From assembly GCA_008632985.1 (NCBI GenBank), contig QPGO01000084.1, positions 124,001 to 188,000 of the forward strand: a stretch of 64,000 nucleotides of DNA, read 5' to 3'. The notes beneath the pieces were generated by a model that was given only the letters and a program-made list of their open reading frames with translations, searched no databases and was not told where the DNA came from. The position numbers were made by a program, and so were the translations under genes. This DNA comes from Psammoneis japonica (taxonomy: Eukaryota). Every line of letters starts with the position of its first letter. Positions within the stretch are counted from its first letter, which is position 1. Of the stretch, positions 1 through 64,000 are shown piece by piece.

Positions 1-3000
1 CTTGTTGCTGCTCACAATGGGATTGACGACCACCAGCTGGTTGGCATTCCTGTTGTCACTGCCAGCGGTGTCATCCACCCTCAATGTGGACCTGTCATTG
101 CCATCCTTCACCAGTGTGCTCACACTGGAAATGGCAAGACCATGCACTCTTGCTTCCAGCTCCAGGGGCACAAGCATGATGTCAATGACCAGCTGACCAA
201 GGTCCCCAATGGCTTGCAGTGCATTGCTGCCATTGACAGCTGTGTCACCCCCATCAATGTCAAAGGCACCATTGACGGCTGCATCATTCCCATCAACATC
301 GAAGGCCGAAGCCAAATGGGGAGCTTTTTTCCCCATGTCATTCTTGCTGGCAATGACACCTGAGACCCATCTGTCCTTGACTGCCAGCTCACCAACAATG
401 AGAAATGGCATGATGCCATGTCCAACCTTCAAGCCAACCCAACCACCAACCTCTTTGACAAGTTTGGCAACTGTCATGATCACTGGCATGTTGTTGACAA
501 TGCAGTGCTTGTGGACCCTGTCCTTGATGACCATGTCCTCCAATTTCTTCTGTGGGTGCCACAAGCACAAGATCAACCCCAAGGATCCCAACTGTGAATC
601 CCTGTGCACCTGCTTGGGCTTTCCTCCTGAAGGATGCTCTTTGCCACACTTTTGATTGCACCACACAGCATGCTTGAATGCCTGCCAGTGCAAACCTGAA
701 GAAGGTGTGCAAGTCACCCAAACCAGCTCTCAATGTGTCCACCAATGCAGTGAACCAGTTGCTGCTGACACTGTGTGCTCTGACACCCCTGCCATTGACT
801 CTGGATGATGTGTCAGCACATGGCTCTTTGTTGGCACAGAGTCCCTTGTCGCTGATGTGTGAGGCACCAAGGCTGACAAGGGGTTCATCAACATGCTCAA
901 AGGCAACATTCACAACCCTGGTGCTCTGTCCAAGCTCGTCAGTTGTTGTGCTCAGGTTGAGATCAGCAACAAGGTCCTTGACATCCTCTGAGCTCTCTTC
1001 ATGTTCAGCTGGCAAAGCAAGCCCACCTCACCAACAGCACCAGAATTTTGCTGAAAGCTGCTGCCAAACAGTGAAGAACATGGCCAACACCATTGTGGAT
1101 TGCTTTGAATCCCCGGACTGCACTTGGCTCCTTGCCCTCATGCACGTGTGCTTTGTGCTCAACTGCGGGGCTTCTGCCATGCTCTGCTGGCATGCCTCTG
1201 CCAAGGTGCTGTCTGGATCTACTCCCAAAGTCAGCCCCCTCCTCCATTTCAACAGTGGGAACCCTTGCACTGCCACCTGGACAATTCTGACTGGCCGTCT
1301 GAATGCTGCAAGTTGTGCTGTCACTTTGTTGGCACCGCCAAACATGTCAGCCATCAAATGACACCAAAGAGATTCTCTCTGACAACACTCAGAAGATGCT
1401 TTGCCACTCAAGTGTCCATTCTGCTGCTCGCAACCTGTGCTGTTGTCTGCTTGCAACCTGTTTCTTGATCCTCCTTGAAAAACATCTGCTGAACCCATCA
1501 TCAAATCTGACACCAACTCCAAGGATTCACCAGATTTGCCAGATGGGGAGGTGATCAGAATGCCCAAAATTCTGGTTTTTGACCCCAAGGACATCATTGG
1601 ATGCACCTTCCTCATGAAGCCACAAGAGGACAGACAGTGCTGCAGAGCCCACTTTGTCAAGGCCATTGAAAACCAAGACTGGACAAAAATTGGTGACAAC
1701 CAAGAACTCATCAATTTCATTTGCTCAGTCAACAACAAAAAGTGCACAAGGAAATCCTTGTCTGTGATGATGCCATGCACCACATGGAGCAAGAAGATGA
1801 GGATGCCACCATCCGCGGAAGTTCCAACACACCGGCTCACACAAAGGGTTGTTGAGACCTCACATGACCCCTCACTGAAAAGGCTCAAGCTGCCATGTCA
1901 TGCTTGAATGGGAGAGTGGGGAAATCACTTCTGAGCCTCTTGCCATCATCGCCAAAGATGACCATGCCACTTGTGCCATCTGCACATGCAAGTGCAGATT
2001 GCTCAAAGAAACCAATGGATGGAAATGCTTCTGAGCCACAGCCCTGCACCAGAAAAAGCCATTCCACATGTCCAGCCAAGCCAAGCTGCACTTGTTCTGC
2101 ACTGCACCATGACACAAGTGTGGGTGTGGAGTGCCCTGGGACCACAAGCACAGATTGGCCCTTGACCAGTGCAACAGCAGCTGCAAATGGGGAGACACAA
2201 TGGACCTTGAGATGGCTCAACTCAGAGAGTGCTCTGGAGCTGCATCCCTCCATGGTTTCCGGCTGACAATTTTCCTGGCTGAACTCAACAAACCAGAAAG
2301 CCACGACCATGGAGAAACTGTGCATTGTTGCAGGAACTGAAATGAGAGCATCCCAACGAGCGTTGCATTGTCCATCATGCAAATTGCGGGTTTGGATGGA
2401 CACCAGGAGGAAGACGGGGTGATCATCATTCAGCAAGTGCTGTCTTTGCTGCGACCTGGCATTTGGGGTCAATCCTCAAAACCATGGAGTTGCGGCAATC
2501 ACGTTTGTTGAGGGTGATGCCATGCCAACTGCATTGTGCCACAGCTGCAGAGAGGTGCTTGCAGTTCGGGGCTGAGAGTTTCATCATGACCAAGAGACAA
2601 ATGAACAGACCTGATTTTGTGTTGTTTTGGAAAAGACTGCTGCAGCACTCAGAAGGCTGGGTCACAAAATGTTCTGCAAGGCTTCAACAAATCGCTTTTG
2701 TGACAATCCCACAATGTTGATGTGATGCACAATGCTGCTGAAAGGCTTTGGCTTTGGACAGTGCTTGAGGGCGCGATCCCCGTCGTTGGCTTGTTCTGGA
2801 AGTGCACAATGGCACGTGTGCAACTTCTGCACAGCTCATGAAATCCATTTGTTGTGGAGTGCAATTCATGTCAATTGTTGCTGCAGTTCCACTTTCTAGA
2901 TGTAGTGCAGTCTGCAACATCTGATCTTTTTCATCAAGATCCAAACATGGCCACCACAGATGAAAGAGTCTTGAAGAAAGAACGTGTGTGGTCTTGCAGT

Positions 3001-3120
3001 TGCAGTCGAGACAATCGACTGCAAACACAGCAACTGACTTGACAGAGATCTGCAGGCCTCCAGGTGGCGACAGAATCACATCAGCCGACAGACAAAAGAG
3101 CATTGAATGTAGAAAATGAA
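1..3120 (+). mobile_element. Degenerate Ty1/Copia-like (CoDi-type) LTR retrotransposon pol remnant, TpA/CpG-depleted
   Basis: Integrase-like segment PHQQHQNFAESCCQTVKNMANTIVDCFESPDCTWLLALMHVCFVLN (~1025-1165) lies before an RT-like segment (ALDQCNSSCKWGDTMDLEMAQLRE...SLHGFRLTIFLAELN, ~2155-2290), giving INT-before-RT order. Many stops, frameshifts and deletions; LTR not delimited; end approximate. Confidence 0.7.
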
Positions 3121-3154
3121 CATGCCATCGTGAACTTGAACGTGTTTGAGCCAA

Positions 3155-4491
3155 TCAAGCACACAGATGCAGCACCGACTTGAAGACAGAGCATGCCCAT
3201 TGGAGGGGAGGGGCGCCAAATGTAAAGCTGGGCTTGGGAGTGGTGGCTGGCTTTTTGTCTCCCTTCGAGGTTGTTGACAACTCCGTGTTCTCTTCATCCT
3301 CCACGTGCTGTCGATTGGGATGCAGAGGATGCCTGCCGTCAGATCCTGTTGGCGCAGCAAAGTTGAAGCCATTGGTGCCAAAACGAGTGGCCATGCTGTT
3401 GTTGGTGCAACCAAACAATGCGGCAGGAGCAGGGTTGGTGGCGCTGTCACTGGCATTGCCAAACAGTGCGGCTGGAGCCAGAGCCGCTACGTTCTTGTTG
3501 GCACTGCCAAACAATGCGGCGGCAGCAGGATCCGCAGTGTTGTTGCTGGTGCTGCCAAACAATGCGGCTGGAGCAGGATCGTCAGCACCATTTTTGGCAT
3601 CACCAAACAATGTGGGTGGAGAAGGATTGGCCGTGGTGTTCTTGGAATTGCCGAACAATTTGACTGGGGTGGGAGCCGCTGCATCATTGTTGGCATCACC
3701 AAAAAATGTGGTTGCGGGACTGGCAGGAGCAGCCACATTGTCGAAGTCGGAGGAATCACCGCCAAGGGCAGCTGGAGCATGAAGACTGCGTTGGTGAGAA
3801 CCAGTTTGCTGCTGCAAGACAACATTGGGGCTTGCAGCAAAGTGGTTGACACACGTGGGAGTGGACCTCGTGTGGCTGGAGAGTCCACCCGAGAGGCAAC
3901 GGGAGATGTGTGTGCAGCACTGCCGTGAGCACACGTGCGTGGCGAGTCGGCTGTCCAGGGCGTCATGTGCTCGGACATTGAGGGCTCAAATTTCAAACTT
4001 TCAATGAACTTGTCATCGCAACCAGCTGCGTTGAAGCACATTGCAAAAATGTGCTTGAGAGACTCCATGTTGAATTTCGCGTTGCATGGAATCCGCTCAA
4101 TCTGAAAAGACGCGCGGTGGAAGAACCCTTTCGACCTGAGCTCTTTGACGTGTTCTTGGAACTTGGTGCATTGTGCATGCCCCGCCCCCGCTGCAGCCTT
4201 CAAGATGAGGTGGAAGATTTCCTTGTCATTGATGTCGTTGAGGTTGTCAATCGTCTTGAGCTTGGTGGTCTCCTTTGCAACTGCGGCGCCGAGGTTGAAA
4301 TTGACTTTGTTTGGGATCTGTACGAACGATTCCACCCTGCATTGCTTGGGCTTGAGGCGCTCTGCCCGATTCACGTCTTTGATTCGTCCAAGATGAACTC
4401 CAACTTCTTCCAGGGCTTTCTCGGCTTTTTTGAGGTCGTCGGCAGCCTCGGTGATGGCGGGTTCTTTAGAACGACGGACGTTTTCCGTCAC
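3155..4491 (-). pseudogene. Frameshifted ORF with FG-repeat (nucleoporin-like) low-complexity C-terminus
   Basis: ORFs 3487..4491 and 3155..3934 overlap in different frames. The latter encodes repeated APAALFGxxxN units and KPSFTFGAP. TpA-depleted. Confidence 0.5.
3405..3715. repeat. 48-bp tandem repeat, ~7 copies (16-aa LFG repeat on minus strand)
   Basis: ccaaacaatg-like anchor recurs at 3411, 3459, 3507, 3555, 3603, 3651 and 3699. Confidence 0.9.
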
Positions 4492-4999
4492 AATCTTGTG
4501 TGCTTCAGCGGCGAGCGTCAGTTTCTATCTAGACTATCTCTCCTGAATTGGTGATGTTGTTCGCTGTGCAGTGTGCAGACTCAATCATTTCTTGCAACTT
4601 TCCCGGGTCGTTAATCAACTCAGCAATGATTTGCGACCCTGTCGCATGGCCAGGGACGTTGAATGAAATACGCCTCCCAGCCACGAGCGGCGTGATCCTG
4701 CATCAGTGCTTCCGCTGGCAACAATAAAGGCCTCTCGTCATCGTTGCTGCCGTCGGCGGTGCGAAACGAAGAACTCGGATTAGGACTGTAGGAGTTGAGG
4801 CCAGTTCGAGAGCGCTTGCGAGCAGGAGCAAACATGGTTGAAACGACGGCGAGTGTTGTTTTGCGTCAACGTCTGCGGGTTGTGAGAGCGACGACGATGC
4901 GAGTCTGGAGTCTGGAGTCGTCTCATGGTAGATCTAACGAAAATCGTACGACGAATCTTAGCAGTCAACGATTGATCAATTGCCGCCACCAACTAGCAG

Positions 5000-5650
5000 T
5001 AGACTTGCGGCACCAGCTCAGCTTGCCTTTGCTCAGCCATCGGCTGAATCGAGAGCTCTGACTACTGCAGCAGCCGCACCTCCGTATCCACCAAGGTATG
5101 CAGCAACTGCCACCAGGCACGGGACCAGTGAGGCCAGGATATGCTCATCAGCAGCAGCAACCGGCACAGCCTAGTAGACCGCCTACAACTCCTCAACCAA
5201 CGTTTGCGCAGGAACGTTTGCGCAGATTCCACCAAAGACTGTAAAACTCATGGTGGCGGTACAGCAGGCTCCTCCGCCATCTGCGTATGCATCTTCGAAT
5301 CCGCGTTAGCAGAGCACTCCGAAGCCTACAATCCTCAACCGGCGGGTGGCGGTCCTTCGCAGCCGCAGTACAATTCTTAAGGAAGCCAAGCAGCAGCTCC
5401 GCCAGCCTTTGCAGGACAGCCGTAGTATCTGCCGCAACGGCAACAGCAGGCCTATGTACAAGCACCGCAACAGCAGCCTGGGTTTGCAGCACCGCCACCA
5501 CAATCGCATCCGGGACAGCAACCTCCGGCAACGACAAATTTGTTTGCAGTGGCGGCTCCTCCGTCATTGGCGCCGTGCCCCACCATCTGCCTAAACAATC
5601 CAAACTCGACATTGAGAAATGATCCATTTACGCAACTAGATGATGCAACA
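5000..5650 (+). pseudogene. Pro/Gln-rich coding-like fragment with stops and frameshifts
   Basis: Readable pieces GMQQLPPGTGPVRPGYAHQQQQPAQP and QQQAYVQAPQQQPGFAAPPPQSHPGQQPP are interrupted by stops. Confidence 0.35.
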
Positions 5651-6347
5651 AAAAAATGGGAATTGACGATACTTAAGTTTTCATGGGTGCATTTCCTTTC
5701 GCAGCGAAATAGTTCCTCTCGTTTCCCGCTGGATCAAAAGTTACACAGGCTAATGTGTTTGGACTGTAGAAGATAGAGCCTACTGTTGGTTATGAATTGT
5801 ATGGTACAGATTCCCCAAGTCGAGTTTCAAACACTCTGATCATCTTCTTCGTTCACAGGTCGAGTTTCTATTGTTCGATGGGACTTAACTCTCTCCTCAG
5901 TAGAAAGATATGTACAAAGTGGAAGACGCTAAGCTTCCTTGTCCATGGGGAAGATTCGGCGAAACTCTTTCCATGTCAACCCTCGATCATTCTTGGTCAA
6001 TTTGAGCGTTTCAAACATATTACGGATACCTTCTTCATTGTAACCCCAATCTACATGCCTGGTACAACCCACAACTTCGTAATTCGTATAAAATGTGTCC
6101 ATAAGAAAGAACTATGCGTGGCACGTCCATGCGTCAATAATATTTTGGATGAAAGACTAACGGCAACAAACCAATGTTTAGCTCATTCTATTGGTGATGA
6201 AGATTTGTAAATTATGCGAAAAGCACCCGTTGAAGTAGCAAATAGAATCTTTTCAATCAGGGCGCAAGGTCACGAGGCGCCTTCCCCGACCTTAGAAGCG
6301 ATCGCCTCTTTTGCGCTCGCTGAATCTCGAAGATGAGGGACAAGCCT

Positions 6348-8102
6348 TTAGTGGCTGAGGTCGATCTCACGAACAGTCGCTACTTCAGAGTATGGGTTAC
6401 AAGGGTCGGCTCCCCATGAGTCTAACAGCTTCACAAATTCTTCCTTTACCCCCCCAACAAGCACATCAGCGGAGAGAAGAAACTGATCCTGCAGCCATTG
6501 TCGTGTCCTTATTCCTTGAGTAACAAGAAGCTTACGAATGTCATTAAATCTTTCGTCGCAAATATCTATTGTTTCTGGATGCGAGGCGTTCCCCACAAAA
6601 TGATTTATATTCTCTCTCCCAAAGGGGGAAAGCGGCTCCTTGAGATGCAAAAAGTCCTGCATGCTGCTTCGAAAGTCAGCTGCCCTATCAACATTTGAGT
6701 CCTCGAGTTGCTCGACGGCGTAGAGAAATATCTTGAAAGGAGTTTGCTGCACCCTCATGTCACGCCTTTGGTCTAGTTCTTTCTGTTGCGAAGGTGTCAA
6801 TTCAGTCTTTCCTAGCTGCATCAAGAACAACTCAAACCGAGCTACGTCAGTAGAGACCCCTCTCCAACGATTTGAGCCAACGAGAGTTTCTGCCGGAGGG
6901 ATGGGCTCGTTACTGCCCTTGTCGTAAATTTCAGTCACACGATAGTTGTAAAAGCTCTGGAAAAATACAACGGGATGTCGTACACCAATTACCAGGCGGG
7001 CGTGTGGCGAGTGTTGCTTGAGACGTTCGATCCCTTGCCACGTTCGAAGCCCAGTAGGGCACTTTATTCCAAAATTTGAAGCTGGCTCGAGTTCAGACAG
7101 GGCTGTGTTCAATTTGGAGTATGCAGCAGAATCATCAAGATTTGGCTGAATGATATCGCATTGTTCCTTGTCGCTTATCGATGTTTCCACATGATTAGAA
7201 AAAGCATAGAGAAGAGTGGTCGTGCCACATTTTGGAAAGCCCGCAATGAAGAAGTCCAATGGTCGTCCAATTTCTGATTCTGCCATCTTGGTGCTATCCA
7301 CGTTATCACTTTTGTTGGCTGCGATCAGGTGAAGAGCTCCCTTGAACTTGTTTTGTCCATGGAAACCAAAGTCTTCTTTCATGATCTCATTGGTTAGCTT
7401 CGGGTTCTCATAGGTATGAGGTAGAATTGATTTCGTAAGATGTGCAAGATCTCTTGCGGAGTTACTGGGGCTATCGTCGTTTGTTTGAAACCTGCGAACA
7501 CAACTGTGTTTGAACCGACTTTGTAGCGCGTGATCCTCGTTACGAAAGTAAACCCAATCCCAACGTCGATCATTTCTATCCTTGGACAGTAGAGTATAGA
7601 GATTGAAAGGATTTCCTGAAGTGGATTCATTTCTTCCCACGAATTCAAATCTCCCCGAGTTGGATGGCTTGGTTGGAGTGTTGGGCGGCGGGTTGATTAG
7701 AGGGGCACTGCTTGGTGCCTTGTTAGTATTGGTTGGTTTTATCTCCAACGTGGGTGTGTTTTTCTCTGTTACACTTTGTTGGAGGGTTCTGTGCCAGAAA
7801 GATTCTTCGTGGCTTTCATCGACGACAACATGCAGTTTCTGCCGAGTTTGTCGCTTCGAGCTCCTGCCCCATTCATGTGCCGATCCCTTATGTCTACTGA
7901 CTCTATCTTTCTTTGTGTTGGCCCCTATTTTATCGTTGCTCACTCTGTATATCGTTCTTCGAAGATTTTTGTCAGCACTGTTTGTCGCTGCTCTTTGTCG
8001 CAAAGCGTGTTCGTCACCACAAGATTCGCCTGCATCCTTTATTCTTACGAGGATAACACAAAGGATAACAACGAAAGCTGCCAACGGCCCGAGGGTCTTC
8101 AT
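6348..8102 (-). CDS. Type II membrane sulfotransferase-domain protein (paralogue A)
   Basis: Uninterrupted ORF. N-terminal hydrophobic anchor after MKTLG (ATG 8102). PAPS-binding 5'-PSB motif FFIAGFPKCGTTTLL and 3'-PB-like VRHPV...SFYNY. Confidence 0.85.
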   Translation of the reverse strand: MKTLGPLAAFVVILCVILVRIKDAGESCGDEHALRQRAATNSADKNLRRTIYRVSNDKIGANTKKDRVSRHKGSAHEWGRSSKRQTRQKLHVVVDESHEESFWHRTLQQSVTEKNTPTLEIKPTNTNKAPSSAPLINPPPNTPTKPSNSGRFEFVGRNESTSGNPFNLYTLLSKDRNDRRWDWVYFRNEDHALQSRFKHSCVRRFQTNDDSPSNSARDLAHLTKSILPHTYENPKLTNEIMKEDFGFHGQNKFKGALHLIAANKSDNVDSTKMAESEIGRPLDFFIAGFPKCGTTTLLYAFSNHVETSISDKEQCDIIQPNLDDSAAYSKLNTALSELEPASNFGIKCPTGLRTWQGIERLKQHSPHARLVIGVRHPVVFFQSFYNYRVTEIYDKGSNEPIPPAETLVGSNRWRGVSTDVARFELFLMQLGKTELTPSQQKELDQRRDMRVQQTPFKIFLYAVEQLEDSNVDRAADFRSSMQDFLHLKEPLSPFGRENINHFVGNASHPETIDICDERFNDIRKLLVTQGIRTRQWLQDQFLLSADVLVGGVKEEFVKLLDSWGADPCNPYSEVATVREIDLSH

Positions 8103-8643
8103 GGCCGTGGTTTTCCAGAGAAGGAAGAAGAAGTAACTTGGACAGTGGTAATGCTCTCTATCTACCGGTAGAGAGTAGTCGTACGTCAAAACAAGAGAGC
8201 GAAAGCGAAGCGCAGGACAACAAAAAAGTGGCGCCGCAAACCCGGGAGCGATGAAACTAATCAATCATGAATATTTTGGATATCATCGCAAAGTGCCAGA
8301 GGGCAGTTAGCCTTTTCGTCAGTAAAATTTGTCCGGCGTCTACCTGTACAAGGTGGCGGTGGTTGAATCATCGTCCGTGGACAAAAATTGAGGGGGATAG
8401 GAAATTTGATGTCTTGTCAAGTTTGGTCCCGCTAAGACTATGACTTGGGACTACTACTCTGACTCATCTTGAATCTTGCGCTCCGTTTTTCTGTAGCCCC
8501 AGCTACTACGGTAGCTAGAGTAGAGAGTAGCTACTAGAGAGACTCTCAGCATGTTCAATTTAAATTTATAAAGCAGCTTTTGAGAGGAGCTCCATTTCAA
8601 CTACTGTATGCAAAGATAATGAATTAAAATTTGTTTCGGTCCT

Positions 8644-10218
8644 CTATCTTGTCTTATATTTTAGCTCCCCAGTTTGGGTGCAAGGATCTACAGACCAGGT
8701 GTTTAGAGATTGCAAAAAATGAGCTTCGTCCCCTGCCGACACATCCGGGCTCTCTAGGAAGGAGTTTCTAATCCACGCCTGTGTTTTCCGTCCTTGTTCC
8801 AGAAGAAGTGCTCGAGTGCTAGCGTATCTTTCATCGCAAATATCAATAGTCTCTGGGTGCGAGTTGTCTCCGACAAAATGGTTCTTATTTTCTCGTGAAA
8901 AGGGACCTAGTGGCTCATTGAGTTGAAGGAATTCCTGCATGTCATTTCGAAGCCTTGTGGATCTACTTGGGTCAGTATCTTCCAATTGCTCCACCGAATA
9001 CAGGAAAACTTTGAATGGAAACGGCTTGACCGCCATATCTGGACGTTTGGCTAACATTTCCATATCAGCCATTGACATTGCTGTTTTTCCTAGCTGCATT
9101 AGAAAAGCCTCGTATTGAGCATTGTCTGTGGATACGCCTTGCCAATCCTTGGGGCCAATGATGTCTTCCACCGGTGGTATCGTCGTGCGGCGATTCTTGT
9201 CGTAGATCTCTGTCACTCGATAGTTGTAAAAGCTCTCAAAGAAACGAACGGGGTGTCGAACACCAATCACAATACGGGCATCAGGAGAGTGTCTATGCAA
9301 TCTCTCCAACCCATGGAAACTTTTCAGACCAGATGGACACTTGATACCCCTCTTGCTTGAAGGGGAAGCGTCGAGTTCTACTAGTCCTTGGTTCAGATTC
9401 GTCATGGCTTCGTCGTCAGTTTTTGTCCTTGAAACAAGATCACAAACTTCATTATCGTGAATGGATGTCTCCTTGTGCTTTGAGAAGGCGTGAAGTAGAG
9501 TGGTCGTCCCACATTTCGGAAAGCCAGCAATGAAGAAGTCAATTCCACCTTGTACCTTTTTCGTAACGCTGTCCTCGTCTTCTTCCATTCCGAATTCCGG
9601 CTCCTCATCAGCTAGGTCTCTCCTCCACTCTTTAGCATGAGAATGACTTCTATAATGATGCTGGCTTCTGTACTCTATCCAATTTCCGTACCTACTATTG
9701 CAAGCGCAAGTATAGGATTGAGCGCCAAAGATTTGCTCCCTCGTGCCGTACTTGCTGTTCCAACCTCGGTTCTGGAATCTATTGACATACTTTTTCGGTG
9801 GTGGCGGTGGATATGAAAAGCTCATGGAAGCTGCTGAAAATGAACCATCTTGTAGCATTCGCCGCCAGAAATCAACTTCCTCGTTTTGTGATCCGAATGC
9901 GTTGCCATCTTGGTCCTCTCTGCCGCCATTAGAATGCCGCCTTTGGCTGGTATCATCTCCCACGCCACCATCTACCCTGAAGCTCTGATAGCGTAGCCCT
10001 GAAACCCGTATCCGCTTCCGCTTATCGTTGTCGTGCTGAATAGATTTTAAGTCGTGCGGAGTGGAAGGTCGATGATTCCATCGGCTTGCGGAAGTCCATA
10101 CTTTGGTCGTCCTTATCAGTAACAAGCTTCCCACTGAATCACTTTTGCTGTAACAAAGCCATAGGGCGACAAAGCATGCGCATCCGAAAATTGAGGATAG
10201 GACAATCGTCATGGGCAT
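8644..10218 (-). CDS. Type II membrane sulfotransferase-domain protein (paralogue B, tandem duplicate)
   Basis: Uninterrupted ORF with N-terminal TM segment; FFIAGFPKCGTTTLL and VRHPVRFFESFYNYRVTEIYDK. C-terminal half is clearly homologous to paralogue A. Confidence 0.85.
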   Translation of the reverse strand: MPMTIVLSSIFGCACFVALWLCYSKSDSVGSLLLIRTTKVWTSASRWNHRPSTPHDLKSIQHDNDKRKRIRVSGLRYQSFRVDGGVGDDTSQRRHSNGGREDQDGNAFGSQNEEVDFWRRMLQDGSFSAASMSFSYPPPPPKKYVNRFQNRGWNSKYGTREQIFGAQSYTCACNSRYGNWIEYRSQHHYRSHSHAKEWRRDLADEEPEFGMEEDEDSVTKKVQGGIDFFIAGFPKCGTTTLLHAFSKHKETSIHDNEVCDLVSRTKTDDEAMTNLNQGLVELDASPSSKRGIKCPSGLKSFHGLERLHRHSPDARIVIGVRHPVRFFESFYNYRVTEIYDKNRRTTIPPVEDIIGPKDWQGVSTDNAQYEAFLMQLGKTAMSMADMEMLAKRPDMAVKPFPFKVFLYSVEQLEDTDPSRSTRLRNDMQEFLQLNEPLGPFSRENKNHFVGDNSHPETIDICDERYASTRALLLEQGRKTQAWIRNSFLESPDVSAGDEAHFLQSLNTWSVDPCTQTGELKYKTR

Positions 10219-10466
10219 TCGGTTCGCACCGTAGGTGTCTTGAGAGAAAAATGTGGTGATAAATGAGGTATAAACGCTTTTTTCGGCGGGAATCAAAACC
10301 AGAACCTGCTCTTTCAAAACATTTATGACGGCAAAATTGGTCGGAGTTTCACTCCAAGTGATTCTCTAGTCATGACAAATTATTATAGGTTGGTCATAGA
10401 GCTCTAAGTGTTTTGCAAACACGTTAAGTGACAAATATATCAAAGTGACGTCGATAATACAACTAT

Positions 10467-10766
10467 TTAAGCCATGAAGGTATGAGTTAGCCGGGGTAGG
10501 GCTAGTTGGTCGCGCACGTTTGGGTTCGATGCAGCCGTGCAACTAGCCATACCCTGCAGGAAGAGCTGTTGGTGGCGCGCGAGCAGAAGCAACAAAGCAA
10601 AGAAAACGGCGTGGGTCAAAACGTTGTAAAATGACGCAACAACAAGCAGCGAGAAGAAACCCAACTTGACCCATGAATACAGCGCATACATATTGTCCAA
10701 CCACTTCAATAGTATCTCGTATTCCCAGCTTGTAGATGAGGGGACGGCGTTCGCGTTTCTCGCCAT
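10467..10766 (-). CDS. Small hypothetical membrane protein (99 aa)
   Basis: ATG-initiated ORF with two hydrophobic stretches in an otherwise intergenic gap; no recognised motif. Confidence 0.35.
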   Translation of the reverse strand: MARNANAVPSSTSWEYEILLKWLDNMYALYSWVKLGFFSLLVVASFYNVLTHAVFFALLLLLARHQQLFLQGMASCTAASNPNVRDQLALPRLTHTFMA

Positions 10767-11260
10767 GGTGTTGTTGTGCGTTATCGTGTTGTTTGCGCGC
10801 GAAGACCACGGGATCTATTTATCCGATAGTCACTGTGTTTTGGTAATAGTAGATATTTCACTATATCCAATCTGAAGTTATTTTGAGAAGCGCTTCGCGA
10901 CAACCCTGTTCGCACCGTTAAATAGAATTTTTTTTTATCCAGATTCCAGAGTTCTTTCGGGGTGTTCTGTCAGACTTTTGAATTGGTATATACATATATC
11001 AGAGGCATTAGCAAAATCAATGATATGTAATAGCTTCAGAGACCAATATAAATTTATGTTCCATGTAGACCACGTAGATTGTGTACCGGTGGAAAATCCA
11101 CGGCATGTCAATCACCCAGTAGTAATTCTACGTATATCCTACTTACACCTCACACACGTACACACACCTAGACAGTCTAATAACCGCGCACACGTGCGCG
11201 AGATTATTGAAGATTTTGTGATTTGTGACAGTCGCGTCATTACCGTACCGGTACATCACC

Positions 11261-12485
11261 ATGGGGCTTGTCAGCGCTGCCTCGCGGCGGCGCCTCTTTG
11301 CACCACTACGATTACAATTCATTCGCAATGCATCTTCTTCATCCTCATCAAGTTCGTGGGAACCTACACCACAGCGCGTGTGGTCTTCCATAAAAGATGA
11401 TGTTGTCGAGCCTCGTTTCTGGACAAAATCTGTTCTTTCGAGGCTACACGACGATTTAGAGTCTTTGATCGAAAGGGTGGAAGTTCAAGAATCAAAGGGA
11501 GGGAGAATGCAGCAGAGACAATTAGGTGTATTGCATGAAGATCCGGTGGAAGACATGAGGTTGCTAATAAAGAACTATACAGGTAAGAATGCTGCTGTGT
11601 GTTGTATTTGTTCTTTGAAATTAATATGAAAGCAATTGCAATTCAGTGCTCAGTGCTGTACGAAGATGCCTCTTCTGAATAGTTTACTTTTTCCCTTGTA
11701 TTTCTCACGTGTGCAATCCTTCTATTTATGTATAAGTACCTTCACTGACCGCTTCTTTGAGAGATCGTGAGGATGCACTGCAGCTTTGTGCAGAGTTGGC
11801 TTCGAAACAGAAATGGGATGATGTAGCTGCAATTCTAGAACCGTACGAGCATCAGTATGTCTTGCAACGACGTCAATCCGGATCAAATTATCTCGACTTG
11901 ACATCCCCATTAGAAAAGGAAGGATTAGAGGGAATTCGCAAAGTCTTGATGCGCATGCCTCGACGAGTCACACAGGCTCACCAAAAACGAGCAGGAGTCG
12001 TTCTGCCCTTATGCAATGTCGACGGCGTCCCGTGTTTGCTATTGGAAAAGCGTTCTCCACATTTACGTGCCCATCCTGATGAAGTATGTTTGCCAGGTGG
12101 GATGCTTTGTACCATTGCAGATCAATCCATTGTTGCCACTTGTCTGCGTGAAATGCAAGAAGAAATACATGGACTCGACAATGATGTTCAAGTGCTGGGA
12201 GTCTTGCGATGCAATTGGGGAAAAGTTCATCACTTGGTAGGGGTGGCAGTCACGCCCGTGGTTTGTTTTCTGGGTGAAGTGTCGTCACTTGATATTCAAC
12301 CCAATCCTGATGAAGTAGCAGAGTGCTTCACTGTGCCTCTGGAGAGCTTTCTAGAGCCGTCCTTTTGGATTCGGCGAGAGGGCTACGCACCCATATTTAT
12401 TGGGGGGCCTCATGTTATATGGGGTCTCACTGGATATATTTGTCGGAGATTCGCAAAGGACGTTCTCAAACCGCAAACAAAATAG
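11261..12485 (+). CDS. Nudix hydrolase, CoA-pyrophosphatase type (NUDT7/NUDT8-like); exons 11261-11582 and 11737-12485
   Basis: GT donor at 11583 and AG acceptor at 11735-36 join the exons in frame (NYT-V-PSLTASLRDRE). Motifs LLEKRSPHLRAHPDEVCLPGG...LREMQEEI, PNPDEVAECFTVPL and IWGLT. Confidence 0.85.
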
Positions 12486-12676
12486 CTAGCAAAACTAAAA
12501 TATATAAATGCATTAAGGAATCTTTTGTTCAGGTGCAATGTTTGCTATGATACAGAAAAATAAAACAATTGAGAAGTAGCACGGGCGTATGCGCGTGAGT
12601 TATTAGTAGTAGCGGTTTAAATTTTGTAAGAATTGCCATTATTGCTGTCTTCCGAAGAAACACTGGCGTGAAAGTT

Positions 12677-14566
12677 TCATGGTGGTGGTGGTTGATGGTC
12701 GCGAGAAGTAGTCTTGCTCTCGTGCATAGACGATGGTGTTGTGGAAGATGTCTGAGGTGAAGATGAAGAGGCTGGTGTCATTTCACTTGCTTCTTGCGTG
12801 TCTGATGTCATTGATTGCAGTGGAATTACAGACGGTGCTTGAGGTGCTGTCGGTGACGATTCACTTACTGCAGCTGTGGGTGGAATAATCATGCGTTGGC
12901 TCATCAAGGACTGCGCTGCGGCAACACTCTGTGCAGTGGGGCCGCGAATAGTTACGATCCGATTCTTGGTGCCAGGAACAAACTCGTTTCGCTGACTGAT
13001 GCGAATTCTTGTATTGGAGAGAACTTGCAAGTCATTCAGTGTTCGCCCTCCTCTCCCTAGAATAGAGCCGATCAGACTGTCTGGGATGGCCACTTGTGCC
13101 GTGTAGCTTTGCTGATGTCGAGGAGTAGTCGGCGTGGTTGCTGGCGATGGACCACTCACAACCCTTGACGCAGGAGCATTGGAATCCATCATGCCTGTTG
13201 GCAACAAGGGCGGTGGCTGTAGGTCGGATATTCTTGCAGAGTCTTGAAGATGAAGAGCAAGCAAATCAGGAGCAGAATTGCTTGCAGATATAGGCGCTGA
13301 AGAATAATGACCGCCACCTTCACTACTGACTGACCACGACGGGGTAGTACCTCGTTGAAAAGTCGGTGTCACAAGATAGGAGGGTGGTTGAACATGTCTG
13401 GTCGGTGACGGATTCTGAATGGAGCTGTCCATTGACTGAGATAGATAAGAGCCGGAAGCTGAAGACGACGCCGGTATACCAAATACCGGGCTATAAGCCG
13501 AAAGCTCTGCTCTCTGTTGTGGTGAAGGAGCACCTGCAGAGGACGGAGCCGACGAAAACATTGATGGTGACGATGGAAAGCCAGTACCCACAGGGGCGGG
13601 AGTAATTTGAGGATCCCACAGTCCCATGGAGCCCACGTCCATGCCTGAACGCATTGAGGACATCGACATTGGTTCTGACATTTGTGAACGTCTTGCGGGG
13701 GTGGTAGCGCTTGGTGCTGCCGCACTAGCTTGGGCTGCGGCCAAAGCTGCTGCTTGCGCCGCCCCCAAAGCCCCGTGTGCTGCTGATAACACGCGAGAGT
13801 AGCTGGTGGTCATGTTAGCGTAGCGACAGATATCGGGATGTGCCGTCATCCCGTCTAGAATCATAGACATACACTTCACGCAGCAATTCAACTCGGGTCC
13901 TGTTATCGTCACCACTCGCTCGGCCGTCGCGGAAACCATAGCCGCAGCGGCAGCCGCAGTTGCGCCTCTGAGACTGTAATCGCTGTTTCCACCCTGTTTC
14001 GGTGCAAGGCGAATCGAAGACACGCCTGACGCGTCGACCATTCGTTTGATATTTGATCCACTCTTCCCGATTAGCATTCCGCAACACGGGCTGGGGACAA
14101 GCAGTTTCACAATAAAAGCAAAAGCGGGAGCAGTACTTTTTCCAACTGCTGCAACTGCGCTAAGTGAGGAAGAAATTCCCTCTTCAGTAGCTTCGCGTTG
14201 ATGCTTGCCTTGCCATGTAGGATTGTGGTGGCTATGTTGCTGTTTCTGAAGGGCATGTAGTCTTGAAATGATAAGCTTTGTAGCTGTCTTTACATTCTCA
14301 GAGTCACCCTGTATCAGACACACTCTATCTTGAGTACCTGGATAGTAGTCACCAGTCTGGCTTAGTTTGATCCGTGTGCCAGACTGTGCCTGGAGTTCAG
14401 ATATGGTTTGCCCCGATCGACCAATGATAGATCCAGCGACGTTGTTGGAAACTAGCATTTTGACAGCGAATGCAAAGGATCCACTGTTTGACCGTTCATA
14501 TTTATGGTGCATGCCAGTCGCCTCGTCAGACGTGGCTGGTGGGGGGTGCCCATAGTCTGAGGACAT
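12677..14566 (-). CDS. Three-KH-domain RNA-binding protein (NOVA/BTR1-like)
   Basis: 629-aa ORF with three GxxG KH motifs: IIGRSGQTI, LIGKSGSNI and ILGRGGRTL. Confidence 0.9.
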   Translation of the reverse strand: MSSDYGHPPPATSDEATGMHHKYERSNSGSFAFAVKMLVSNNVAGSIIGRSGQTISELQAQSGTRIKLSQTGDYYPGTQDRVCLIQGDSENVKTATKLIISRLHALQKQQHSHHNPTWQGKHQREATEEGISSSLSAVAAVGKSTAPAFAFIVKLLVPSPCCGMLIGKSGSNIKRMVDASGVSSIRLAPKQGGNSDYSLRGATAAAAAAMVSATAERVVTITGPELNCCVKCMSMILDGMTAHPDICRYANMTTSYSRVLSAAHGALGAAQAAALAAAQASAAAPSATTPARRSQMSEPMSMSSMRSGMDVGSMGLWDPQITPAPVGTGFPSSPSMFSSAPSSAGAPSPQQRAELSAYSPVFGIPASSSASGSYLSQSMDSSIQNPSPTRHVQPPSYLVTPTFQRGTTPSWSVSSEGGGHYSSAPISASNSAPDLLALHLQDSARISDLQPPPLLPTGMMDSNAPASRVVSGPSPATTPTTPRHQQSYTAQVAIPDSLIGSILGRGGRTLNDLQVLSNTRIRISQRNEFVPGTKNRIVTIRGPTAQSVAAAQSLMSQRMIIPPTAAVSESSPTAPQAPSVIPLQSMTSDTQEASEMTPASSSSPQTSSTTPSSMHESKTTSRDHQPPPP

Positions 14567-15486
14567 CCATTCCTCAGTGGGTGGGAGGCTTCCCGGGATT
14601 TTCGGTCCAGATACTTGGTGGTGATGACCCCTACCAGGAGAACCACTTCCGCCAGCTGACCCGGTCCCTGAACTCGGTGTTGTGGATGACGTTGTGTCTG
14701 TTCCCGAATAATGATGAGGCTCTGGGGAACAGTTTTCTTCGTTGTATTCTTGTCTTTCCCGTCTATCATCTTGCGTTAAGTTCTCTGGACTTGCACCTAT
14801 CGCATGGTCATTCTGCTTCGGCTACAACGGCAAACGACGCAATACGTTTGTTAGTTTTCCTTGCTTCCCCAGAAAAACTGAGAAGTCTTTCGGCAACAAC
14901 TCACTGTATCTTTATCCATTCTGGTCCCAAGGCCAATGCCGACTAAAAGTACGTACAAAATCCGCAGCTCTCCTCCTCAACAACAAAGACCGATGTTCAC
15001 ACGTTCATCAGAAGTAAGAAAAAGGATAATATAGCTATGAGAACGACCAAGCAAGGCATAAAAGGCCAACAAAGGCGGTTACAACATGTTTAGCTGTTGC
15101 TGTGCGCGAGTTTCTCATTTGATGTCGCTTTTTGGATTGCTTTTGTACCACCACGCAGTACAAAAGGTGCGTAGATTTGTACGTCAAAAGACAGCGTACG
15201 TACGCCTTCTTTTCAAATTCCCATGACGTACGATACCGAACACGTATGTTGCTTTGATGGAATTTGGAACCTCAAGTTCAAAGATTTTCATATCGCTGCT
15301 TTCCAAAAAATTTGACCGTTATTTTGCCGGGAAAAGTCGAATATGTCGCCACTCCACTCGCTCGCCACCCGACACACACCACACACCACAACTTTCTCGT
15401 TGACATTCATCGACAAGAGACGCAATCAAAACAAGCTTGCCTTGACATCGATTGAGTTTATCGCACACCACACGTTAGAGAAAACC

Positions 15487-16657
15487 ATGCAACGATCGTA
15501 TGCTCGTGGTTCGAGCACAGGAAGCGTCGGCTGCAGCGAGAACCTGCCCCCTCGAACTCTGCAGCGCGTCGCGAGAGAAATGCGTGACTTGCAAAAGTCT
15601 CCACCAGAGGGTGTCCGTTTGGTCGTTGATTCTGATACCGGAGTCCCAGTCTCTCTTGGAGAAGTCCTTGTAAGTTCAAAAAGCCATTTTATTGTCCTTA
15701 GCTGCCGTCGTCGTCGCGGTATCATCGTCGTTCGATTTTCTTGTTGATTTTCCAAGCGGCTCGCCAATCGTGTCTGTTATATATGACGTCATCTACGTGT
15801 CGCTGTGTTAAATGTTTTTGTTTGAATATGTATTATAATGATGGAATATAGAATATTTCACTGTTTTCCGTTACTCTTTAACACCATTTTTCGTTGGGAT
15901 TGTGGGGTTCGCAAAAATAAAGTATGTGATGATTACCGTCACATTTTCGCGATCGCTGCGGGGAAGAAAATTCGACTCCCTCAAAGATAGTCGTATGGAT
16001 TCGATACCTGCCTTGTTCTCTGCAGTGAGATTTTTTATTCTTTTCTACCAGAACTTGATCTCACCCCTTCTTTTTCCTTGCGATCACTGATAGGCCGAAA
16101 TTGAAGGTCCAACTGGTACTCCGTATGAGTCAAAGTATTTTCAGCTCAAGTTGGTTCTATCCAGTGACTTTCCTGCGTCCCCACCGCGTGGGCATTTTTT
16201 GACGAAAATTTACCATCCTAATGTTGACATGACGACGGGAGCTATTTGTGTCAACACGTTGAAAAAAGATTGGACGCCGGAAACGACATTTTCCCATGTA
16301 CTTAGTGTCATTCGCTGCCTCTTGATTGTGCCTTTTCCCGAAAGTTCGTTGAACGACGAAGCCGGCAAACTCTTTATGGAAAGTTACAATGAATACGCCA
16401 AACGCGCACGTCTCATGGCCGATGTTCATGGCAAGTCGCAGTCTTGTTGCCGCAGCGAGGAAATGGCGGAAGACGATGCGGAGAACTCTGTTGAAAACTC
16501 GACCTCGTCGGGTGGCACATCCGAGTCTCGTCCGTTGCAGCGAAGCAGGAGTGCCAACACGAAAAAATCGAGCTCTACGGCTTCTTCGGGCAAGAGCGAA
16601 AAGAAGGCCAAGACGGGAGACAAGAAGAGCAAGAAAAAGAGCTTGAAGCGATTGTAG
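15487..16657 (+). CDS. UBE2S: Ubiquitin-conjugating enzyme E2 S; exons 15487-15669 and 16094-16657
   Basis: [14 protein letters not shown]...; GTAAG donor at 15670 and TAG acceptor ending 16093, in frame to [12 protein letters not shown]. Active site HPNV...[10 protein letters not shown] and basic C-terminus KKSLKRL typical of UBE2S. Confidence 0.92.
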
Positions 16658-17055
16658 ATGGGAAATGAAAGATTACAAATTCATAATTGTGAGGTTCAAT
16701 GGGCCTTGTACGCCCAAAGCAGTCTCACTCTTCACTTTTGCCGCTTGATGCAAAAAGGATTTTCAGAAATAAAAACATATAATAGGATCTAAAGTAGTAG
16801 TAGTAGTAGTTACATGTTACATACCGTATTACTTTCATGATGCCAATTCATTGAATCGGATTCTGATGAAATAAAAATGTAGGCATACAATACAAGACAC
16901 AAGCCTGTAGCCCGGCGAGCTCGCTCGAATTTGTACAGAAGCTTCTTCCCGTAGGGAGATGTTGCTTGCTAGGTGGACTCTCTACCTACCGTACAGAGTT
17001 ACCGGTATGTGTGACAACCATCTAGCTAGGAGTATCTTCTAGCGTGCTGATGGGT

Positions 17056-18300
17056 CTAATGAGTAGGGGATAGCATTTCGCATACCGGTAGGTTTATTCT
17101 ACATACAATTCTATCCATGTAAAATTGAAACAGTAAAAGAGATGATTTTGCCCTGTTTTCTTTCGTACATAATGTTTTGAGATTCAACCCCTTACATTCA
17201 CTATTACACTCCCCCATTCTCATTACGACCAACTTGAATTTTCCGATTTGCTCGCAACAGCACGTGTGAACGACGTCTTGGCAATCAGAACAAATTTTCT
17301 TCTTACAAGCCAAGCATGCGTAGACTTTGGAAGAACTCATGAATTCGCACGTCAACGTCTCGCACTCGGTGCACTTGAAGCTGCACGCAGCACAAAGGTG
17401 AGCATTGAACTTCTCGCACTTGCCAGATTCTTGACAGGAGCGACAATATAGCTCTCACCGCACCAGTCATAATCAAAACTCTCTTTGCACTTGCTGCAGA
17501 AAGAGTGTTTACACACTGCGCAATCGTAATGCGACTCGCAGAAGCGGCAATAGAATTCGTTGCTTGCATGACCGAAATGATATTGATCCCCCCAAACAGT
17601 CGGAACAACCAAGCCCAAACTCACATTTCGCACAAATTGGGAAATGGCGATATTTTCGACAAAAACAATAATCGCAGCCTTCGCAATAGAGGACATCAGG
17701 GCAGCCACCTTCCCCACAAAAGTACTTGCCACAATCCTCGCAATACGCGCCACCGGACTCCGATGGACCGACATCATTTTCACGTTCCTCTGGTTCTTTT
17801 TTGGAACGACTATCCTCGCAATACTTCGTTTTGCAATTATCACACGACACAAAGTCCTCCATAGGAGAAAACTCGTCGCAGTCAGGACAACGTTCCCGAC
17901 CATGCTCGGCCTCTACGCAGTCTTCGCAATCGAGGTTGAGCAGTCTGTCGCCCCCTCTGTCTTCACGGCACAATGCTCTACACCCTCGTCGGTCTCTTCG
18001 TTAGCTATATCTTTCGTATCCTCGTTTGACTCTTCAATATCATCATCTGCGTCGACCTCTTTCTCCGCCTCTAGAGCTTCCTCTTCGAAGTGCAAGTCGG
18101 GATCCAACTTGCCAAGTTTTGTTCCATGAATCACGCAGTAATACTCTGAGCCGTGCATATCATCTCGCAATTCTTTGACCTGAAGGACGGTCAGAATATC
18201 AGTCCTGTTCAAAAAGGAAAGAATCCGTTGACCCAAAGATCGATGATGCAAGCTGAGGAGCAAGAAGTGGGCAATTATGGAGGCCGGAGTCGGTCCCTAA
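17056..18300 (-). pseudogene. Cys-rich (multi-CxxC) protein with F-box-like N-terminal segment, split by frameshifts
   Basis: Coding-like segments (RILSFLNRTDIL; CPDCDEF..SCDNCKTKYC; CEDCGKYFC; CAVCKHSFCSKC; CLACKKKICSDC) run through several frames without clear intron signals. Confidence 0.5.
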
Positions 18301-18732
18301 TCAACGACCCTGTTACAAACGGCGATGGGCCGGGCAACGCTGCAGAACCCACCTCATCAATCAACCAAAACGCAAGGTGTGATCACCTGATCTCCAAATC
18401 TGAAATCTCAAAATTCCAAAATAACGTCGCGTTCGTTTGTCGGTTTTCGGATGACGTCATTTTTCATGCCGTCGGAGGACAGACGATTCTCGAGATGAGC
18501 GTCCGTCCGTCGCGCCACGGAGCGTGAAGGAAATCTCATCACTCATCACGCAAAAAACTCACCCATCACCTTCAACCTACCGCAACAGCAACCAGCACCA
18601 GGCACCAAGCATTAAGTTTCTTTTGAATGATAGCAACCATTAGGGCGAGTGAAAGACTGCTCCCATCTCTAGAGTCTTTCTCTTCTCAAGTTTCATTTTA
18701 ACACATGCCTTGCAAGAATCTGAATTTGCAAG

Positions 18733-20304
18733 ATGAGTAAGGAGCAACAAAAGGCCGCAGCACCTCCACAGCTCATGTTTGATGACGGTTCACGCATCAT
18801 GACGGAGGCTGCCGACACTGAACAATCCAAGGCGCAAATCGTTTCACCAAGGGGCTCCGTTCCGATTGAAACGTATTACGAAATAGAACGACTGAGCAAA
18901 GAAGAGTTGGAGGCTACAAAGGACCGAACAAAGAATGGTGATGAATATGATGGTTTCTTGTGTCGAGTCGCGTTGCAGTTACCGGATGAATTGTTGGAGG
19001 ACGGTCCTGAGGTGTGCTGGGCCATGGAAAACGCATTGTCGTCAGAAGAGGACGTGCCGCCTCCGCTTGTGTTTTGTTTAGGCGACACAACGTTTGGCTC
19101 TTGTTGCCCCGATGAGACTTCAGCTCTCCATTTGCAAGCCGATGTATTGGTCCATTACGGACATGCGTGTCTTAGTCCGGCCTTGTCGCTTCCGGTGCTT
19201 TATGGCTTTGGTGTTACCGACTTGGATGTAAATGTATGTGCAGAATGTATAATAGAGAAAGCGGAGGAACAGAATGTCAACAAATTTCAAGAAGCGTCAG
19301 ACAGCTGTCAGAGCGATTGCGCACAAAACAATCAGAACTGGAAACCTTTGGAGCAACAGAACGAGTCGGCACAAGCTGAGGGAGACAAAGTTGATCCATC
19401 AGAATACACCGCAGATCGCGAGACTTTTACTGTCGGGGGCTTGCACATCCCACGAGACGTGGATCTTTCGAGCGTTACTTTGCTATTTATCGGTGACGCA
19501 TCTCCGGGAGAATCTTCCTCCAGCAGCAGTCGTCAATATGTCAACACATTGTTACGATTCATATCGTCACCTCCATCACCAGCCAGCTACTGGACTTACT
19601 CTCCGGCAACCAAGCAACTTGAGACTGATTTACCACAAACATTGAATCGCCAGTTAAACCGTCGATTTTATCTCGTTCAGAAAGCCCGCGATGAATCTGT
19701 CTTTGGAATTTTGGTTGGCACTCTCTCGCAAAGACACTTTCAGACTGTGGTGTCATCGCTACGAAATTTGATTGAAGCTGCAGAACGAGCCTGTTATACC
19801 TTTGCTGTAGGCAATATCAATGGAGCAAAGCTTGCAAATTTTGGCGAGATTGATTGTTTTGTGCTTGTCGCTTGTGGTGAAAACAGTTTGCTAGACGATG
19901 AACGAGACTTTCACGTTCCTGTGATTACTCCTTTGGAACTCGATATGGCTCTTGGAAATGTTGAGTGGGGCTCAACGGCGTACAGCCTGGATTATAATGA
20001 CTTTTTGGCAAAGGATAATCGGGTTGCAGACGCTACTGACACTTTGGAAGGAGACGAAGATGCTCCGTACTTCTCGTTGGTGACGGGGCAGTACGAGCCA
20101 TCAAAGAAAACAATTGATGCTTCCGACAATGTAGACCTTGCAGCACTCCCTGGAAAGGGTCAGCTCACAGAGTACAAGAGTGCGGCTTCCGAATTTTTAA
20201 GGAAACGCGAGTACAAGGGCCTAGAAGCCAACGTTGGAGGTACACAAGTTCAGGCTGCCACACAGGGACAAACAGGCATCGCGTCTGATTACGGTCAGCG
20301 CTAA
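18733..20304 (+). CDS. DPH2: Diphthamide biosynthesis protein 2
   Basis: 523-aa ORF with RVALQLPDELL, LGDTTFGSCCPDE, VLVHYGHACLS, GILVGTL, KLANFGEIDCFVLVAC, PVITPLE and C-terminal GQTGIASDY. Confidence 0.92.
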   Translation: MSKEQQKAAAPPQLMFDDGSRIMTEAADTEQSKAQIVSPRGSVPIETYYEIERLSKEELEATKDRTKNGDEYDGFLCRVALQLPDELLEDGPEVCWAMENALSSEEDVPPPLVFCLGDTTFGSCCPDETSALHLQADVLVHYGHACLSPALSLPVLYGFGVTDLDVNVCAECIIEKAEEQNVNKFQEASDSCQSDCAQNNQNWKPLEQQNESAQAEGDKVDPSEYTADRETFTVGGLHIPRDVDLSSVTLLFIGDASPGESSSSSSRQYVNTLLRFISSPPSPASYWTYSPATKQLETDLPQTLNRQLNRRFYLVQKARDESVFGILVGTLSQRHFQTVVSSLRNLIEAAERACYTFAVGNINGAKLANFGEIDCFVLVACGENSLLDDERDFHVPVITPLELDMALGNVEWGSTAYSLDYNDFLAKDNRVADATDTLEGDEDAPYFSLVTGQYEPSKKTIDASDNVDLAALPGKGQLTEYKSAASEFLRKREYKGLEANVGGTQVQAATQGQTGIASDYGQR

Positions 20305-20807
20305 CTATTACAAAATGTACATTTCAAATAGCAATCGACACTCTTGAGAGTAAAGACAGGATTCCTAGCCAGAAATAAAATAGCCTGTGGAGGTAAGACT
20401 CTCCCCTGAACCATGGTAAGCGATGAAATAAATCTGAGTGCGACGGTGCGATTCCAGACAATTTTTGACGATCATGCCGATTGCCGACGACGTGCGACAA
20501 CCTCCAACCTCGCATAGATGATTCTGCTTTTGGTTCGCATGTTGTAAATCACGTGAATGAGGATCACATGGAGTCGACTATTGCCATGGAGGCGCATGCC
20601 ATTCCCGGCATGGATGTGTCGGCAGCAATCATTGCGTCTGCCGACAGTTTAGGCTTGTATGTCAACGTGACAAGGATGCCACGAGCGAGCGACCAATTCC
20701 AGCTCCCCTCGCAAAATGTTCGAAAGGACGCAAAGACAATCATTGTAGAAATGATGCAAGCAGCGTTGGAAACTGCTCCTGCCGCATAAATGTGATTATA
20801 ACGCGAC

Positions 20808-23800
20808 TTACTCTGATTGCTTTTTGTTCTCTACCTGACTAACTAACCACTCAACCGTCATTTGACCTTTGGGGAGAAGCGACTTGAACCTGAGCTCATC
20901 CTGCAGCTTAGAGCATGCCCTGAACATCTTCAAGCCTACAACGACCTCTTCTTTGTCCTTCCATCGAGGATCCGTCTCGATAAAGTTCATGACCTGCTTG
21001 ACACTGTCAAAGAAATCCTCACGTTTTCTAAATCCTTCGCCGCGAGCAACGCCGGGTGGAAAGTAACAAAAGTCCGTCGGTCGATTGCCTCGATCCAACG
21101 TCCAACCAACACTTTCTAGAGCTTTCCAAACAATTCCATGAAACAATACAACTTTCGGCATAGGCTTTCCAGGGCTTGAATTGGGTGTCTGCGACTTCTT
21201 CTTAATGCTTGCCTTCGAGGATTTACGCCGCCTCACAATTTGAGGCAATTCTAGATGGTGATAAGGCTTCGTCGACGTCTCCACAACCTCCTTTGCGTCT
21301 TTGATGTCTACATTATTTGTAGCCTTTCCAGGGCTCGAGTTGGGCGTCCGTGACTTCTCCTCATTGCTTGCTTTCGAGGATTTACCCCGCCTCACAATTT
21401 GTGGCGATTCTGAACAGTCAAAAGGCAGCATCGACGTCTCCACAACCACCTTGGCGTCTTTGGTGTCTACTTTCGTAGCCTCTCCAGTGCTCGAGTCGGG
21501 CTTCTGTGACGCCTTCTTGCTGGTTGCTTGCGGGGGTTTACTCCGCCTCACAATTTGCGGCAATTCTGGATAGCCAAAAGGCTTCATCGACGTCTCCACA
21601 ACCACCTTGGCGTCTTTGGTGTCTACTTTCGTAGCCTCTCCAGTGCTCGGGTTGGGCTTCTGCGACGCCTTCTTGCTGGTTGCTTGTGGGGGTTTACTCC
21701 ACCTCACAATTTGCGGCAATTCTGGATAGTCAAAAGGATTCATCGACGTCTCCAAAACCCCCTTGGCACCTTTGGTCTCTTCTTTTGTAGCCTCTCCAGT
21801 GCTCGGGTTGGGCTTCTGTGGCGCCTTCTTGTTGGTTGCTTGCGGGGGTTTACTCCGCCTCACAATTTGCGGCAATTCTGGATGGCCAAAAGGCTTCATC
21901 GACATCTCCTCAACCACCTTGGCGTCTTTGGTGTCTACTTTCGTAGCCTCTCCAGTGCTCGAGTCGGGCTTCTGTGACGCCTTCTTGCTGGTTGCTTTCG
22001 TGGATTTACCCCGCCTCACAATTTGCGGCAATTCTGGATATCCAAAAGGCTTCATCGACGTCTCCACAACCTCCTTGGCACCTTTGGTGTCTACTTTCGT
22101 AGCCTCTCCAGTGCTCGAGTTGGGCTTCTGTGACGCCTTCTTGCTGGTTGCTTGCGAGGGTTTACTCCGCCTCACAACTATTTGCGGCAATTCTGGATAG
22201 TCAAAAGGCTTCATCTGCGTCTCAACAACCTGCTCGGCGTCATTGATGTCTACAGTCGTAGCCCGGCATAGCTTCTCTAGAGAATACACTGATTCCAACC
22301 CTAATTCGCGTTCAAAAACCTTGGATGCGAATTTGTGTGCGACGAACACCACTTGCCAAAGAACATACCATTCTTCGTCGGGAGAGGCAAGACCATTCAC
22401 AACATCTTTCAGCTTTCGAGGGATTGGTCGAGGAGTCAAGTGAACACGGCTTGGATTCGGTTCTCCAGAAGCAGCCGTGGTGTTGTTCTTCTGCGCAACC
22501 ATGAAGACACCATCAGTAGACACATGAACGTTTTGTGAGGTTGATTCGGCATCAACACCCCGGTCGATCGGCCTCCCCAAGGAATCGTACGCTTGAGCCA
22601 ACGCGGCTAACACGCCCATGGGAAACTGAGGAAAATTCACACAAGATAATGCAGCCGGCCCCATCACTGCCTCACATTGTCGCACATACGCCGCATTGAC
22701 GTATCGATCACGCTGAACGCCGGACTCAAACTGTAGCTGGCTGAGAAGTTCTGGACTTTTCGAACGGCAGGCACGCCGCACACAATCGGCAGCTGTACCA
22801 GCAATACTCAAAAGGGGTCCCAGGAGTCTTTCCTTTGTAAGCCGCCTCTCTTGCGACGAGGTACTGGGGATGTATACTTGCTCACAGAGACTCTTTGTGA
22901 GTTTCACCGCAATCGGGCACCACCTCGATTCGTCAAATGCATCCAACAAGCCTTTCTTCGATAATTCAAAGAGGCATTCTTCAGACATCTCAAAGGTTAG
23001 GCCCGCGTATACTGCGTCTTCGTCGCAGTTCAGTTTCTTCAAAACAACGTCAACATGATCCCACTCCATTTCTTTCAGTCGTCTCTTCATGTCATCGAAA
23101 ATACCTTGATATGGAAAAGATTCGGAAGCACCTGCACCTGGCTTCCTTGACAGTTTTTCAAGTCTCCACGCACGTTCTCCCAATTCCATGCTTATCCAAT
23201 GCAGACGGCGCCGGGCACACCACTGTAACACAGACGGCTGCTTGACCGTTTCAACCGCGACAATAGAGCGAGGGCTCGGGATTCTAGTCTGCAAGTGTTG
23301 AACAAAGTCGTTCGTAACACTCGCAACCGGCTGCAGTATCTTTTCTAAAAACTCCACCAACTCATACAATTGCATAACGGTCAACCTTTCAAAATAATGC
23401 TGAAGATCGTGCCGCTCGAGAATATTTCGTTTCAAGCGAGTCGCTTCGTGGTCGTCGCCGCGAAGACCTTCGTTTAAATTCCTCTTTCCATACCCCTTGC
23501 GTTCCCGAGATGCTTCGTATGAATCATAATAGTCCACAAAGAGTTCGACCGTTTGGTTCTTTTGCAAGGACGTTGCTATATCCAAGTAGTAATGAACCGT
23601 TCTTCCGTCCTTCTCGAGCGCTTGAACATTTTGCTGGAGCTCTTTGTTATAGCCCACCTCGTTGACGTACATCAACATATCACCAAACGTTTGAGCATAC
23701 GCATGTGGCTCGCCCGTTGCATCGCTTGTAACGTCGATAATCTGTTCTTCTCCATGCAGCTTTTCACCTACGCCGAAGTTCCAATCAGACGGCTCGTGGC

Positions 23801-25381
23801 TGAAAACAAAAGCTTTGATATCAAACTGTGTCTTGGTTTTTCGATCACTTTTCAACCATGGCCCATATCGTCCCAAGTCAATCATACCGCATTTATCAGA
23901 GGAGTAAGGTCTATTGGAAGGAACGTAATCGTCTTCCACATGTAGTTTCAGAAATCCAAAAGGGTTGATCAAGTCAAGATGAGTCATGTACTCTTCTTCG
24001 TCGTCGCTGTCATAGTGAAGCTTTTCACCAGTCAGTTTCACTCTAACTTGCGTGTAGTCCTTATCACGTGATGGCATCGTAGCGGCAAGGGGAAACGTGG
24101 TGACTGGCCAGTACAGCAAATTCTTGTTTCCGTGAAGGTTTTTACCAGTCAGCTCGACGGATATCCCATATCCATCAGCGGAGACTGCCTCGAGGGGCTG
24201 CATAGTGTCGGGAATACAGGCATGCCGATCTTTCATTTTCTCATTGGAACGCTCTCTGCACTCCTTTTTGAGGACTCGGCAGCCCAAGTAGGTCAAGAAG
24301 GCACCGCGACCAATTCCAGGAATCGTTGATGTGTTGACATTCAGCCTGAAATCAAAAATGTTTTCTGACAAGTGCGAGAGGAGTACAAAAGGCATGCATA
24401 CGTGAGAATCTGCTCTCTTCCTTACACGGTTAGGCTGACAAAGAACGAAGACTTTAACGCACCTTCTTGATCCAACACGCTAAAGTGACGAATCGGGTAT
24501 CCCGTCTGTGGATCAAACATTTTCTTTGACAGGTGCGGAATGCTGTCCATCAAACGTCCTCCATCCAAATCATCCGTATCATAATCCATGGGAGCAGTCT
24601 CGGTGGCACTTTCCTGAGACCCCCTTTTTCGTTTCTTTGAGGTGGCGCCTGAAAACGAATCATCGGTTTCAGTGGCGTTGCTCGTCGTTCCAGACGCCGA
24701 ATCATGATCACCATCCTGCCGAATCGGCTTCTGTTTTCCTTCCGAAAGCCTCTGTTTGTTCAACAGGTCGTTGGACGCTGGCATTCGTCGCTGACAAAAC
24801 TGTAGAAAGCGCGCCGTGGTTATAGGGTTTTCCTTCCAACCGAGCAGATTCATGACGCAGGTTCGTAAGCGTGGTTCTAAGGCGAGGAGCACACCGTTGG
24901 GCAAGTTCCAATTCAGCAATTCTGCCACAGTCTTGATTTTGTGTTTATCCATAGCCTTTTGAAACTGTTCATTCCAAAAAGGCAAATGATTCAACTGGAG
25001 ACTTGCAATGATTTCGTCTTGGCGTTCCTTAGATAAGCCTTGCTCCACTTCCTCCTGTGTCACACGTCGGACACCACCGGCAAAGGTTTTGTTGAAAAGG
25101 CTTGATGCTGTTGCAACTGTGGCCGAGCCAGAGATACTCTCAGAGCCACTCCCTGAGTCCATGGCACTACCATCAGTCCTGTCACGGTTCTTGCGTTTGC
25201 GACCTCTTGCACCACTGCTGCAGATGGCTACTGCCGTGTCGTTGTCGCCACCGAAAAACTTTCGTTTCGCACTGCTGCGCAATGCCTTGCGTGGAGCCGG
25301 AGTGCTACTACTTTCTGCATAGCCACTTCCTTCGGAGCTGCTGGAATCCTCATTCTCCCACTTGCCGTCGTCTTGCGACAT
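20808..25381 (-). CDS. Large protein with divergent SET-like domain and 52-aa tandem repeats (probably two exons; intron near 24365-24440, boundaries uncertain)
   Basis: ORFs 24422..25381 and 20808..24395 are adjacent on the same strand. SET-like motifs STIPGIGRGAFL, MYVNEVG and VELFVDY...YE. I could not find a phase-matched donor, so two separate genes remain possible. Confidence 0.65.
21160..22260. repeat. Coding 156-bp tandem repeat, ~7 copies
   Basis: agcctctccagtgctc anchor at ~21477, 21633, 21789, 21945 and 22101; unit MKPFGYPELPQIVRR...EATKVDTKDAK. Confidence 0.92.
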
Positions 25382-25534
25382 TGTTGCGTCTCCTATAAAA
25401 GCTCAAGTCTCCTAATGCACCAAGCCTTCTGTCCTATTGAAAGGTCTATTGGCTGTTATTGCTCATACACCATGTCCGCATCTATCTGCGCTATTGATCT
25501 CGGCACGGACGTACCGTACCGTACCAGCGTAACT

Positions 25535-26804
25535 TAATACGAAATACCTATCAATTGTCATAATTAAAAGTAGCAAATTTCATTTACAATTTTTTAGTCA
25601 ACCTCAACAAAAGTTCAACAGAAGTGGCGCGGTTCGATCGGCACCACGTAGAACCTACGGACTTCTCAGTACACACAATTCTGACGACTGACAGACCAGG
25701 TAAAACGCAGAATCACGTCAAGTCTGACGATGGCTAATTACCGCCACTGACGGCCACAATGGACGTCAACATAACGAAATGAGTAACTCCATGTTTTGTA
25801 TGTGCATCGTGTATCATTGCTGAATGGAATTTAGGATGAATTCGACTGAAAATCGGCGAAAGGATGATGTTGTGTTTCGCGCGGCGTTGGTGCGTAGAAA
25901 CGCGTAGATCATGTGCCAGAGAGCAGAATTTTTTTGACGCAAAAGATTCTCACAATCATTTGCTTTGCTCGTCTTGTCCATGCTCTTCATCAACACTGTC
26001 ACAGCTCCCATCAAACATCTCTACTGTCAATGCAAGAACCAGATGCATCCCCAATCACACCGGGGATGAATCTGAAGCGTCTGCTCAACCGCCACCGGAG
26101 CAGACGTCAGTTGAGCTGCAGGGTCTCGTTGAAGAGACATCGGCATCTCATCGCAGCGTCGTGCAGTCTTCATTTCCCTGGGCACCTCAATTGTGACATT
26201 CGCAAGTTGGCTGTCAACACGGCACCCTTTCCCCGGCTGCACTTCTTCATGGTTGGCTTTGCACCCCTCACGAGCCAAGGATCCAAGCAGCACAGCGTCC
26301 TTTCCGTCCCCGGGTTGACGCAGCAGTGTTTTGACGCCCGGAACATGATGAGCACCGTGGACCCCCGCCACGACCGCTGCTTGACGTGTGCTGTTCTGTT
26401 TCTTGGCCAAATGTCGGCCAAGGAGGTGGCCGAGCAAATGCTCAACATGATGAGCAAGTGGCGTTCTTCCTTCGTGGATTCCGCAGAACGTGAAGAACTC
26501 CATTTGTGACATGCCTCCGACGGGTCTGCCAATGTCGAGCACCTTTGTGGGCAATGCCACGGCCATGTAGAAATCATGGACTCGAGTCGTCAGTCAGTTC
26601 ATTGCTGTTTCATGGAAGCAAAAGCAATCATTTTGATTTTCGATTCTTGCCGCCATCACATGACGTCAGAGCACTGGCCTCTTCGCACATCCTGCTACGA
26701 ACAGAAGCTCGCAACTTTTGTTGGACTTTTGTTGAGGTTGACTGAAAAATTGTAAAAGAAATTTGCCACTTTTGGTTGTGACAATTGTTGGGTGTTTCGC
26801 AGCA
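25535..26804. mobile_element. Non-autonomous long-TIR element (Pack-type) carrying a beta-tubulin fragment
   Basis: 95-bp ungapped inverted repeats at 25535-25629 and 26710-26804 (15 mismatches by eye). TSD not found. Confidence 0.7.
26158..26580 (+). pseudogene. TUBB: Beta-tubulin internal fragment
   Basis: [37 protein letters not shown]...[21 protein letters not shown]..., then after a frameshift [21 protein letters not shown]. Confidence 0.92.
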
Positions 26805-26824
26805 TTCTCAGAAAAATCCGATTT

Positions 26825-27039
26825 TGGGGACGTCTCCAGACGACTCCAGCCAGCTGCTGGTCGAAGAATCTTGTGTGGGATTTGCACTGACAGAGTCTGT
26901 CAATCAATGCATTTGAGGTTATGGCCAGATTTGGTGAACGCTGGACGGACTGGACGCACGTAAATTGTACGGGTGAAACCCCGTAAACGCACTGACAAGC
27001 AGACGTTTTCCAGCCAGCAGCTGGCTGGAGACGTCCCCA
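26825..27039. repeat. Short inverted-repeat element (MITE-like)
   Basis: tggggacgtctccag[acgactccag]ccagctgctgg (26825-26860) is the reverse complement of 27014-27039 apart from a 10-bp insert. Confidence 0.55.
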
Positions 27040-27254
27040 GATTTTCAAAAAATGTCGGAAGCACGTTTGTTTTGAGTGGCGTGTGATGCTGTACACACAA
27101 TCAAGTCACAGCGCAAATTTTAACCCTTAGGGCCCTAGCTAGACCCTGTCCAAACCAGGGTTAACTAATTGCAAAGTTTTCTGCAGCAATCAGATTGCAA
27201 TCAGTCGATTGCTCTCTGCGCAAGAGCGCACTCCGCGCAGGAGAAAAGCCCGCC

Positions 27255-27621
27255 TGCAGTATGCGACTGTTATATACATATTTATGATTATATATTATTT
27301 ATATGTCAATCGTACCACAGTCGTGGATGCGTACAAAGGACAGAACGATCACACAGAGTTGATCGGATGTCGAGAATTGCAAATACGATCGATTGACGAT
27401 GTTGACATCTTACGTGTCAATAGCAATCGTATCCGGACAATCTGTTGTCACGAATATATTCTCCGAAAGGCCTTTTGTCTGTAGAAGCAGTACAGAAGCT
27501 TTAGGCCATTGAGAACTCATTCGGAGAAACCAAAAATCACAGAGTAAAATCCAATCTTATAATTTCCACTTTTCGTACACTATTCTACTTTCGTTTACAC
27601 TCGTTCTTCGAGCATAGTGCA
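27255..27621 (+). repeat. 5' LTR
   Basis: Direct repeat of 31634-32000; one difference seen. Confidence 0.95.
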
Positions 27622-30600
27622 TTGTGTATACACACCACAGAAGGTAAAAAGCACGGAAAATGAAAATTTTAACTAATGTGCCTTTGCAAATTCTTCCACA
27701 AACAGGAACGAATCGCATCAGTTCTGCTGGAATCGATTTCCGAGCGGAAGAAGCTCAAGCCGAGCAGTGCCTCAAGATGGAACGCTGTTTTTCGTCTACC
27801 AGACAAGAGGATTCGCTCTAATACGGTCTATTCCAAGCACCCAAGGATCAAGGGCTCTCAAGTACACCGCATTGTCAAAAAATCTACACCAAGTCATGGT
27901 TGCAGAGAATGCAAGTTCCGAGTCGATCAGGTCCGAGAAATACGTCTGGTGTGCAAGGAGAGACTATTGGAGAGTTTTTGGAGACCGAATCAACGAGCCT
28001 CGAGTCCAAGAGCAAGATGGAACCGTTGGAAAGTACCTCAAGAGTCTCATGTCTCATGTCTTTCCAAGAATTGCACTTCAGAATCAGAATTATTATTTTC
28101 AAGACGATCTGAAGAAACCAGAGCTGCTTGACAGCAAGAAAGCCTCTGTTAGACCCAAGAGGTCAATGATGAGAGTCTATGCGACCCTCAGATGGATTCT
28201 AAGTAGAATCTAGCGGGAAACCGAGCGCTGATTTATCAGCTATCACTCGCACCGCAAGGATGGCAGCATCAGTCTACTGTCCAAAACAATCAACTATTGC
28301 AACTCATCCTTGATGAGCTGATTAAGTTTTGAGTCATCTATAGGTCGTTCATGACGTCTGTGATGAAAAAACATATCAACTCAGGCTCGGATAGCGCAGT
28401 TGGTTCCAAAATAAAAAAGGTTCCAAATTTGGTTCCAAAAATGGTCTCCCATATGGTACCAGAACAATCCAAAGTGAATGCAAGGTCTTATCTTTGAAAA
28501 AAGAATACCTACATCACGGATTGAAGCTATTCTAAAAATGAACTAGCAAAAGAGTGCAAGGGTGACTCTGAAAGAGACCCAAAAATGCGCCGTTCAAATG
28601 GCAATCGCACGCGGTCGCGTCGCGATAACGAAAATGCCGCTCGCAAAAAAAGAGATGAACGTCATGATTGATCAGGCGGTTCAAAAAATACTCAAAGCGA
28701 GTTCCTTGAACAAAGAAAAAGAGCATAAGGGCAAAGAATCAGATTCTGATACCCTCAGTGAAGAAAAATACCAATTTGATCGGATGATCCAGACTGAATC
28801 CGAAGAATAATTTTGGTCTATTCACGAATTATATGCTTTACTGGATATTAGGAAGCCTAGAAAAAAGGCAGAAATAATTCACACTAGTCCAGGAGTCATC
28901 ATTTATATGAATACTTCCTTGGGAAAGGAGAGAAAAAAAAGCATCTACGTGTTCCTATCGATAACGGAACATCGTCAACCATAATTTTGCGCAAATTCGT
29001 GCGAAAGTTGAGAACACAAGAATCCGCCACCAAAAACTTGGGAAACCAAGGGTGAGCTCTTTACGACTGATAGTAAACACCGAATTCAGTTCTCACTATG
29101 CGAAATTTAAGGCATACTGATATGCAAACAGTATATGTTGAAAACACCAAATTTTCTTCAGGTTCAAATGATATGATCATGGGACGCGACTTAATGTCCA
29201 GTCCTACAAGTCATATTGGACTACGCAAATGAAGAAATCTAATGGGAAGAAGCAATTACCTTATGAAGAATGTTCATACACTCTTCGATGCCGATGTTTT
29301 CAAGCTGAAAACCGATCACATTGAAAAATATGACGCCGTGAATAGAGTTAATAACGGAACCAATGGTCCTCGACTCACATTATCACGCCATCGATCTTAA
29401 TCAAGTGACAACTACGGCGATGCATCTAACCCAAATGAACACAACCAACTCAATCTTCTTCTTAAGAGGTTGAAATCGTTTTGAAAAGTTCCTCAGACGA
29501 ATGTATGGGAAGCATCAGTGGATCTCATCGTGGAAAATCTGACGCGATTCCACGACGCGTGAGAACCTTCTCCTATCATAGTCTTTGGAGGCGTCCAATC
29601 AAAAGGAGTTTGACCTATTATGAAAGATTGAAGTCTTAAAAATGAAATTACTCTGATAAGTCGCTCTGAGACTCATTGTCTAAAGAAAACAGGTCGAGTT
29701 CGACCGTATCCGACACTCAGAAGCTTAGTAAAAGGTTCATACACGTGGTGTATCCTTTACCCAATATTCAGGAAATACTATTGAAGCAAGAACGTTTCAT
29801 ATATGTAATCTATTTGATTCAAATATGGAATGCCACCATGTCAAATAAAAAAAGCACACGTCGTGCTCACACGAAAATCATGCCGTAGGGAGAAAATGAG
29901 TACTATAGGCTTCCAATGAGAATCTATAGAGCCCCAGATATTTTTTAACAACACATGAATGAACTCATAACAGGTTTGAAGTTGTCAGAACGACTGTATA
30001 TGATCGTTTATACCTGACAAAAGGTGACTTCAAAATATCACCTGTACAAGTGACAGCTTAATACGGCATTCAAACGACTAGAACAGTCGCTTAGAAGGTT
30101 AACAACAAAAGTCCTTCACTATTTAACTTGAAATAAACTATCAAGACTTCCATACGTAACGATATGCAATCGATTACAAAGAAAATGGAGGCGATTCAAA
30201 CAATCGCAACACGAGAAAAACGTAAAGAACGCTACGACATCTCGTTGTCATACGTTACTATTATCGAGACATGTAGTCTCAACGATCTCCTGTACAATAC
30301 TAGCCAAATTCACCTCAATAAAGGTCAAACGGCAAAAGTACAAGTACGGAACGAAAAGTCTCCGAAAATATGGAGCGTATCAAATCAAAAACTATATTGT
30401 TATCATACACGTGTTTCAATATTATACGTTACAACGGAAAAAAGAACTTCTGTCCATAGTGAAAACACTTAAAAAATTCCGAAATATACTGTTTGGCCAA
30501 CAGATTTATATATATACGGATCATAAGACATAACGGACAAAGTCATTCGTTGACGACTTACAATAGAAAACTTCAGTCCCGAATTAAAATACAGCGAGGG

Positions 30601-31633
30601 CAAGGCGAACATCGTCGCGATAGACGCGATCAGCCGACTTACTATAGAAAATTGAATCCTACGACAATGTCCTACCGTTAAAACGGGATAAAGACATTTC
30701 CCTCCAAATTGTCGGACGCGACATATCATACGAACACTTTTCGTGGAGGCGAGCGAGATCGAAAAATGCTCATGTCATAAGGAAAAAATCGCCTTATTTA
30801 GGGACGGTTAAAGAAAAAATCAGTGACAGATTGGTATACATTATACGTACCTACTTCACACTGGCAAAAGACAATCTCACAACACCCGTACGGTTGTATT
30901 GTACAATGTACGAGGCAAGACATTAAAATATACATCATGTCGACACACGAGATGTGCCAAAGATCTAGAAAAAGAAAAGAAAAATGGACATTTATCCACT
31001 TAGTGCACGAAACCAGTGCCTTCGGAATGACAAAATAACACCGGTATGTCAGAAAGAAACGTCCAAATAACGATTAAAATCCAACTGATAGATGGTTGAA
31101 GTACAAAAAAAAAATCCATAATGGAATTCATAACCATCACAGGATTGATTATCAAGACGAAATGGTCATAATATCTTTGACCATCGTTTGTTGTTACTTA
31201 TGAAACGTGGTAGTGCAGCAGAGCAATATGGCATATAAAGTAAGCCCGCCAAACTACATGAAATCCACAAGTAAGTAAGTGAACGCCATAATTAAGAGCG
31301 TACATTAAGTACTGGGCACGATGCTATGTACAATCGATATCAGGAAAAACACTTACTCCAGGACAATTAGTCCTTGTGTTCATATCAACAAAGAACGTCA
31401 ACGAGAATACTCGACGTAATACTATATATACATATATATAAAGTGAGAAACAAACGATGTCACTCTCATAAGACATTCGGAAATTGGAACGGCCCCACAT
31501 GGCCTATATACAAAACGACAACAGTCATTACTAATGGCACAATACAGTGAACGTGGAGACATTATTGACACTGTCAATATCCGTCGAATAATCCACTTAA
31601 CAAATGACTCTAATGTGCAATTAGGGAGGCGAA

Positions 31634-32000
31634 TGCAGTATGCGACTGTTATATACATATTTATGATTATACATTATTTATATGTCAATCGTACCACAGT
31701 CGTGGATGCGTACAAAGGACAGAACGATCACACAGAGTTGATCGGATGTCGAGAATTGCAAATACGATCGATTGACGATGTTGACATCTTACGTGTCAAT
31801 AGCAATCGTATCCGGACAATCTGTTGTCACGAATATATTCTCCGAAAGGCCTTTTGTCTGTAGAAGCAGTACAGAAGCTTTAGGCCATTGAGAACTCATT
31901 CGGAGAAACCAAAAATCACAGAGTAAAATCCAATCTTATAATTTCCACTTTTCGTACACTATTCTACTTTCGTTTACACTCGTTCTTCGAGCATAGTGCA
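31634..32000 (+). repeat. 3' LTR
   Basis: Direct repeat of 27255-27621. Confidence 0.95.
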
Positions 32001-32222
32001 CGCCGAAGAAATCGAGCTATTTCACTGATTTTAGCTAATAAAAGAGCTCGAATTTCGATTGCAATCGATTGCAACAGTCGATTGTGATTGCGACCTCGGC
32101 TCTTTCCCGACAATCAGGTCATTGCAATCGAGTTTGCAATTGCGATTGCAATCAAAGTGAGGCTGATTGCAATCGATCCTAGCAATTAGTTAACACTGGT
32201 CCAAACTGGATCATACGGTACC

Positions 32223-32898
32223 TATGATCATACCTGACGTCACGAAGCCTTTTTGCTGACGTAGCAGAGTCATACCCACGAGTGCTTTCCCTTATGCATA
32301 CCCAAGTTTTACCAATACACGAATATCTTAACATACTGATTTTATACATTTTATCACTGATGAAGGTTGATCATTTAACCAGGGCATTAAACTAACTACA
32401 TCGATGAAGTTAGATTAAAACAGAATAAAACCACACGACGAGAACGACGCCACCATGACGACGAGAACGCAACCATAAGTCTACAATAAGCCATGTAAAG
32501 GAGACAAATCGATCATAAAATCAAACTTATGTATGACTTATATATAAGCAACTTCATTGTATGAGTTTCTGCCGCGAATTGATTGAGAGAAGGTTCAGCA
32601 AAATTACTGTGCGTCGTGACAAGCCAAGAACGGCACGTAGAGCGCCCCAAACACAGCAAGCTCTCGCATATGATCATATTATAGGTTTGTTGTGGATAGG
32701 ATACAGCCATAAGCGCTGTGGTTGCATCAAAAAAGCCATTTCTGGGTCGTTTCGTGTGTCGACCCCAGGGGTATGATGTGGAACACTGTTCCTCTGGAAA
32801 AATCGTATGGCCTAAAATTGCGTCATGCATAGGGCTAATAACCACTAATTTTTTCGAAGAGGCTAAATTTAGGCTCTATGACGTCAGGTATGATCATA
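32223..32898. repeat. Perfect 20-bp inverted repeat pair enclosing ~640 bp (possible MITE)
   Basis: tatgatcatacctgacgtca (32223-32242) and its reverse complement (32879-32898); no TSD identified. Confidence 0.55.
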
Positions 32899-33403
32899 CG
32901 TATGGCTGGAATTGATTTTTTGAAATTTGGAGTAGATTTCTACGTAAGTAGTATAACACGTCACCAAGTTGAAGTTCATTTTATTGGCGGGAAAACAAAA
33001 AGGACGAGAATTATCACGTGCCCGGTCTCTCGACGATGATGCTCACAGCTTCTTGAAAATCCATGGCTTTTTGCACTACGACCTATACCCACCTTACCAA
33101 CCCACTTGTGAAGCTCCCTGAGGGCCGAAGTGCAAAAACCCATCATGTCTGATGTCAGAAAATCGTTCGTATCAAAACACATGCATCGACTGTTCTTGGA
33201 TTCTCGCGTTCAGAATCAATGGATGCCAGTAGGCCTGTGGGCAGAGTGCTGCAATACAAAATTCAACATCAATGATGAGAGAGTCGAAATTATGGTTGGA
33301 CAGTTGAAGAAGCCGTGTGGCAGCATCAACGGGGTTTCGAGTTTGACGGAAGAGAACAACATTGTTGATGACGGGGTGAATTTGTACGAAACGGAATACC
33401 AAC

Positions 33404-33640
33404 ATGGCAGTCAAGCCCAACCCCTTTTTCCTCTTTGTAAATTACTTGAAGCTACTCAAGGACGACGATAAAGCCCATGCATCCCGGTTCTGTACCGACC
33501 TGCAAGACTATTTTTTAGGATTGCAAACTCCCGAACCTCCGTTTGGACACGAGAATCTCAATCACTTTGTCGGATCCAAGTCTTTGGCAAAAACCGTTGA
33601 CATGTGCCATCATCTTGCAAACCCAAGTCGTTCTTTGCCG
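33404..33640 (+). pseudogene. C-terminal fragment of a third sulfotransferase-domain paralogue
   Basis: MAVKPNPF...DLQDYFLGLQTPEPPFGHENLNHFVG...TVDMC aligns with MAVKPFPF...DMQEFLQLNEPLGPFSRENKNHFVG...TIDIC of the 8644-10218 gene. Confidence 0.8.
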
Positions 33641-33849
33641 CGGAGCATCAGCAAGGGCACCAAATTTATTATTTTTTTCAATTTTATATAAAGTTGATTA
33701 TAGAATGGTTTCTACGGGATGCTGTGCCCATTCTCTACCGGTAGCTCTCTACTTTTAAGTAAGTGGCAGCCTGCAATAGACGGGGCATCGTGTAAACGTC
33801 TGAGATTCGCAATAAGTTGGGTGACACGAATCATCTAGCAATGGTAACT

Positions 33850-34537
33850 GCCTCGTCGGGATTGCGCTCGGGCAAGTTACAGAGCTTGTGGGGCTTCCTG
33901 GGGTGGGCAAGACACAATTCGCCATGCAGCTTTGTGTCGATGCTCGGCTTCCCAGACAACAAGGTGGAGTGCAGGGCGAAGTTGTGTACATTGACACCCA
34001 AGGTACTTTTAGTGCCGAACGGTGTCACGTCATGGCTGGAGTCTCGACACTTTACGAAGAAACTACCGCTCATACTTCTCTTTGACCGATACACTATTCT
34101 GAACGGAATCCACGTCTTTCGGGCATTCGATCAAGACGCTCAAATGGCTACACATTGACTCTATCGCCTTTCATTATCGGGGTTCTCACGATGACTACAT
34201 GGCGAGGACGAGATCACTTACAAGCATTGACGGATTCTTGACCAGATTGGCAGTGAAGTTTGATTGTCACTGTCAATAAATGACTACCAAGGTGGACTCT
34301 ACTTCACGTAGTACCAACAGCTCAAGAGTAGTTCCTGCCTTGGGGGCATCCTGGGCGCACAATTGTGCCAATCGAATCATGCTTTCTCGAGTTGACGGAG
34401 AGCCATCGACCAGCAGTGCACGCCAATGTCATCTTCTCACCTCGGAGAATTCGGCATTCGTGACATTCGACAAAAGCCCTGTGCCACTGGCTCGTCACAC
34501 GGACTCTGCGGCAAAGCGGCCACGGATACAATACTAG
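33850..34537 (+). pseudogene. RAD51C: RAD51 paralogue (RAD51C-like) pseudogene
   Basis: GQVTELVGLPGVGKTQFAMQLCVD (Walker A), VYIDTQGTF, IDSIAFHYR and MTTK...VPALGASWAH, broken by frameshifts and deletions. Confidence 0.8.
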
Positions 34538-34763
34538 AGACAAGAGAATCAAAGCCACGTACCAAAAGGTCTTTTACTTCAGTACCGACTTCCGAGCCGT
34601 AGATTCTCGCTTGTTTGCATTGCGTCACTGGCTCGTCATACGGATTCTGCGGCAAAGCGGCCACGGATACAATACTAGAGACAAGAGAATCAAAGCTACG
34701 TACCAAAAGGTCTTTTACTTTAGTACCGACAGCACAGCCGTAGATTCTCGCTTGTATGTATTG
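34485..34763. repeat. 141-bp tandem duplication (2 copies)
   Basis: cactggctcgtca...tagattctcgcttg starts at 34485 and again at 34626. Confidence 0.92.
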
Positions 34764-36479
34764 TGCAACATTCTTACCCGGTAGGGAACTTTCTTGGTGA
34801 AGAAAAGAAAAATATCTAAGCTAGACTAGCACTCCCTCGTTGGCCGTAGCCGGCTTCTCCCCACGACGTGTGGGGCGCCTATTCATCTCTAGTTTATCGT
34901 TTGACTGGAAACTTGGATTGCGAGCTTCTTCTCGGCCCTTTGGCGCTCAGGCTACGCAAGGTTGCTCAATCATCCGCGCTGCTCTCAAATCCCTTCATCC
35001 ACCCTCTCTGCTCTTGAGTCCCTATCCACTATACCTAGCTCTTGATTGCTGTGCAGTCCGAGGTTTCGTTGATTCTGGCATTTCGAGTTTCTAGATCCGT
35101 AATTGTTTGAATGCAGGTACGTGTTGGTTATGCGTACGTTCTGAACTGCAGGCGCCACGAAAATTCTGGTTTCGAATATCGCTGCTCACCCGACTTACCG
35201 TTCACGCATGTAACAGTCAGTGCCTTGTTGGTCATTCGAGGATACGGTATCAACAAATTGCGCCAACGATAACGTCAATTCTTTCTATATCTCCACAAGC
35301 TGAACCATCCTTGCTGTCTGAATGCAGGTGGGTGTGTTGTGCATGTCAATATATCCGAACTGCGGGCGCCACGAGATTCTTTGACTAAATATCGCTGCTC
35401 ACCCGAATCTTACAGATCGCGACTTATGATGAAAGCAACAACGCGACCTTGTTCATACATACAAATGGAAGCAACTTGGGCAGTTAACAAAACTCGCCGA
35501 CAATCTTCTAGAACCAGTAAGTAATCAAGAGCCAGTGCAATTCCGCGCCTGGTCTTCGTCTTCTTGCCTGTTCATTCACCGTTTGCTTGACTTCGCTTCT
35601 TTTCTCCCTCGATCTTCGGCTCTCTCGATCTCCAACCGTCTCGAACCATCTCGAAGCTCTCCCTCTCTCCGCAGAATAGAAGAAAGTAGAAAACAGCCGT
35701 GTGAGTGAGAGCGGAGAGGATGAATCGAGAACGAGTCAATAAAGTCTGAAGCACCGCAGAACCTTCACGAAAAGTCCGCCCTCGAGCGAGATCGGAGGTC
35801 CTTTACTAGAGAATAGGTATTCAGCGTGCTTTAACTTCTTTGTCTGCTCTCGTAGATTGCTCGTAATAAACGTGTTTGCTGGCACTGACAGAATGGAATA
35901 CCCCATCGTACCCACGTACGATATGGCCTGGTGTTCTTCCTTTCTTTTCGATTCGACATATATTGATACACTCAACCAAACACACAGAGGAAAGGCTCCC
36001 CAGAACCAAATCCCCGTCAAGTCTTTCAATCAACGATAGCGTAACTATTGCTACGAGAACTCAAGACAACTCACCCTTGCGGAGCAACCTTGGTTATCAA
36101 CGAGCCCACGTGGTTAATCTAGAGGCACTGAATGGGTTGTTTGCCTTGTGAACGTGTGAGCGTAGTCATTCTGGTTTGATTGACCGCCATTTTGAAACCG
36201 CCGACGCCAAAACTCGGGAAATTGTGGGCTGAGGTTACAACGAATTTATAATGTATATGTCTCCGTATGTTATATTTTTCGATGTGCGAACCTTACGACG
36301 TCATAGTATTTCATTATATTCAAAAAATTAAATAAGCATTCGATCGTCGACGGATCGACGGAGTGCATATTTCATCGCCAGCGCCACACCATGGCGTCGA
36401 TCGTTTGCTCTCTTGCGTTCTGATCCCCTCATTTTTGCTCCTCTTCTACACTTTCCACGTGGATTTTTCTGTGAATTTG

Positions 36480-37500
36480 TTTCCGGAGATGCAAGAAAGA
36501 GAATCGTGGATGCAATCCACGGTGCTTTCGTCGCGGATGCCGCATCGCTTGGTACTCATTGGTATTACGACATGAACGATTTGAACAGAGTCATCCCCGA
36601 CACGGATGCTCCCGAGTTTAGGAATCCACCTGCACCACAATTTTATTCAAAAGAAGAATTTCCGGGGCGTTACAATTTGGGGATGCTTAGTCCTTATGGG
36701 GAACAATTGCTTTTCGTGGCGGACTATGTTGCATCGAGAAAGGAAATTGAGGGAGGATCCATGACTCTTGCCATGTTGGACTGGGCGACGTCCTTTGGGG
36801 GGAGACTTGATCATGCTACCAAAACTTTTATTGAAAACATGTCAGCGAAAGGCGAGAAATGGCCAAATTGTGGTGCAGATGATAATCAAGGTGAGCAGCT
36901 GCAGTAGCTAAGCATGTTTGATCAAGCACGTCAGCGTCTCTCTCACTCCACACCTCCTCTTGCATACGACTCGAAAATAGCCCACATCTACACAAAGATT
37001 GTAACAGTAACTTATTTGTATATGGTTAGTCTCGAACGTCGGGCCATGGTAGAAGAAGCTATTCGAGTGCACCAAAACAAAAAGTCTTGGAAGAAATTAG
37101 TGGCGATACTTCTGCTGCGGTGAAGGATGCATTCGCTACTGCATCGAACGCATCTGGTAGTAATTTGACAGAACTACTCGAAGAGGTTGGTCGTCACTGC
37201 GGACTGCCTGCGTCATTCATCGGGCCTTCCTTCCAGATTGTGACTTCCAAGTTCGACTCATCTCCCCATGCCTACAGAGATGCGATGAGAGAAAATATAC
37301 GTGCTAGTGGAGATACTTGTGGTGGGCTACCTTCATTGGTTCCATATTTGCTGCAGCTCATGGCGGACACCCGGGTTCTTGGTTAGATGAATTGAACGAT
37401 GATGTGTCGAAGCGTGTTGAGGCTGTTCCCACCGTTATCGGTGATTCTTCAATCGCCAAGTCTCACATGTATGTACGCATCTCATTTCAATTGTTTTGCT
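36480..37500 (+). pseudogene. ADP-ribosylglycohydrolase / crystallin J1-like gene with frameshifts
   Basis: AIHGAFVADAASLGTHWYYD, SPYGEQL, GADDNQ; probable intron 36890-36980; GRHCGLP, AMRENIRASGDTC. Frame changes near 37080 and 37320. Confidence 0.72.
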
Positions 37501-38330
37501 TTTGACTTTGGATGTGAAAGTACATGATGTTCTCATTGATTCTTTGTCCAACGAAGACAAAAGCGTTCGGTAGATACCAGTAGTGAGATCCTGTTGGTGT
37601 GCGCGCTCGGATTGCTTTCATACACGCTGTTGCTACTCGACGTGTTTATGGAAGACGCAAAACTCGGTAACGAAGAGACCAAGCTTGCTAGTGTTCGAAA
37701 CCAATTGGTGCGGATTTTTTGTGCTTTCATTTCTTTTCATGAAGCACTCAAAGACTCGCATTGCGAGTCTCCTTGTTACCTGATGTGAACACCCTCCTGT
37801 CCATGGCATCTCCCTTCATCAGTGTAATGATATGCTACTCTCTTGGAGAGAGAAAAGCAAAGTCCAGCATACCATACCTACAGTAATGTAGAAGGGTCCA
37901 GTGGTAATGCGGGAGCTACAGTACCGGAGCTTCTTGGGAAGAGAACCGTTGTTCACCTTTCAACACAGTCGCGTTTGCAGCCGCGAGTCATTCAGCTCAG
38001 CCCATCCACGTTTTCGTTTCGTTTCCGTCGGCTTGACGAGCGTAGGCTTTTCCGTTTGAAAGAATTTCTAAACCAAATCCGGTTCTCATCGCATTCGCAC
38101 CAAAGCATTGTTGACATCGGGAAGGCAGACTTTTGCAACAAGCAAGTCGACTCCCTTTGCAAAGGCTGTAATCCTCGAATTCAGAATGTAGATCCTCTAG
38201 CTTGTTTAGACCTAAATGAGGGATATGCAATCTCCCATGCATATAGTCAATATCTAAACGGTGGCACATTCACCAGCCTCGTCACTACCGTGATTTTATA
38301 TTACTATTCTTCTACCGCATAACCGCACAT

Positions 38331-39284
38331 TTACACACTCTGGAACTCTCCCTTTATTGCTCGTTCACCTTGTGGAACAACATTTTCGAGCCGTTGAATC
38401 AGACGCTTCTGCAATCCAAATTCACTGTCCACCGCTCCCATCAAATGGGATCGACATGCTCACACATGTCTCCGACAAAGGCATACATTAACAAATTGCG
38501 CGACAGCGCTCGATCAATCCCACGCGATCGTAAATAAAACAATTCTTCTTCACTCAAATCCGACACAGTCGCTCCGTGCGTACACTGGACATCATCCGCA
38601 ATAATTTCCAAGGACGGAACGGTCCAAATGCGGGAACGGTCCGAAAGCAGAATGGTACGTGACAATTGTTGACTATCCGTTTGTTGTGCCGATTGCTCCA
38701 CCCGAATGCGTCCACGAAAGGAGGCCGTGGCGCGGCCACCCACCATGTTTTTTGTCCCTGACGACTGACCGTGCCTTGACCGACGTGATGGATATTGGTC
38801 TTCATGTCTCCACGCTGCGCTCCACCGGAAAGCATAAAGCCATTGACCGTAGCACTTGCTTCGGGACGAAGAAGCGAGACGGAGAGTGCGACACGGACGC
38901 GGCCACTTCCGCCGACCCCCAAGAGTGTGCCGGTATACGAGGCAGCGTCACCCATGCAATGAACATCGATTACTTCGAGGTGTGTATCTTGCAGTTCAGC
39001 ACGTTCCGCTTCCACCTCTCGTGGAAGTGGCGTACCTTTTTCAACATCCTCATCATTCAATTCCACACCCGCCGTCACCATGCCACCCGTTTCTTCCAAA
39101 TAGGAATGCGTCACATTGGCGCCCGTCTTGACAAACATTTGCGTTTATCCGTTGCGCAATTTGGGTCGAACCATTTCTCCGGATACATCCAAATCGATGC
39201 AGGACTGAATTAAGGACAAGTTGCTTCCTTCCTCGGCAATGATGAGTGCACGAGGATGACACGAAACGCCCTTTTCACTTTGAT
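38331..39284 (-). pseudogene. sufD: Fe-S cluster assembly protein SufD, 3' part
   Basis: HPRALIIAEEG, FRGRIRVEQSAQQTDSQQLSRTILLSD, PSLEIIADDVQCTHGATVSDL..EELFYLRSRGI. In-frame stop at 39145-47 and frameshifts near 38750 and 38440. Confidence 0.9.
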
Positions 39285-40376
39285 GAGTAAAGGGAAAAAA
39301 GTGTGTCACAAGTGTGTCAAGTGTGTCAGTGTACCATGCCATCACGTAAACTCTACACAAACTGCATCCGGGTGACACACACTCGTTTACTTATGGGTGA
39401 CACACTTAAAAACATAAGGGTGACACACTTACTGACTCACCTTTTTACCGATTTGAATTGCCCCTGACACACTTATTTTTCAATTTCTACAGCCCCCTTG
39501 CCGGTACACAAACATGTAGAATGCACGAAAATCACGACCAAATTGATGGCGGAAAAGGGAAAAGTGTGTTGTACGATATTATGTACCAACGTCTATGCAA
39601 CCAGAATTGGATTAGAGTTTTATGTTTAATCCCGCGGATTTCCGCAGTACTGACCGCGTGGATTTCTACACTGTGCGTTGAATCATCCACGCCTTTTCGT
39701 ATGATGCGAACCACAAAACATCGAAATAGCAAATCGACGCCGACCAACAGGAGCTTCATTTCTTCCGCAACCAACTCTTTCTCTCCTTGTTTCTGCTCTT
39801 CACCAAAACTTGACAAAAACTCTGGTCACACAAAGAAATTAACAGCACTCGTTTTTCTTTTGTGTCTGCCAAATTGTGTCCAGAACACTGTTTCTACAGG
39901 ACTCTGGTACAGATTTTGTGTAGAAAAATTGTGGCACCTGGTTGTCACTAATTCTGCTTTGCCAGTGGTGAACACATTGATCTAGTGTGCTCAGAGCACT
40001 TGCACTGGTTGGAGAAAACCACGAAGAACACCAGCAGGGAAAAAGTTGGCTCATTTCTGCACCAACAAACTTTTCTCACAGCAAGCCCAGGCGCCGGTCG
40101 CCGCCCCTTTCTGGAAAGCCCCCTGCTCCTCTCCTGTTCAGTGTCGTTCCCCAAGAGGCTGAGAAAGTTTTTTGTTCAGATCTGAGCCCAGTGCACAGCA
40201 CTGCATGGTGAGTTCCATCCACACTTTGCAGCTTCTTGCTGGTCTTTGCATTTTTGCAAAAAGGAAGTCTGGCCCACCCGCCGGACGCGGCGGCCCAATT
40301 TTTGGTTTTGACAGACAATCTCAACTCAAGCTTGTTCAACAAATCTTTTCTCCTGAAAAACACCATCAGCTGAGCC

Positions 40377-42420
40377 ATGAGCACCTCCAAGGGCGAGCCT
40401 GAGGATGGGCTCACTCCCCCCCCACAAGCACAGCAAGGCTTCTTTGCTCAGTTTGTGCAGCCCAAGCTTTTGCTGGAGAGGATGGAGTTTGAGCAACGCC
40501 AAAGAGACCTGCTTTTGATGGTGAACAATGCAGCTGGCACCAATCTTGTGCCTCCTGACCTTGCCACACCTTGGCCTGCTCCAGCTCAAGCTGGCTTTTT
40601 GCCAATGCAGCCCAGCTCCAGCCAACCTGCGGCCCGCAGAGCTCAGGTGTCACAGCTGTCGCCGTCCTCCGTTGGCAGGAAAAGCACCCAATCACTGGGG
40701 CAGCCTCACTCTGCTGCCAAAAGCTTCCCCTCTGCCAAAGCTCTGTCTGGCACTTCAGACCTGGGCCCATCTGCTGCCTCTGTCCCTGGCTTGTCCAACA
40801 TCAACGTGGGCTTGCCCGAGCTCCCCAACTCCCACTCTCAAGTGTGGTCTGTTGCTGGAGATTTGCCAGGCCGCTGCCCAGGTGTTGGCTGGGCAATGGG
40901 AGTCTACTCTTGTGTTGAGCGTGGCACCAAAAAGACAATTTGCAAACACTGCTTGGGTGTCCACATTTGCACAGGTTGCAGCCTTTTTGTTGAAAGGCCC
41001 CGCCAGCCACAGGGTGGAAAAAAGAAGTTCATGCCTCCCATGCCATCAAAGCTGGTGTGCCCAAACTGTCCAAGCAACGCAGAGGGCAAGGTGCCAGCAA
41101 TGAAGCACATGCCTTGCACCTGCACAATGACCTTCACAAAGGATGGAGGCTCTGCTTGGCTTGTGCAGCACAAAGGAGCACACAAACACCCCAAGCCCCC
41201 GCCATCAAAGTTGACGCCTCAAGCACAAAGTGCGTTTGACAATCTTGTCCATTTGGCTCCAGAGGCAACTCCATCACAGCTCAGGGTTGGCAACCAAACC
41301 AGGGCACCAGTTTCAAAGCTGCACCCATCATTGTTCAACTTGGACAGAGCGAGTTATTTGCGCCAAAAGGCGCTGAAGCCCATGTCTGTCCGCTCCTCAA
41401 TCGCAGAGCTGGCAAACTTCAGAAATGATGTGGACAGATCCTTCATTCGAAGTGAGCAACTCACCACAGAAAATCAACACATCATTGTGCAAAATGATGA
41501 CATGATTGAGCTGTTGAAAGAAGGCAACAGCCCCCTGCAAACAGACTCTGTGGAAGGTTTTGTTTTTGATCCGGACTTCCAAGGTGAAATCAATGTCACG
41601 TTCACCTCAGGGTTCGACCTCACCCTGCAAATGTGGACCCCTCTTTGCATCAGCATTCTGTTTGGGAAAACAGAAGCCCACTGCAAGGTGCACTGGCAGG
41701 CTGTGCTCCAGTGCACACGAGCTGAGTCGTGGCCACAGTTTGTGGACGAGTTTCCTGGCAACACCAGTGACTTCTCAGATGCCATTCGGAAGGGTTTTTT
41801 TGCAGCCATGAAAGTGTTTGCAAAAGAAAAGTTTGACCAGGCAAAGGTTGCAGATGAAGAAACCAACCACCTTTGCAAGTTTTGCAATGTTCACTTTGAG
41901 AGGTCACGTGCCAGAGTTGCCCGCAACAGAGGTGTTGTCTCTGCTGATTTGGAGGGCGAGTTTGACTGCCAGGTAAATGAGATGAGGTCATTTGCACAAG
42001 GACAGTGCGAAAAGTTGGAGAGCAGCTGCAAACTGTTCTTCAAGTGCTTCCCAAAGGCCACTTCTTGGTTAAAGTGGCACCTCAATCCCAAACGAGCCAC
42101 AATTTTTTTCGATGCTTGCAAAAATCTCAATGAAAGGCAGGCAAAAAAAATGACAGCCTTTGTGATGACACCAATGCTCAAGAGAATGTTGGGAAGCGTT
42201 TTCAAACATGCACAGTCAGGAAAAAAATGACAGTTGGAGAAACGCTTCTTCATGCATGGAAGTTCTGCAACTCCGATCAACAAGACAGGAAGGCAGTTCA
42301 GGCTGGGCTCCCCACTCGTCATGGCGCTTTTCAGACAGTTGAGAGTGGCTGCAACAGTCCAAGGAAAAGGAGCAAAAAGCGCAAGTTCACAAATGATGGG
42401 AGAGCTCCTGACATGTCAGA
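40377..42420 (+). pseudogene. MULE transposase with GCM-like Zn/DNA-binding domain
   Basis: CLGVHIC..C...RP...CPNC..HMPC...HKGAHKHPKP; DDE-core-like LQTDSV, TSDFSDAIRKGF, CNVH (CxxH), WLKWH; DTNAQE follows a frameshift in an A8 run (~42143-42150). Confidence 0.75.
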
Positions 42421-42559
42421 AAAGCTGCTCAAGCGATCACGAAAAACTTCCAAAAAAGACGCATCAACAATGCCAAGCAAGACACAAATGCAAACATCAG
42501 TCACAGACTTCTACTCTTGGGATGACCCCAATTCCATGATGGCCAGGATGTTTGACCCA

Positions 42560-44897
42560 CCAAGGTGGGGTGTGGAGGGCACCCCCTCACGCAGAGGAAT
42601 CACAAACACATGCCCTGTGGACAGCTTTGCTGTTCTTTTTGGAGGCCTTGACCACCTTGGTCTGCTGAACAGGCCAATGGCTGAGCTTCAACAGCCTGAT
42701 CACCTGTTGGCAAGAACTGTGGCTCTGATGAAGGTGGGCAGGCATGATGATGCTCGCCATCTTTGGGTGGCTGACCGGACAGTGCTGCCTTGCATGGATC
42801 GCACAGTGGTGAGGAGCAGCACACATGCAAAAAAGTTTGACATGTTTGGCCCATCAATTTCGGTTGTTTTTGGTCACCCATTCTTAGAGTCATTCGAGTT
42901 TCAGGTCAAATTTGAGTGCAACTGCACTGGTGGAAAAGATTGGTGCCCCAATGCACAGCCAACCAATGTGACAGAAACACGCACTGTTGTTGAGTGCATC
43001 GATGACCTCTCTCAGCTGCAAGAGACACTTGACAGGTGGGTGGGTGAGCACCTTTCAAGCTGTGCATGTCTGGAAGGTGGCGGAAAGGAGATGTCTCCTG
43101 ATGACCTGCAGCAGCTTAACTGGGAGACTGACACCACTTTGCAGGCAACAGTGGGTGCACACGCGGGCAATGCCTGTGGCGGCACTGTTTTTTCATCTGG
43201 AAAAAGAGTCATCAGGTGCCCTCATTTCTTGGTGTGTCACGGGCCAGCAAAAGGTCCCACATCTGACTTGTCAACTGTCCCAAAGTCCACAATCTTTGCA
43301 GGAAAAAGAGGGCTGCTCAGGGGGACCATCAACACACAAAACAACATGCACCACACTTGCTGCATCAAGCTGCCTGTGGTGGAAAACAGAAGAACAGCTT
43401 CATTGCACCACAAGGTGCGCCATGGGCAGGGTGCCAGCAGAAGACATCAAGAATCTTGTGGAAGAAGCAACTGGGCTTCCCAATCATCAAGATCTCTGGG
43501 ACATGGCTGCAGAGTTGGGCATTTCTTTTGCGAGCCAACCTGGCAGTGAGCAAAAGGAGACACAGCCTGCTCAGACAAGTGTGAACAGTGCGCTCTTTGA
43601 GGGAGAAACAGTGTCGCTGCCTGTCATCAAATGGGGTGTGGACCCAACACCAAAGCTCTGTGAGTTGACCAACACGTGTTCGCTGGACTCAAATTTGGCA
43701 TTGATGTGGATTTTGCTGAGAAACAATGGTTTCACCAGCAACTCAGTTGCACCAAAAGCTCACACTCTGCACAAGGCAATGAAGATGATTGACAAAGGTC
43801 AGTCAGGAGAAGCAAGGCACATGATCCACAGGTCTGCCCCCCTCTCTCCACAGCAGAAGACACTGCAGATTTCAAACAACCCACAAAATGTTGTTGTGGA
43901 CTGCTGGGAAAGTGCAGGACTGAGGGCACAACACTTGCTGCAAGGAGGAGCCAAGCACAAGTTTCAAATCACACTGACCAGCTGTGCCAATCCATTGTGT
44001 CTGTTTGATTGCAAAATGTCAAAGTCAACAGCAAATCAAGCTGTTGCTTCCCAGAACTCAAAGTGGACTGACCTTGAGTTTTTTGAATCTGAAATTTTCA
44101 AAAAGCAAAGGAGAGTAAATTGCGCGATGTGTCATGAAAGGACAACTGTGAAAACAGAGGAGCTGTTGTCATTTGAGTCCAACTTGTTGGTTGCAGACAT
44201 GGGGCTTGGGGTGGACGAAAGTGGAAACAGCAGCATTTCCTCTCAAAGATTCAACACTTTGCCATTTGTTGTTCCTCACAAACACAAAGAACTGCATTTC
44301 AAGGGAGCAATTTTGGCAACCAACAACCACTTCAAAACCATTGTAAAGTTGCCAAACTGCTTTGTTGCACATGATGGCATGTGCACTCCACAATGTCAAG
44401 TGCACTCTCTTGAGGTCACAGAGGCGGAGGCAAAAGACATGCAAAACAATGGAGAGACTGAGTTTCATCTGCAGTGGCTTTTGCACGAAGTGTTGGACAG
44501 GGAGAACAGAGCAGTTCTTGCCAGCCCAGAGAAACAACTTCCAGAAAACCTTGACATGCAACATGACAGCACAGTGGAGGAGTTTCCAGAAAACATGGAG
44601 CCCCAAGATCAACCAAAGGAGCTTCCAGAAAATCATCCGCAGCCAGAAGCAGCTTCATCAACAACCACAGAATTGGCAAATGGCAGCTCTCAAGAGGAGC
44701 TCAGGTTTGTGTTTGTGGACACAATGGAGTCCTGGAGAAAGTGCAGGGGATGTGAAGGAAGAGTTAAGAAAGGGCAGGAGGCAATGCAGGTGAGGGTGCG
44801 GAGAAGGCCAAAGAAGGAAATCTTCTGCCACACAACAACAGAGTGTGTTCAAAACACACTGTTTTCACTGCAGGCGAAGATGGAGATGCAATGTTAG
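42560..44897 (+). pseudogene. MULE-borne region with two papain/USP-like protease domains and a C-terminal Zn finger
   Basis: Duplicated module WGV..TP....TNTCPVDS / WGV..TP....TNTCSLDS with downstream His boxes (NNMHHT; NNHFKT...AHDGM); RKCRGC...CHTTTEC. Confidence 0.55.
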
Positions 44898-45209
44898 ACT
44901 CATTTTGCAGCCAGGACCTTGCTCATTTGGAGAGCGATGCTGTGACAAAAGCACAAAGGGTGCTCCAGTCACTGTTGGACACAGAAACAAGCAGCGCCCC
45001 CCCTTGAGGGCATCGCCAGGCAACCAGGAGAAGAGCTGCCTGGTGCCCCAAAAAGCTCACTTCCATCTGACTTTTTTGGCTGTGTGGAGACTTGTTTTGT
45101 CACATCACATTTTACCACATCATTTTGGTTTGTGACAAAATTGCATTTCATGTCACTTGGTTACGTGCACATTGTGAAAGTGTGGCATTTAATTGTGTGT
45201 TTGACTCAA

Positions 45210-46000
45210 GTGCAACATCACATCACACCACATGACACAACATGACACAATGTGACATTGTGCCATGTGATGTCACACAACATGATGTGATGTCAAATGG
45301 TGTGGCTGTTTTGTGTCATGTGATGAACTGCACAAATGTCAATTGTCTGTCTCAAGTTCTGCAATTTAGTTTGTGACAACATTTCATTTTTTGGTGTCAT
45401 GTGATGAGCTGCAAAATTGTCAATTGTCTGTGTCAAGTTGTGCAATTTTGTCAAATGCAGAGCAAAGCAAATTCAGACATTGGTTCTGCAAAGTCGTGCA
45501 ATTTTGTTGAATGCAGAGCAAAGCAAGTTCAGACATTGGCTCTGCAAAGTTGTGCAATTTTGTCAAATGCAGAGCAAAGCAAATTCAGACATTGGTTCTG
45601 CAATTTCATTTAAATTCAGACATTGGTTCTGCAATTTTGTTCAATGCTCACACCAGGTTAAATTGAAAATTTGCTCATCTCAGGTGAAATTGTGGCACAA
45701 TTCAAGCACCATTGCATGCAGCGTGATGGTAAATCCAGACATGGGCTCTTCAACATTTAGCTCATCTCAGCTCATTTTAGGTCAATGTGACATGATGTCA
45801 ACACATTAAGTTGCACAATGTCACACGTGAACGAAATTGTTGTGTGTTTGGCTGAAGTGCAAAATCATGTCATCATGTGACATGACATGACATGTCATCA
45901 TGTGACATCACATGACATGATGTGACACAACAAACATGGCATGACAACATGTGGGTGTAAATGCCGGTTTAGTGTTGACACATGAAGTCACACAATGTCA
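45210..46000. repeat. Low-complexity block: 5-bp periodic YRYNR microsatellites flanking ~57-bp tandem repeats
   Basis: catca/catga/cacaa/tgtga/tgtca runs at 45215-45295 and 45865-45950; gtgcaattttgtcaaatgcagagcaaagcaaattcagacattgg x3 at ~45440-45600. Confidence 0.8.
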
Positions 46001-46023
46001 CACATCAAGGAGTTTCTGCACCA

Positions 46024-47217
46024 TCACATGCAGCGCAAGATTTTTTCAGCCTTTGCCGGATCTGGTGGACAAGCCTTCATTGCGTTTTTCAACTTGGCGC
46101 GACTGCTTTTGTCCAAGGCTTTCAACACACAAACCTTCTCTCCTCCAATTCTCTCAAAACAATCCAACATGGTCACCTTTGTTTTGAAGTCTTTGTCGCT
46201 TTTGTGGCCCTCCTGAAACTCAACGCAGCCATGCCATGCCTTGGTCACAGCAGCTGCAGATCGACCTTTAAAAGGGTTGGACTTGTGCTTGTCCTGTTGC
46301 TCGTCCTGCGGCTCGCACTGCTCCTCCTGTGGCTCATCATGCCTCTGCTGCTCGTCCTGCAACTCCTGCGGCTTGTCCTTCTGCCCATCCTCCCCATCAC
46401 CCACCTGCTCATCTTCCTCAGGTTGGTCCTTGTCCCCAATGTGGTGCTGTTCGTAGTTCTTTGGATCCTTGAGATTTCCCCTGGGGGCAAGTCGGTGCGA
46501 CAAAATGGTCTTCATTGCCATCTGCTTTTTCCTTCCATGTTGTGCAACAATGGCATCCTCTGCTGCCACCGGGCACCTGTTCCTGGGCTCATGTGCTTCA
46601 ACAACAGCAACCTCTGGGAAGGCCTTGCCACCGTGGCCCGCCGGTGCGTCTTCTTCTGCCATGCCCTTGTGACGGGATTTGTTGGGCTTCTTTCCTGTCT
46701 TGTTGCTCTTCTTCTTCCTGTGTTTCTGGGGCAACTTCGCCACCTTTACATCATCAGAGCTGTCAGCAGCAACAGCATCATCAGAGGAGCTGCAGGCAGA
46801 GGAACCGTCAGTGTCCTCAGAGACATCATCATCCAAGTCGCTGTTTGGAGCCGTCTTCCTTTTCTTGTTGGTGCCCTCAGAGACATCATTTTTTCCCCTT
46901 TTCTTCTGAAGACTCTTCAAGTGCTTCCTCCAGGCCTCAAAGTGCACACATTTGGGGCCATGCTTCTGGCAGCAGCTGGTGAGGGTGGTGGCTTTCTGGA
47001 TGGAATGCTCCACCCCATGCTCGGCGGCGCAAGGCAAACAAATGTGCTTGGTGGGTGTTTCCTCCACCATGCTGGGTGTCACCATGTTGTTTGCCCCACC
47101 TCCTGTGGATGCGGCAAAACAACGGATTCCTCCTTCCCTCATGGAAGTCTTGACAGCTGCCTTTAGTGCACGAAAGTCATTCTTTACACTTGACGACATC
47201 ATGGTCCACCAACACAC
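46024..47217 (-). pseudogene. Second, convergent MULE ORF (accessory, charged low-complexity)
   Basis: Long minus-strand ORF near the right TIR with K/D/E/Q-rich tracts. The convergent two-gene layout is typical of MuDR-like elements. ORF length is partly inflated by stop-codon loss. Confidence 0.45.
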
Positions 47218-47480
47218 AAACGATGTGAATGTGAACTTGGACGGTGTGCACCGCAGTGGGTGGCCGCGCGTCAGCTCAGAATTCTGATTGCATCGTGTGG
47301 TGGTGGCTCCTCTTCACATGCACACGTGGCAGCGTGTGCGGGCCTTCTGTCACTGGACGTCACCGTGACGTTGTTTTAATCGCACTGGACGAAACGCGCG
47401 CAAAATTGCACGTAAAAAATTGACACACTTGAGTGGCACACTCATGACACACTTGATGACACACTTTTTTCCCTTTCCCC

Positions 47481-47990
47481 CACTTTGATCACTGCTGTTT
47501 CCACTGTCGGCCGTCATGGCATTGACCAAAAGAACGGGTTTATCCTCATTTTGAGAAGCATGTCGAACACGCGCCACGGCGCCGGCTCGAATGGTGTTTG
47601 GGGCGGCAAAGCATGCTGTGCCTTGTTGAGCATCAATGGCAAATTGACTGGTGGGATCACCCATGTTGTGATCGGGTCCACTGAGTTTGCGATGCGACGA
47701 CAGCAGGGGGGTCAGACGGTCAATGATGACATTTCGTCACTTTAAAAAGGGGTCATTTCTTTGCTCAAGGGGGTTGTTGAGGGACGAGGCAAGTGACCGA
47801 GCACTGCAACAACTGTCCCGCCTGATGTCACCGCATCTGCAAGTTGCCATGAGAGCCAGCCGAAAACGCTCTGCGCGGGGGGGGGGCATGACCTGGTGCA
47901 TCCGCAAGCTGAGTGACTTCCGCCGCTCACACAAGCTCGCTCTGCGCGTGACTTCTCCACACCATGATCACGCTTTTGGGTCAAATTGAA
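47481..47990 (-). pseudogene. sufD: SufD upstream part (TpA-depleted), continuing across the MULE
   Basis: SHRKLSGPDHNMGDPTSQFAIDAQQGTACFAAPNTIRAGAVA...KPVLLVNAMTADSGNSSDQS joins in frame to EKGVSCHPR at 39275 once the element is removed. Far boundary approximate. Confidence 0.8.
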
Positions 47991-50250
47991 GCTCCAAAGA
48001 AATGTGGGGGGAGGCGCAAAGCCCGTGTGAGACCTCCTTGCAGCTCTTGCAACAAAAAACACATCCAGCAGTGCACTGTCATGGCAGGAGACAAGGCAAG
48101 TCATGGTGCCCACACAGCGACTTTGTCGTGCCTGGTGAAAACAGCGGACAGCCACAGCATCAAAAGTTGCTGTTCTTGGCACTGGAGGAGCTCAAGACGC
48201 GCTCTGCAAGTCCAGCCAGGTGAGGGGCACTCCCAACTGGGAGGTCTGCAAGTGGTGGGTGAGGGGCCTTGCCTGCCTCCTCGCGCCACTCACTGGACTG
48301 TGCACACGAGACTTTTTTAGATGATGATGCCACACCACATTTCTGCGTGCTGTCTTCTGCAAAATTGTTCCAGGCTCCTTTTTTTTGTGAAGCCAAACAA
48401 GGCTTTTTATTTTCCACATTTGTGAGAACGAAAACAGTGTGCTTCAAATGTGGAGGAGGAGGCACTTTCACAAAATGGCCCATTTTTCTGTTGGCAACCA
48501 CAGAGCATCTTGCACACAGAATCTGCAGGCAAATGCCACACAGCCCCACCCAGGGCTGGTGAGCACATCTCAAAAAGGAGGCAAGATCTGGCGGCTGCTC
48601 TGCGGACAGCTGTGGAAAAGAAAACACAAGCAGCGATGGTGACACTTCTGCCTCCTGGATTTTTGACTGGTCAATGTGGGCGACAGGCAGGCTCTGCAGC
48701 TGACTCTGGATGGGCCAGAGCAATCTCTTGTGGAAAAATGACAAACCTTGAGTTCAATCTTTTGCAGAGGATGAAAGAAATGACAAAGCGAGCACGGAGA
48801 AAGGAGTCATGAAAAAGCTGAAGCTTCCAACTTGCTGCATGTCCTGAGAGAACAAGGTGTCAATTTCATGACACGCTGCACATCATGCAAGCAGCAAAGG
48901 CAAGTTGGTGTGCCAGGCACATGTGTGCAAAAACATGCAGACACATCTTCAATCTGGCAGCCAGCTGTGCTGAACAAGCTCTGTGGCCCACCTGATGGCA
49001 CTCTGCATGTGGCTATGCCAACCCAGATGTGGTGCATGCCTTTCAACAAAAGTCAAAGTGAACAATGTTTTGAAAGCATTGGCGAGTGGTGCCAAGCAAA
49101 AGAAGAACAAAGATTGCTCCCCTTGCTGCTGTGAGGCATTTGTGTTGGCCATGTGAAGCAAAAGTGGCAGGAGCCAGCCAACACACACAAAGAGACCAAG
49201 TCAGAAGCTGTGGCCTTGCACAGAGGAGACAGAGGGGGCACTGCAGTGGCAACAATGACTGTGCAGGGCAGTGATGTGCACAGGCTCAGATGCTTGACTG
49301 GGCAAGAGAGTGGAACATTTGCAGGTGCAAATGTTGGGAACATTTTGCAGCAAAAAAGTTGCTTGATTTTTGTGGTTGCACTCATGGGTTTTTCCCAATT
49401 TCTGTTGGGACTCTCTCTGTTTTGTGTGCCAGCTTTGGCTTTTCATCACAGCAAGAAAGTTTTGTGACAATGATGGTCAAAGTGCACCACAAAATGCAAA
49501 CAGCACAGCCATTTGGCGCCAGCCATGGGAATCTCATCAGTCTGGCGCCACAGCACATGTTTCAGCAGCAGGTGTCAGTGCTTGATGGCCCTGCTGCAGG
49601 CATTTTGTTGTGGCCACATTTTGTCTTCTGCCACACTGGGGGAACCACAATCTCTCTCCACAGAGTTCCGTGGCATTTTTGTGTGGAGCCACTGACAAAA
49701 CTGACCTGCGGTCATGCCGCTGTTGCTCTCATCAGAGAGGTTCTGCAGCAGGGGATGCCAGCAGATCACAGGTGAGCTGCCAGCTCTGATTTCAAGAGGA
49801 AGGGCTGAAAACAAAGTTCTGTTGAAGAAATGGGCAGTCAGCTGACAAACAGAGCACTCCTCCGCCCTTGGGCTGACTCTTCCAGTGCCCAAAATGTGCA
49901 CGATGTGCTCTTGACCTGAGGGCTGGCTCAAGACAACACCTTGCACCATCTCCAATTGCCAAAACAAAGATGTGGTGTGCCCACATCATTTCATCCTGCT
50001 TGAAAGATCTTTCGCACTTGATCCACACCTCTCCCCATTGAATGCTCCTCACACAGAAATCACAAGAGCTGTTGGTGTGCCGCTGTGATGGTGTCAGTTG
50101 AGACTCCAATTCTTGCGGTCCATGCTGTTGCGATGAGACAAGGCAAACAAGGACAACAGCAGTCCAAACAGTGGTGTGCTGCAGCCGGTGACGTGACGCG
50201 ACGTGGATGGCTGATGAGTGATGCATGAGATGATGAGAGCGATGAGCGAT
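47990..50250. other. Unclassified TpA/CpG-depleted degenerate sequence
   Basis: Same compositional signature as the neighbouring transposon; no motif that I can assign. Confidence 0.5.
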
Positions 50251-50471
50251 GAATGAGGCAGGGCGCTCGCGAGGTTGGAGAAAACGGCATGTAGACTACG
50301 AAGTCTGGCGGGGCCCTCGTCCGTCCGTCCCTGTCACCTTCAGCCCGCTTCCCGCCGTTCTTCCATGCCACGCACATCTTGAATGTACAGTTAGCATCAT
50401 GCCATAACGGTATCAATCGTAGTGTTGTTGTTGACTTGTGAACTATTTCTGTTCTAAGCTATGCCATAATC

Positions 50472-51398
50472 ATGCTGAAGTCGCTAAGGTCTAGTAGATT
50501 AGTCTTCCATGTGAATCGTCGAGTTGTCTTTTCAGCTCAGAAAAGTCAGTCGCAACAATGTTTACTTCTAAGAAGATGGAAAAGCGCGCATTCCTCCGAG
50601 GAAGCGCAACGCCGGGCCTATGATTTTTACCGCAAGAAGCAACCAAAGTCTTGGCTTTCTAGAAAGAAGAACAACCCTATGTCTCGTGAAGAGCGTGCTG
50701 TTCAAATGGCATGGTATAGTTTTGCCGTGGTGGTAGGTGCGCTGGGTGCAACATATGCGTCTGTTCCGTTGTACAAAATGTTCTGCCAAGCCACGGGTTT
50801 TGGTGGAACGACACAACGAGTTACTCTGACGGATTGGGCGCAGCAGCAAGAAGAACGTGAAGCGAGTGGAATACCACGGCAGATTCAAAACTTGCTACAG
50901 CCACTCTTGGAGAAAGCTCCCAAAGGATTGAGAAACACGGGCCGTGTGCATACATGGACCGACGAAGAAGCGGCTGCGAAATTGGCAACGCTAAAACCCG
51001 TGGAGAATTCGAGATTAATCACGGTACGATTCGATTCGACGGTGGGTGATGTGCTACCTTGGACATTTGTTCCTACGCAATTGGACGTCAAGGTGGTTCC
51101 GGGTGAAACCGCTCTGTCCTTCTTTACAGTTTCCAACAAATCCAACAAGGCCATCACCGGTGTCGCCACTTACAATGTGCATCCTCCCAAGGCTGGATTG
51201 TATTTCAACAAGATTCAGTGTTTTTGTTTTGAAGAACAGCGGCTGCTACCGGGGGAAACTGTAGATATGCCTGTCTTTTTCTTTATCGATCCGGATTTCT
51301 TGGAGGACCCACAACTGAACCATGTGAATAACATTACACTGAGTTATACCTTTTTCCAAACAGACGAAGAGGAAGATGATGATGGAGGGGAAGAATAA
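50472..51398 (+). CDS. COX11: Cytochrome c oxidase assembly protein COX11 (mitochondrial)
   Basis: Basic transit-like N-terminus; YASVPLYKMFCQATGFGGT; VVPGETAL; YFNKIQCFCFEEQRL; DMPVFFFIDP; ITLSYTFF. Confidence 0.96.
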   Translation: MLKSLRSSRLVFHVNRRVVFSAQKSQSQQCLLLRRWKSAHSSEEAQRRAYDFYRKKQPKSWLSRKKNNPMSREERAVQMAWYSFAVVVGALGATYASVPLYKMFCQATGFGGTTQRVTLTDWAQQQEEREASGIPRQIQNLLQPLLEKAPKGLRNTGRVHTWTDEEAAAKLATLKPVENSRLITVRFDSTVGDVLPWTFVPTQLDVKVVPGETALSFFTVSNKSNKAITGVATYNVHPPKAGLYFNKIQCFCFEEQRLLPGETVDMPVFFFIDPDFLEDPQLNHVNNITLSYTFFQTDEEEDDDGGEE

Positions 51399-52321
51399 AT
51401 AGTTTGAGTGGTTTTGTTCTTCCTTTCGCGTATAGGTACATGTAGGGGGGCCGCGTTACAGTATCTCATGCATTGGCTTCTGAACCGAACACATAATGCT
51501 CATTTCCCCACCTAATCGACGAGATCCGCTTCGCCAGAGCTAGAACTGCACTCTGCAAAGAACGTCAACATACTAAAACATCCTTGCTACAGAACGTTAC
51601 AGTATTCAATTAAATATGCCAGTGTTCATTGGACTCTACTTGCAAACAAAGACCAAAGCCATCCAAGAGAAGCGGCAAGGTTTCGCGAGATGGGCCTTCT
51701 TGCTCGCCTCACGTTGCTTCTGGAGTTCTTGAATCTGCTGGAGGAGGGCGCGGTCATCTTCATCAGAGGCGTCATCGCCAGAAGGCTCGCCAGCTGCAAC
51801 TGGAGCAGCGGTCTCTCTACGACAGCCTTCCACGGAATCCTGAGCCACAGTTTCGTCGTTGGTGTAAAGGACGGTCTGGAGGCGGGGTCCGAAGTAGCGA
51901 ATGATGCGATCCTGGACCTCCCGGACTGGGGCATTTCCCTTGCTGGTACAGAATCCAGGAAAGTCAGTTTTTTTTTTTTTGCCTGTTCTCCTGCTCATCG
52001 CAGTCCTTCGGATCCGACTCCCCACGTCATGGTCAAGCTGTGCGGCACTATAGACAACTGCAATTTGTAATTTTGTGTGTTGTGAAATTCTTTCGATTTA
52101 TTCATTGCCACACGAACCTGCGCAATGCCTTTGCAAAACTATCGCACGGCTGCCTACGCCTCGTTACATCTCGACCGAACAAAGAGCTCTCGATCCAATC
52201 AAATGTGTCAAGGACACAATTTCTTGTAGGAACTTGTTTCACCAGGTATATGGAATGCCACAACGCAAAGGAAATACACTCGGCATGTCAAAAGATGTTG
52301 GTGTCTCCAATTTGAACCTGG

Positions 52322-52344
52322 GAGAGAGAGAGAGAGAGAGAGAG
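52322..52344. repeat. (GA)11 microsatellite
   Basis: Directly visible. Confidence 0.9.
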
Positions 52345-54029
52345 CTTGTCCATCGCCAAAGTTAAACACTGGCAAGAGTATATGGTACCATATTAAACGT
52401 GGAGTGAGAATATGGCATTTGAGGGTTTTCGAGGACGAAGAACACTGGATCTGTACCCACGAGTCTAGCTCACCTGTCCTTTTCTGAGCGCATCGCTGTC
52501 CATATCGTTCCAACAACATATTCCTTGAGCATTTGTTTGAACTGAATTGTTTCTCCTGTTCATCACTTGCGTATTCTCCTCCATGAGTCGTGGTGCAGAC
52601 TACTGCCAATTCTTGGACTCATATTGAAAGTTCGGTCGGTTGTCATGCTTGGGTATGGGTCCCTTATAACGATCGGTCTTGGCACGAGCCATGAGCAAAA
52701 CCGCCTTGATTCAATGGCGTGAGCGGTCGTTTCTGCATTCAATGTCTTAGAGGTCGGATCCCCCCGTCACCGAGCCCGGTTCGTCGTAAAGCTCTTCAAA
52801 GGGTATGATTTGTCTGTTCAAGATATTGCAAGTGGTGCTTCAGAGTCAAATAGTGAAGAATGATTCTGCTCTTGTTTGTGATAATCCTCGTGATCGCATT
52901 TTGTATCGAGATCCGAGATGGCAGCCTATGCCTGCCAAGGCCCCAGTCAAATTAGATCCAGAGGGCGATTTGCTCCGTCTTTTGCTTTTGCGACATGATA
53001 GCAATGGGAAGCATAGATGCTGTGTAAGATGCTGGATGTTGGAGCGGCCCGAGATTTCCGCCCGTCTAGTAGAGCGAGATGCGTGACATTCGATCTGCTT
53101 GTGTCTGCGTAATCAAATACAACACCCAGCATATCCCGGCATCCCATTATCAACGAACCGACAACACGCAAGAAACAGCGGCGGCAACAACTGCACTGCG
53201 GTGTCGGGTGTTGAGACGTCAAGCTCATTGGGCGGGGCCATAGTGCGACAATATGAATAATTTACGTAGCTTCTACGTCAGTTTGATTTTTGAAAAGCTC
53301 CCTCCAACGTCAGTCCCCCGCCCGATTCGCGGAATCCGGAATTGAAAAGGCGGCAGATTAGATGCGAAACCGAGATAGTGGCAAGCCTCATCCATTTCTG
53401 CTCTTAAAGGACGACAAGAACCACGTTGTAAGTTGCAAAGTTGAAAGTTGTTTTTGCTGCGGCATCAGTTTGTCGACTTTGTGCACTCATCTTGCTCAGC
53501 TATTTTTTCAACTATGGATTGACGAAAAAAACAGCTGGAGGTGGTGAAATGGCTTCGCCTCAAGATCTGCCACAGAAAAAATGAGGCTGACGAGGTGGGA
53601 GCTGAATTGTTGAAGATTGATTCAATTCGAATCTTGATTGGCATGACGATCGACGTTTTCAAATTGTGCTATAACGTCAAAAAGAGAAGAACCGTGCTAT
53701 GATACACGTTCAGTGTGCTGAAGGTACGGAAAAGATATCCGACCTTGTTTTTTTGTCGGACACCAGACAACTTCGTTCTCGGGAGTGGTTCACTACGAAT
53801 ATATTGTACTATGGTAGTACAGTATCCACTCTCGCCGAGTCTCATTGGAAACAAGAAAAGTTCGCTCTGGTTCTTTTGTTACGAATTTCGAATGCTTATG
53901 AAAGCAAACCAGTCGAGGAAGCGTTTCCGAAGAAAACACTCAACTCGCTACTGCTTTTGACGTCTTGGAACTATCGTCTCTAAACAGGCATATTCTTGGA
54001 ACTACCTGAAAAAGCTACCAGTAGGCAAT

Positions 54030-55058
54030 CTCTTTTTCATGACAAGCGGCTTGGCATGGGACTTGTACAAGCTACACCACGATATCTTTTTCGAGCTAGC
54101 GGGCAGGAGCCGGATACACTTGCTATCTCGCAAGAGGGTAATGAAACATTGGATTTTGCTCTTGCGTTGCCTGAGCTTTTGTTGTTATCTACCGTACAGC
54201 ATTTCCGTTGGCGCCTGCAAGAAGGAAGAAATGGTTTTTCGTGGAGACAGGGATTTTTCCGTGAGTCCATGACAAGGCATGAGTACCACAGTCGGAAACA
54301 AGTTACAATTACAGATGAAGCTGGGGATTTTCTCTTTTGTCGAGAGTGGTCCATTGGCGTATCCACCGCTTCAGCCTGAGTGACGAGGGCACGTCGTAGG
54401 CAGTGTCCTCAACTGTTTTTTCCATGCCGCGGCTACTTTTTCGTGGCGTCGACCGTCGGGGCAACGTGGTGGAGCAGGCGGTCGATCAGCGCGAGCAAGG
54501 TCATCTCATTCAAGATTGACGACGAAACCCGCGTGCTACGGCAGGTCAGCATGGTTGGGAACCTTTGGGGTGGCAATCGCGGTGCGATGTCACCGCGACA
54601 GTGCATACGTCATGACGTTCAAAGAAATGGATCCGCTGCATCCATACATCATCGATCTGTCGATTCCTGAGAACCCCCGGGTCAGCGGAGACCTCAAGAT
54701 TTATGGTTTCAGCACGAACCTTCACCGAGTGGAACCGGGAGAAGTCCTCGGTGACGGAAAGGACGTGTCAAGTTCGAGCGCATGCTTGGGGACGAAGGTG
54801 TCGCTGTTCGACGTGAGCGACGAAACAAACCGAAAGAAGTGGCAATGTGGACCTTCAAGGGAAGCTAGTCAAATTCAGAGTGAGATAACCGGGCATTTTT
54901 GCACTGAACAAAAGCGTCAACTCGCAATCATGCCCGTTCCTATGACCGAAGATAGAACGGTGTTTAGCGGCGCCATAAATCTCAAAATTGTGGAAAACAT
55001 GAAAACAAAAGCGAGCAGCAGTGTTCCTTCCCTGCCTTTCAAAACTAACGCTAGCTAG
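54030..55058 (+). pseudogene. Beta-propeller-domain (Beta_propel-like) protein remnant
   Basis: AVRCHRDSAYVMTFKEMDPL.PYIIDLSIPENPRVSGDLKIYGFSTNLH...GTKVSLFDVSD matches the family pattern VRF.GD.AYVVTF..VDPL.VIDLS.P..P...GELKIPGFS.YLH...K.SLFDVS; frameshifted. Confidence 0.7.
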
Positions 55059-55259
55059 AGAGAACCATGGTTGTCTCCACCACGATTTCATTGAATCATA
55101 GAGCGGCAGCAGGAGCCCGGATCGTGGCCGACAACATTCTCATGCGTTTCAAAGTTTTGTTGCAGAGCACTTCTAGTCTTGACATGGATCGTCGTTAAGT
55201 GCTATTTTTTCACATGGCTAGTGATTTTTCAATTTCCCGCACTTCGCCTGTGCCCGTCC

Positions 55260-58200
55260 CCAAGCACGCGTGAGGTGTGGTTGTTACATTTGACGAACCA
55301 CAATTTGAAACAAAACACAGTCCAAGCACATCTGCCAAGAAACAAGTTCATGTTCTGTCCACTGTTTTACAAAAAGGTTTGGAACAAGCTGCTGAAGATG
55401 ATGGAGAGTGTTGCTCAATTCATCGGAATTGAACGGAGATGTGCAATTCTTTCTTGCAATTCTTTCTTTGGTCAAATTGATTTTGCAGGTCTTGTGCATT
55501 GCAGGGAGATTTTTTGTGTGCTGGTGCATGCTGTTTGCAGAAAATGTCAGACTTGTCATGATCCAAATGTTTCTTTTTCTTTTGTGAACAAGTGGCCTGT
55601 GCCAACAGAATTGTGAGAAAAAATGCTCACAGTGTGCCAGCCAGAATGGAAATTTCTTGCTGCAGATCTGCAGAGCAACCAAGTGATTGAACACAGCTGT
55701 GCCAATGACTCTGACTGGCTTTTTTGGCTGAGGTTCAAAGTCTGTCAGCAAAAAGGTGAAATTTTTTGCCAGTCTGAATCGAGGTTGGAGTTGGCAGCTG
55801 CAACCAGTGCTTGGGCTGACTGCATTTGGACATGAAATTTTCCATCTCAGGAGTGCACCAAGGGACACCAGGAGATTGTCTTCTTTCACATTGAAACTGC
55901 ACAAATCTTCTAAACCCAACAATGTCTGCAATGAACCTCTGCATCTCTCTGCCCCACTCAAGTGCCAAGCTCTGCATTTTGCAAACACAATTTGGCCAAC
56001 AGGAGGCTGTTGTCCCCTTTCTAAAAGCCACAGTGGTCCCTGTGCTCAAGGCAGATTATCTGGACAATGATCCTGCCAGTTGTTGTGTCCAGTTGAGCAA
56101 AACTGACAGCAAACAGTCTGGTGCACCAGCTCAAAACAAACAGCACCCTTTCACCCTGTTGTGCAGGTTTTTGGCATTCTCGTTCTGTGGCTGACCCCCT
56201 TGTGTGTCTTGTTGCCAAGGTCTGTCTTGCTTTTCAAAGCAAGCCTGCTGTGCAAACAACTCTCACTTGGCTCAACCTCAAGCCAGCATGCAGCTGAGTT
56301 GAACATTGGCATTTGCTGGATGTCATGTGCAGCTGGCTTCTGCTGCCATGTTGTGCCCACTTTCATCAAGGACTTCTCTGTCATTGCATGTTTTGAGTCA
56401 AATGTGGTGATCACCTTAGTCAACAAGCTGGCAAAAATTCCAGAGCACCCCAAGGTGCCATCTCTTCTCCTGCTCCATTTGTCATTTGCTTGTGGAAGAC
56501 AAAATTTGGCACAGACTTCCCTTGGCACAACAACGAAGCACCAAACTCAGGCACGTTCCCACCCTGATAATTTCGGCCGTAAAATAAATATAATTTGGCC
56601 AAATTTACGTATTTACGGGCGTCAGGCTGGGAACGAATTCGATCGGTAAAAAAGATCAAAATCTCATGTCGAGCTCGGTGAGGACGCTACACGCCACAGC
56701 ACTGTTTACACTGCTACTACAGCACTGGCTAGAGCTGCTAGCTAGAGAGACACCACAACATTGTCAGCGACAATCGTTGTCCATTTTGCGATTGCTCTAC
56801 GGTAACCCAAGACTCAGGATAACACCAGTGAAGGTCAGAAGAAATATATCCAACATTCAATCCACTAGCAAGAGTTGCAGAGAGATCAGAAAGACGCACG
56901 AAACAATGGCATGCAGTGAGACTACAGCATGTAAAACTACTAAATGTAATTTCTACAGAATGTGAGGTACTAAAAGGCACCATTGTTAACTCTTGCGGTT
57001 TACCATTGGCCTAAATCCATTTCAAAGAGCAAAGTAACAAAGAGCAAGTCGCAGAGAAGGCCTCCAGACAGTAGAGTAAGGCACTGTGAGGCAATGCCGA
57101 CGATGTTGCGCAAAACATTGACCCCCACCGGCATCATTGTCCTAACTTCCGACAAGATTGATGAAATAAGTGCACACAGCCTTCTTCATAGTCATATTCT
57201 ATCACAACAAGCCTTCCTGTTGTTGTTGAAGTGACCAAAATATTGCATTCTTGACTCTTGACCGTCAATCAAGTAACCTTGAGTATACACCAAAGAACCA
57301 CCTCAATGTAACATCAGATCATAATATATTGCTACGAGGATTCGGCCTCAAGTCTGTAGACGTATGGTTTGTGAAGAATCCCAACGCGAAATCTGAACAA
57401 GAGAAACGAAGACATCAAAAATACCATTAGTCGACACGGTCGTCATAAGCCATAACAACAACGAAAAATCAAAATTGTGACAGCTTGATCGTATCGAGCG
57501 TAGTCTTATTGACCTGTCTCTACATTCTTACCTTCGTAGACAGGACGGTCGTTCGTGTATGAACGGGTCCGTTCATGGCAGCAGCCATCATGGTTGTTGT
57601 GCGATCGGAGCGGAGAAAGAAAAAAAATGGGCGGCTTGTGTGACGTGGCACGTTCGAGCTCCCAAAACGCCGAATTTACCGTGAAAATTATATTTACGGG
57701 AGAGAATTTACGACGACCGACACCTGTCGTCGTAATTTGCTGATAATTTCGGCTGTAAATTGGCGGATGGAAAACAGACGTGCGATTTTTCTTGTACGAG
57801 AGTTTCTACAGGAATTTTGTGTAGAACGAAATTATATTTATTTTACGGCCGAAATTATCGGGGTTGGAACGTGCCTCAAGCTTTTTGCTGATGATCATAC
57901 AACACATGATGTGTCTGGTTGCAACAATGGAGTTCTTGCCCAAAAACTGCTTGACTTTGCATCTGCTCAGCCACCTGAGCCATTGGACAAGTGCACCACT
58001 CAGAAATGCCATCCCTTCCTTCTTGCACAAAACAACCACAATCCATGGCCTTGCATCACCAGGCACAACATCATGCTCTGGCCTCCAAACCTCAAGGACA
58101 AACATCACAAGCAGCCTTGCATTGAAGTCCTTGGAGTTTTTCTTAATCCAAAATCATTGTGGAGCATCACCTCCATGCATTGCTTGACAACTCAAGTCAG

Positions 58201-59100
58201 TGCATCTTCTTTTTAGCTGGGCTTGTGAACTCAAATTTGGCCTTGTCAAAAGAAAGTTTGCAAACACTCTGGGTTGCTTGTGTTTGCAGCCTTCTTGAAC
58301 ATTGTGGCCTTGTCTGGCTCCCATCCTTGCCCCATCATGCAAATTTGGAGAAATTGGGGTGCATCCAACAGAAAGCTCTGAGACTTGCTTTGGGCATTTG
58401 GAAATGTTCTCAAAACAATGACATTCTCCTTGGAGCAAACTTGCCTGCTCTCCAAACATGCCCCTGCTTTCTCAAAGCTTTTCAGCAGAAAAGCACGTGC
58501 TCTTGCCCATGTGGCTCCTGCCTCCAACTGTCTCACAAGATCCTTGTGGCCACACACCTCTGTGACAAAATTCTGCTTGAGAGTGGTTTTCACCCAACAT
58601 GAAATGAAGTGCACCCACAAATCTCTCATCTTTCTGACAAACTGGTGCCACTTTCAGGTGACACACCCCAGAATGTGCTGTGGGATCTCTCTGCCCCCAA
58701 CCATCTGGTTGTTCATTCACAGCTTGGAAATCTTTGCAAGAAGAGCCCTGGTCTAAAACAAAAGGCAGCAACTGAGCCGCTCAAGCTGGGCTCCTTTTGT
58801 TGTTCTTCCTGGACTGATGGCAGTGTGCTTTCTCATGAAACCAACACTTCTGCCACTCTTGCTGCTTCTGTGCCACCAATGGAGGTCCAAACAAGTGATG
58901 CAAGCTGGACAGATTTGCCATGTTTGCACAATCTGTGAAAACTGCTGGCATTTTTGCCGCCTCTTGCACTTCTGAAAATGAAGCCATTGAGCTTGTGCAG
59001 CCTGCTCCACATCAGTCAGATCCAAACAACACACCAAAACAAATGACTTTTTGTTGGCTGAGAAAGCCATTCTGCCCCTCAAGCTCTTCAAGCCAGAAAG
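55260..59100 (+). mobile_element. 5'-truncated non-LTR retrotransposon (RT + RNase H), TpA/CpG-depleted, interrupted by a MITE
   Basis: KATVVPVLK...DPAS, LSPCCAGFWHSRSVADPL, PQGAISSP, KLKLFADD (reconstituted across the insert), LGVFLNPK, LEKLGCIQQKALRLALG; RNase H WTDGS at ~58810. Ends approximate. Confidence 0.82.
56550..57875. mobile_element. PIF/Harbinger-like non-autonomous element (1326 bp), normal TpA content
   Basis: ~47-bp TIRs ggcacgttcc(c/a)accc(t/c)gataatttcggccgtaaaataaatataattt; 3-bp TSD tca (56547-49, 57876-78); no transposase ORF seen. Confidence 0.85.
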
Positions 59101-62100
59101 ATGACCAAGTCTGGGAAAGCTCATCTCTCATGGATTCTCTCGTCCCCCCAGTGCAAACAACTCAACAAGATCTGTGATTGTCTGCTGACCTTCAGCTGAT
59201 CTTTGCAGAGAGCAAACTCCCTCATCTGGCCAAACAGTGCAGCTCACTGTCCCAGCAAGTTTGAAAACCTGACTCAAGCAAAGAGAGTGAACCTGCCACA
59301 TTGCCAAGATTTCTGCAGATCTTCAACATCACACTGGCCCCTGTTGCAACACATGTGGCAACACAACATCCAGCTTTGAGGAGTGTCAGCTCCTTCCTTG
59401 GTCAATTGTCTGTCTTGTTTTCAGACAGCTGCTCAGTTGTCAAGATTGTTGTGGCAGATGTCCTTGCAAATTGCACTTCATTGAGTTGCCAAGATGTTTC
59501 TTCTGCAGCGCTCCTGTGGAGTCTGCAGCTCATGTTTTGATCACCTGCCTCTTGGTTTTTCTGTTGACAAGCTTGCAGCATCATCTTGCACAGCAAATTT
59601 GACCTCTGGATCTGATGCACCCACTGTTCCAACACATGCCCAGGCAACCAACAATGACATGCAATCAGCCTTGAGGAAGTGCTTGCAGCCTGTGAGAGTG
59701 AAAGTGAAGAAACCTCCTCCCTCAAACAAATGTTCTGTGAACAGCTCTCCTTTCTTCTCTTCACCAGTGTCCACCTTGGACCCACTGCACAAGTTGCATT
59801 GCAAAAGGCTTGCTCATTGACAAAAACACATTGTGTCTGGCCGCAAACTCAACAATGTCATCAGATCTAAAAAAAACACTGCAAAGTCTCAGCTGCTGCA
59901 TGGCATGAATGCTGCAGACTCCTTCCACAGTGCTCACCTGCAGCCGTGTTGTCCACAGACACAACATGTGATGTGACTTTTCAGGAAAGGTGGGCAGCTG
60001 GCATTTGACTGGCTGTGGATGCATCTGTGGTTGTTGCTCTAGAAATCCCAAACCTTTGCATTTGTTGTCCATGTGTGCACTCTGTGATGACTCATGATGA
60101 GCAAACAAAAGTTGACCTGTTGCTGATTTTTGGCCAACACACACATTTGGTGCACCAAGTGAAGTCTGGGTTGCTTCACACCCTCATGAACTCCAAATGA
60201 AGTTGACCACCAAATGACAATCCATTCTCAAGTCTGCAACACTCTGATGACACAGCTGCACCTCAGGCAACAAGCACAAAGACACCTGTTCCCTGGAAGT
60301 GCTGGTTGCAGAGGACATCTAAAACAGGCTCAGAAGCCTGGGCCACACCTGCTCAAGCTGCTGCAGTGGTGCACCATGGTGGTCTCAAGTGACAGAAGGG
60401 TTGAAGCACAAAACTTCTGACAGGTCTTGTTGCACACATCGCCAAAGAATGTGGGCTCAGGAGCAATGTTTTGCACCTGTGGCAAAAGACAAATGATGTC
60501 TCAGTTCTCACAAGCAGTGCAAAAACAGGCATCACAGGCACAACATCTCTTGTTGTTGGCATTGAGGAGTCAAAAGTTTCCCAGCTTGGTGCAGAAGCAT
60601 CCCTGCCTCCACTTGTGGAGTTGCTTCTGCCATGCACCATGTGTTGCAGTCATCCACACCACATTTTTTCTGCCTTTGACAAAAAACATCATGCCACCTT
60701 CCTGGCACATTAAGTGATGCACTGGACCACTTGCTTGAGGGCACAGCATGAAAAAGAAACAACCTGCTGCTGCGCGCAAGTGTGCGCGCTCTCACTCCCC
60801 AACAAGATCCCTGTGACATTTGTGGTGCCAGATTGGCGTGTCTGTGAGATGGTGGGTGGGAGCAAGCTGAAGTCCACTTGTGTTCATTTCTCAGTCAATG
60901 ATGGGTGGGATGAGAAGTCCAACAGATCATGTGCTCCAACCAACCGGGTCACAAAACAGACAAAAAAAGCAGCACAACTTGCCATGCAGAGAGGTGCTCT
61001 TGACAGCACTGACCACTGCCCCCATTTCACAAACAACACTCACAAGCCTTTCCCATGTCCTCATTGAGAATGTGGTCTGTGGGGGGTCACACGACACAGC
61101 AAAAGAGCTGGGGTGGACTGGATCTCCACATCACAGTTGGCAAGGAACAAAGACACTTGCATCTGGTGGGGTGTCAGCAATGATCTGGGTCTCATCTCCT
61201 CACCATCAACAACACTTGACTTGCAGTGCCACACAATTTCTCTGTTTGACCCAAATTGAAGATGCCTTGACAAATTTGCATTTGTGAAACATTTGAAAAC
61301 AAATGTTTCCATTGATGCAGTTGACAGTTCTTCTGCTGAGAGGGTGAGAGTGCAATGTTTCTTGTGTTCATGTCATGTCTTGAGTGGAGCACACCCCACT
61401 TTTTCAGATCCAAAACTCTGCAGTCATGTGTCAAGTTGGATTTTTCTGTCCTCCAATTTTTTTTGCTCTCTGAAGTTGCCATTCTTTGTTTTGTTGCAAC
61501 CCCACCCACATTGCTCTTCTTCATTTGCTTTTGGCTTGCAGCCCTGCTTTTTGCCAATTGCTTGCTGTGTGCTGGGGGGTCAATGTTTGCTTCAGGTGCA
61601 TTGTTTTCAGTCATTTGTTGCACTCATCTTTGTCTGTGTCATGTTTCATCGGCAATGCAGTTGGATGGTCTTGCATGTCCTTGGCATGGTCTTTGCTGTC
61701 ATGTTGTCAATGGCTGCATGTTGCCTCCCTTGGTCTGACCAAGTCTTTTGGCTGTCTGGGTGCAGCACAACCTTTTGTGTTGCTGCGCTGCTTCTGTTGT
61801 TCTCCCTTCTCTTTCAGCACAGCAGCACTCAAGAACTGCAACATTCTCCTCCCTGTCTGGATGGATTTTGACTGCTTTGCTTGGAACTTCCTTGGGACAC
61901 TGTCTTCTCTGTTGGGTTTGCTGCCTGTCAACTGGCATGTCCCCATTGCCAAGCTCCCTTTTCCAACATTGCCCTTCATCTCCAGAAGCACACACACCTG
62001 CTGTGAGAAGGAGAGCGCCTCTGTGCAATGCTCTGCTGCTGTTTTGTCTGCTGTCAACACATCTTTCTCTCCAGACAATGGCGCAGTTGTTGGCAATTTG

Positions 62101-62559
62101 AACAATGACCCCATGTTTGGTTTTGATGATGATGATTCACCCCATCCTCCCCTTCCTGAAGCCCTTTTGAATCCAGGTCCATGACTCTCCTGTCAGCTCT
62201 CCTGCCATTGGAGACATCTGTCCCCCCTTTTGTTCAACACTTGGGCCCCAATTTGTCTTGTTTTCTAACAATGCTGCACCTGCCCTTGGAAAGGACAGCC
62301 CTGCAGATGTTCCTGATTTTGCCACAGCTCTGACTCTGGCTGTTGACGACGGGGTGCTTGGGATCCCCCTCTGACAATGTCGCCCCCAGCAGATGACACT
62401 TCTTCTCCATCTTTCTGTGATGGCTTGGCCGCAGATTCCTCATTTGATCCCAAAAAATCACTGGGAAAGATGCACAATCTTGTTTCTGATGAGGACTTTG
62501 ATGACGTTCCTCTGGAATGCTTGCCCGGTGCCACACATGTGGTTCATCTGCTGCATCTT

Positions 62560-64000
62560 TGTCATTGGTCTGGTGCTGCAATTGACTTCCTTGACAAAGC
62601 AATGAGAGCAGTTCATGAAGAGCAGCATGATGCCGGAAAGTGGTTGGATTTGACACAGCCTCATGCTGCAACTGCTGTGGCAATGAAGTGACTTTGGGCT
62701 GTTCTCCAAGAACATCCCTCTCTCCCCATGCTGCAGCTGCAATGCTTGAGTGCAACAACCCACCACATCAGCAGAAGAGTGGCCCCAAATGTGGCCCCGC
62801 CTTTTCCAGTTGCAACTTCATTGAGTCATTGCAGGATCTGTTTGCAGAGCTTGTTTTCTGTGATCTTTCAAAGTTGCAGGTGCAAATCCAGACAATGTTT
62901 GGTCAGGACTTCTGGCACCCCCCCCTGTTGGTGGCAACACTTGGTTCCCAGATTGTCCTGGTGACAAGTGATTGGCAACTCAAAGTCAAGACATGGGAGG
63001 AGGCAAAAAATGGCTCCAACATTGTTCAAACATTTGGGGAGCTGCTGCAGCCAATTTTCATGTTTGCCCCATCAACTGTTCTGACAAGACTGGTGTCATC
63101 ACTTGTGGTCAATCCACAAAGGATGGAGCCCCTCATGCATTCACTTGCAATGGCCTGAGAGAAGGTGCTGCAGGATTGTTGTTGCTGGTGCCCTCTTGGG
63201 TTCATTTCAAATGTGGGCAAGCAAGACAAGAAGGGTGTGTTTGGGTGCCTTGTTGTTGCCAAAGTTTGCCACACTCCAGAGTTGCTTCATGGACTGCTTC
63301 ATTGTGACCAGGCCAGTCCACTTGTTGTTCCTGCAATCATTGAAGCTGAGCACCAGCATGTGAGAACCACAATGTGCCACAACTCCCTCTGTTGGGTGAC
63401 ATCCTGAATCAAGAAAAAAACTGTGGCAGAGTCATCAGCTGAGGCAAGATGGAGCAATTGTTGCACAATTGCCACATGCTCTCATGGCATGTGAAGCAAG
63501 TTTCTCAAAAGCACTGCATGATGCCCACACACAAAAAGGCAGAGAATGAGCTTTCTTTTCCCAAAATGCTGAGGCAAGTGTTTGCTGGTCAGCATGCTTT
63601 TGACAATGTGCACTTTCCCATGCCATTGACATGGGCAAAATGCCCCTGTGGTGCATTTGGCATGAATGTGTGACTGTCTGCAACACAATGCACAGTGTGA
63701 CAGAGGCAGGTGTTGTGATGGAGGCAACAGTCAGAGAAATGCCTGACAAACAGAAAGATGAGCATGACCAGTTTGCCTTGGAATTGCTCTGCACAGCTTG
63801 GCACTGTCATCCAGGAGGTCAGAGGCACAAACACTCACACCTGTGAGTGAACGGCAGTCTTTCTGCCCTCAGCCAGCTGGCTTGTGATGAGAAGATTGGC
63901 AAGCTGCATGAGCTGGCCATTGTTGGCCACACTCTGGCTGGCAGGAAACTGTTGGAGAAGAGGTGTGATCCTTCCTTCAACAGTGGTCAAAAAGAAAAAA
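62560..64000 (+). mobile_element. Plavaka-like transposase remnant, TpA/CpG-depleted
   Basis: Pieces CSDKTGV, QRMEPLMHSLA, WCPLGFI, CGRV...LLHNC and IWHEC...MHSVTEAGVV resemble Plavaka-type transposases; heavily frameshifted; runs off the window. Confidence 0.5.

What the first reader, a model, noticed from the sequence alone, without database searches (positions are those of the whole stretch)
3750..4600. TpA loss and CpG loss are separable: TA-only halos around TA+CG-depleted cores
At ~3750-4500, 25.9-27.1 kb and 47.2-48.0 kb TA is nearly absent while CG is plentiful. In the cores (e.g. 43-45 kb, 58-64 kb) both are gone. Established: diatom TEs carry CG methylation, which explains CG>TG/CA. 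Inference: TA conversion is a second process that acts earlier, faster or further than CpG decay; both converge on TG/CA.
Basis: partly seen in the sequence, partly recalled or inferred. Interest (0 to 1): 0.7.

Follow-up and report, generated by a model that had tools for sequence, protein, structure and literature searches.

The report
Fast TA erasure outruns CG decay
In this diatom-like genome silenced DNA loses its TA steps about twenty times faster than its CG steps, so recently or weakly silenced stretches, such as the dead gene flagged here, look TA-free but still CG-rich; this points to a little-known DNA-editing activity riding on the same silencing signal.

Summary
The pattern is real: 3750-4520 has 2 TA and 48 CG in 771 bases. 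It is a dead single-copy gene whose conserved Tyr codons read Cys. Over 544 kb, CG loss lies almost wholly inside TA loss (99.4%), while a third of TA-poor DNA keeps its CG. The two losses differ in rate more than in place. In 16 young copia copies 63% of TA sites but 4.8% of CG sites are lost (about 20:1), and both losses skip the same 5' 750 bases. CG decay has begun in or beside all three named zones. One zone (tubulin fragment, 26 kb) has no core; many TA-only blocks are whole young retrotransposons. Real rims exist but are mostly short (median 149 bp, part of it method noise); 1.5 kb here is a long one. TA conversion happens after insertion, on both strands, prefers T-A-pyrimidine, and does not touch AA. 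It matches the TpA hypermutation reported in Bigelowiella natans (2026 preprint); this scan noted it before on other DNA of this genome. The enzyme is unidentified (ADAT/TadA-like deaminase favoured) and methylation was not measured.

The parts
1..2983 (+). Core lacking both TA and CG; decayed copia-like pol region followed by a multi-copy repeat end
   Evidence: 1 TA and 22 CG in 1-2399; 19-481 and 578-2223 match the copia pol at G000:C81:114.8-117.1 kb at 67-69%; other contigs of run X1 match 2436-3187; CG-low segment ends at 2983
2984..4525 (.). TA-free rim with graded CG (the finding); from about 3190 single-copy DNA
   Evidence: HMM overhang 1484 bp; CG o/e 0.52-0.66 then 0.90-0.93; one DNA match in the genome for 3700-4600; one X1 contig covers 3072-6400 with 0 differences and flat depth 64.6 over 3259-4902
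3859..4524 (-). Coding frame of a dead gene of an unnamed family; 0 Tyr in 222 aa, Cys at conserved Tyr positions
   Evidence: 8 hits at E<=0.001, 7 aligned, best 9e-12; Cys62 and Cys163 (TGC) face Tyr in 4 of 7 and 6 of 6 homologues with a residue there; undepleted ORFs carry 2.0-3.4% Tyr
3158..3985 (-). FG-repeat frame over a 48-bp tandem array, probably the 3' part of the same gene, in another frame
   Evidence: Pfam Nucleoporin_FG E=1.1e-8; tandem array 3411-3711; link to the upstream frame is inference
4525..4838 (-). 5' part of the gene, TA and CG normal; frame breaks (or an intron) near 4660 and 4530
   Evidence: 8 TA, 22 CG in 316 bases; two in-frame TAG in the match; weak match in another frame at 4639-4586, E=0.11; six-frame reading
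25540..25635 (+). Left inverted-repeat arm of a small element, TA intact
   Evidence: 85% inverted match to 26704-26799
26143..26611 (+). Captured beta-tubulin fragment; TA-only zone without a core
   Evidence: 91% to the intact gene at G000:C65; 4 of 4 TA to CA/TG, 7 of 37 CG to TG/CA, 15 transitions in 383 other sites; the parent was already TA-poor (o/e 0.17)
26704..26799 (-). Right inverted-repeat arm, TA converted
   Evidence: 6 of 7 TA converted, 0 of 3 CG to TG/CA
39285..47480 (+). 8.2-kb DNA transposon, Mutator-like; interior is a both-lost core
   Evidence: Terminal inverted repeats; 9-bp target duplication here and in the C88 copy; weak GCM hit E=0.17; copies on C88 and C80 at mostly 94-97%; superfamily name is inference from recalled features
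39285..39990 (+). Left end of the element, spared in this copy; the before-state for two converted copies
   Evidence: 32 TA kept here; C88 lost 25, C80 lost 26; CG sites lost 3, 7 and 5 of 26; at 11 of 24 sites the two copies chose different outcomes
47150..47480 (-). CG-rich right end of the element (first half of the third zone)
   Evidence: This copy lost 5 of 24 CG sites, the same share as in its interior (6 of 26, 14 of 49), so the CG richness is inherited
47489..48030 (.). TA-free flank beyond the element (second half of the third zone)
   Evidence: 2 TA, 34 CG in 47482-48030; a 98-bp piece against relatives: 2 of 2 TA and 4 of 8 CG converted
48030..50291 (.). Both-lost core ending in a short CG-rich, TA-free rim at 50170-50291
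   Evidence: Bin table; 0 TA, 11 CG in 122 bases
55286..56568 (.). Small both-lost core with almost no rim
   Evidence: Overhangs 9 and 34 bp
57899..64000 (.). Both-lost core with no rim on its left edge
   Evidence: CG-low overhang 28 bp; 8 TA, 28 CG in 58-64 kb

Best explanation
One silencing domain, two clocks. DNA that becomes silenced (transposons, captured or dead genes, adjacent flank) is exposed to (1) a fast, sequence-specific A:T>G:C mutator acting on chromosomal DNA at TA, preferring T-A-pyrimidine, on either strand, one site at a time, and (2) the slower C>T decay of CG. TA is near exhaustion when only 5-25% of CG is gone, so anything with low cumulative exposure looks TA-only: young insertions, recently reached or weakly marked edges, and CG-rich element ends. 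Old or strongly marked DNA loses both. At 3750-4500 the domain has run about 1.3 kb from a dead retrotransposon into a single-copy gene and stopped about 310 bases short of its start. Shown: mutation direction, rates, nesting, context, both strands, post-insertion timing, shared sparing of 5' ends. Inferred: that the CG clock is 5-methylcytosine deamination, that a chromatin mark or methylation sets the domain, and that the TA mutator is an ADAT2/TadA-type adenosine deaminase making inosine in DNA (about even odds for this last step).
For: Nesting: 154,240 of 155,189 CG-low bases lie in TA-low segments; 73,888 of 228,128 TA-low bases are not CG-low (544 kb). Rates: copia body, 16 copies, mean TA sites lost 63%, CG 4.8%, ratio 20; 20 LTR pairs: 146 differences in 524 TA positions, 29 in 800 CG positions, 13 in 4079 others. 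Shared targeting: TA kept only in the 5' LTR 135 times and only in the 3' LTR 11 times, CG 24 and 4; CG lost 6 of 730 in the first 750 bases against 372 of 7737 in the body; the 3 copies whose 5' end was converted also lost CG there (5 of 134 against 1 of 596, p=0.001). CG C>T is 14.7 per 1000 against 0.9-1.8 at other C in TA-only copies. Context: 3' base T 0.48, C 0.38, G 0.14, A 0.12, 5' base flat (same trend); survivors are TTAA 5.2x and CTAA 3.1x enriched, ATAT 0.02x. A TAC preference is described for TadA-derived editors (PMC8065034, passages). A one-exposure simulation gives the same L-shaped path. TadA/ADAT-like genes are present.
Against: No methylation, chromatin or mutation-accumulation data. 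Across copies TA loss and CG loss correlate only weakly (Spearman 0.31-0.44, p 0.09-0.24). TA edges overhang CG edges more than a same-boundary control gives (33 of 58 edges >100 bp, 13 >500 bp, against 6-30 and 0-8 of 90), which a wider TA domain would also give. The simulation tends to give less CG than seen at the rim (0.66-0.73 against 0.87 at similar TA), so it needs a ratio of 20 or more. The copies were the best matches to an already converted copy, so they are a biased sample (20-21 of 421 candidates). The deaminase genes found are expected tRNA editors and prove nothing.
Confidence: 0.62

Rival explanations
1. True spatial halo: the TA mutator follows a broader mark (for example a repressive histone mark or RNA guide) that spreads beyond CG methylation, so rims are unmethylated but edited.
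For: TA edges overhang CG edges, median 149 bp, 13 of 58 by more than 500 bp; CG rises smoothly over 2 kb while TA stays near zero at 2400-4400; some copia flanks are TA-only and then normal (L134, C81 copy); the B. natans preprint never mentions CpG (0 occurrences).
Against: A fading single exposure gives the same rims; part of the overhang is method noise; both losses skip and enter 5' ends together; CG loss is already visible inside the named zones (7 of 37, 5 of 24, 4 of 8); several edges have no rim.
Confidence: 0.18
2. The TA step carries a modified base (6-methyladenine, or an oxidised thymine) laid down in silenced DNA, which then mispairs or deaminates; no dedicated DNA deaminase is needed.
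For: TA is palindromic, so the data cannot tell whether A or T is hit; a writer with TA specificity would give the same both-strand, run-free pattern. That oxidised thymines cause T>C and that some protists modify thymine in repeats is recalled, not checked.
Against: No modification data; a rate about 100 times background and above CG decay is high for spontaneous decay; known eukaryotic 6mA is at ApT (recalled).
Confidence: 0.13
3. One cause for both: repair of T:G mismatches from methyl-CG deamination recruits an error-prone polymerase (Pol eta type) whose long patches put A>G changes around each lesion.
For: Would link the two losses and give halos; lost CG sites have slightly more converted TA nearby (p=0.019, effect 0.015).
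Against: That pathway targets WA motifs (PMC4139959, passage), but AA is not raised: A>G 1.6, 1.4 and 2.0 per 1000 at AA, CA and GA; TA changes are almost only transitions; no same-strand runs (0.509 against 0.520 permuted).
Confidence: 0.04
4. No mutator: TA-only zones are coding DNA with codon bias, or an assembly or base-calling artefact.
For: Two named zones are coding-derived, and the tubulin parent was TA-poor (o/e 0.17).
Against: Tyr to Cys at conserved sites; 4 of 4 and 6 of 7 TA converted against intact partners; sister copies chose different outcomes at the same site; run X1 contigs repeat 3072-6400 without a difference (possibly the source sample, library not on record).
Confidence: 0.03

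Closest known systems
TpA hypermutation of integrated viral DNA in Bigelowiella natans (Mettrop et al., bioRxiv 10.64898/2026.01.13.699255; read: abstract to conclusion, parts 1-3 of 5, plus term search; supplements not seen)
   Same: A:T>G:C transitions confined to TpA, giving TpG and CpA; regional; aimed at foreign or silent DNA, single-copy targets included; ADAT2-like deaminase proposed but unproven.
   Different: There measured as de novo mutations in two viral insertions with TpA still abundant (Rho 0.45); here near saturation over transposons, captured genes and flanks. The main text has no CpG analysis and gives no 3' preference; here it is nested with CG decay, about 20 times faster, prefers T-A-pyrimidine and spares 5' ends. 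Its supplementary mutation table could hold the 3' context.
CpG decay of DNMT5-methylated transposons in diatoms (PMC9998398; passages read)
   Same: TE islands are CG-methylated in an otherwise unmethylated genome, young copia included; fits the tenfold C>T excess at CG and the island layout.
   Different: Explains only the slow clock; nothing on TA in the passages seen. Methylation not measured in this genome.
Fungal repeat-induced point mutation (RIP) (search listing and abstract start of PMC7296669 only; otherwise recalled)
   Same: Dinucleotide-specific transition hypermutation that ruins repeats and can leak into flanks.
   Different: RIP is C>T and creates TpA; this destroys TpA by A>G. 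Single-copy DNA is converted here over 1.3 kb.
TadA-derived adenine base editors and ADAT2/3 (PMC8065034; passages read)
   Same: A>G on DNA with a preferred TAC motif, matching the T-A-pyrimidine preference found here.
   Different: Engineered and guided; no natural chromosomal role is shown for this genome's homologues.

Membership tests
B. natans-type TpA hypermutation | A:T>G:C transitions restricted to TpA | tested here: met
   LTR pairs: 146 transitions and 0 transversions at 524 TA positions, 13 changes at 4079 other positions; AA, CA, GA not raised
B. natans-type TpA hypermutation | Both TpG and CpA outcomes (both strands) | tested here: met
   14 TG/11 CA and 15 TG/11 CA in two copies; 240 TG, 191 CA at 46 self-complementary sites
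B. natans-type TpA hypermutation | Regional, on foreign or silent DNA, host genes spared | tested here: met
   Copia, Mutator-like element, captured tubulin fragment and a dead gene converted; nine undepleted ORFs keep 21-42 TA/kb
B. natans-type TpA hypermutation | De novo rate about 1000 times background, in a subset of lines | not testable with these tools
   Needs mutation-accumulation lines; LTR pairs give about 100 times other sites, uncorrected for saturation
B. natans-type TpA hypermutation | Integrated giant-virus or virophage DNA is a target | not tested
   No such insertion was looked for
Methyl-CpG decay | C>T excess at CG over other C | tested here: met
   14.7 per 1000 against 0.9-1.8
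Methyl-CpG decay | 5-methylcytosine present at these CG sites | not testable with these tools
   No methylation data
Methyl-CpG decay | A CG methyltransferase (DNMT5) in the genome | tested here: inconclusive
   27 matches to PF00145 over the cut-off; none assigned to a DNMT family
RIP | C>T at CpA with gain of TpA | tested here: not met
   TpA is lost; C>T at CA 0.85 per 1000; 1 gain of TA from TG/CA in seven pairs
RIP | Needs duplicated sequence, premeiotic, RID-dependent | tested here: inconclusive
   Single-copy DNA at 3190-4525 is converted but lies beside a repeat; timing and RID not testable
Pol eta / non-canonical mismatch repair signature | A mutated in WA (TA and AA), in strand-coordinated patches | tested here: not met
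   AA at background; no same-strand runs
ADAR-type RNA editing copied back by reverse transcription | One strand only; both LTRs alike at insertion; retroelements only | tested here: not met
   Both strands; LTR pairs differ 135 to 11; a DNA transposon and a single-copy gene are converted

The most novel reading that the evidence does not exclude
This lineage has a natural DNA adenosine-deaminase defence that is steered by the same signal as CG methylation: it edits T-A-pyrimidine on both strands of silenced chromatin, is shut out of promoter-proximal DNA, outruns CG decay about twentyfold and can leak over a kilobase into single-copy genes. Shared with Rhizaria, it would be an old eukaryotic counterpart of RIP and APOBEC working on A:T pairs, and the TA-to-CG loss ratio would be a two-speed clock for dating silencing.
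Probability: 0.35. Interest if true: 0.9.

Novelty: new variant of a known kind. Interest (0 to 1): 0.64.

Why it matters
TpA hypermutation is in print, as far as my searches show, for one alga in one preprint, with no enzyme or targeting rule. This locus set adds testable rules: nested with CG decay, about 20 times faster, T-A-pyrimidine preference, both strands, no processive runs, shared sparing of 5' ends, leakage into single-copy DNA. These narrow the enzyme and make the link to DNMT5 methylation directly testable in diatoms, where DNMT5 knockouts exist (PMC9998398). Practical side: TA erasure removes TAA and TAG stops and all Tyr codons, so long Tyr-free ORFs in such DNA mislead gene calling, and LTR-divergence dating will overstate ages.

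Tried and rejected
DNA and protein searches of the genome for a parent of 3700-4600 found only itself and one weak 24% match, so CG loss there could not be counted against an intact copy. No RNA holder listed. Run X1 showed no second allele over 3200-4900 (contigs drop variants). The three-copy singleton spectrum at the end mixes two contexts under 'CA' and was not used. Copia flanks were a poor test of spreading because 18 of 20 5' flanks were already TA-poor. A transcription-coupled model was considered from the 5' sparing, but transcribed 5' leader is spared and both strands are hit. Codon bias, RIP, RNA editing and Pol eta were rejected as above. Deaminase and methyltransferase searches show candidates only; 5 of 9 deaminase matches were read. 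No target duplication was found for the tubulin element. Literature searches for a TA process in diatoms found nothing relevant; the library lacks most subscription papers.

Full report
Observation. The window is G000:C81:124001-188000 of a 91-Mb eukaryotic assembly. In 400-bp bins TA o/e is mostly 0.3-1.1 in gene-rich DNA and 0-0.1 in blocks where TG+CA rises to 1.6-2.0. At 3750-4520 there are 2 TA and 48 CG in 771 bases; 25906-26910 has 4 and 50; 47200-48000 has 4 and 51; the cores have 5 and 22 (43-45 kb) and 8 and 28 (58-64 kb). Nine undepleted ORFs have 21-42 TA and 47-85 CG per kb. In 320 bins of 200 bp the two ratios correlate (0.66), but 15 of 106 TA-free bins keep at least 8 CG (2 of them chance bins in background DNA), and only 5 of 76 CG-poor bins keep 5 or more TA. 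A contig of run X1 repeats 3072-6400 with no differing letter; X1 may be the source sample and its library is not on record, so this is a partial check against artefact.

Shape of the relation. On 264 kb of contig C81, 528 bins of 500 bp gave 98 both-lost, 40 TA-only, 31 TA-lost with middling CG, 1 CG-only and 9 mildly CG-low. On 200 kb of C6, 400 bins gave 122, 6, 25, 1 and 2, so the TA-only share varies by region. Two-state segmentation of 544 kb from five contigs put 154,240 of 155,189 CG-low bases inside TA-low segments, while 73,888 of 228,128 TA-low bases were not CG-low. The relation is one-way. TA-only DNA is not only rim: the two longest blocks on C81 (112.6-120.1 and 232.2-239.5 kb) have no core and hold long retrotransposon frames, the first with an RVT_2 domain, the second judged by eye. 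At 58 edges of segments with a core, the TA edge lay outside the CG edge by more than 100 bp in 33 and inside in 3 (median 149 bp; 13 over 500 bp). A control with one sharp shared edge gave medians of -2 to 50 bp, 6-30 of 90 edges over 100 bp and 0-8 over 500 bp. Rims are therefore real but modest, and partly method noise; the 1,484-bp rim of this finding is the fourth longest of the 58.

What 3750-4500 is. It is single-copy by DNA and protein search (these are lower-bound searches) and by flat contig depth over 3259-4902. The minus-strand frame 4524-3859 belongs to a real, unnamed protein family (8 hits, best E 9e-12; 7 aligned). It has no Tyr in 222 residues, against 2-11 per homologue over the aligned span and 2.0-3.4% in undepleted ORFs; Cys62 and Cys163 (TGC) face Tyr in 4 of 7 and 6 of 6 homologues, and Cys169 faces Tyr in 2 of 6. 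That is TA>TG written into conserved codons, not codon choice. Stops and a change of frame near 4530 and 4660 make it most likely a pseudogene, though an intron is not excluded. It abuts a decayed copia-like core (1-2983) and a repeat end reaching about 3187. CG o/e climbs from about 0.15 in the core through 0.36-0.6 (2200-3200) and 0.52-0.66 (3200-4000) to 0.9 (4000-4400) while TA stays near zero; TA returns at 4526, sparing the gene's first 310 bases.

The other two zones. 26143-26611 is a beta-tubulin fragment inside inverted repeats, 91% identical to an intact gene on C65: 4 of 4 TA became CA or TG, 7 of 37 CG became TG or CA, and 15 of 383 other sites show transitions; the right repeat arm lost 6 of 7 TA and 0 of 3 CG. 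The parent was itself TA-poor, so part of the signal is inherited. There is no core here. 47.2-48.0 kb is the junction of an 8.2-kb Mutator-like element (39285-47480, 9-bp target duplication) with its flank. The element's right end lost 5 of 24 CG sites, like its interior (6 of 26; 14 of 49), so it is CG-rich by descent; a 98-bp piece of the flank lost 2 of 2 TA and 4 of 8 CG against relatives. So CG decay has started in both zones.

Rates. The left 700 bases of the window's element keep 32 TA; the copies on C88 and C80 lost 25 and 26, choosing different outcomes at 11 of 24 sites that both lost, which fixes direction and shows independent conversion after transposition; they lost 7 and 5 of 26 CG (ratio about 6). 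Seven before/after pairs (sharing references) sum by hand to 158 of 203 TA and 44 of 195 CG converted, with 1 TA and 16 CG arising the other way. A young copia family (421 candidates; the best 20-21 matches used, hence biased to converted copies) gives the cleanest clock: over 2.9 kb, 20 copies lost 61% of 65 TA sites and 3.7% of 225 CG sites; C>T at CG was 14.7 per 1000 against 0.9-1.8 at other C. In 16 full-length copies the body lost 63% and 4.8% (ratio 20); some shared losses may be inherited (19 of 234 TA sites nearly fixed). Twenty LTR pairs differ at 146 of 524 TA positions, 29 of 800 CG positions and 13 of 4079 others, with a further 30 sites reading TG in one LTR and CA in the other.

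Shared targeting. Within LTR pairs TA survived only in the 5' LTR 135 times and only in the 3' LTR 11 times; for CG the figures are 24 and 4, not different in direction (p=0.27). The first 750 bases lost 6 of 730 CG against 372 of 7737 in the body, even where the flank is a both-lost core. In the three copies whose 5' end was converted, CG loss appears there too (5 of 134 against 1 of 596, p=0.001). A one-exposure simulation reproduces the L-shaped path, though it gives CG 0.66-0.73 where the rim has 0.87 unless the ratio is 20 or more or the start was CG-rich.

Signature. Per strand, conversion depends on the base after TA (T 0.48, C 0.38, G 0.14, A 0.12) and not on the base before (0.27-0.37) (one search agrees). 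Surviving TA are enriched in TTAA and CTAA and almost absent in ATAT and ATAC. Both strands are hit, with a mild sense excess (240 TG, 191 CA at 46 self-complementary sites) and no same-strand runs. A>G at AA, CA and GA is at background. This excludes RIP, RNA editing and the WA-type Pol eta signature (WA motif: PMC4139959, one passage), and fits a TadA/ADAT-type preference (PMC8065034, passages). Because TA is palindromic, a lesion on T cannot be excluded. The genome has TadA/ADAT-like genes and C5 methyltransferase domains, as most eukaryotes would; neither names the agent.

Comparison. The chemistry is that of the TpA hypermutation measured in Bigelowiella natans (bioRxiv 10.64898/2026.01.13.699255; parts 1-3 of 5 read; supplements not seen), whose main text never mentions CpG. 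CG methylation of diatom TEs by DNMT5 is published (PMC9998398, passages). Searches for a TA process in diatoms or repeats found only that preprint. This scan has noted TA erasure many times on other DNA of this genome; those notes led me to the preprint and the neighbouring copia and are not counted as evidence.

Verdict. The separation is mainly one of rate inside a shared domain; 'faster' is shown, 'further' remains a minority reading that a methylome would settle. New variant of a recently reported kind; interest 0.64.

Noticed in passing
G000:C81:111844-118954 and 20 sister copies (L115-L134): Young copia family with 277-bp LTRs whose first 750 bases are spared from both TA and CG loss in most copies; 18 of 20 copies with a readable 5' flank sit in DNA that was already TA-poor, by insertion preference or by my sampling.
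   Followed up: partly
window 4525-4838, 25540-25635, 39285-39990: In each case the end that is 5' to the main coding frame is the one spared, as in the copia; four cases, not tested genome-wide.
   Followed up: partly
window 39285-47480: Mutator-like element with a 9-bp target duplication, a broken transposase-like region on the plus strand and a convergent minus-strand frame (46027-47313); near-full copy on C88, internally deleted copy on C80, short derivative on C16.
   Followed up: partly
window 1-2475, 40374-44897: TA erasure removes TAA and TAG on both strands, producing long overlapping Tyr-free frames, including antisense ones, that are not evidence of genes.
   Followed up: partly
window 26815-27060: A short inverted-repeat element with copies at about 74% on C81 and C88; keeps a few TA.
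   Followed up: no
window 27255-27621 and 31634-32000: A 367-bp direct duplication at 99.7% identity in an AT-rich region (GC 0.36-0.42, 28.4-33.2 kb) that keeps its TA.
   Followed up: no
window 10483-11213: A repeat that is intact here (TA o/e about 1) and converted in copies on C140 (36 of 53 TA, 5 of 44 CG) and C81 (46 of 53 TA, 14 of 42 CG): being repeated is not enough to be converted.
   Followed up: yes
window 4960-5560: Low-complexity multi-copy stretch just upstream of the dead gene, with normal TA; other contigs of runs X1 and X2 match it at lower identity.
   Followed up: no
window 6351-8264 and 8647-10365: Two tandem sulfotransferase-like genes, 65% alike over 725 bases, both unconverted.
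   Followed up: no
window 21161-22263 and 34485-34763: Tandem arrays of 156 bp (7 copies, inside a 1223-aa frame) and 141 bp (2 copies), unconverted.
   Followed up: no
L136 (G000:C26) and L139 (G000:C38): TadA/ADAT2-like deaminase frames; L135 (C79) is a deaminase-like domain with more sequence behind it. Candidates only.
   Followed up: partly

Follow-up and report, generated by a model that had tools for sequence, protein, structure and literature searches.

The element and its flanks

The window, by which we mean the whole stretch of 64,000 nucleotides that was analysed, contains a DNA transposon with inverted arms (TIRs) that carries a fragment of a host beta-tubulin gene and is adjoined on its right by a MITE-like repeat; the right arm lies within a tract from which nearly all TpA dinucleotides have gone (Table 1). 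The tubulin fragment is the only coding content of the element, which has no transposase and is therefore non-autonomous. A repeat finder placed the arms at 25540-25635 and 26704-26799, 96 nt each, 85% complementary and gap-free with a spacer of 1068 nt; with these bounds and with wider ones the arms are 96-101 nt long and 83-85% identical.

The element, which is polymorphic in its presence at this site, is a member of a multi-copy family. It is matched by 147 contigs of the same run, depth at the arms is 690-1314 and k-mer depth in the shared internal parts is 480-800, compared to ~58 for single-copy DNA; rearranged joints that connect 25705 or 25720 to 25965 occur in other copies. The empty site is represented by one contig in which 25535 is followed directly by 26804, so that 1268 nt are missing; the joint has one ambiguous letter and a shorter side of 30 nt. 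This empty site keeps a single TA whereas the element is preceded by TA and followed by CA, and the target-site duplication (TSD) is probably a 2-bp TA. The first-pass annotation had described two 95-bp arms that align without gaps, an alignment which was reproduced with 25535-25629 against 26710-26804 (15 mismatches) and which holds, although the joint between 25535 and 26804 indicates that its outermost 2 nt (TA at 25535-6, CA at 26803-4) probably belong to the TSD and not to the TIR.

Searches of the 64-kb window for further copies of the element or the MITE gave none, a comparison of 18-mers in which 3 mismatches were tolerated returning the two arms and one chance match, and a sensitive blastn returning self matches only. 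The invariant 18-nt core of the TIR had only chance matches of at most 20 nt among metagenome contigs (21 loci) and viral contigs (4 loci).

Table 1. Position of the element, its parts and the TpA-depleted regions in the window
Feature	Position	Strand	Remarks
TSD copy, left (probable)	25535..25536		Reads TA; from the joint in the empty-site contig
Non-autonomous TIR DNA transposon	25537-26802		Based on inverted arms, multi-copy family and empty-site contig
Left TIR	25537..25635	+	8 TpA within, all intact
Internal sequence	25636..26143	+	25589-25720 and 25965-26135 common to other family copies
Captured beta-tubulin fragment	26144..26609 (~466 bp)	+	About residues 227-387
Right TIR	26704..26802	-	7 of the 8 left-arm TpA are CpA or TpG here
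TSD copy, right (probable)	26803..26804		Now reads CA
MITE-like repeat, very high-copy	26821..27053		40-nt inverted arms; left part in the tract
TpA-depleted tract	25911-26918 (1,008 bp)		o/e: TA 0.07, CA 1.60, TG 1.42, CG 0.77
Almost TpA-free, CpG-poor domain	1..4321		At the start of the window
Almost TpA-free, CpG-poor domain	39984..50292		Decayed transposase-like gene
Short TpA-poor domain	55368..56417		
Almost TpA-free, CpG-poor domain	58215..64000		Continues past the end of the window

The captured beta-tubulin fragment

The tubulin fragment was recognised by Pfam Tubulin_C (E 4.5e-22) and by tblastn against six ochrophyte beta-tubulins, to which it has 67-69% identity. It has a frameshift near 26457-26479, an in-frame TAG at 26568, indels and CpG to TpG or CpA changes, much as a decaying pseudogene would. 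The fragment is particular to the copy in the window: other copies lack it and part from the window sequence, with loose ends, at 26132 on one side and 26642 on the other. At neighbouring differences the tubulin consensus (R, E, C, A, A, G) is recovered in contigs of the same run, which can therefore be taken as the parent gene; over 183 nt these differ from the window by 13 letters and 5 gaps. As judged from the sequence this is a case of gene-fragment capture, a host fragment between TIRs with its parent gene elsewhere.

Of two universally conserved tyrosine codons of the fragment, the one at 26291 is now CAC (His) and the one at 26378 is TGC (Cys); a valine codon at 26222 has become GCA (Ala). 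At the tyrosine codons the parent gene has TAC in both cases and at the valine codon GTA, the letters concerned being T (26223, 26291) and A (26379). When all 146 aligned codons are considered there are 38 that are unlike all five of the reference tubulins compared, and a change from TA to CA or TG explains six of these, including both of the retained conserved tyrosines (Y>H and Y>C). The reverse change explains one (26568, CAG>TAG) and three control dinucleotide changes explain between 0 and 2.

The TpA-depleted tract

The tract extends over three quarters of the element on its right side and a further ~115 bp of flank, in which the MITE begins. It contains 4 TpA where an o/e of 0.59, the background of the window, would give 35.8 (Poisson 2e-11), and on either side TpA is present in ordinary numbers, with 21 against 17.9 expected in 25536-25910, 35 against 41.0 in the left flank and 11 against 12.0 in the right flank (26919-27254). 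It had been proposed that a TA-depleted domain includes the right arm but not the left, and these counts agree. The left part of the element has o/e values of 0.69 for TA, 1.16 for CA and 1.21 for TG, compared to 0.59, 1.17 and 1.14 in the background, whereas in 26001-27000 TpA/ApT is 0.15 and (CpA+TpG)/(ApC+GpT) is 1.49, which are RIP indices in inverted form. About 89% of the TpA has been lost from the tract as against ~21% of the CpG, so the loss of TpA has run far ahead of CpG decay.

Contigs of run X1 that derive from this locus differ from the window at 0 of 193, 1 of 183 and 2 of 727 nt of the tract, although X1 may be the source of the assembly and the two are then not fully independent. 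Two of the three differences are TA in X1 and TG in the window, at 26032 and 26379. The midpoint of the tract (26415) is close to that of the tubulin fragment (26377), the margins of the tract around the fragment being 233 and 309 bp.

Comparison of the arms and direction of change

When the arms were recounted there were, as previously described, nine TpA in the left arm, eight of which correspond to CpA or TpG in the right; these make up 8 of the 15 mismatches; the one TpA common to both arms is found in TTTACA. The loss in the arm (8 of 9) is in keeping with that of the tract as a whole. No site in the 95-nt arms has TpA on the right and CpA or TpG on the left, so that TA is on the left in all eight of the TA-type differences (two-sided binomial p = 0.008). 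With 101-nt arms mismatches fall at 8 of the 18 bases in left-arm TpA and at 9 of the 83 other bases (Fisher p = 0.002). Mismatches of other kinds number 7 in the 95-nt arms and 9 in the 101-nt arms.

The comparison of the arms is symmetric by itself and could also be read in the opposite direction, with CpA and TpG ancestral in the right arm and the left arm gaining TpA by C>T and G>A changes, as happens in repeat-induced point mutation (RIP). Some features of the arms fit such a gain: in half of the 14 core mismatches (7) the left arm has T and the right arm C, which is also the direction of RIP, and the motif AAAAGTGGC, which is repeated in the arms, becomes AAAAGTAGC in the outer left copy only. 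Furthermore at 25564-5 the left arm has TT and the right arm CC, which includes a C/T difference outside TpA and a C>T change in the left arm; other copies apparently have CT here, and this three-way difference means that the left arm has a change of its own.

Evidence on the direction comes from other copies of the family and from the parent gene. The copies differ from the window at 119 places, of which 40 were listed, 33 of them in the tract and 6 in the left part of the element. Among the 33 listed in the tract the window has CA or TG and the others TA at 11 (TG in six, CA in five) and the reverse is found at none; among the 6 listed in the left part the window has TA and the others CA at just one. 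One of the 11 is in the TIR, site 26774 (equivalent to 25565 in the left arm), which is TA in four other contigs (depth 242 of 315). Another is in the MITE, where depth reaches 10,324: at 26876-7 the family majority gives TA (26877, G>A in 2639 of 4331) and the window has TG. All of this, most of it from around the arms, together with the tyrosine codons changed from TAC to CAC and TGC in the same tract, the TA of the left TSD copy against the CA of the right, and a left part that is at background with the anomaly lying to its right, supports TA as the ancestral state and an AT to GC direction of change, for the TIR itself at 26774 as the one site of the eight tested. The earlier proposal that the right arm lost TA is thus upheld, and it would seem extremely improbable that the left arm gained it.

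The arms had also been put forward as a direct before and after record of the mutation. This goes too far. All eight of the TA-type differences do point one way, but the record is blurred by mismatches of other kinds, and the copies polarise directly only one of the eight sites, the others lying within 31 nt of contig ends or outside the places listed. At 25621 most other copies side with the right arm (depth 678 of 736) and the derived letter is that of the left arm; given this, and given that the arms were never identical, some of the TA-type differences could predate the insertion. A consensus of other copies is itself a biased reference as the same directional process can strike those copies, an example being 25735, which is TA in the window and CA in three other contigs.

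TpA-free domains elsewhere in the window

The tract is accompanied by much larger domains of the same kind. Pooled, the depleted domains have o/e values of 0.04 for TA, 1.74 for CA, 1.82 for TG and 0.25 for CG, with the remaining dinucleotides at 0.79-1.26, near the values of normal DNA. Tyrosine makes up 0-0.3% of the ORFs in these domains compared to 0.9-3.4% of normal ORFs. The gene within 39984..50292 has a GCM-like zinc finger, a DDE-like core and a USP-like peptidase. In ORF 40374-42230 the eight columns in which tyrosine is conserved in 30 homologues read H, H, C, C, V, V, Y and a gap, and the other conserved columns are largely retained (F 12 of 15, W 3 of 4, H 8 of 10). For ORF 42972-44897 the ESM Atlas gave sub-threshold leads only, to USP peptidases (0.80-0.85), and a profile search of the PDB supports the relation to both USP and GCM. 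The same process as in the tract has left more than 20 kb of transposon-like DNA in the window almost free of TpA, and in 39984..50292 it has reached saturation. A second possible pair of TIRs (39289-39331 and 47409-47476), one arm of which is in a depleted domain, was tried as a further comparison and rejected as uninformative, since it aligns over ~40 nt that do not contain TpA.

Proposed explanation

We consider it probable that the locus records the insertion of a TIR element with captured tubulin followed by TpA hypermutation, in place, of a tract of ~1 kb. An element with arms of ~99 nt carrying the fragment of host beta-tubulin would have inserted, probably at a TA, and after insertion TpA would have been converted to CpA and to TpG in roughly equal numbers across 25911-26918, with removal of ~89% of the TpA. 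The conversion would have taken in the tubulin fragment, the right TIR, the right copy of the TSD and ~115 bp of the adjoining MITE; the left TIR would have stayed outside and kept its ancestral TpA, leaving the arms different at eight TA sites and all in one direction. The sequence shows the pattern and its polarity, and also that the change was made in place: the tract passes the end of the element and enters the MITE, and CA stands in the right TSD copy against TA in both the left copy and the empty site.

One reading that competes with in-place mutation, although we regard it as improbable, is that the differences were brought in with the DNA, either because the arms already differed in the source copy or because the right part was converted by, or recombined from, a family member in which TpA had been mutated; the pair of arms would then say nothing of before and after at this locus. 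The arms were indeed imperfect to begin with, since 9 of 83 non-TA positions differ in the 101-nt alignment, mutated donors exist as shown by the TA-type difference at 25735, and internal rearrangement among copies is common. Against this, the depletion runs into unrelated flank, where the MITE consensus has TA and the window TG at 26877, the right TSD copy has also been changed, the tubulin fragment specific to this copy has been mutated as well, and the differences are one-way in eight of eight cases (p = 0.008).

It is very doubtful that the pattern is an artefact in which modified TpA was misread as TG or CA by a long-read base-caller whilst the DNA is still TA. The two places where X1 has TA and the window TG (26032 and 26379) speak for misreading, but at all but a few positions these X1 contigs have the TpA-poor sequence too (differences: 1 in 183 nt, none in 193 nt and 2 in 727 nt), where miscalling would bring back ~6 TpA per 180 nt. 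Furthermore the indels, frameshift and CpG to TpG or CpA changes of the tubulin fragment fit the decay of a real pseudogene, and other homologues free of tyrosine exist (5 of 150 representatives). Selection or codon usage as the cause of TpA avoidance was rejected, as the loss affects all frames and non-coding DNA, destroys conserved tyrosines and has sharp boundaries. An RNA intermediate edited by ADAR was also rejected because the tract passes from a DNA transposon into its flank.

For hypermutation in place, the most likely chemistry is deamination of adenine in 5'-TA-3' on either strand, giving inosine which is read as G. The process probably targets silenced or methylated chromatin, as suggested by saturated domains that are also poor in CpG. 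The element would presumably be crippled as a consequence, with the transposase sites in the right TIR altered and the tyrosine codons destroyed.

A more specific version would have this as an active defence of diatoms, or of a close relative, against mobile DNA in which adenine editing is guided by chromatin or by RNA, nucleated by the tubulin fragment, ongoing and dependent on an extended context, and we think that unlikely. The trigger would then be dsRNA, or the homology of the fragment to a host gene that is expressed, and the editing would spread for a few hundred bp. That the process is ongoing is hinted at by the two additional TA to TG changes in the window compared to contigs of its own locus from the same sample, and a preference for an extended context by the lack of ATAN among the surviving TpA (0 of 55), ATA and TAT having gone altogether whilst TTAA persists.

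Comparison with known systems

The closest parallel is found in the chlorarachniophyte Bigelowiella natans. The B. natans preprint describes clusters depleted in TpA and enriched in CpA and TpG that are themselves enriched in transposon domains (Mettrop et al., bioRxiv 10.64898/2026.01.13.699255), and mutation-accumulation lines in which the process was measured directly: two integrated viral regions acquired 231 de novo mutations, of which 230 were A>G or T>C, all on TpA (bioRxiv 10.64898/2026.01.13.699255). Deamination of adenine in 5'-TA-3' is the chemistry proposed for B. natans (bioRxiv 10.64898/2026.01.13.699255). Hypermutation of this type comes with a local rise in de novo mutation rate of ~1000-fold in living lines. 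As far as sequence can tell, the process in the window matches this TpA to CpA/TpG hypermutation in context, direction and confinement to tracts, and for a raised rate there is a hint in the two TA to TG differences from X1. Both systems have changes confined to TpA that give TpG and CpA, discrete tracts of foreign or mobile DNA, long-term depletion of TpA with enrichment of CpA and TpG, and transposon-type genes among the depleted sequences. There are also differences: the host here is a diatom-like stramenopile; the depletion is near saturation, with a TA o/e of 0.04 over multi-kb domains compared to the Rho of 0.45 given for an NCLDV region of B. natans; CpG is depleted along with TpA; and the process has struck DNA transposons, a MITE and the host-gene fragment captured by the element, where the targets described for B. 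natans are viral inserts.

The resemblance to fungal RIP lies in dinucleotide-specific transition hypermutation that inactivates mobile DNA in sharply bounded domains with leakage of a few hundred bp. However, RIP turns CpA into TpA, whereas here TpA is destroyed and CpA and TpG are made; the indices of 26001-27000 are inverted with the left part of the element at background, a dependence on repeats is not apparent, given that a young LTR element (27255-32000) only ~340 bp away is untouched, and the host is not a fungus. As regards deaminases, which the B. natans preprint also considers, ADAR-type A>I hyperediting prefers a 5'-U, and the ADAT2/TadA family of deaminases gives the same A>G outcome. 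The window shares with these A>G change next to a 5' T or U on either strand, but unlike ADAR-type editing the change is fixed in genomic DNA and runs from a DNA transposon into its flank.

The element itself can be compared to Pack-MULE and Pack-TYPE transposons, which are non-autonomous TIR transposons with gene fragments and a TSD of 9 bp. It is like them in having TIRs around a host-gene fragment with the parent copy elsewhere in the genome and unlike them in its probable 2-bp TSD (TA). With Tc1/mariner-like or Stowaway-like elements it has in common TIRs, a multi-copy family and presence/absence polymorphism.

Up to now the one organism in which invading DNA has been shown to undergo TpA-specific A:T to G:C hypermutation is a rhizarian alga, in a preprint of 2026, and a full-text search of the literature found no report of TpA hypermutation in diatoms. 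If the same signature does occur, near saturation, in a diatom-like stramenopile, it would imply either a widespread eukaryotic defence that is the counterpart of RIP with the opposite chemistry, or repeated evolution. The element provides a natural experiment in this respect, a polarised record site by site for which the unmutated arm, the parent gene, the empty site and the family copies serve as references, and it has a tract that disregards element boundaries and an activity that is possibly ongoing. As tracts of this kind lack tyrosine codons and TAA or TAG stops they give rise to long false ORFs, and transposases within them are hidden from profile searches.

The element and its neighbours

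The object at 25537-26802 is a non-autonomous TIR transposon with a captured host-gene fragment, since its TIR ends coincide with the ends of an empty site, it belongs to a multi-copy family and it contains a piece of a tubulin gene. The comparison set was the contigs of one public sequencing run (X1), containing 81% of the window's words; 147 of these contigs align to the family, and the arms have a k-mer depth of 690-1,314 against ~58 for single-copy pieces. The empty site is seen as a joint in a single contig, with a shorter side of 30 nt, that connects 25535 directly to 26804 and skips 1,268 nt. TA is present once in the empty site, while the filled site is bordered by TA on its left (25535-6) and by CA on its right (26803-4); this would agree with a TA target-site duplication in which the right copy changed later.

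The other copies have 25589-25720 and 25965-26135 in common, and split from this copy on either side of the beta-tubulin fragment, which is 67-69% identical to six ochrophyte beta-tubulins over residues ~227-387, is frameshifted near 26457-26479 and contains a single TAG in frame. The neighbouring LTR element (~39% GC; ORFs short, 178 aa or less) starts only ~340 bp from the mutated tract and is untouched by the TpA process, as its TA o/e of 0.77 shows. One contig of 270 nt (depth 60) links 25365-25472 to 26802-26919, with 47 other letters between and ~8% divergence, and represents the locus without the element, either as a diverged allele or as a paralogue.

Features of the window, in window coordinates
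Feature	Position	Strand	Remarks
Tandem paralogous ORF pair	6348-8264 and 8644-10365	-	weak sulfotransferase-family matches
Diphthamide-synthesis ORF	18724-20304		best named matches diatoms, 42-51% identity; best match overall 58%, none identical
ORF of 1,223 aa	20808-24479	-	no Pfam match
Beta-tubulin fragment	26144-26609		between divergence points 26132 and 26642; Pfam Tubulin_C, E 4.5e-22
MITE-like repeat	26821-27053		17 bp from the element; 40-nt inverted arms; very high copy number in X1, with k-mer depth summing to as much as 10,324 vs ~58 single-copy
Young LTR element	27255-32000		4,746 bp; ~450 bp from the element; identical 367-nt LTRs, TG...CA ends
Three overlapping ORFs	40374-44897	+	618, 471 and 641 aa; pieces of one decayed gene
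Domains almost without TpA	1-4321, 39984-50292, 55368-56417, 58215-64000		CpG-poor

The two arms as a record

A repeat finder returns the arms as an ungapped inverted pair (25540-25635 and 26704-26799; 96 nt, 85% complementary, 1068 nt spacing). The counts of the first-pass annotation were reproduced: over 95 nt (25535-25629 against 26710-26804) there are 15 mismatches, eight of the nine TpA in the left arm are CpA or TpG in the right, and the single TpA common to both is within TTTACA. Sites with TpA on the right and CpA or TpG on the left number zero, so differences of the TA type are one-sided (8/8; two-sided binomial p = 0.008), and with the arms taken as 101 nt, bases in left-arm TpA mismatch in 8 of 18 cases and others in 9 of 83 (Fisher p = 0.002).

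The pair had been read as a before/after record of mutation. It serves well as a record but is not clean, since the arms were never identical and only one of the eight sites is polarised directly. Mismatches of other types make up 7 of the 15 in the 95-nt arms and 9 of the 17 in the 101-nt arms; at 25621 it is the right-arm state that most other copies share (678/736 depth); and at 25564-5 the left arm has TT, the right arm CC and the other copies apparently CT, three states which imply that each arm carries a change. The directly polarised site is 26774, which pairs with 25565 in the left arm and has the TA state in four contigs (242/315 depth); the remaining sites lie 31 nt or less from contig ends or are not among the differences listed. 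The consensus of other copies that had been proposed as a check needs care, because those copies were exposed to the same directional process.

Direction of change

By itself the arm pair is silent on which arm changed, and four independent references decide: composition, the tubulin codons, the other copies and the target duplication. All agree that TA was lost in the right arm and not gained in the left. The original observation is confirmed and its interpretation as TA loss is supported.

The right arm does lie inside a TA-depleted domain and the left arm outside it. The tract at 25911-26918 (1,008 bp) has 4 TpA against 35.8 expected at window background (Poisson 2e-11), the element's left 375 bp has 21 against 17.9 expected, and TpA is normal in both outer flanks. 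The o/e values are TA 0.07, CA 1.60 and TG 1.42 in the tract and TA 0.69, CA 1.16 and TG 1.21 in the left part, with a background of 0.59, 1.17 and 1.14; it is thus the right side that is anomalous, and the left shows no TpA excess of the RIP kind.

The tubulin fragment is entirely within the tract, and 38 of its 146 aligned codons differ from every one of the five reference tubulins used for comparison. TA>CA/TG accounts for six of the 38, among them both retained conserved Tyr (TAC>CAC, His, at 26291 and TAC>TGC, Cys, at 26378) and a Val (GTA>GCA at 26222); the reverse change explains one (CAG>TAG at 26568), three control dinucleotide changes explain 0-2, and CpG>CpA/TpG accounts for seven more. 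Some contigs of the same run carry the consensus residues (R, E, C, A, A and G) where the fragment differs nearby and therefore represent the parent tubulin gene; their base is T at both 26223 and 26291, and A at 26379.

Differences between the window and the other copies number 119, of which 40 are listed, 33 of them in the tract. Among these 33 the window has CA or TG against TA elsewhere in 11 cases and the reverse in none, and both strands are about equally hit (6 TG, 5 CA among the polarised sites listed); the 40 include a single reverse case, 25735, which is outside the tract. Polarised sites occur in the family-shared interior (26032, 26058, 26083), immediately interior to the right arm (26672, 26676, 26686), in that arm itself (26774) and in the MITE-like repeat at 26877, where 2,639/4,331 depth of the other copies is TA. 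In the probable target duplication the left copy is TA and the right copy CA.

Alternatives and mechanism

The changes are TpA>CpA/TpG, they arose in place after insertion, and the tract extends regardless of the element's boundaries. That the arm differences pre-existed, or that the right half was acquired already mutated, is unlikely, since the tract runs on into the flank, the MITE and the right copy of the target. A base-calling artefact at modified TpA has very little probability, as contigs from the run, which may not be independent of the assembly, match the TpA-poor sequence with 0-2 differences each. A RIP-like gain of TpA on the left arm is just as improbable, being contradicted by composition, the tubulin codons and site 26774. 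RNA editing as a route to the tract is excluded, because the tract passes from a DNA transposon into its flank.

TpA loss in place most likely came about by deamination of adenine at 5'-TA-3' on either strand, probably targeted via silenced or methylated chromatin or small RNAs, and would have disabled the right TIR and coding capacity. Three contigs of the run from this very locus differ from the window by 3 letters in ~1,100 nt, two of which (26032, 26379) are TA in the run and TG in the window, with TA ancestral at 26379 by the parent tubulin gene; these two sites suggest that TpA>TpG mutation is recent or still going on, or that haplotypes or cultures differ.

TpA destruction across the window

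Destruction of TpA hits mobile DNA across the whole window, and the 1-kb tract is a small case of it at an earlier stage, with ~89% of TpA and only ~21% of CpG lost (CpG 50 vs 63.6 expected) against ~93% and ~75% in the large domains. Pooled, the latter have o/e values of 0.04 for TA, 0.25 for CG, 1.74 for CA and 1.82 for TG, the remaining dinucleotides being at 0.79-1.26, near their values in normal DNA. Tyr makes up 0-0.3% of their ORFs, compared with 0.9-3.4% of normal ORFs, His and Cys are raised, and TGA is nearly the sole stop codon in 40000-50000 (472 TGA, 41 TAA, 12 TAG).

The context of surviving TpA was counted in 1-3900, 25911-26918, 39984-50292, 55368-56417 and 58215-64000. None of the 55 survivors is preceded by A (ATAN), against 369/1302 (28%) in normal DNA, GTAT, GTAC and ATAT are likewise missing, TTAA is enriched 6.7-fold and TTAG/CTAA ~3.4-fold. 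The absence of ATAN and the enrichment of TTAA suggest a mutator that may have an extended sequence context preference.

The domain at 39984-50292 is, judged by sequence matches, a putative decayed DNA-transposon gene. Its ORF at 40374-42230 has 677 homologues at E <= 1e-3, a family with no Pfam assignment; a profile of 20 of them shows a GCM-like zinc finger, by its match to the GCM DNA-binding domain (PDB 1odh, E 7e-13), and also hits USP46/12 peptidases at E 4e-9. D, D and E are invariant in the family core, and a weak Mutator-transposase match comes from one member. At eight columns conserved as Tyr in 30 Tyr-containing homologues the residues of this ORF are H, H, C, C, V, V and Y, with one gap, and it keeps other conserved columns (F 12/15, W 3/4, H 8/10); 5 of 150 homologue representatives are free of Tyr. 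Inverted repeats of GTGTGTCA units lie ~8.1 kb apart around the gene, the left one (39289-39331) being outside and the right one (47409-47476) inside the TpA-free domain; neither contains TpA and they are therefore uninformative for polarity.

Comparison with known systems

The closest precedent comes from mutation-accumulation lines of the chlorarachniophyte Bigelowiella natans (bioRxiv 10.64898/2026.01.13.699255). In that preprint, of the 231 de novo mutations seen in two integrated viral regions, 230 were A>G or T>C and all of these hit TpA, at ~6e-7 per site per generation or roughly 1000x background; TpA-depleted, CpA+TpG-enriched clusters occurred genome-wide and were enriched in transposon-type domains, and an ADAT2-like DNA adenine deaminase was proposed. 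The window is alike in that TpA only is affected, with both products, tract-wise and on mobile DNA, and differs in lineage, near-saturation and coupling to CpG loss. Fungal RIP is a functional analogue of opposite chemistry, and RIP indices are inverted in the tract. By the matches of the diphthamide-synthesis ORF, the host belongs to the diatoms or is closely related to them. Full-text literature searches found no report of TpA hypermutation in diatoms, and the element carries a local, well-polarised trace, in a new lineage, of a TpA-erasing hypermutation described elsewhere only very recently.

Other features of the window

The ORF at 20808-24479 contains six to seven tandem 156-bp (52-aa) repeats at 21161-22239, and the sulfotransferase-like ORF pair contains direct repeats (6918-7070 and 9196-9348) that are 71% identical.

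Follow-up and report, generated by a model that had tools for sequence, protein, structure and literature searches.

Within the 64,000-nucleotide stretch of Psammoneis japonica DNA analyzed here (the window), a copy of sufD is interrupted at 39285-47480 by a Mutator-like element of 8,196 bp, flanked by a 9-bp target duplication (TSD), and one of the two gene segments lies inside a 10.3-kb tract that has lost nearly all of its TpA dinucleotides (Table 1). The best explanation, and one that we consider likely, is regional TpA-specific A:T>G:C editing of a silenced island, the trapped sufD piece included. The split gene provides an internal control that most examples of TpA loss lack.

Table 1. 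Features of the interrupted sufD copy and adjoining DNA, in window coordinates
Feature	Position	Strand	Evidence or composition
sufD 3′ part (orthologue-HMM positions 278-594)	38334..39284	-	Pfam SUFBD_core, tblastn, HMM placement, counts
In-frame TAA stop of the window copy	39145..39147	-	translation; TAT (Tyr) in the unsplit form
Left TSD copy, CACTTTGAT	39276..39284	.	sequence; nine letters common at the empty-site joint
TIR element, 8,196 bp, probably Mutator superfamily	39285..47480	+	TIRs, 9-bp TSD, empty site
Left end of the element (699 bp), TA-normal	39285..39983	.	31 TA, o/e 0.54
TpA-depleted tract, 10.3 kb	39984..50291	.	35 TA vs 643 expected (o/e 0.05); CG o/e 0.34; TG+CA o/e 1.72
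Transposase relic, 618-aa open frame	40374..42227	+	homologues, profile, Atlas similarity
Patch with TA lost and CpG kept	47201..48000	.	200-bp profile; spans element right end, sufD piece and start of next repeat
Right TSD copy, CACTTTGAT	47481..47489	.	sequence; empty-site joint
sufD 5′ piece, 226 bp (orthologue-HMM positions 202-283)	47481..47706	-	tblastn, HMM, unsplit contig
Putative repeat-derived DNA in place of the sufD N-terminal part	47700..50085 (right end uncertain)	.	TA o/e 0.03; CG o/e 0.29
Cox11/CtaG gene, first TA-normal gene right of the tract	50472..51398	+	Pfam CtaG_Cox11, E=4.7e-58

Interruption of sufD and nature of the inserted element

The 3′ part was recognized as SufD by two matches to the SUFBD_core domain (PF01458; E=9.6e-36 and 2.9e-7), and the closest relatives of the copy are SufD proteins of raphid diatoms (65-73% identity). 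Besides being split, this broken copy is short of some 290 N-terminal codons in the window and contains one in-frame stop. The corresponding variant, 39145 T>A, accounts for 62.3 of a total depth of 122.7 in X1 and for all 36.6 in X2 (X1-X3 are sequencing runs of one sample; contigs from X1 and X2 were compared with the window). A full-depth X1 contig disagrees with two apparent frameshifts in the 3′ part (38442 and 38749), which are probably errors of the window assembly.

An unsplit sufD was found in contigs of both runs. There, position 39275 is joined to 47481, skipping 8205 bases. Nine letters are shared at this joint, which identifies them as the target duplication, and the unsplit contig has a single copy of CACTTTGAT. 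The joint has a depth of 62.2 in X1 and is also present in X2 contig 13. Excision of 39285-47489 reconnects ...SDQS with EKGVSCHPR in frame, as a preliminary description of this DNA had stated, and it is this joined form that the contigs carry. The unsplit form is either the other allele or a second locus; the depths in X1 contigs (62.6 for Cox11, which shows no variants, vs 111-120 for the sufD 3′ region) are compatible with both. The piece at 47481-47706 may thus be part of a duplicated pseudogene copy rather than single-copy host DNA. Because the unsplit form occurs in the same sample, a before/after pair is available at a testable locus.

The TIRs of the element are identical at 33 of 35 terminal positions with one indel, and AAGTGTGTCA motifs are repeated besides. 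The element is multi-copy in the sample, its interior reaching an X1 depth of 135-590 vs about 60 on the single-copy flanks. Mutator-like elements (MULEs) are characterized by TSDs of 8-11 bp (typically about 9), TIRs, subterminal repeats, a WRKY/GCM1-type finger and a MuDR-type DDE transposase (Pfam PF10551 or PF00872). The element resembles them in (i) its 9-bp TSD; (ii) TIRs beginning G(A/G)G with subterminal repeats; (iii) an N-terminal zinc finger of the WRKY/GCM1 type in the transposase, whose family profile matches the GCM1 DNA-binding domain 1odh (E=2.1e-9); and (iv) relatives with Ulp1 or UCH peptidase domains. For the transposase relic, 10 homologues (E down to 4.5e-110) and 2063 representatives were found; the family consensus contains a D..A...C..H..R pattern, which we take to resemble the MULE signature. 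An Atlas feature similarity of 0.92 to MULE clusters is all that connects this transposase with named MULE proteins. Unlike in MULEs, the Pfam MULE domain PF10551 gave no match in the window frame, in the 10 homologues (E up to 1) or in 30 relatives (E up to 0.001). Of the earlier proposal that a MULE split sufD, the split by a TIR element with a 9-bp TSD therefore stands, and the assignment to MULEs is probable, the Pfam domain never having matched.

Extent of TpA loss within and around the split gene

Throughout the tract, the expected products occur on both strands in similar numbers (1067 TG vs 1154 CA), with no strand bias. Both borders, 39984 on the left and 50292 on the right, are sharp (about 100 bp), and neither falls at an element end. 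The depletion does not extend to the left end of the element: 39285-39983 is TA-normal, and the tract begins 700 bp inside. On the right, TA returns before the Cox11/CtaG gene. The DNA that replaces the N-terminal part of sufD (47700-50085) gave no SufD signal with the HMM in six frames and no Pfam match. Other flanks are present in X1 contigs beginning at 47702 or diverging at 47742, one of these contigs being a TA-bearing relative, and depth reaches 868 at 48156-48599; for the right end of this second repeat, the position 50085 is uncertain, as it was taken from one weak X2 contig.

The preliminary description had taken 47481-47990 as the 5′ half of the gene. Its counts for this interval were reproduced: two TA (at 47541 and 47743, both TTTA) are present where 25.9 are expected, and CpG is retained (32 vs 38.3 expected). 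The extent of the gene had to be revised. SufD homology in tblastn with seven diatom SufD proteins stops at about 47706; an HMM of 80 orthologues, run against six frames, places positions 202-283 at 47470-47706; and past 47699 the unsplit contig no longer resembles the window. The true piece is 226 bp long, and the other 284 of the 510 bases belong to another repeat. Within the piece, one TA remains and 15 CG are kept (o/e 0.93; TG+CA o/e 1.62). The 3′ part, in contrast, has ordinary TA: 38331-39284 contains 22 TA vs 56.7 expected from base composition (o/e 0.39) and 76 CG vs 61.3 (o/e 1.24). That only the enclosed sufD piece lost TpA, and that it did so while keeping CpG, was thus borne out. 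At the TA rate of the 3′ part, 4.7-5.2 TA would be expected in the piece (Poisson P=0.03-0.05); the deficit is marginal from 226 bp alone and solid once comparisons with orthologues and with the unsplit contig are included.

For the orthologue comparison, 80 diatom sufD orthologues were fetched, of which 64 loci were usable for DNA counts and 58 for comparison at site level. Functional sufD is not TA-free here: each of the 64 loci has at least three TA in the same segment (range 3-17), and none has one or fewer. The ratio of 5′ to 3′ TA density has a median of 0.98 and a minimum of 0.30 among these loci; the window copy, at 0.19, falls below all 64. Columns were considered conserved when at least 75% of the 80 orthologues had a common residue. 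The piece deviates at 8 of 44 such columns and the 3′ part at 16 of 206 (Fisher P=0.046), and changes of the TA>TG/CA/CG type make up 4 of the 8 vs 1 of the 16 deviations (Fisher P=0.028). These four are N (80/80)>D, T (60/80)>A, L (78/80)>P and Y (68/80)>R, the last requiring a double TA>CG change; one of the eight deviations is CG>CA. A further case, Y (53/80)>H (TAT>CAT), falls under the 75% threshold. At the eight sites of the piece that are TA-prone (TA in at least 25% of 58 orthologues), we found CA five times and TG, CG and CT once each, and TA at none, whereas the 3′ part has kept TA at 12 of its 36 TA-prone sites. With the ancestral state read from orthologues and homologues, the TA-type changes are derived in the piece, and both TG-type and CA-type products would have arisen inside its 226 bp. 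The transposase relic shows a similar pattern. At eight columns with Tyr in at least 5 of its 10 homologues, the window has Cys three times, His twice, Tyr twice and Leu once, i.e. Tyr is replaced by Cys or His at five of the eight.

Comparison with the unsplit form points in the same direction. Between the piece and the unsplit contig, 13 of 219 sites are different, vs 26 of 1603 in the 3′ part (98.4% identity over 1.6 kb), which is a 3.7-fold higher divergence (P=3.6e-4). Together with the TA-type deviations at near-invariant diatom residues, this supports a loss that is specific to this copy and was not inherited with the gene lineage. Among the listed differences between the 3′ part and the unsplit form, all are ordinary or of the CpG type and none is of the TA type. 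Close to the insertion, the 3′ part carries private nonsense and CpG-type changes no more than 140 bp from the junction, and its TA closest to the insertion, at 39211, is still present. The 3′ part is as dead as the enclosed piece, yet its TA was spared; because both parts are equally dead, selection cannot explain why TA was kept in one and lost in the other. About four of five expected TA are gone in the piece, vs 0.5-1.6% ordinary divergence from the unsplit form, and the rate of TpA loss would accordingly lie roughly two orders of magnitude above background.

These patterns could in principle be artifacts, the TA-free sequence having arisen from assembly or base-calling errors (e.g. a modified TpA that long-read base callers misinterpret) or from a chimeric join. 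The window assembly does contain errors, as X1 contigs lack its letter at several places: within 524 bp, a full-depth X1 contig disagrees with it at three or more letters or indels (38442, 38459 and 38749), and only 72% of the window's sampled words were found in X1. Against this, X1 contigs match the tract where shown (47664-48256 with no other letter, 48228-50800 with one) and bridge both the junction of sufD with the second repeat and the right tract edge. The changes are, moreover, codon-coherent (Tyr>His/Cys) in two unrelated genes. We give the artifact almost no credence.

Methylated transposons lose CpG through deamination of 5-methylcytosine. The repeat bodies resemble them in being CpG-poor (CG o/e 0.29-0.31), and both processes yield TG and CA. 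Their uncoupling sets the tract apart: CG o/e is 0.93 in the sufD piece and 0.99 in the right end of the element (47201-47480, TA o/e 0.13), which, like a tubulin fragment, lost TA without losing CpG. The two are uncoupled the other way as well, the 3′ part next to the junction having CpG-type and no TA-type changes among the listed differences. TpA loss is separable from CpG decay of the 5-methylcytosine type, as DNA of gene origin within the tract was stripped of TA and retained CpG. The tubulin fragment, of beta-tubulin, lies elsewhere in the window, within a zone that is TA-free and normal in CpG.

Order of events and competing explanations

In the explanation we prefer, a copy of the plastid Fe-S assembly gene sufD would have been struck by a Mutator-like DNA transposon, and a second repeat, 220 bp upstream, would have taken the place of its N-terminal part. 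Together with the second repeat, the interior of the element and the enclosed 226-bp piece make up a single 10.3-kb tract, in which a TpA-specific A:T>G:C process would have replaced about 95% of the expected TA by TG or CA, with both strands affected. This process would have acted in place on a domain, most likely one of silenced chromatin or one defined by transcripts, and not on repeats as such, because the element is affected only from 700 bp inward on the left, host-gene DNA is included and the equally dead 3′ part just outside was spared. From the continuity of the tract across element, gene piece and second repeat, we infer that the depletion was acquired after insertion, as had been proposed; the targeting to chromatin and the enzyme are likewise inferred. 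The chemistry would most likely be enzymatic deamination of adenine at 5′-TA-3′ on either strand. The palindromic nature of TpA means that chemistry directed at T on the opposite strand (e.g. oxidized thymine mispairing with G) could have the same outcome.

Alternatively, the second repeat (47700-50085) may have come first, with a zone of TA loss extending about 220 bp into sufD, and an already mutated, non-autonomous Mutator-like copy then landed by chance at the edge of this zone, so that nothing was gained after its insertion. A multi-copy element can be moved in trans, margins of a few hundred bp with TA lost and CpG kept occur at other tract edges (3400-4320, possibly 50086-50291), and the unmutated left 699 bp would be odd if the whole island had been mutated in place. 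With the nearest retained TA of the 3′ part at 39211, the insertion would nevertheless have to lie no more than about 65 bp from the old tract edge, and the patch at 47201-48000 runs unbroken over the right end of the element, the gene piece and the second repeat, for which one in-place event is simpler. We regard this order as unlikely. For the TA-normal left 699 bp, another cause such as ectopic conversion is hinted at by a short derivative element elsewhere in the sample, which joins 39933 to 47445 and whose breakpoint at 39933 lies 50 bp from the end of the TA-normal segment.

A further explanation dispenses with targeting: all unselected diatom DNA would drift from TA to TG/CA, and the 3′ part would have been refreshed by gene conversion from an intact copy. 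The 1.6 kb at 98.4% identity are long enough for conversion, and the 219-bp piece is short and isolated. However, TA is normal in two unselected segments, the left 699 bp and a young LTR element at 27255-32000 (366/367 identical positions between the LTRs), intergenic DNA alongside genes has a TA o/e of 0.5-0.9, and the tract edges are too sharp (about 100 bp). The private nonsense and CpG-type changes near the junction also imply that the 3′ part was not homogenized there. This makes untargeted drift very improbable, and we retain editing of a domain as the explanation.

Relation to known hypermutation systems

The only published parallel that we found is a 2026 preprint on Bigelowiella natans, which reports measurements of TpA-only A:T>G:C hypermutation in an integrated virus that is silent and single-copy; the targets are integrated giant-virus and virophage DNA, and that system is further characterized by ongoing de novo mutation in mutation-accumulation lines and by a rate orders of magnitude above background (Mettrop et al., bioRxiv 10.64898/2026.01.13.699255). 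As here, A:T>G:C changes at TpA give TpG or CpA depending on the strand, and CpA and TpG are enriched with long-term depletion of TpA. The Bigelowiella changes are exclusively of this type and lie only in tracts of foreign, silent DNA, one target being single-copy; our tract has sharp edges, and its silence is presumed. The systems differ in that (i) the Bigelowiella host is a chlorarachniophyte and ours a diatom; (ii) the depletion there is modest (Rho_TpA 0.45) vs near-saturation here (o/e 0.05); (iii) viral inserts are targeted there, whereas our tract comprises most of a DNA transposon, an enclosed part of a cellular gene and another repeat; and (iv) the Bigelowiella rate is a measured one, ours an indirect estimate. 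Searched for the words diatom, flanking, spread, CpG, context and trinucleotide, the preprint gave no match. The present locus indicates a regional process whose borders ignore transposon ends, which overruns cellular-gene DNA and which is uncoupled from CpG decay.

Repeat-induced point mutation (RIP) consists of C>T transitions, mostly at CpA, which produce TpA; transposon DNA is hypermutated and neighboring genes can be killed. The tract shares with RIP a defense-like transition hypermutation with dinucleotide context, and the sufD piece resembles a linker between repeats. RIP in ascomycetes is reported to leak into adjacent or linker single-copy DNA (PMC3105345, PMC11969663). The chemistry is opposite, however, RIP making TpA from CpA, and RIP tracts follow duplicated homology, whereas our tract has its edge within the element and leaves out the left end, the part with the highest copy number (X1 depth 307-588). 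RIP itself was rejected, as TpA is destroyed instead of created and the tract is not co-extensive with duplicated sequence.

ADAT2/3, TadA and ADAR convert A to I, which is read as G (A:T>G:C), and prefer a 5′ U/T neighbor. This preference fits a TA target and makes them a candidate enzyme class only. Polynucleotide adenosine deaminases are also discussed as editors in the Bigelowiella preprint (10.64898/2026.01.13.699255). A context bias among surviving TA (ATA/TAT erased, TTAA-like kept), if it holds, would provide a sequence preference by which candidate deaminases can be judged. We tentatively suggest that diatoms could possess a domain-guided DNA editor that erases TpA in silenced transposon islands of any copy number or origin (ATA/TAT first, (C/G/T)TAA last), within about 1% ordinary divergence and independently of cytosine methylation, so that a captured fragment of an essential gene for plastid function would be rewritten and its other half, 8 kb off, left alone. 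It might represent a RIP-like but chemically opposite genome defense common to such distant algal lineages as stramenopiles and rhizarians. Because TAA and TAG stops are absent, such tracts yield long false open reading frames; these, together with the loss of Tyr codons, will lead to errors when gene finders and repeat classifiers are applied to diatom genomes.

The split sufD gene and the inserted element

The window is eukaryotic DNA. The SufD proteins closest to the interrupted gene came from diatoms of the raphid pennate group (Nitzschia inconspicua, Seminavis robusta and Pseudo-nitzschia), with 65-73% identity over the query part. The sufD frame is broken at 39285 by an 8,196-bp element that ends at 47480, is flanked by a direct repeat and has inverted repeats as its termini (33 of 35 positions identical, one indel). 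Once the element and one repeat copy were taken out, the frame ...SDQS/EKGVSCHPR was regained, just as a preliminary description of the sequence had claimed, and the counts it gave over its own intervals hold.

Features of the sufD region and of a beta-tubulin fragment, with dinucleotide composition (o/e, observed/expected)
Feature	Position	Strand	Description	TA observed / expected (o/e)	CG o/e	TG+CA o/e
sufD 3' part	38334-39284	minus	C-terminal 318 codons; Pfam SUFBD_core E=9.6e-36 and 2.9e-7	22 / 56.7 (0.39)	1.24	1.22
Element	39285-47480		inserted in sufD			
Direct repeat	39276-39284 and 47481-47489		CACTTTGAT, flanking the element			
sufD 5' piece	47481-47706	minus	remnant enclosed in the tract	1 / 12.1 (0.08)	0.93	1.62
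Second repeat	47700-50085		right of the sufD piece			
TpA-depleted tract	39984-50291		element interior, sufD piece, second repeat	35 / 643 (0.05)	0.34	1.72
Cox11	50472-51398	plus	first TA-normal gene right of the tract			
Beta-tubulin fragment	26153-26479	plus	Pfam Tubulin_C E=4.5e-22; PDB beta-tubulin residues 235-343, E=6e-42			

Read contigs were taken from three sequencing runs (X1-X3) of a single sample in one study. They contain the empty site in its exact joined form, in which 39275 is followed by 47481, with 8205 bases skipped and 9 letters common to both sides. In X1 this joint had a depth of 62.2, roughly half that of the sufD 3' region (111-120), where 1.6% differences occurred; it was also present in a 2,676-nt X2 contig (depth 36.6). 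Cox11 and the repeat island had depths of 50-63 and almost no variants. The depths are compatible either with a heterozygous insertion (~60 per haplotype) or with a second locus. Because the latter also fits, the apparent single-copy host DNA may be a duplicated pseudogene copy; comparing unsplit with split sufD as before and after holds for both cases alike. Within the window, self-BLAST found neither the element nor sufD a second time. The in-frame stop TAA of the window (39145-39147) is TAT in the unsplit X2 contig. Within 524 bp the window departs from a full-depth (110.9) X1 contig at three places (38442, 38459 and 38749), namely one substitution and two single-base deletions. These disagreements, and with them the sufD frameshifts at 38442 and 38749, are probably assembly errors, since the full-depth contig contradicts them.

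The element encodes a 618-aa frame with 10 relatives (down to E=4.5e-110) from a family of 2063 representatives. Its family profile hit the DNA-binding domain of GCM1 (1odh, E=2.1e-9), one relative has an Ulp1 (P0172) and another a UCH (P0214) peptidase domain, and the Atlas places the frame beside 'MULE transposase' clusters (0.92). Taken with the 9-bp duplication and the inverted termini, the relatives, the profile and the Atlas placement make a Mutator-like identity probable; membership is not proven, the Pfam MULE domain giving no match in the open frame, its homologues or further relatives. At eight columns with Tyr in at least five of 10 homologues, the transposase frame has Cys three times, His and Tyr twice each and Leu once. 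Only two of its 618 residues are Tyr, vs 1.5-3.4% in homologues. The element interior was itself mutated once it no longer coded for a functional protein. The element has a further long open frame (42972-44894, plus strand, 641 aa), which is weakly similar to ubiquitin C-terminal hydrolases (Atlas 0.80-0.83). In one X1 contig (depth 85.8), 39933 is followed by 10 other letters and then by 47445; this is a short element derivative, consisting of the left 649 bp and the right 36 bp, located elsewhere in the sample.

TA-type changes in the enclosed sufD piece

Using tblastn with seven diatom SufD proteins, residues ~296-376 aligned at 47479-47700, at most to 47730, and the first ~295 residues gave nothing significant anywhere in the window. 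In a six-frame search with an HMM of 80 orthologues, positions 202-283 fell at 47470-47706, positions 278-594 fell at 38334-39285, and SufD was placed nowhere else in the window. The unsplit contig aligns with the window over 47481-47699 and continues with 851 letters unlike it; a 27-letter probe from this continuation had no match in the window even with 3 mismatches allowed. Other flanks were also found in X1 contigs that start at 47702 or depart at 47742, one of which runs on as a TA-bearing relative of the window sequence. Because the unsplit and X1 contigs diverge here and SufD homology is lacking, the DNA from 47700 onward is, by these comparisons, a different repeat. An intron border at 47699/47700 was ruled out, as the gene strand has no AG there. 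The repeat (47700-50085) gave no Pfam match in seven open frames and had no clear terminal repeats; its right end is tentative, a single low-depth X2 contig there matching only 50086-50138. The interval 47481-47990, which the preliminary description had taken as the 5' half of sufD, consequently comprises only 226 bp of sufD, the other 284 bp being something else.

At the TA rate of the 3' part, the piece should have 4.7-5.2 TA, compared to the one seen (P=0.03-0.05). By count alone its deficit is only marginal; on the sequence evidence it is settled by three comparisons, i.e. with orthologues, with conserved positions and with contigs of the same sample. For the first, 64 of 80 diatom sufD loci from metagenomes were kept; the 16 excluded loci fell short of a single plus-strand HSP covering at least 70 of 77 or at least 290 of 311 residues. 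The orthologous 5' segment contains 3-17 TA (mean 8.9 per 226 bp), and none of the 64 loci has one or fewer. The 5'/3' ratio of TA density has a median of 0.98 and a minimum of 0.30 in the orthologues, and at 0.19 the window lies below all 64; the 22 TA of its 3' part are within the orthologue range (16-62). TA-prone sites were defined on the codon alignment as those with TA in at least 25% of 58 distinct orthologues. At the eight such sites of the piece, the window has CA five times, TG, CG and CT once each, and TA at none. The 36 sites of the 3' part include 12 with TA and 10 with CA or TG.

Columns were considered conserved when at least 60 residues were present and one residue occurred in at least 75% of the 80 orthologues; the ten non-homologous codons beyond 47706 were left out. 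The window deviates at 8 of 44 conserved columns in the piece and at 16 of 206 in the 3' part (Fisher P=0.046). Four of the eight deviations are those predicted for TA>TG/CA: (i) Asn (80/80) to Asp, T/AAT>T/GAT; (ii) Thr (60/80) to Ala, T/ACT>T/GCT; (iii) Leu (78/80) to Pro, CTA>CCA; and (iv) Tyr (68/80) to Arg, TAT>CGT, with both strands struck. One further deviation is CG>CA, and an additional Tyr (53/80), below the conservation threshold, is His (CAT). Only one of the 16 deviations in the 3' part is TA-type (P=0.028 vs the piece), and the majority are Ile/Val or Leu/Met exchanges.

Compared to the unsplit contig, 13 of 219 letters differ in the piece, vs 26 of 1603 (plus 17 gaps) over the 3' part with its downstream flank (P=3.6e-4). 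Among the differences listed, those in 3' coding sequence (38459, 39145, 39173, 39198 and 39238) include two CpG>TpG/CpA changes in the window and one nonsense change, and none of TA type. Judging from these sequence comparisons, the enclosed 226 bp bears derived TA-type changes that are less evident in the 3' part or the unsplit form. The loss of TpA attributed to the enclosed half is therefore borne out for the 226-bp piece (orthologues, conserved columns, unsplit contig); the extent assumed for that half was wrong. Orthologue TA counts, TA-type deviations at conserved columns and same-sample divergence likewise argue for TA-type mutation of the trapped gene piece in place.

The TpA-depleted tract and a possible mechanism

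In a 1-kb profile of the window, gene-bearing stretches had a TA o/e of ~0.4-0.9 and a CG o/e of ~0.8-1.6. TA o/e was 0.00-0.14 at 1-4000, 26001-27000, 40001-50000, 55001-56000 and 58001-64000, and most of these tracts were CpG-poor too. The changes in the sufD piece form part of a sharp-edged 10.3-kb tract that disregards the element borders. The last TA before it is at 39983 and the first after it at 50292. Its left edge lies 699 bp inside the element, with 39285-39983 being TA-normal (o/e 0.54), and beyond the second repeat it continues for ~200 bp, stopping 180 bp short of the start codon of Cox11. No strand bias was detected in the tract (TG 1067 vs CA 1154), so both strands were struck. 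The breakpoint of the short element derivative (39933) lies 50 bp from the left edge. Between 40000 and 50300, TAA and TAG stops are absent and many long open frames overlap in all six frames, e.g. 395 aa (plus) and 429 aa (minus) over 45979-47313; most of these frames gave no family match and are probably not genes.

The three large tracts (1-4320, 39984-50291 and 58215-64000) retain 47 TA. Of these, 34 are in (C/G/T)TAA or, equivalently, TTA(G/C/A), vs 430 of 1803 in normal DNA (P=7e-12), and four are in ATAN, vs 915 of 1803 (P=2e-9). This bias may mean that the process prefers certain sequences, or it may be a mark of back-mutation. The two TA reported to survive in 47481-47990, both TTTA, agree with it.

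A transposon split a sufD copy. We propose that the island formed first, after which a single domain-wide process would have acted in place. The process would be a TpA-specific A:T>G:C editor, in its simplest form adenine deamination at 5'-TA on either strand, with borders set by chromatin or transcription state. As TpA is self-complementary, A-directed and T-directed chemistry are indistinguishable. Since ~4/5 of the expected TA sites are gone from the piece, vs an ordinary divergence of 0.5-1.6% from the unsplit form, the TpA rate may have been roughly two orders of magnitude above background. Alternatively, the second repeat could have mutated its flank first, with a pre-mutated element landing at the edge afterwards. 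We consider this unlikely; island first and mutation second is the simpler reading.

In the literature covered, mostly outside subscription journals and exclusive of bioRxiv supplements, we found no diatom report of TpA loss or of RIP-like mutation. The sole description of TpA-restricted A:T>G:C hypermutation that we found is a 2026 preprint on Bigelowiella natans (10.64898/2026.01.13.699255). It reports that, of 231 mutations newly arisen in two integrated viral regions, 230 were A>G or T>C at TpA, at a rate ~1000-fold over background; one target was single-copy and silent, and the candidate enzyme is ADAT2-like. Diatoms, CpG, flanks, spread and wider context do not come up in a word search of its text. 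Fungal RIP, which reportedly can leak into neighbouring or linker DNA (PMC3105345 and PMC11969663), is a functional analogue of the process, leakage included. It differs in its opposite chemistry and in following homology, and on these two grounds membership in RIP was rejected. The locus itself contributes a split gene as control, an empty-site form, a tract edge within an element, and TpA loss uncoupled from CpG loss.

Separation of TpA loss from CpG loss

The repeat bodies in the tract had a CG o/e of 0.29-0.31. CpG was kept despite TA depletion in the sufD piece, in the last 280 bp of the element (0.99) and at 50086-50291 (0.95). A like margin occurs at 3400-4320, and at ~25900-27100 there is a free-standing zone, nearly devoid of TA and with normal CpG. 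This zone holds the beta-tubulin fragment, in which two conserved Tyr are His and Cys in the alignment; it is a second gene-derived stretch with TpA lost and CpG retained. The converse was observed near the junction, where the sufD 3' part has CpG-type and no TA-type changes among the differences listed. TpA loss and CpG loss are separable.

In the TA-free, partly CpG-kept margin of the first tract, an open frame (3158-3985, minus strand) matches the nucleoporin FG-repeat region (E=1.1e-8); this could be noise from low complexity, or a further relic of a gene. To the right of the tubulin zone, direct repeats at 27255-27621 and 31634-32000 (366 of 367 positions identical, TG...CA ends) bound a 4.7-kb AT-rich, TA-normal element. 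It contains no ORF of at least 200 aa and is probably a young non-autonomous LTR element. The sole mismatch between its repeats is TA (27293) vs CA (31672).

Follow-up and report, generated by a model that had tools for sequence, protein, structure and literature searches.

TpA erasure in old mobile-element and pseudogene DNA of a diatom-like nuclear genome: a probable DNA-level mutational process

Introduction

RIP of ascomycete fungi introduces C:G>T:A transitions, mostly at CpA, thereby creating TpA, and depends on duplication. The locus described here resembles RIP in its dense transitions in mobile DNA, with host genes left alone and coding capacity degraded, but TpA is destroyed here instead of created. 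Deaminase restriction offers a second parallel, i.e., transition hypermutation that strikes foreign nucleic acid in a specific sequence context: APOBEC3/AID act on DNA, ADAR on dsRNA and ADAT2/TadA on A34 of tRNA. Yet, APOBEC/AID act on C, and ADAR and ADAT are canonically RNA enzymes, whereas the changes described here affect both strands of chromosomal DNA.

The closest described system comes from Bigelowiella natans, where integrated DNA of NCLDVs and virophages undergoes TpA>TpG/CpA hypermutation (Mettrop et al., bioRxiv 10.64898/2026.01.13.699255). According to the accessible text of this preprint, two viral inserts acquired 231 de novo mutations, of which 230 were A>G or T>C and, as the authors state, lay on TpA without exception, and 11 of 15 lines were affected, the process not being constitutive. 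The B. natans genome also contains clusters of TpA-poor, CpA- and TpG-rich 1-kb windows, and its TpA-poor coding sequences are enriched in DDE and reverse-transcriptase domains. The same text notes that ADAT/TadA and ADAR favour a U/T 5' of the edited A. As for CpG, diatom TEs are methylated through DNMT5a, as given in the accessible part of PMC9998398.

Here, we analysed a 64,000-nt stretch of DNA (the window, to which all coordinates refer) of a host that is diatom-like, not a fungus. It shares with B. natans, as far as the accessible preprint text describes it, the target dinucleotide, both products (TpG and CpA) and the restriction to DNA of foreign or mobile origin, with normal host DNA alongside. 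It differs in the host (a rhizarian chlorarachniophyte there, a diatom-like stramenopile here), in being known from its long-term footprint only instead of from de novo measurement, and in its degree, the TpA observed/expected ratio (O/E) being 0.45 in the NCLDV region and a near-saturated 0.02–0.05 here. In addition, CpG decay, which the accessible text of the preprint does not mention, co-occurs here, and we found borders within elements and a TA-poor transposon that is still mobile. The original prediction for this DNA knew of no description of such a process, a statement overtaken by the B. natans report. Our literature search for diatoms found no report of TpA>TpG/CpA hypermutation; judging from the sources accessible in part, the TpA-erasing signature has so far been reported in one other alga only. 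It suggests a means of inactivating foreign DNA about which little is known.

Results and Discussion

Five TpA-poor blocks beside ordinary host DNA

When scanned in 1-kb windows, TpA O/E (observed against expected from base composition) was 0.00–0.14 at 1–4000, 26001–27000, 40001–50000, 55001–56000 and 58001–64000, with 0.26 and 0.47 in the border windows 4001–5000 and 56001–57000, and 0.39–0.92 in the remaining ones. The five blocks delimited within these regions hold 58 TpA in total (O/E 0.02–0.05, against 0.59 in host DNA; Table 1), with Poisson P values of 2e-9 to 2e-116 relative to the host TpA level. TG and CA reach O/E 1.4–1.95 in the blocks (1.71 and 1.74, respectively, in block 39984–50291). 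The domains nearly devoid of TA and rich in TG/CA are therefore real, as originally predicted.

The block borders are sharp. The last TpA to the left of block 39984–50291 lies at 39983; at its right side TpA is absent from 49015 to 50291 and dense from 50292, about 150 bp upstream of a Cox11 frame. The predicted domain of ~40–50.2 kb is thus TpA-poor, but its left edge does not lie exactly at 40000; it falls 700 bp inside a transposon. Block 55290–56552 represents the left portion of one block interrupted by a young insertion, and block 57877–64000 continues past the end of the window.

We consider it very probable that a DNA-level mutational process, turning TpA into TpG or CpA, erased TpA from old element and pseudogene DNA of this diatom-like nuclear genome. 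The TA-poor blocks would consist of mobile-element and pseudogene sequences that are old and probably silenced; A:T at their TpA steps would be replaced by G:C on either strand until TpA is nearly gone. The process would act in place, site by site and over long periods, with the usual decay of methylated CpG, likewise into TpG/CpA, superimposed on it. It would be confined to chromatin-like domains, whose borders may fall inside elements and near the starts of neighbouring genes, and we infer that its targeting follows the silencing or chromatin state. A much weaker proposition concerns the agent, for which a putative polynucleotide adenine deaminase with 5'-T preference (ADAT2/TadA-like) is a tentative candidate.

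Table 1. Features of the window, with TpA and CpG statistics where determined
Feature	Coordinates	Strand	TpA observed	TpA expected	TpA O/E	CpG O/E	Remarks
TpA-poor block with FG-nucleoporin-like frames	1–4466		7	263.8	0.027	0.36	Tyr-free frames 3158–4524, minus strand
Host reference	4600–25400		837	1419	0.59	0.97	
Inverted-repeat pair across block border	25540–26799						arms 25540–25635 and 26704–26799
TpA-poor block with beta-tubulin pseudogene fragment	25906–26695		2	43.9	0.046	0.79	fragment 25898–26509, plus strand
Young LTR element (control)	27255–32000				0.76	1.19	
Mutator-like DNA transposon	39285–47480	+					8196 bp, only one haplotype
TpA-poor block	39984–50291		35	643.3	0.054	0.34	
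Transposase frame part 1	40374–42230	+					618 aa, 2 Tyr, GCM/WRKY-type zinc finger
Transposase frame part 2	42134–43549	+					one-base shift at A8 run 42143–42150
Second element frame	42972–44897	+					641 aa, no Tyr, no known family
Older TpA-poor relic, transposon insertion target	47490–50291						TpA O/E 0.09 at 47481–47699, 0.03 at 47700–50291
TpA-poor block	55290–56552		5	93.3	0.054	0.09	
Young high-copy MITE-like element (control)	56549–57876				0.76	1.15	nested in TpA-poor block
TpA-poor block	57877–64000		9	410	0.022	0.08	

TpA loss affects both strands and is separable from CpG decay

We found that CpG is depleted too, a point missed by the original prediction: its O/E of 0.08–0.36 in four of the five blocks, together with the TG/CA excess, resembles the decay of methylated CpG. 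Such decay, however, cannot remove TpA, and TpA has also disappeared from stretches with nearly intact CpG, namely in block 25906–26695 and at 3800–4400, where 34 CpG are retained against 1 TpA. In turn, related loci elsewhere combine low CpG with ordinary TpA, e.g., L015 (CpG 0.06, TpA 0.45). The two losses co-occur, yet they are separable. In a balance worked by hand from the block counts at host O/E levels, which assumes a host-like ancestral composition, the sum of lost TpA and lost CpG versus the TG+CA excess amounts to 757 versus 736 at 39984–50291, 550 versus 535 at 57877–64000, 330 versus 347 at 1–4466, 108 versus 102 at 55290–56552 and 34 versus 37 at 25906–26695. The TG+CA excess is beyond the reach of CpG loss alone, which covers about half of it.

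In all five blocks, TG and CA outcomes are equally frequent and randomly interspersed (runs test, z from -1.1 to +1.2), without the strand-coordinated runs that would be expected of RIP. Since a DNA transposon, host-gene fragments and a flanking relic are all hit, the double-strand, DNA-level action originally proposed holds. The equal frequency of both products also speaks for another chemistry, in which the thymine of TpA would be modified (e.g., by JBP/TET-like hydroxylation to 5hmU) and mispaired or misrepaired to T>C with no adenine deamination, and the sequence reads the same for A>G on one strand and T>C on the other. We regard this chemistry as unlikely, as adenine deamination would have a ready-made TpA preference in the universal U33-A34 context of ADAT/TadA substrates.

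The TpA-poor Mutator-like transposon

The Mutator-like transposon is delimited by a 9-bp target duplication (39276–39284 and 47481–47489) and a perfect 20-nt inverted core (39289–39308 and 47457–47476). In contigs of runs X1 and X2, 39275 is joined directly to 47481; 8205 bases are missing there, and 9 letters are shared. The left 699 bp (39285–39983) have TpA 0.54 and CpG 0.80, while TpA is 0.04–0.22 in the remainder. Of the relic that received the insertion, 47481–47699 is also present in the other haplotype (13 differences), whose sequence does not resemble the window beyond 47699.

Both element frames are poor in Tyr, as the original prediction stated. For part 1 of the transposase, all 10 relatives (E 4.5e-110 to 2.5e-63) contain 1.4–3.5% Tyr, against 0.3% here, and six Tyr-conserved columns read H, H, C, C, L and Y; among 11 sequences scanned, 2 gave a weak match to the Pfam GCM family (best E 0.0023). 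The relatives extend in the frame of part 2 from 42143, at most to 42949. In one contig (depth 79.8 of 317.1), an additional A follows 42142 and would fuse the two frames. This suggests that some copy may contain an intact TA-poor transposase frame, in which case TpA loss need not have disabled the transposon. The second frame has 17 relatives (best E 6.7e-17), all with Tyr (0.5–3.4%, versus none here). Its residues 286, 467 and 505 are His and correspond to Tyr in 9, 9 and 8 relatives, respectively, residue 467 being the His of the predicted protease change YDG>HDG. Pfam gave no family match for this 641-aa frame, and Atlas only weak UCH-like leads (0.80–0.85).

Depletion is acquired, also by host-gene fragments

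Among 15 related metagenome loci, 14 show TpA O/E of 0.34–0.71 in the matched region. At four Tyr-conserved columns, the sole other TA-poor relative, L001 (TpA 0.02, CpG 0.06), has C, H, C and H, against H, C, Y and L in the window; thus, two conserved Tyr columns have opposite Cys/His outcomes. Within the window, the arms of an inverted-repeat pair across a block border differ at 14 of 96 positions, and in this single 96-nt pair six of the seven outer-arm TpA correspond to CpA (5) or TpG (1) of the inner arm, with 0 cases in the opposite direction. The normal Tyr content of the protein relatives, the ordinary TpA at 14 of 15 loci, the opposite outcomes in L001 and the repeat arms together indicate that the TpA loss is mutational and not intrinsic to the family. 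They also bear out the exclusion of codon bias, RNA editing and RIP that had been proposed, as relatives keep Tyr and the arms changed from TA to CA/TG in one direction only.

The tubulin fragment matches tubulin beta chains (E 6e-42), and two conserved Tyr have become His (CAC) and Cys (TGC), as predicted. The FG-nucleoporin-like frames match Pfam Nucleoporin_FG (E 1.1e-8), and both translations lack Tyr. Pseudogene fragments that occur only once in the window are among the affected DNA. A Pfam scan of 125 frames in the blocks returned Nucleoporin_FG and Tubulin_C only, leaving the proposed Copia, LINE and Plavaka assignments unconfirmed; the LINE-like motif itself was located at 58276–58302 (block 57877–64000), without a Pfam family.

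Young repeats are spared

Two young repeats, located within or next to blocks, retain TpA. The MITE-like element has 48-nt inverted ends (96% complementary) and a contig depth of 886–1760 (three bins, 56010–58000), against ~60 per haplotype. The 367-bp LTRs of the LTR element have one difference, T at 27293 versus C at 31672, i.e., TpA versus CpA. This sparing fits a slow or episodic process and would equally fit one that has stopped. Copy number is not its trigger: in contrast to duplication-dependent RIP, the high-copy MITE and the young LTR element are spared, fragments that are single in the window are hit, and borders fall within elements. The repeat-aimed, RIP-analogous targeting of the original prediction is therefore not upheld.

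Elements already TA-poor on arrival

The retained TpA in young repeats also suits a scenario in which the elements arrived or were amplified already TA-poor (e.g., from a lineage that had undergone the mutations long ago or in another place), with no present action on TpA at these loci. Contigs whose depth is 2–5x the haploid value show a 97–99% match to the TA-poor transposon, so that near-identical copies have the TA-poor state in common, and as a hemizygous insertion whose 9-bp duplication is intact, the transposon moved while already TA-poor. In favour of the mutational process, of the 28 differences between the window transposon and contigs that are listed (40 of 271 places listed; differences between copies are unpolarised), 21 are changes among TA, TG/CA and CG, including 2 TG/CA double changes. 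Given the multi-copy contigs and only two listed double changes, most TpA loss of this transposon predates its hemizygous insertion; at 2 places of the same partial listing, contigs read TA where the window reads TG. Even so, we judge purely inherited composition to be quite improbable. The repeat arms changed from TA to CA/TG only on the within-block side, depletion extends to the tubulin and nucleoporin-like fragments of host origin and to relic DNA outside elements, and two elements contain block borders. Moreover, 4 of the TpA within the spared left portion of the transposon read TG/CA in contigs, and the sole LTR difference is TA versus CA.

Polymerase errors, RNA editing and artefacts

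Error-prone patch repair by a Y-family polymerase in heterochromatin, the Pol-eta mechanism of the original prediction, has WA>WG as its signature, and A>G at TpA represents half of the WA motif. We consider it highly improbable, as ApA is not depleted (O/E 1.2–1.47 in blocks, 1.17 in the host) and ApG not enriched (0.93–1.06). Hardly any weight can be given to A-to-I hyperediting of element transcripts fixed via reverse transcription: the 5' U preference of ADAR-type and fungal TAD-type editing, as noted in the B. natans preprint, would suit it, but it is contradicted by the affected DNA transposon, host-gene fragments and flanking relic, by equal, randomly interspersed hits on both strands and by borders that ignore element ends. 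CpG decay alone and an assembly or base-calling artefact have just as little probability, the former in view of the TG+CA balance and the TpA lost where CpG is intact. The window's letter occurs in no contig at the 28 listed transposon places (40 of 271 places listed), yet contigs omit minority variants; all reads derive from a single sample, probably the one that was assembled. The bases as originally read are reproduced by independent short contigs of X1, with 1 difference over 48228–51743 (3.5 kb) and 0 over 54496–56575 (2.1 kb).

Extent of TpA Depletion

A 1-kb scan gave TpA observed/expected ratios (O/E) of 0.00-0.14 in 1-4000, 26001-27000, 40001-50000, 55001-56000 and 58001-64000, of 0.26 and 0.47 in two border windows, and of 0.39-0.92 in all the remaining ones. 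With limits refined from the positions of single TpA, the blocks stand at O/E 0.02-0.05 vs 0.59 in host reference DNA (Poisson P 2e-9 to 2e-116 against the host TpA level), which confirms the TpA-poor domains noticed in the original prediction; CpG, which it had overlooked, is low in the same places. The borders are sharp. At the block 39984-50291, the final TpA on the left is found at 39983, and on the right 49015-50291 contains none, followed by 17 in 50292-50600.

We found that 44 of the 58 residual TpA in the blocks occur in TAA/TTA contexts vs 635 of 1675 host TpA (P 5e-9), with 0-1 each in ATAT, ATAC, ATAG and GTAC. Tetranucleotide gains gave no flank rule and are strongly confounded by ancestral composition. 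TG and CA outcomes are interspersed at random (runs test z between -1.1 and +1.2), unlike strand-coordinated deaminase clusters, and the same test detected no strand-coordinated TG vs CA clusters in the blocks. Since TA-free DNA keeps TGA as the sole stop, many long frames overlap inside the blocks, in all six frames; 126 stop-to-stop frames of at least 90 aa overlap the scanned block intervals. Pfam searches of 23, 125 and 20 frames (the last with E up to 5) returned no transposase, reverse transcriptase, integrase or protease domain in the blocks, a homologue search with the minus-strand frame 1031-1897 gave no match, and Rfam and tRNA scans yielded no RNA genes. The best match obtained among PDB sequences had an E of only 0.49.

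Features of the stretch in window coordinates (L001 in those of its own contig), with dinucleotide O/E and, for the blocks, the balance of lost TpA and CpG against gained TG+CA
Feature	Position	TpA obs/exp	TpA O/E	CpG O/E	Lost TpA + lost CpG	TG+CA excess	Remarks
TpA-poor block	1-4466	7/264	0.027	0.36	150 + 180 = 330	347	
TpA-poor block	25906-26695	2/44	0.046	0.79	24 + 10 = 34	37	
TpA-poor block	39984-50291	35/643	0.054	0.34	348 + 409 = 757	736	
TpA-poor block	55290-56552	5/93	0.054	0.09	51 + 58, sum 108	102	
TpA-poor block	57877-64000	9/410	0.022	0.08	235 + 315 = 550	535	
Host reference DNA	4600-25400	837/1419	0.59	0.97			
FG-nucleoporin-like frames	3158-4524						minus strand; two overlapping frames; Pfam Nucleoporin_FG E 1.1e-8
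Dph2-like frame	18724-20304						
Beta-tubulin fragment	25898-26509						matches solved tubulin beta chains, E 6e-42
Inverted repeat flanking the tubulin fragment	25540-25635 and 26704-26799						two arms
LTR element beside a block	27255-32000		0.76				367-bp LTRs; normal composition
Mutator-like transposon	39285-47480						8196 bp; 9-bp direct duplication 39276-39284 / 47481-47489
Transposase frame	40374-42230						
Second transposon frame	42972-44897						641 aa
Cox11 frame	50442-51398						
MITE-like element	56549-57876		0.76	1.15			1.3 kb; 48-nt inverted ends, 96% complementary; TCA on both sides; nested in TA-poor DNA
L001 (2034-bp public contig)	418-2034		0.02	0.06			degenerate transposase relative with frame shifts and stops

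Mutational Origin of the TpA Scarcity

Tyrosine makes up 0.3% of the transposase frame vs 1.4-3.5% of its 10 relatives (E 4.5e-110 to 2.5e-63). At the six columns with Tyr in at least 60% of the relatives the window transposase reads H, H, C, C, L and Y, and it has Cys at one column that is Tyr in 10/10 relatives. Over the matched region, 14 of 15 related loci from metagenome contigs retain a TpA O/E of 0.34-0.71. The exception is L001, with 53% protein identity to the window transposase; its ratios (table) indicate that the same footprint is present in another record. Comparison of the window with L001 at four columns where Tyr is conserved gives H/C, C/H, Y/C and L/H, the products of one process acting independently in two lineages. 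The second transposon frame has no Tyr at all vs 0.5-3.4% in its 17 relatives, and His stands at its residues 286, 467 and 505, which are Tyr in 9, 9 and 8 relatives, respectively. As to the identity of this 641-aa protein, the 12 of 17 relatives that were scanned have no common Pfam family, a SET domain lies in another part of one of them, and the Atlas offered only UCH-like leads at 0.80-0.85 (under the 0.9 mark).

Host-derived fragments show the same pattern. In the beta-tubulin fragment, two conserved Tyr are replaced by His (CAC) and Cys (TGC), and three Arg positions read His or Gln (CAT, CAA, CAA). Of the inverted repeat flanking this fragment, only the right arm falls within the TA-poor block; the left arm is outside it. 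Comparison of the 96-nt arms gives 14 differences; six of the seven TpA of the outer arm read CpA (5) or TpG (1) in the reverse-complemented inner arm and the seventh is retained, while every inner-arm TpA of this single 96-nt pair is also present in the outer arm. If the arms were alike at insertion, then TpA was lost in place and the border runs through the element, as far as one 96-nt pair can tell. The nucleoporin-like frames, which consist of an N-terminal part of no known family (no match in the Atlas) followed by an FG-repeat part, with 48-bp repeats at 3385-3672, have no Tyr in either frame and almost no TpA, with normal CpG. These frames may belong to a functional host gene that suffered collateral damage, or to a fragment that was captured.

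Judged from these comparisons, the TpA scarcity is due to mutation and is not an intrinsic property of the elements. The change is a TpA-specific A:T>G:C substitution on both DNA strands; thus, the core of the original prediction, a DNA-level A>G process acting on both strands at TpA, is borne out by the Tyr to Cys/His columns, the inverted-repeat arms and the dinucleotide balance. The agent may be an adenine deaminase preferring a 5'-T, and a modification of thymine instead of adenine deamination would leave the same sequence.

Separation of TpA and CpG Loss

We computed the balance by hand from dinucleotide counts, with the host O/E values as the assumed ancestral state, and in 5/5 blocks lost TA plus lost CG balances the gained TG+CA (table). 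TpA loss and CpG loss are separable and independent. In 25906-26695 TpA is nearly gone and CpG near-normal, in 3800-4400 there remain 34 CpG vs 1 TpA, and in 47481-47699 a CpG O/E of 0.97 stands beside a TpA O/E of 0.09. Low CpG with ordinary TpA occurs in related elements elsewhere, e.g., the metagenome locus L015 (CpG 0.06, TpA 0.45).

Diatom transposable elements are known to be CpG-methylated (PMC9998398). Decay of methyl-CpG alone covers only about half of the TG+CA excess, and TpA is gone where CpG is intact. Error-prone repair of the Pol-eta type (WA>WG) would target ApA as well as TpA; ApA is not depleted, its O/E being 1.2-1.47 in the blocks vs 1.17 in the host.

Mutator-Like Transposon and Its Haplotypes

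The transposon in the block 39984-50291 is delimited by an inverted core of 20 nt without mismatch (39289-39308 and 47457-47476), and the transposase it encodes contains a zinc finger of the GCM/WRKY type. This finger gave only a weak Pfam GCM hit (best E 0.0023) in 2 of 11 sequences, and it was the only match, as neither the window transposase nor its 10 relatives matched a Pfam transposase model. We read the element as Mutator-like (MULE) from the length of its 9-bp duplication and from the zinc finger, both of which we take to be linked to MULE transposons. Its transposase relatives continue from 42143 in a frame shifted by one base at an A8 run, where one contig carries an extra A (depth 79.8 of 317.1) that would join the frames into about 1059 codons; the shift may stem from a homopolymer error of the assembly, or the copies may differ here. 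Words resembling TGTGACA/TGTCACA make up a patch of short repeats, both direct (in 56-bp units) and inverted, at 45250-45930, and TpA is somewhat less depleted (0.22) in 45601-46000.

The borders of TpA loss pay no heed to element ends. The left 699 bp of the transposon are spared (TpA 0.54, CpG 0.80), and depletion, which starts at 39984, covers the rest of the element and the older relic DNA beyond it; it stops at 50291, which lies upstream of the Cox11 frame by about 150 bp.

Reads were available as contigs from three runs of one sample, probably that of the assembly itself; hence, the contigs test the assembly and not the biology. Run X3 yielded no contig matching the window, and no RNA run is listed for 36001-46000. 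Contigs of run X1 agree with the window over 48228-51743, apart from one difference, and fully over 54496-56575; the TA-poor DNA in these two stretches amounts to 2.1 kb and 1.3 kb, respectively. Heterozygous host sites, at about 56 of 113, put the depth of one haplotype at about 60. The locus 38001-56575 is structurally heterozygous. Contigs of both X1 and a second run, X2, join 39275 to 47481, skipping 8205 bases with 9 letters shared, which makes the other haplotype, lacking 39276-47480, an empty site and the insertion hemizygous. This haplotype shows 13 differences from the window over 47481-47699 and does not resemble it beyond 47699; 48228-56575 is at single-haplotype depth (50-70). Contig depth in bins over 39335-49339 is 83-489, mostly above 117, which implies near-identical copies elsewhere in the genome.

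Differences between X1 and the window (n = 264) comprise 76 A>G, 55 T>C, 50 C>T, 47 G>A and 36 transversions. We classed the context of 40 of 271 variant places, 28 in 39622-44722 and 12 in host flank. Among the former, eight set TA against TG/CA (the window having TA at 6), nine set CG against TG/CA (the window having CG at 3), four make two TG/CA double changes and the other seven are something else; in the host flank, 5/12 are of these dinucleotide kinds. At none of the 28 places is the window's letter found in a matching contig, which we tentatively attribute to minority variants being dropped by the contigs. The transposon copies are 97-99% alike over TA-poor sequence, with two TG/CA discordances among the places listed, so the transposon had lost most of its TpA before the copies diverged and before this insertion; the element was already TA-poor when it transposed. 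It is still mobile, and its transposase frame may have stayed open, which suggests that TpA loss is not always disabling, or that TA-free lineages escaped further attack.

Spared Repeats and Targeting

Young and high-copy repeats are spared. The three bins over 56010-58000, which span the MITE-like element, show the highest depth of the stretch (886-1760, with a haplotype at about 60). The two LTRs of the LTR element differ at a single position, T at 27293 vs C at 31672, i.e., TpA vs CpA. The longest internal frame of this element is 178 aa; lacking a long one, it is probably non-autonomous. Both the high-depth MITE and the LTR element keep their TpA; the process thus leaves young insertions unmarked and is not triggered by copy number. 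The tubulin and nucleoporin-like fragments, in turn, are depleted although they are single-copy within the window, where self-comparison revealed no paralogous TE copies besides the LTR pair and host duplications. These observations contradict the proposal that repetition induces the mutations. They also speak against RIP, which depends on duplication; moreover, RIP is a C:G>T:A change that raises TpA, and here TpA is almost absent with TG/CA in excess. RNA editing fails a defining feature.

Targeting would rather follow a state of silent chromatin or small RNAs, within limits set by the starts of active genes, as suggested by the spared ends of both elements, which face host frames, and by the right border just upstream of Cox11. 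A slow or episodic rate might leave only old residents saturated; the unaffected MITE and LTR element fit episodic, slow or ceased action equally well.

Relation to the Bigelowiella natans System and Significance

The signature, held to be new in the original prediction, was described in 2026 in the alga Bigelowiella natans, the only case of TpA-directed hypermutation that we found in the literature, with none for diatoms. According to that preprint, 231 of 302 nuclear mutations in mutation-accumulation lines fell in integrated NCLDV and virophage DNA, 230 of these 231 were A>G or T>C, all on TpA per the authors, rates were about 6e-7 with 11/15 lines affected, the genome contains 124 clusters of TpA-poor, CpA+TpG-rich windows, and an ADAT2-like adenine deaminase was proposed (bioRxiv 10.64898/2026.01.13.699255). 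Neither CpG nor diatoms are mentioned in its main text, and the supplements may hold flank motifs or other taxa (bioRxiv 10.64898/2026.01.13.699255). The window blocks share with B. natans the TpA target and the TpG and CpA products, as well as the confinement of the loss to blocks, here of a Mutator-like element and pseudogene fragments, with neighboring host DNA unaffected. They differ in belonging to a distant lineage, in being saturated, in involving transposons and pseudogene fragments, and in carrying CpG decay as a separate layer.

The process in the window is a second instance of the kind described in 2026 and is well worth following up. This defence-like mutagenesis is known so far from one preprint on one alga, and finding its footprint saturated in another, phylogenetically remote host would show the process to be more than a single-species curiosity. 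We regard it as possible, if rather doubtful, that TpA-specific hypermutation is common to diatoms and chlorarachniophytes, distant members of SAR, and aimed at silenced chromatin independently of cytosine methylation, with transposons evolving mobile, target-free TA-free forms in an arms race over dinucleotide content. A TpA level close to zero, matched by an excess of TG/CA, would provide a simple genomic marker for surveys of eukaryotes, separable from CpG decay. Some diatoms are genetically manipulable, so the identity of the enzyme and its aiming are directly testable. TA-free DNA with TGA stops only generates long spurious reading frames, which gene callers would over-predict, and mutated proteins elude family models (among 125 frames, Pfam recognised 0 transposon domains); the annotation of genes and repeats in genomes of this kind will thus be systematically wrong.

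Host and Other Features of the Window

The TE names used in the original prediction implied a fungal host. The Dph2-like frame has 411 relatives, and 10/10 organism-named rows are diatoms (Fragilaria, Seminavis, Nitzschia, Cylindrotheca, Pseudo-nitzschia, Fistulifera and a Bacillariaceae MAG; identity 44-51%), the best unnamed match showing 58% identity; the window is thus diatom-like. The minus strand has a 1223-aa open frame at 20808-24479 without a Pfam match, in which 21161-22263 is a tandem array of five to six 156-bp units that are 77-89% alike. Neighboring sulfotransferase-like frames on the minus strand (6348-8264 and 8644-10365), whose DNA is about 65-75% alike over parts, form a tandem host duplication with normal TpA.

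What the first reader, a model, noticed from the sequence alone, without database searches (positions are those of the whole stretch)
39285..40050. Mutated domain does not match element boundaries: graded edge inside the MULE
The first ~450 bp of the MULE keep abundant TA (gatattatgtacc, cgtctatgc, cgtatgatg). TA thins out to ~39990 and then nearly vanishes. At the other end depletion runs past the TIR to ~50.2 kb and fades just before COX11. Inference: targeting follows a chromatin domain with soft borders near genes, not exact repeat homology.
Basis: partly seen in the sequence, partly recalled or inferred. Interest (0 to 1): 0.7.

Follow-up and report, generated by a model that had tools for sequence, protein, structure and literature searches.

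The report
Spared transposon end in hypermutated domain
In this diatom, a process that rewrites TA steps to TG or CA has erased most of a transposon and even a piece of the host gene it jumped into, yet left the transposon's first 700 bases untouched, which suggests the cell marks a stretch of chromosome for mutation rather than the repeated sequence itself.

Summary
The core claim holds; the "graded edge" does not. The element (39285-47480) is a Mutator-like transposon inserted in one allele of sufD. Its first 700 bp keep all 32 TpA, while two sister copies lost 25 and 26 of them. At sites ascertained without this copy it kept 19/19 there against 26/76 elsewhere. So the mutated domain stops inside the element.

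The thinning and the drop at 39990 are inherited from the progenitor. This copy's own edge lies unresolved between about 39985 and 40304, and step fits beat gradients at both ends.

On the right, depletion crosses 219 bp of single-copy sufD. The rest, up to 50290, is mostly older repeat relics, so it is not a 2.7-kb leak into unique DNA.

In three families, 7 of 9 element ends facing TA-normal DNA were spared, against 1 of 13 facing depleted DNA. The best reading is a position-defined silent domain guiding a TpA adenine mutator; neither the enzyme nor the chromatin mark is shown. Reads did not confirm the spared end.

TpA hypermutation is known from one Bigelowiella preprint. This scan reported spared ends before, on other DNA of this genome.

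The parts
38334..39275 (-). 3' half of sufD (homolog residues about 375 to the end) on the inserted allele; in-frame stop at 39145, frameshifts near 38749 and 38442 (these two may be assembly errors); TpA normal
   Evidence: tblastn with diatom SufD homologs; Pfam SUFBD_core; o/e 0.55 over 37800-39284; other allele differs at 39145
39276..39284 (+). left copy of the 9-bp target-site duplication
   Evidence: identical to 47481-47489; empty-allele joint with 9 letters fitting both sides
39285..47480 (+). Mutator-like (MULE) DNA transposon, 8196 bp, present on one allele
   Evidence: sister copies start at the same base; joint 39275>47481 in runs X1 and X2
39285..39328 (+). left terminal inverted repeat (about 45 bp), followed by short subterminal repeats
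   Evidence: matches the right end reversed
39285..39990 (.). spared margin: 32 of 32 TpA kept; no private TpA or CpG loss, one other transition, one transversion, one 3-bp insertion
39991..40304 (.). interval that holds this copy's true left edge; too few informative sites to place it or measure its width
   Evidence: last spared site 39983; first changes that most relatives polarise to this copy at 40272 and 40304
40377..43549 (+). transposase ORF (GCM-like N-terminus, D-D-CxxH-W-E core), 1-bp frameshift at 42142; already TpA-poor in the progenitor; a further open frame runs to 44897
   Evidence: progenitor density 0.46-0.62 sites per 100 bp
45091..46000 (.). AT-rich interior with tandem repeats; TA-rich in the progenitor, erased independently in all three copies (this copy kept 12 of 39)
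46024..47313 (-). second open frame (429 aa, no Pfam match); this copy kept 7 of 21 informative sites in 46001-47480
47438..47480 (-). right terminal inverted repeat
47481..47699 (-). single-copy sufD piece (homolog residues about 296-376; begins with the right TSD copy) trapped between two repeats and hypermutated
   Evidence: 1 TA against 11.7 expected; 13/219 differences from the intact allele against 23/1476 on the left; two near-invariant residues changed in a TpA-type way
47702..47800 (+). terminus of a second repeat family, lacking its first 10 or so bases; the sufD N-terminal half is missing here
47809..49234 (+). old relic (65-70% identity) of a third family (TE3), with a nested high-copy short repeat at 48279-48500
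49267..49719 (.). old repeat relic, about 62% identity to four other places
49994..50148 (.). weak match (69%) to one other place; the last detectable homology
50186..50291 (.). right edge of the domain: CpG returns at 50186, TpA at 50292
   Evidence: one run-X1 contig spans 48228-51500 with one difference
50472..51398 (+). COX11 gene, unmutated

Best explanation
A young MULE, whose progenitor already had a TpA-poor transposase unit but TpA-rich left end and interior spacer, inserted into one sufD allele about 220 bp from a cluster of old repeat relics (shown; the order of this insertion and of the deletion that removed the sufD 5' half is not known). After insertion a TpA>TpG/CpA mutator erased most remaining TpA from about 40.0-40.3 kb to 50.29 kb, including the single-copy sufD piece, and left the first 700-1000 bp of the element untouched (shown by sister copies and the intact allele). 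The target is therefore a stretch of chromosome, not a homologous sequence: it bridges short unique spacers between repeats and stops a few hundred bases short of a junction with ordinary DNA (shown as a pattern in three families). I infer that the stretch is a silent-chromatin domain (CG methylation with H3K9/H3K27 methylation, as on diatom TEs) and that the mutator is a DNA adenine deaminase preferring T-A-pyrimidine. Single edges look abrupt or unresolved; the average edge is graded because its position varies from about 150 to over 700 bp between copies, and one end is itself graded.
For: Sisters C88 and C80 lost 25 and 26 of this copy's 32 left-end TpA, often in opposite directions. At sites ascertained without this copy it kept 19/19 on the left against 26/76 elsewhere (Fisher p=5e-8), and 8/8 against 26/43 if only sites with TA seen in a sister are used (p=0.04). 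Private CpG loss is also absent from the spared margin. The sufD piece differs from the intact allele at 13/219 against 23/1476 (p=0.0003) and has N>D and L>P at positions conserved in 113/113 and 112/113 homologs, both TpA-type, against none in 176 conserved columns of the left half. Across 22 of 32 element ends (copies with interior retention at most 0.7), ends facing TA-normal flanks kept 92/120 sites in the first 300 bp and 43/117 at 400-1000 bp; ends facing depleted flanks kept 42/160. By end this is 7/9 against 1/13 (one-sided p about 0.0015, worked by hand). Loss ran about 1000 times the transversion clock (10 transversions in 7041 bp between this copy and C88), like the Bigelowiella process. 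Sisters lost RTAY 15/16 but YTAR only 6/12. Diatom TE methylation coincides with repressive histone marks (PMC9998398, passages).
Against: No methylation, histone or enzyme data exist here, and the nine deaminase-family matches in the genome look like ordinary housekeeping enzymes by my reading of their translations. Two of nine ends with TA-normal flanks are mutated to the last base (TE6 window right end, TE6 C38 left end), and one end with a flank below the cut-off is spared (TE6 C171 left). The flank cut-off (o/e 0.33) was set after seeing the data, and sites within an end are not independent. TE3 copies C21 and C41 share the same states from 337 to about 750, so part of their pattern may be inherited. 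The left neighbour is a promoterless dead allele, so no active gene start explains this edge. An earlier scan note reports the opposite pattern (ends converted, core spared), which I did not test. The progenitor's own depleted zone (39990-45090) matches the transposase unit better than a domain with two margins.
Confidence: 0.6

Rival explanations
1. Targeting is set by the element's transcript or small RNAs: mutation nucleates on the transcribed transposase unit (from about 39990), spares the upstream promoter and TIR, and reaches termini only by spreading from neighbouring repeats.
For: The progenitor was TpA-poor only in 39990-45090, which brackets the transposase frames, and TA-rich on both sides. 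This copy's spared zone ends at about the same place. TE3 also has a TA-rich terminus and TA-poor body.
Against: The non-coding spacer 45091-46000 was later erased in all three copies. Short TE6 copies have spared margins at both kinds of end. No transcript start was measurable.
Confidence: 0.13
2. The left end is a mosaic: recent gene conversion or recombination with an unmutated copy, or a polishing or consensus artefact of the assembly, restored TA in 39285-39990.
For: The margin is almost pristine and its end coincides with the inherited step. The run shows more copies than the assembly search returned (depth of several hundred against about 60 per haplotype). Read data did not confirm the spared alleles (see Tried and rejected).
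Against: The margin carries letters private to this copy (39437, 39441, a 3-bp insertion near 39682) that a majority consensus would remove. Private transversion counts give the same order in the left end and in 39991-40844: this copy 1, C88 1, C80 4 and 9. Six other ends in three families are spared the same way.
Confidence: 0.12
3. A RIP-like, pairing-based system recognises repeats; short unique linkers between repeats are mutated by a heterochromatin arm, and ends escape because pairing is weak there.
For: In Neurospora the DIM-2 arm mutates single-copy linkers between close repeats (10.1101/344036, passages), and RIP leaks at least 930 bp into single-copy DNA (PMC2973834, passages). The sufD piece is such a linker, and the right edge lies near the last homology.
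Against: 700 bp with close homologs elsewhere is wholly unmutated. The RIP passages I read describe mutation within repeats and leakage outward, not retreat inward. The Bigelowiella target was single-copy. The substitution is the reverse of RIP.
Confidence: 0.1
4. There is no locus-specific edge: the whole profile is inherited composition of the element family.
For: The step at 39990 and the thinning before it are indeed inherited.
Against: This copy lost 50 of 76 informative sites outside the margin and 0 of 19 inside, while sisters lost about 80% inside.
Confidence: 0.03

Closest known systems
TpA hypermutation of integrated viral DNA in Bigelowiella natans (bioRxiv 10.64898/2026.01.13.699255; parts 1-3 of 5 of the main text read, plus a term search)
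   Same: TpA>TpG/CpA transitions, about 1000-fold over background, confined to foreign-derived regions including a single-copy one; TE-like genes are TpA-depleted; an adenosine deaminase is proposed.
   Different: Here a diatom, a DNA transposon and a host-gene fragment, with CpG loss alongside. The preprint's main text has no occurrence of diatom, boundary, border or edge, so it does not describe spared margins. Its supplements were not seen. There the rate was measured directly; here it is inferred from copies.
Fungal RIP: RID and DIM-2 arms, and RIP leakage (10.1101/344036 and PMC2973834, passages)
   Same: Repeat-associated transition hypermutation; unique linkers or neighbours of repeats can be hit; one arm depends on heterochromatin.
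   Different: Opposite chemistry (CpA>TpA creates TpA; here TpA is destroyed). RIP needs homology and leaks outward; here 700 bp of homologous sequence inside the element is spared.
DNMT5-dependent CG methylation of TEs in Phaeodactylum tricornutum (PMC9998398, passages)
   Same: TE-restricted CG methylation co-marked by H3K9me2/3 and H3K27me3 would explain the CpG decay and supply the domain.
   Different: Methylcytosine decay cannot remove TpA; no A>G mutator appears in the passages read.
Mutator-like elements / IS256 superfamily (PMC5225508, passages)
   Same: TIRs, 9-bp TSD, subterminal repeats, N-terminal zinc finger, DDE core with CxxH and W.
   Different: Short TIR (about 45 bp), no Pfam MULE match, and a transposase nearly free of tyrosine (0.3%).

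Membership tests
Bigelowiella-type TpA hypermutation | A>G and T>C changes confined to TpA | tested here: met
   25 of 40 differences to C88 and 26 of 43 to C80 in the left end are at TpA, all with TA in this copy; a lower rate of other A>G changes is also present
Bigelowiella-type TpA hypermutation | rate about three orders above background | tested here: met
   about 1070 times the per-lineage transversion rate; indirect, and lower against all neutral changes
Bigelowiella-type TpA hypermutation | confined to foreign or mobile DNA, homology not required | tested here: met
   genes on both sides normal; single-copy sufD piece inside the domain was hit
Bigelowiella-type TpA hypermutation | de novo mutation in some lines only; same enzyme | not testable with these tools
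   needs mutation-accumulation lines and genetics; deaminase survey gave no clear candidate
Fungal RIP | C>T at CpA, raising TpA | tested here: not met
   TpA o/e 0.03-0.12 in the domain, TG and CA raised
Fungal RIP | mutation covers the duplicated sequence | tested here: not met
   39285-39990 has close homologs yet 0 of 19 losses
Fungal RIP | single-copy linker or neighbour is mutated | tested here: met
   47481-47699
Chromatin-domain targeting | mutation edge coincides with methylation or histone-mark edge | not testable with these tools
   only a proxy: private CpG loss is absent from the spared margin (0, against 2 and 7 in the two later segments)
Chromatin-domain targeting | fate of an element end depends on its flank | tested here: met
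   7/9 against 1/13 ends spared, with three exceptions
Chromatin-domain targeting | soft, graded border at this locus | tested here: inconclusive
   steps fit better on composition, but no informative sites resolve 39985-40304; one TE6 end is graded
Mutator-like element (MULE) | 8-9 bp TSD and TIRs | tested here: met
   9-bp TSD here and at C88; none at C80; TIR about 45 bp
Mutator-like element (MULE) | DDE core with CxxH and W; N-terminal zinc finger | tested here: met
   invariant D229, D304, C342, H345 and near-invariant W403, W406 and E in 33 sequences; best fold matches ISCth4 transposase (E 2e-4; IS256 family, recalled) and the GCM domain
Mutator-like element (MULE) | Pfam MULE domain | tested here: not met
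   no match in the window frames or in 15 homologs (GCM below cut-off in 2)

The most novel reading that the evidence does not exclude
A chromatin-guided DNA adenine editor erases TpA across silent domains but leaves a margin of a few hundred bases at junctions with ordinary DNA. Transposon families have adapted to it: active MULE lineages carry TpA-purged, nearly tyrosine-free transposases kept under purifying selection, while their TA-containing termini survive in the spared margins. Support: Tyr is 0.3% here against 1.1-3.8% in 10 homologs, with Cys and His the commonest residues opposite homolog Tyr (24 and 17, tied with Phe 17; Tyr 13). Transversions between subfamilies favour codon position 3 over 2 in all four comparisons (p 0.003 to 7e-6). 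The element transposed after its body was already TpA-poor (two different TSDs). A transposase supplied in trans is not excluded.
Probability: 0.3. Interest if true: 0.82.

Novelty: new variant of a known kind. Interest (0 to 1): 0.55.

Why it matters
How the TpA mutator finds its targets is the open question left by the only published report I found. This locus gives built-in controls: two sister copies, an intact allele for a host sequence caught inside the domain, and a young insertion. Together they argue for position over homology and name a 300-bp interval where a chromatin edge should fall, which a methylome or ChIP can test directly.

Tried and rejected
Separate younger insertion at the left end: rejected, sisters are colinear across 39990.

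Gradient within this copy: rejected for 39285-39983; unresolved beyond.

Long leak into unique DNA on the right: rejected; most of 47702-49719 matches other loci, and eight open frames from 47672-50458 had no Pfam match over cut-off.

Read check of the spared end: inconclusive. Among the 40 of 996 rows shown, run X1 contigs carry only non-window letters at 39437, 39622, 39700 and 39728. X1 holds 0.65 of the sampled words, against my rough expectations of 0.61 if none and 0.85 if all left-end private words were held. Contigs drop variants, and window letters are also missing at single-copy sufD sites and in the element body, so this shows neither presence nor absence. The 13 differing letters in the sufD piece were not among the rows shown. 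No RNA holder listed.

Mutator search: PF00383 gave nine matches; seven translated, none stood out.

Searches with 54600-56548 and 3000-5200 gave too few full sisters to test those edges. Two fetched TE6 regions (L134, L135) were left out because their ends were not fixed, and five lightly mutated copies (10 of 32 ends) were dropped from the pooled count.

Literature: three searches aimed at a diatom or stramenopile report of this process listed only the Bigelowiella preprint; the library lacks most subscription journals.

Full report
Setting. The window is a diatom locus (the named best homologs of its sufD gene are diatoms) in which blocks have lost almost all TpA and much CpG while TG and CA are raised. 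The element in question runs from 39285 to 47480, with terminal inverted repeats of about 45 bp and a 9-bp target-site duplication. Its transposase has an invariant D, D, CxxH core with conserved W and E across 33 sequences, and its model best matches the ISCth4 transposase and the GCM domain. These are the MULE features given in PMC5225508 (passages), although no Pfam MULE domain is detected.

The insertion site. The element sits inside sufD: homolog residues 375 to the end map to 39273-38334 and residues 296-376 to 47700-47479, both on the minus strand. The N-terminal 295 residues are absent from the assembly. Two runs of one sample hold the empty allele: a joint 39275>47481 with 9 letters fitting both sides, and a contig that continues past 47699 with 851 bases not in the window. 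So this is one broken allele beside an uninserted one, and the left neighbour of the element is not a gene start.

Checking the observation. But a step fits both edges better than a logistic slope (left 39985, right 50290). On the right the only softness is CpG returning about 100 bp before TpA.

What sister copies show. The genome search gave 21 matches, two of them close, on contigs C88 and C80 (95% and 94%). Of this copy's 32 TpA in 39285-39990, C88 lost 25 and C80 lost 26, often one to TG and the other to CA; five more distant relatives that cover most of this stretch kept 1 to 7. At sites ascertained from the sisters alone, this copy kept 19 of 19 in the left end, evenly up to 39983, and 26 of 76 in the rest (7/16, 12/39 and 7/21 in three segments). 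With the stricter set of sites where a sister still has TA, it is 8/8 against 26/43 (p=0.04). The margin also shows no private CpG loss. So this copy was mutated after insertion, but not in its first 700 bp.

The visible step is inherited. Between the two sisters alone, ancestral TA-like sites run at 2.75 per 100 bp in the left end, 0.47 in 39991-40844, 4.64 in 45612-46000 and 1.44 in 46001-47480. The progenitor was therefore already TpA-poor from about 39990 to 45090. This copy's own edge lies between 39983 and its first well-polarised changes at 40272 and 40304, and its width cannot be measured.

The right side. The 219-bp sufD piece has 1 TpA against 11.7 expected (6.4 at the local genic rate, p=0.012), differs from the uninserted allele at 13/219 against 23/1476 on the left (p=0.0003), and has two near-invariant residues changed in a way that a single TpA transition explains, against none in the left half. 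This is single-copy host DNA that was hit. Beyond it lie a repeat terminus (47702-47800), an old relic of another family with a nested short repeat (47809-49234), another relic (49267-49719) and one weak match to 50148. The right edge, 180 bp before the COX11 start, is thus close to the end of a repeat cluster. A run-X1 contig spans it with one difference.

Replication. I repeated the test in the TE3 family (4 copies) and in a CACTA-like family from 25.5 kb in the window (9 copies). After dropping 5 lightly mutated copies, 22 of 32 ends remained. Ends facing TA-normal flanks kept 40/53, 31/38, 21/29, 15/22, 10/26, 12/27 and 21/64 sites with rising distance up to 1000 bp (81/109 in the first 300 bp without this locus); ends facing depleted flanks kept 42/160 in the first 300 bp with no trend. 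Seven of 9 against 1 of 13 ends were spared. The pooled slope comes mostly from edges at different depths, though the right end of TE6 C32 is graded by itself. Against this: two ends with normal flanks are fully mutated (one flank holds a short inverted-repeat element, the other is a 600-bp TA-rich patch within depleted DNA), the cut-off was chosen after the fact, and two TE3 copies may share early losses.

Mechanism. Shown: the substitution type, a preference for T-A-pyrimidine (sisters lost RTAY 15/16, mixed 30/36, YTAR 6/12, a reading taken from earlier scan notes and checked here), a rate about 1000 times the transversion clock, independence from homology, and dependence on the flank. Inferred: a silent-chromatin domain, of the kind described for diatom TEs (PMC9998398, passages), guides an adenine deaminase. 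I put this at 0.6. Rivals are transcript or small-RNA targeting (0.13), a recombined or mis-assembled left end (0.12; reads did not settle it), a RIP-like pairing system (0.10) and pure inheritance (0.03).

Comparison and novelty. The process matches the TpA hypermutation measured in Bigelowiella natans, whose main text says nothing on edges or diatoms (supplements unseen, and its window-cluster tables could bear on this). RIP shares linker mutation and leakage but has the opposite chemistry and does not spare 700 bp of homology in the passages I read. Earlier notes of this scan report spared ends on other DNA of this genome; they are unchecked and not independent support. What this locus adds is an allele-level control for a host sequence, proof that a composition edge can be a fossil of the progenitor, and signs that the family kept a working, TpA-purged transposase.

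Verdict. Observation partly confirmed; interpretation partly supported. A new variant of a recently described kind; interest 0.55.

Noticed in passing
window 25535-26804: CACTA-like non-autonomous element carrying a captured tubulin fragment (26186-26491, Tubulin_C); interior and right end TpA-erased, left end spared.
   Followed up: partly
window 39991-45090: The progenitor's TpA-poor zone brackets the transposase frames, while its interior spacer at 45.1-46.0 kb stayed TA-rich; unexplained by a simple domain with margins.
   Followed up: partly
window 40377-42140: Transposase has 0.3% Tyr against 1.1-3.8% in 10 homologs, with Cys and His often opposite homolog Tyr, and codon-position bias between subfamilies.
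   Followed up: partly
window 38334-47699: The only sufD in the assembly is a broken allele lacking its N-terminal 295 residues; the uninserted allele is in the runs.
   Followed up: yes
window 27255-27554 and 31634-31933: Identical direct repeats 4.4 kb apart (a young LTR-like element by my reading), with normal TpA between them.
   Followed up: no
window 56549-57876: Short element with 48-bp inverted ends and normal TpA sitting inside a depleted block; probably too young to be hit.
   Followed up: no
window 39285-47480 against C88 and C80: A lower rate of A>G changes outside TpA accompanies the main signal in mutated segments, a possible secondary target; part of that class is TG-versus-CA sites split by the classifier.
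   Followed up: no
L025:4700-4993 (C80 right end): This sister's right end faces normal DNA and keeps three TpA (window 47207, 47254, 47454) lost in the other two copies; it has no TSD.
   Followed up: partly
window 21161-22239: Six to seven tandem 156-bp repeats with near-normal TpA: repetition alone does not trigger the process.
   Followed up: no
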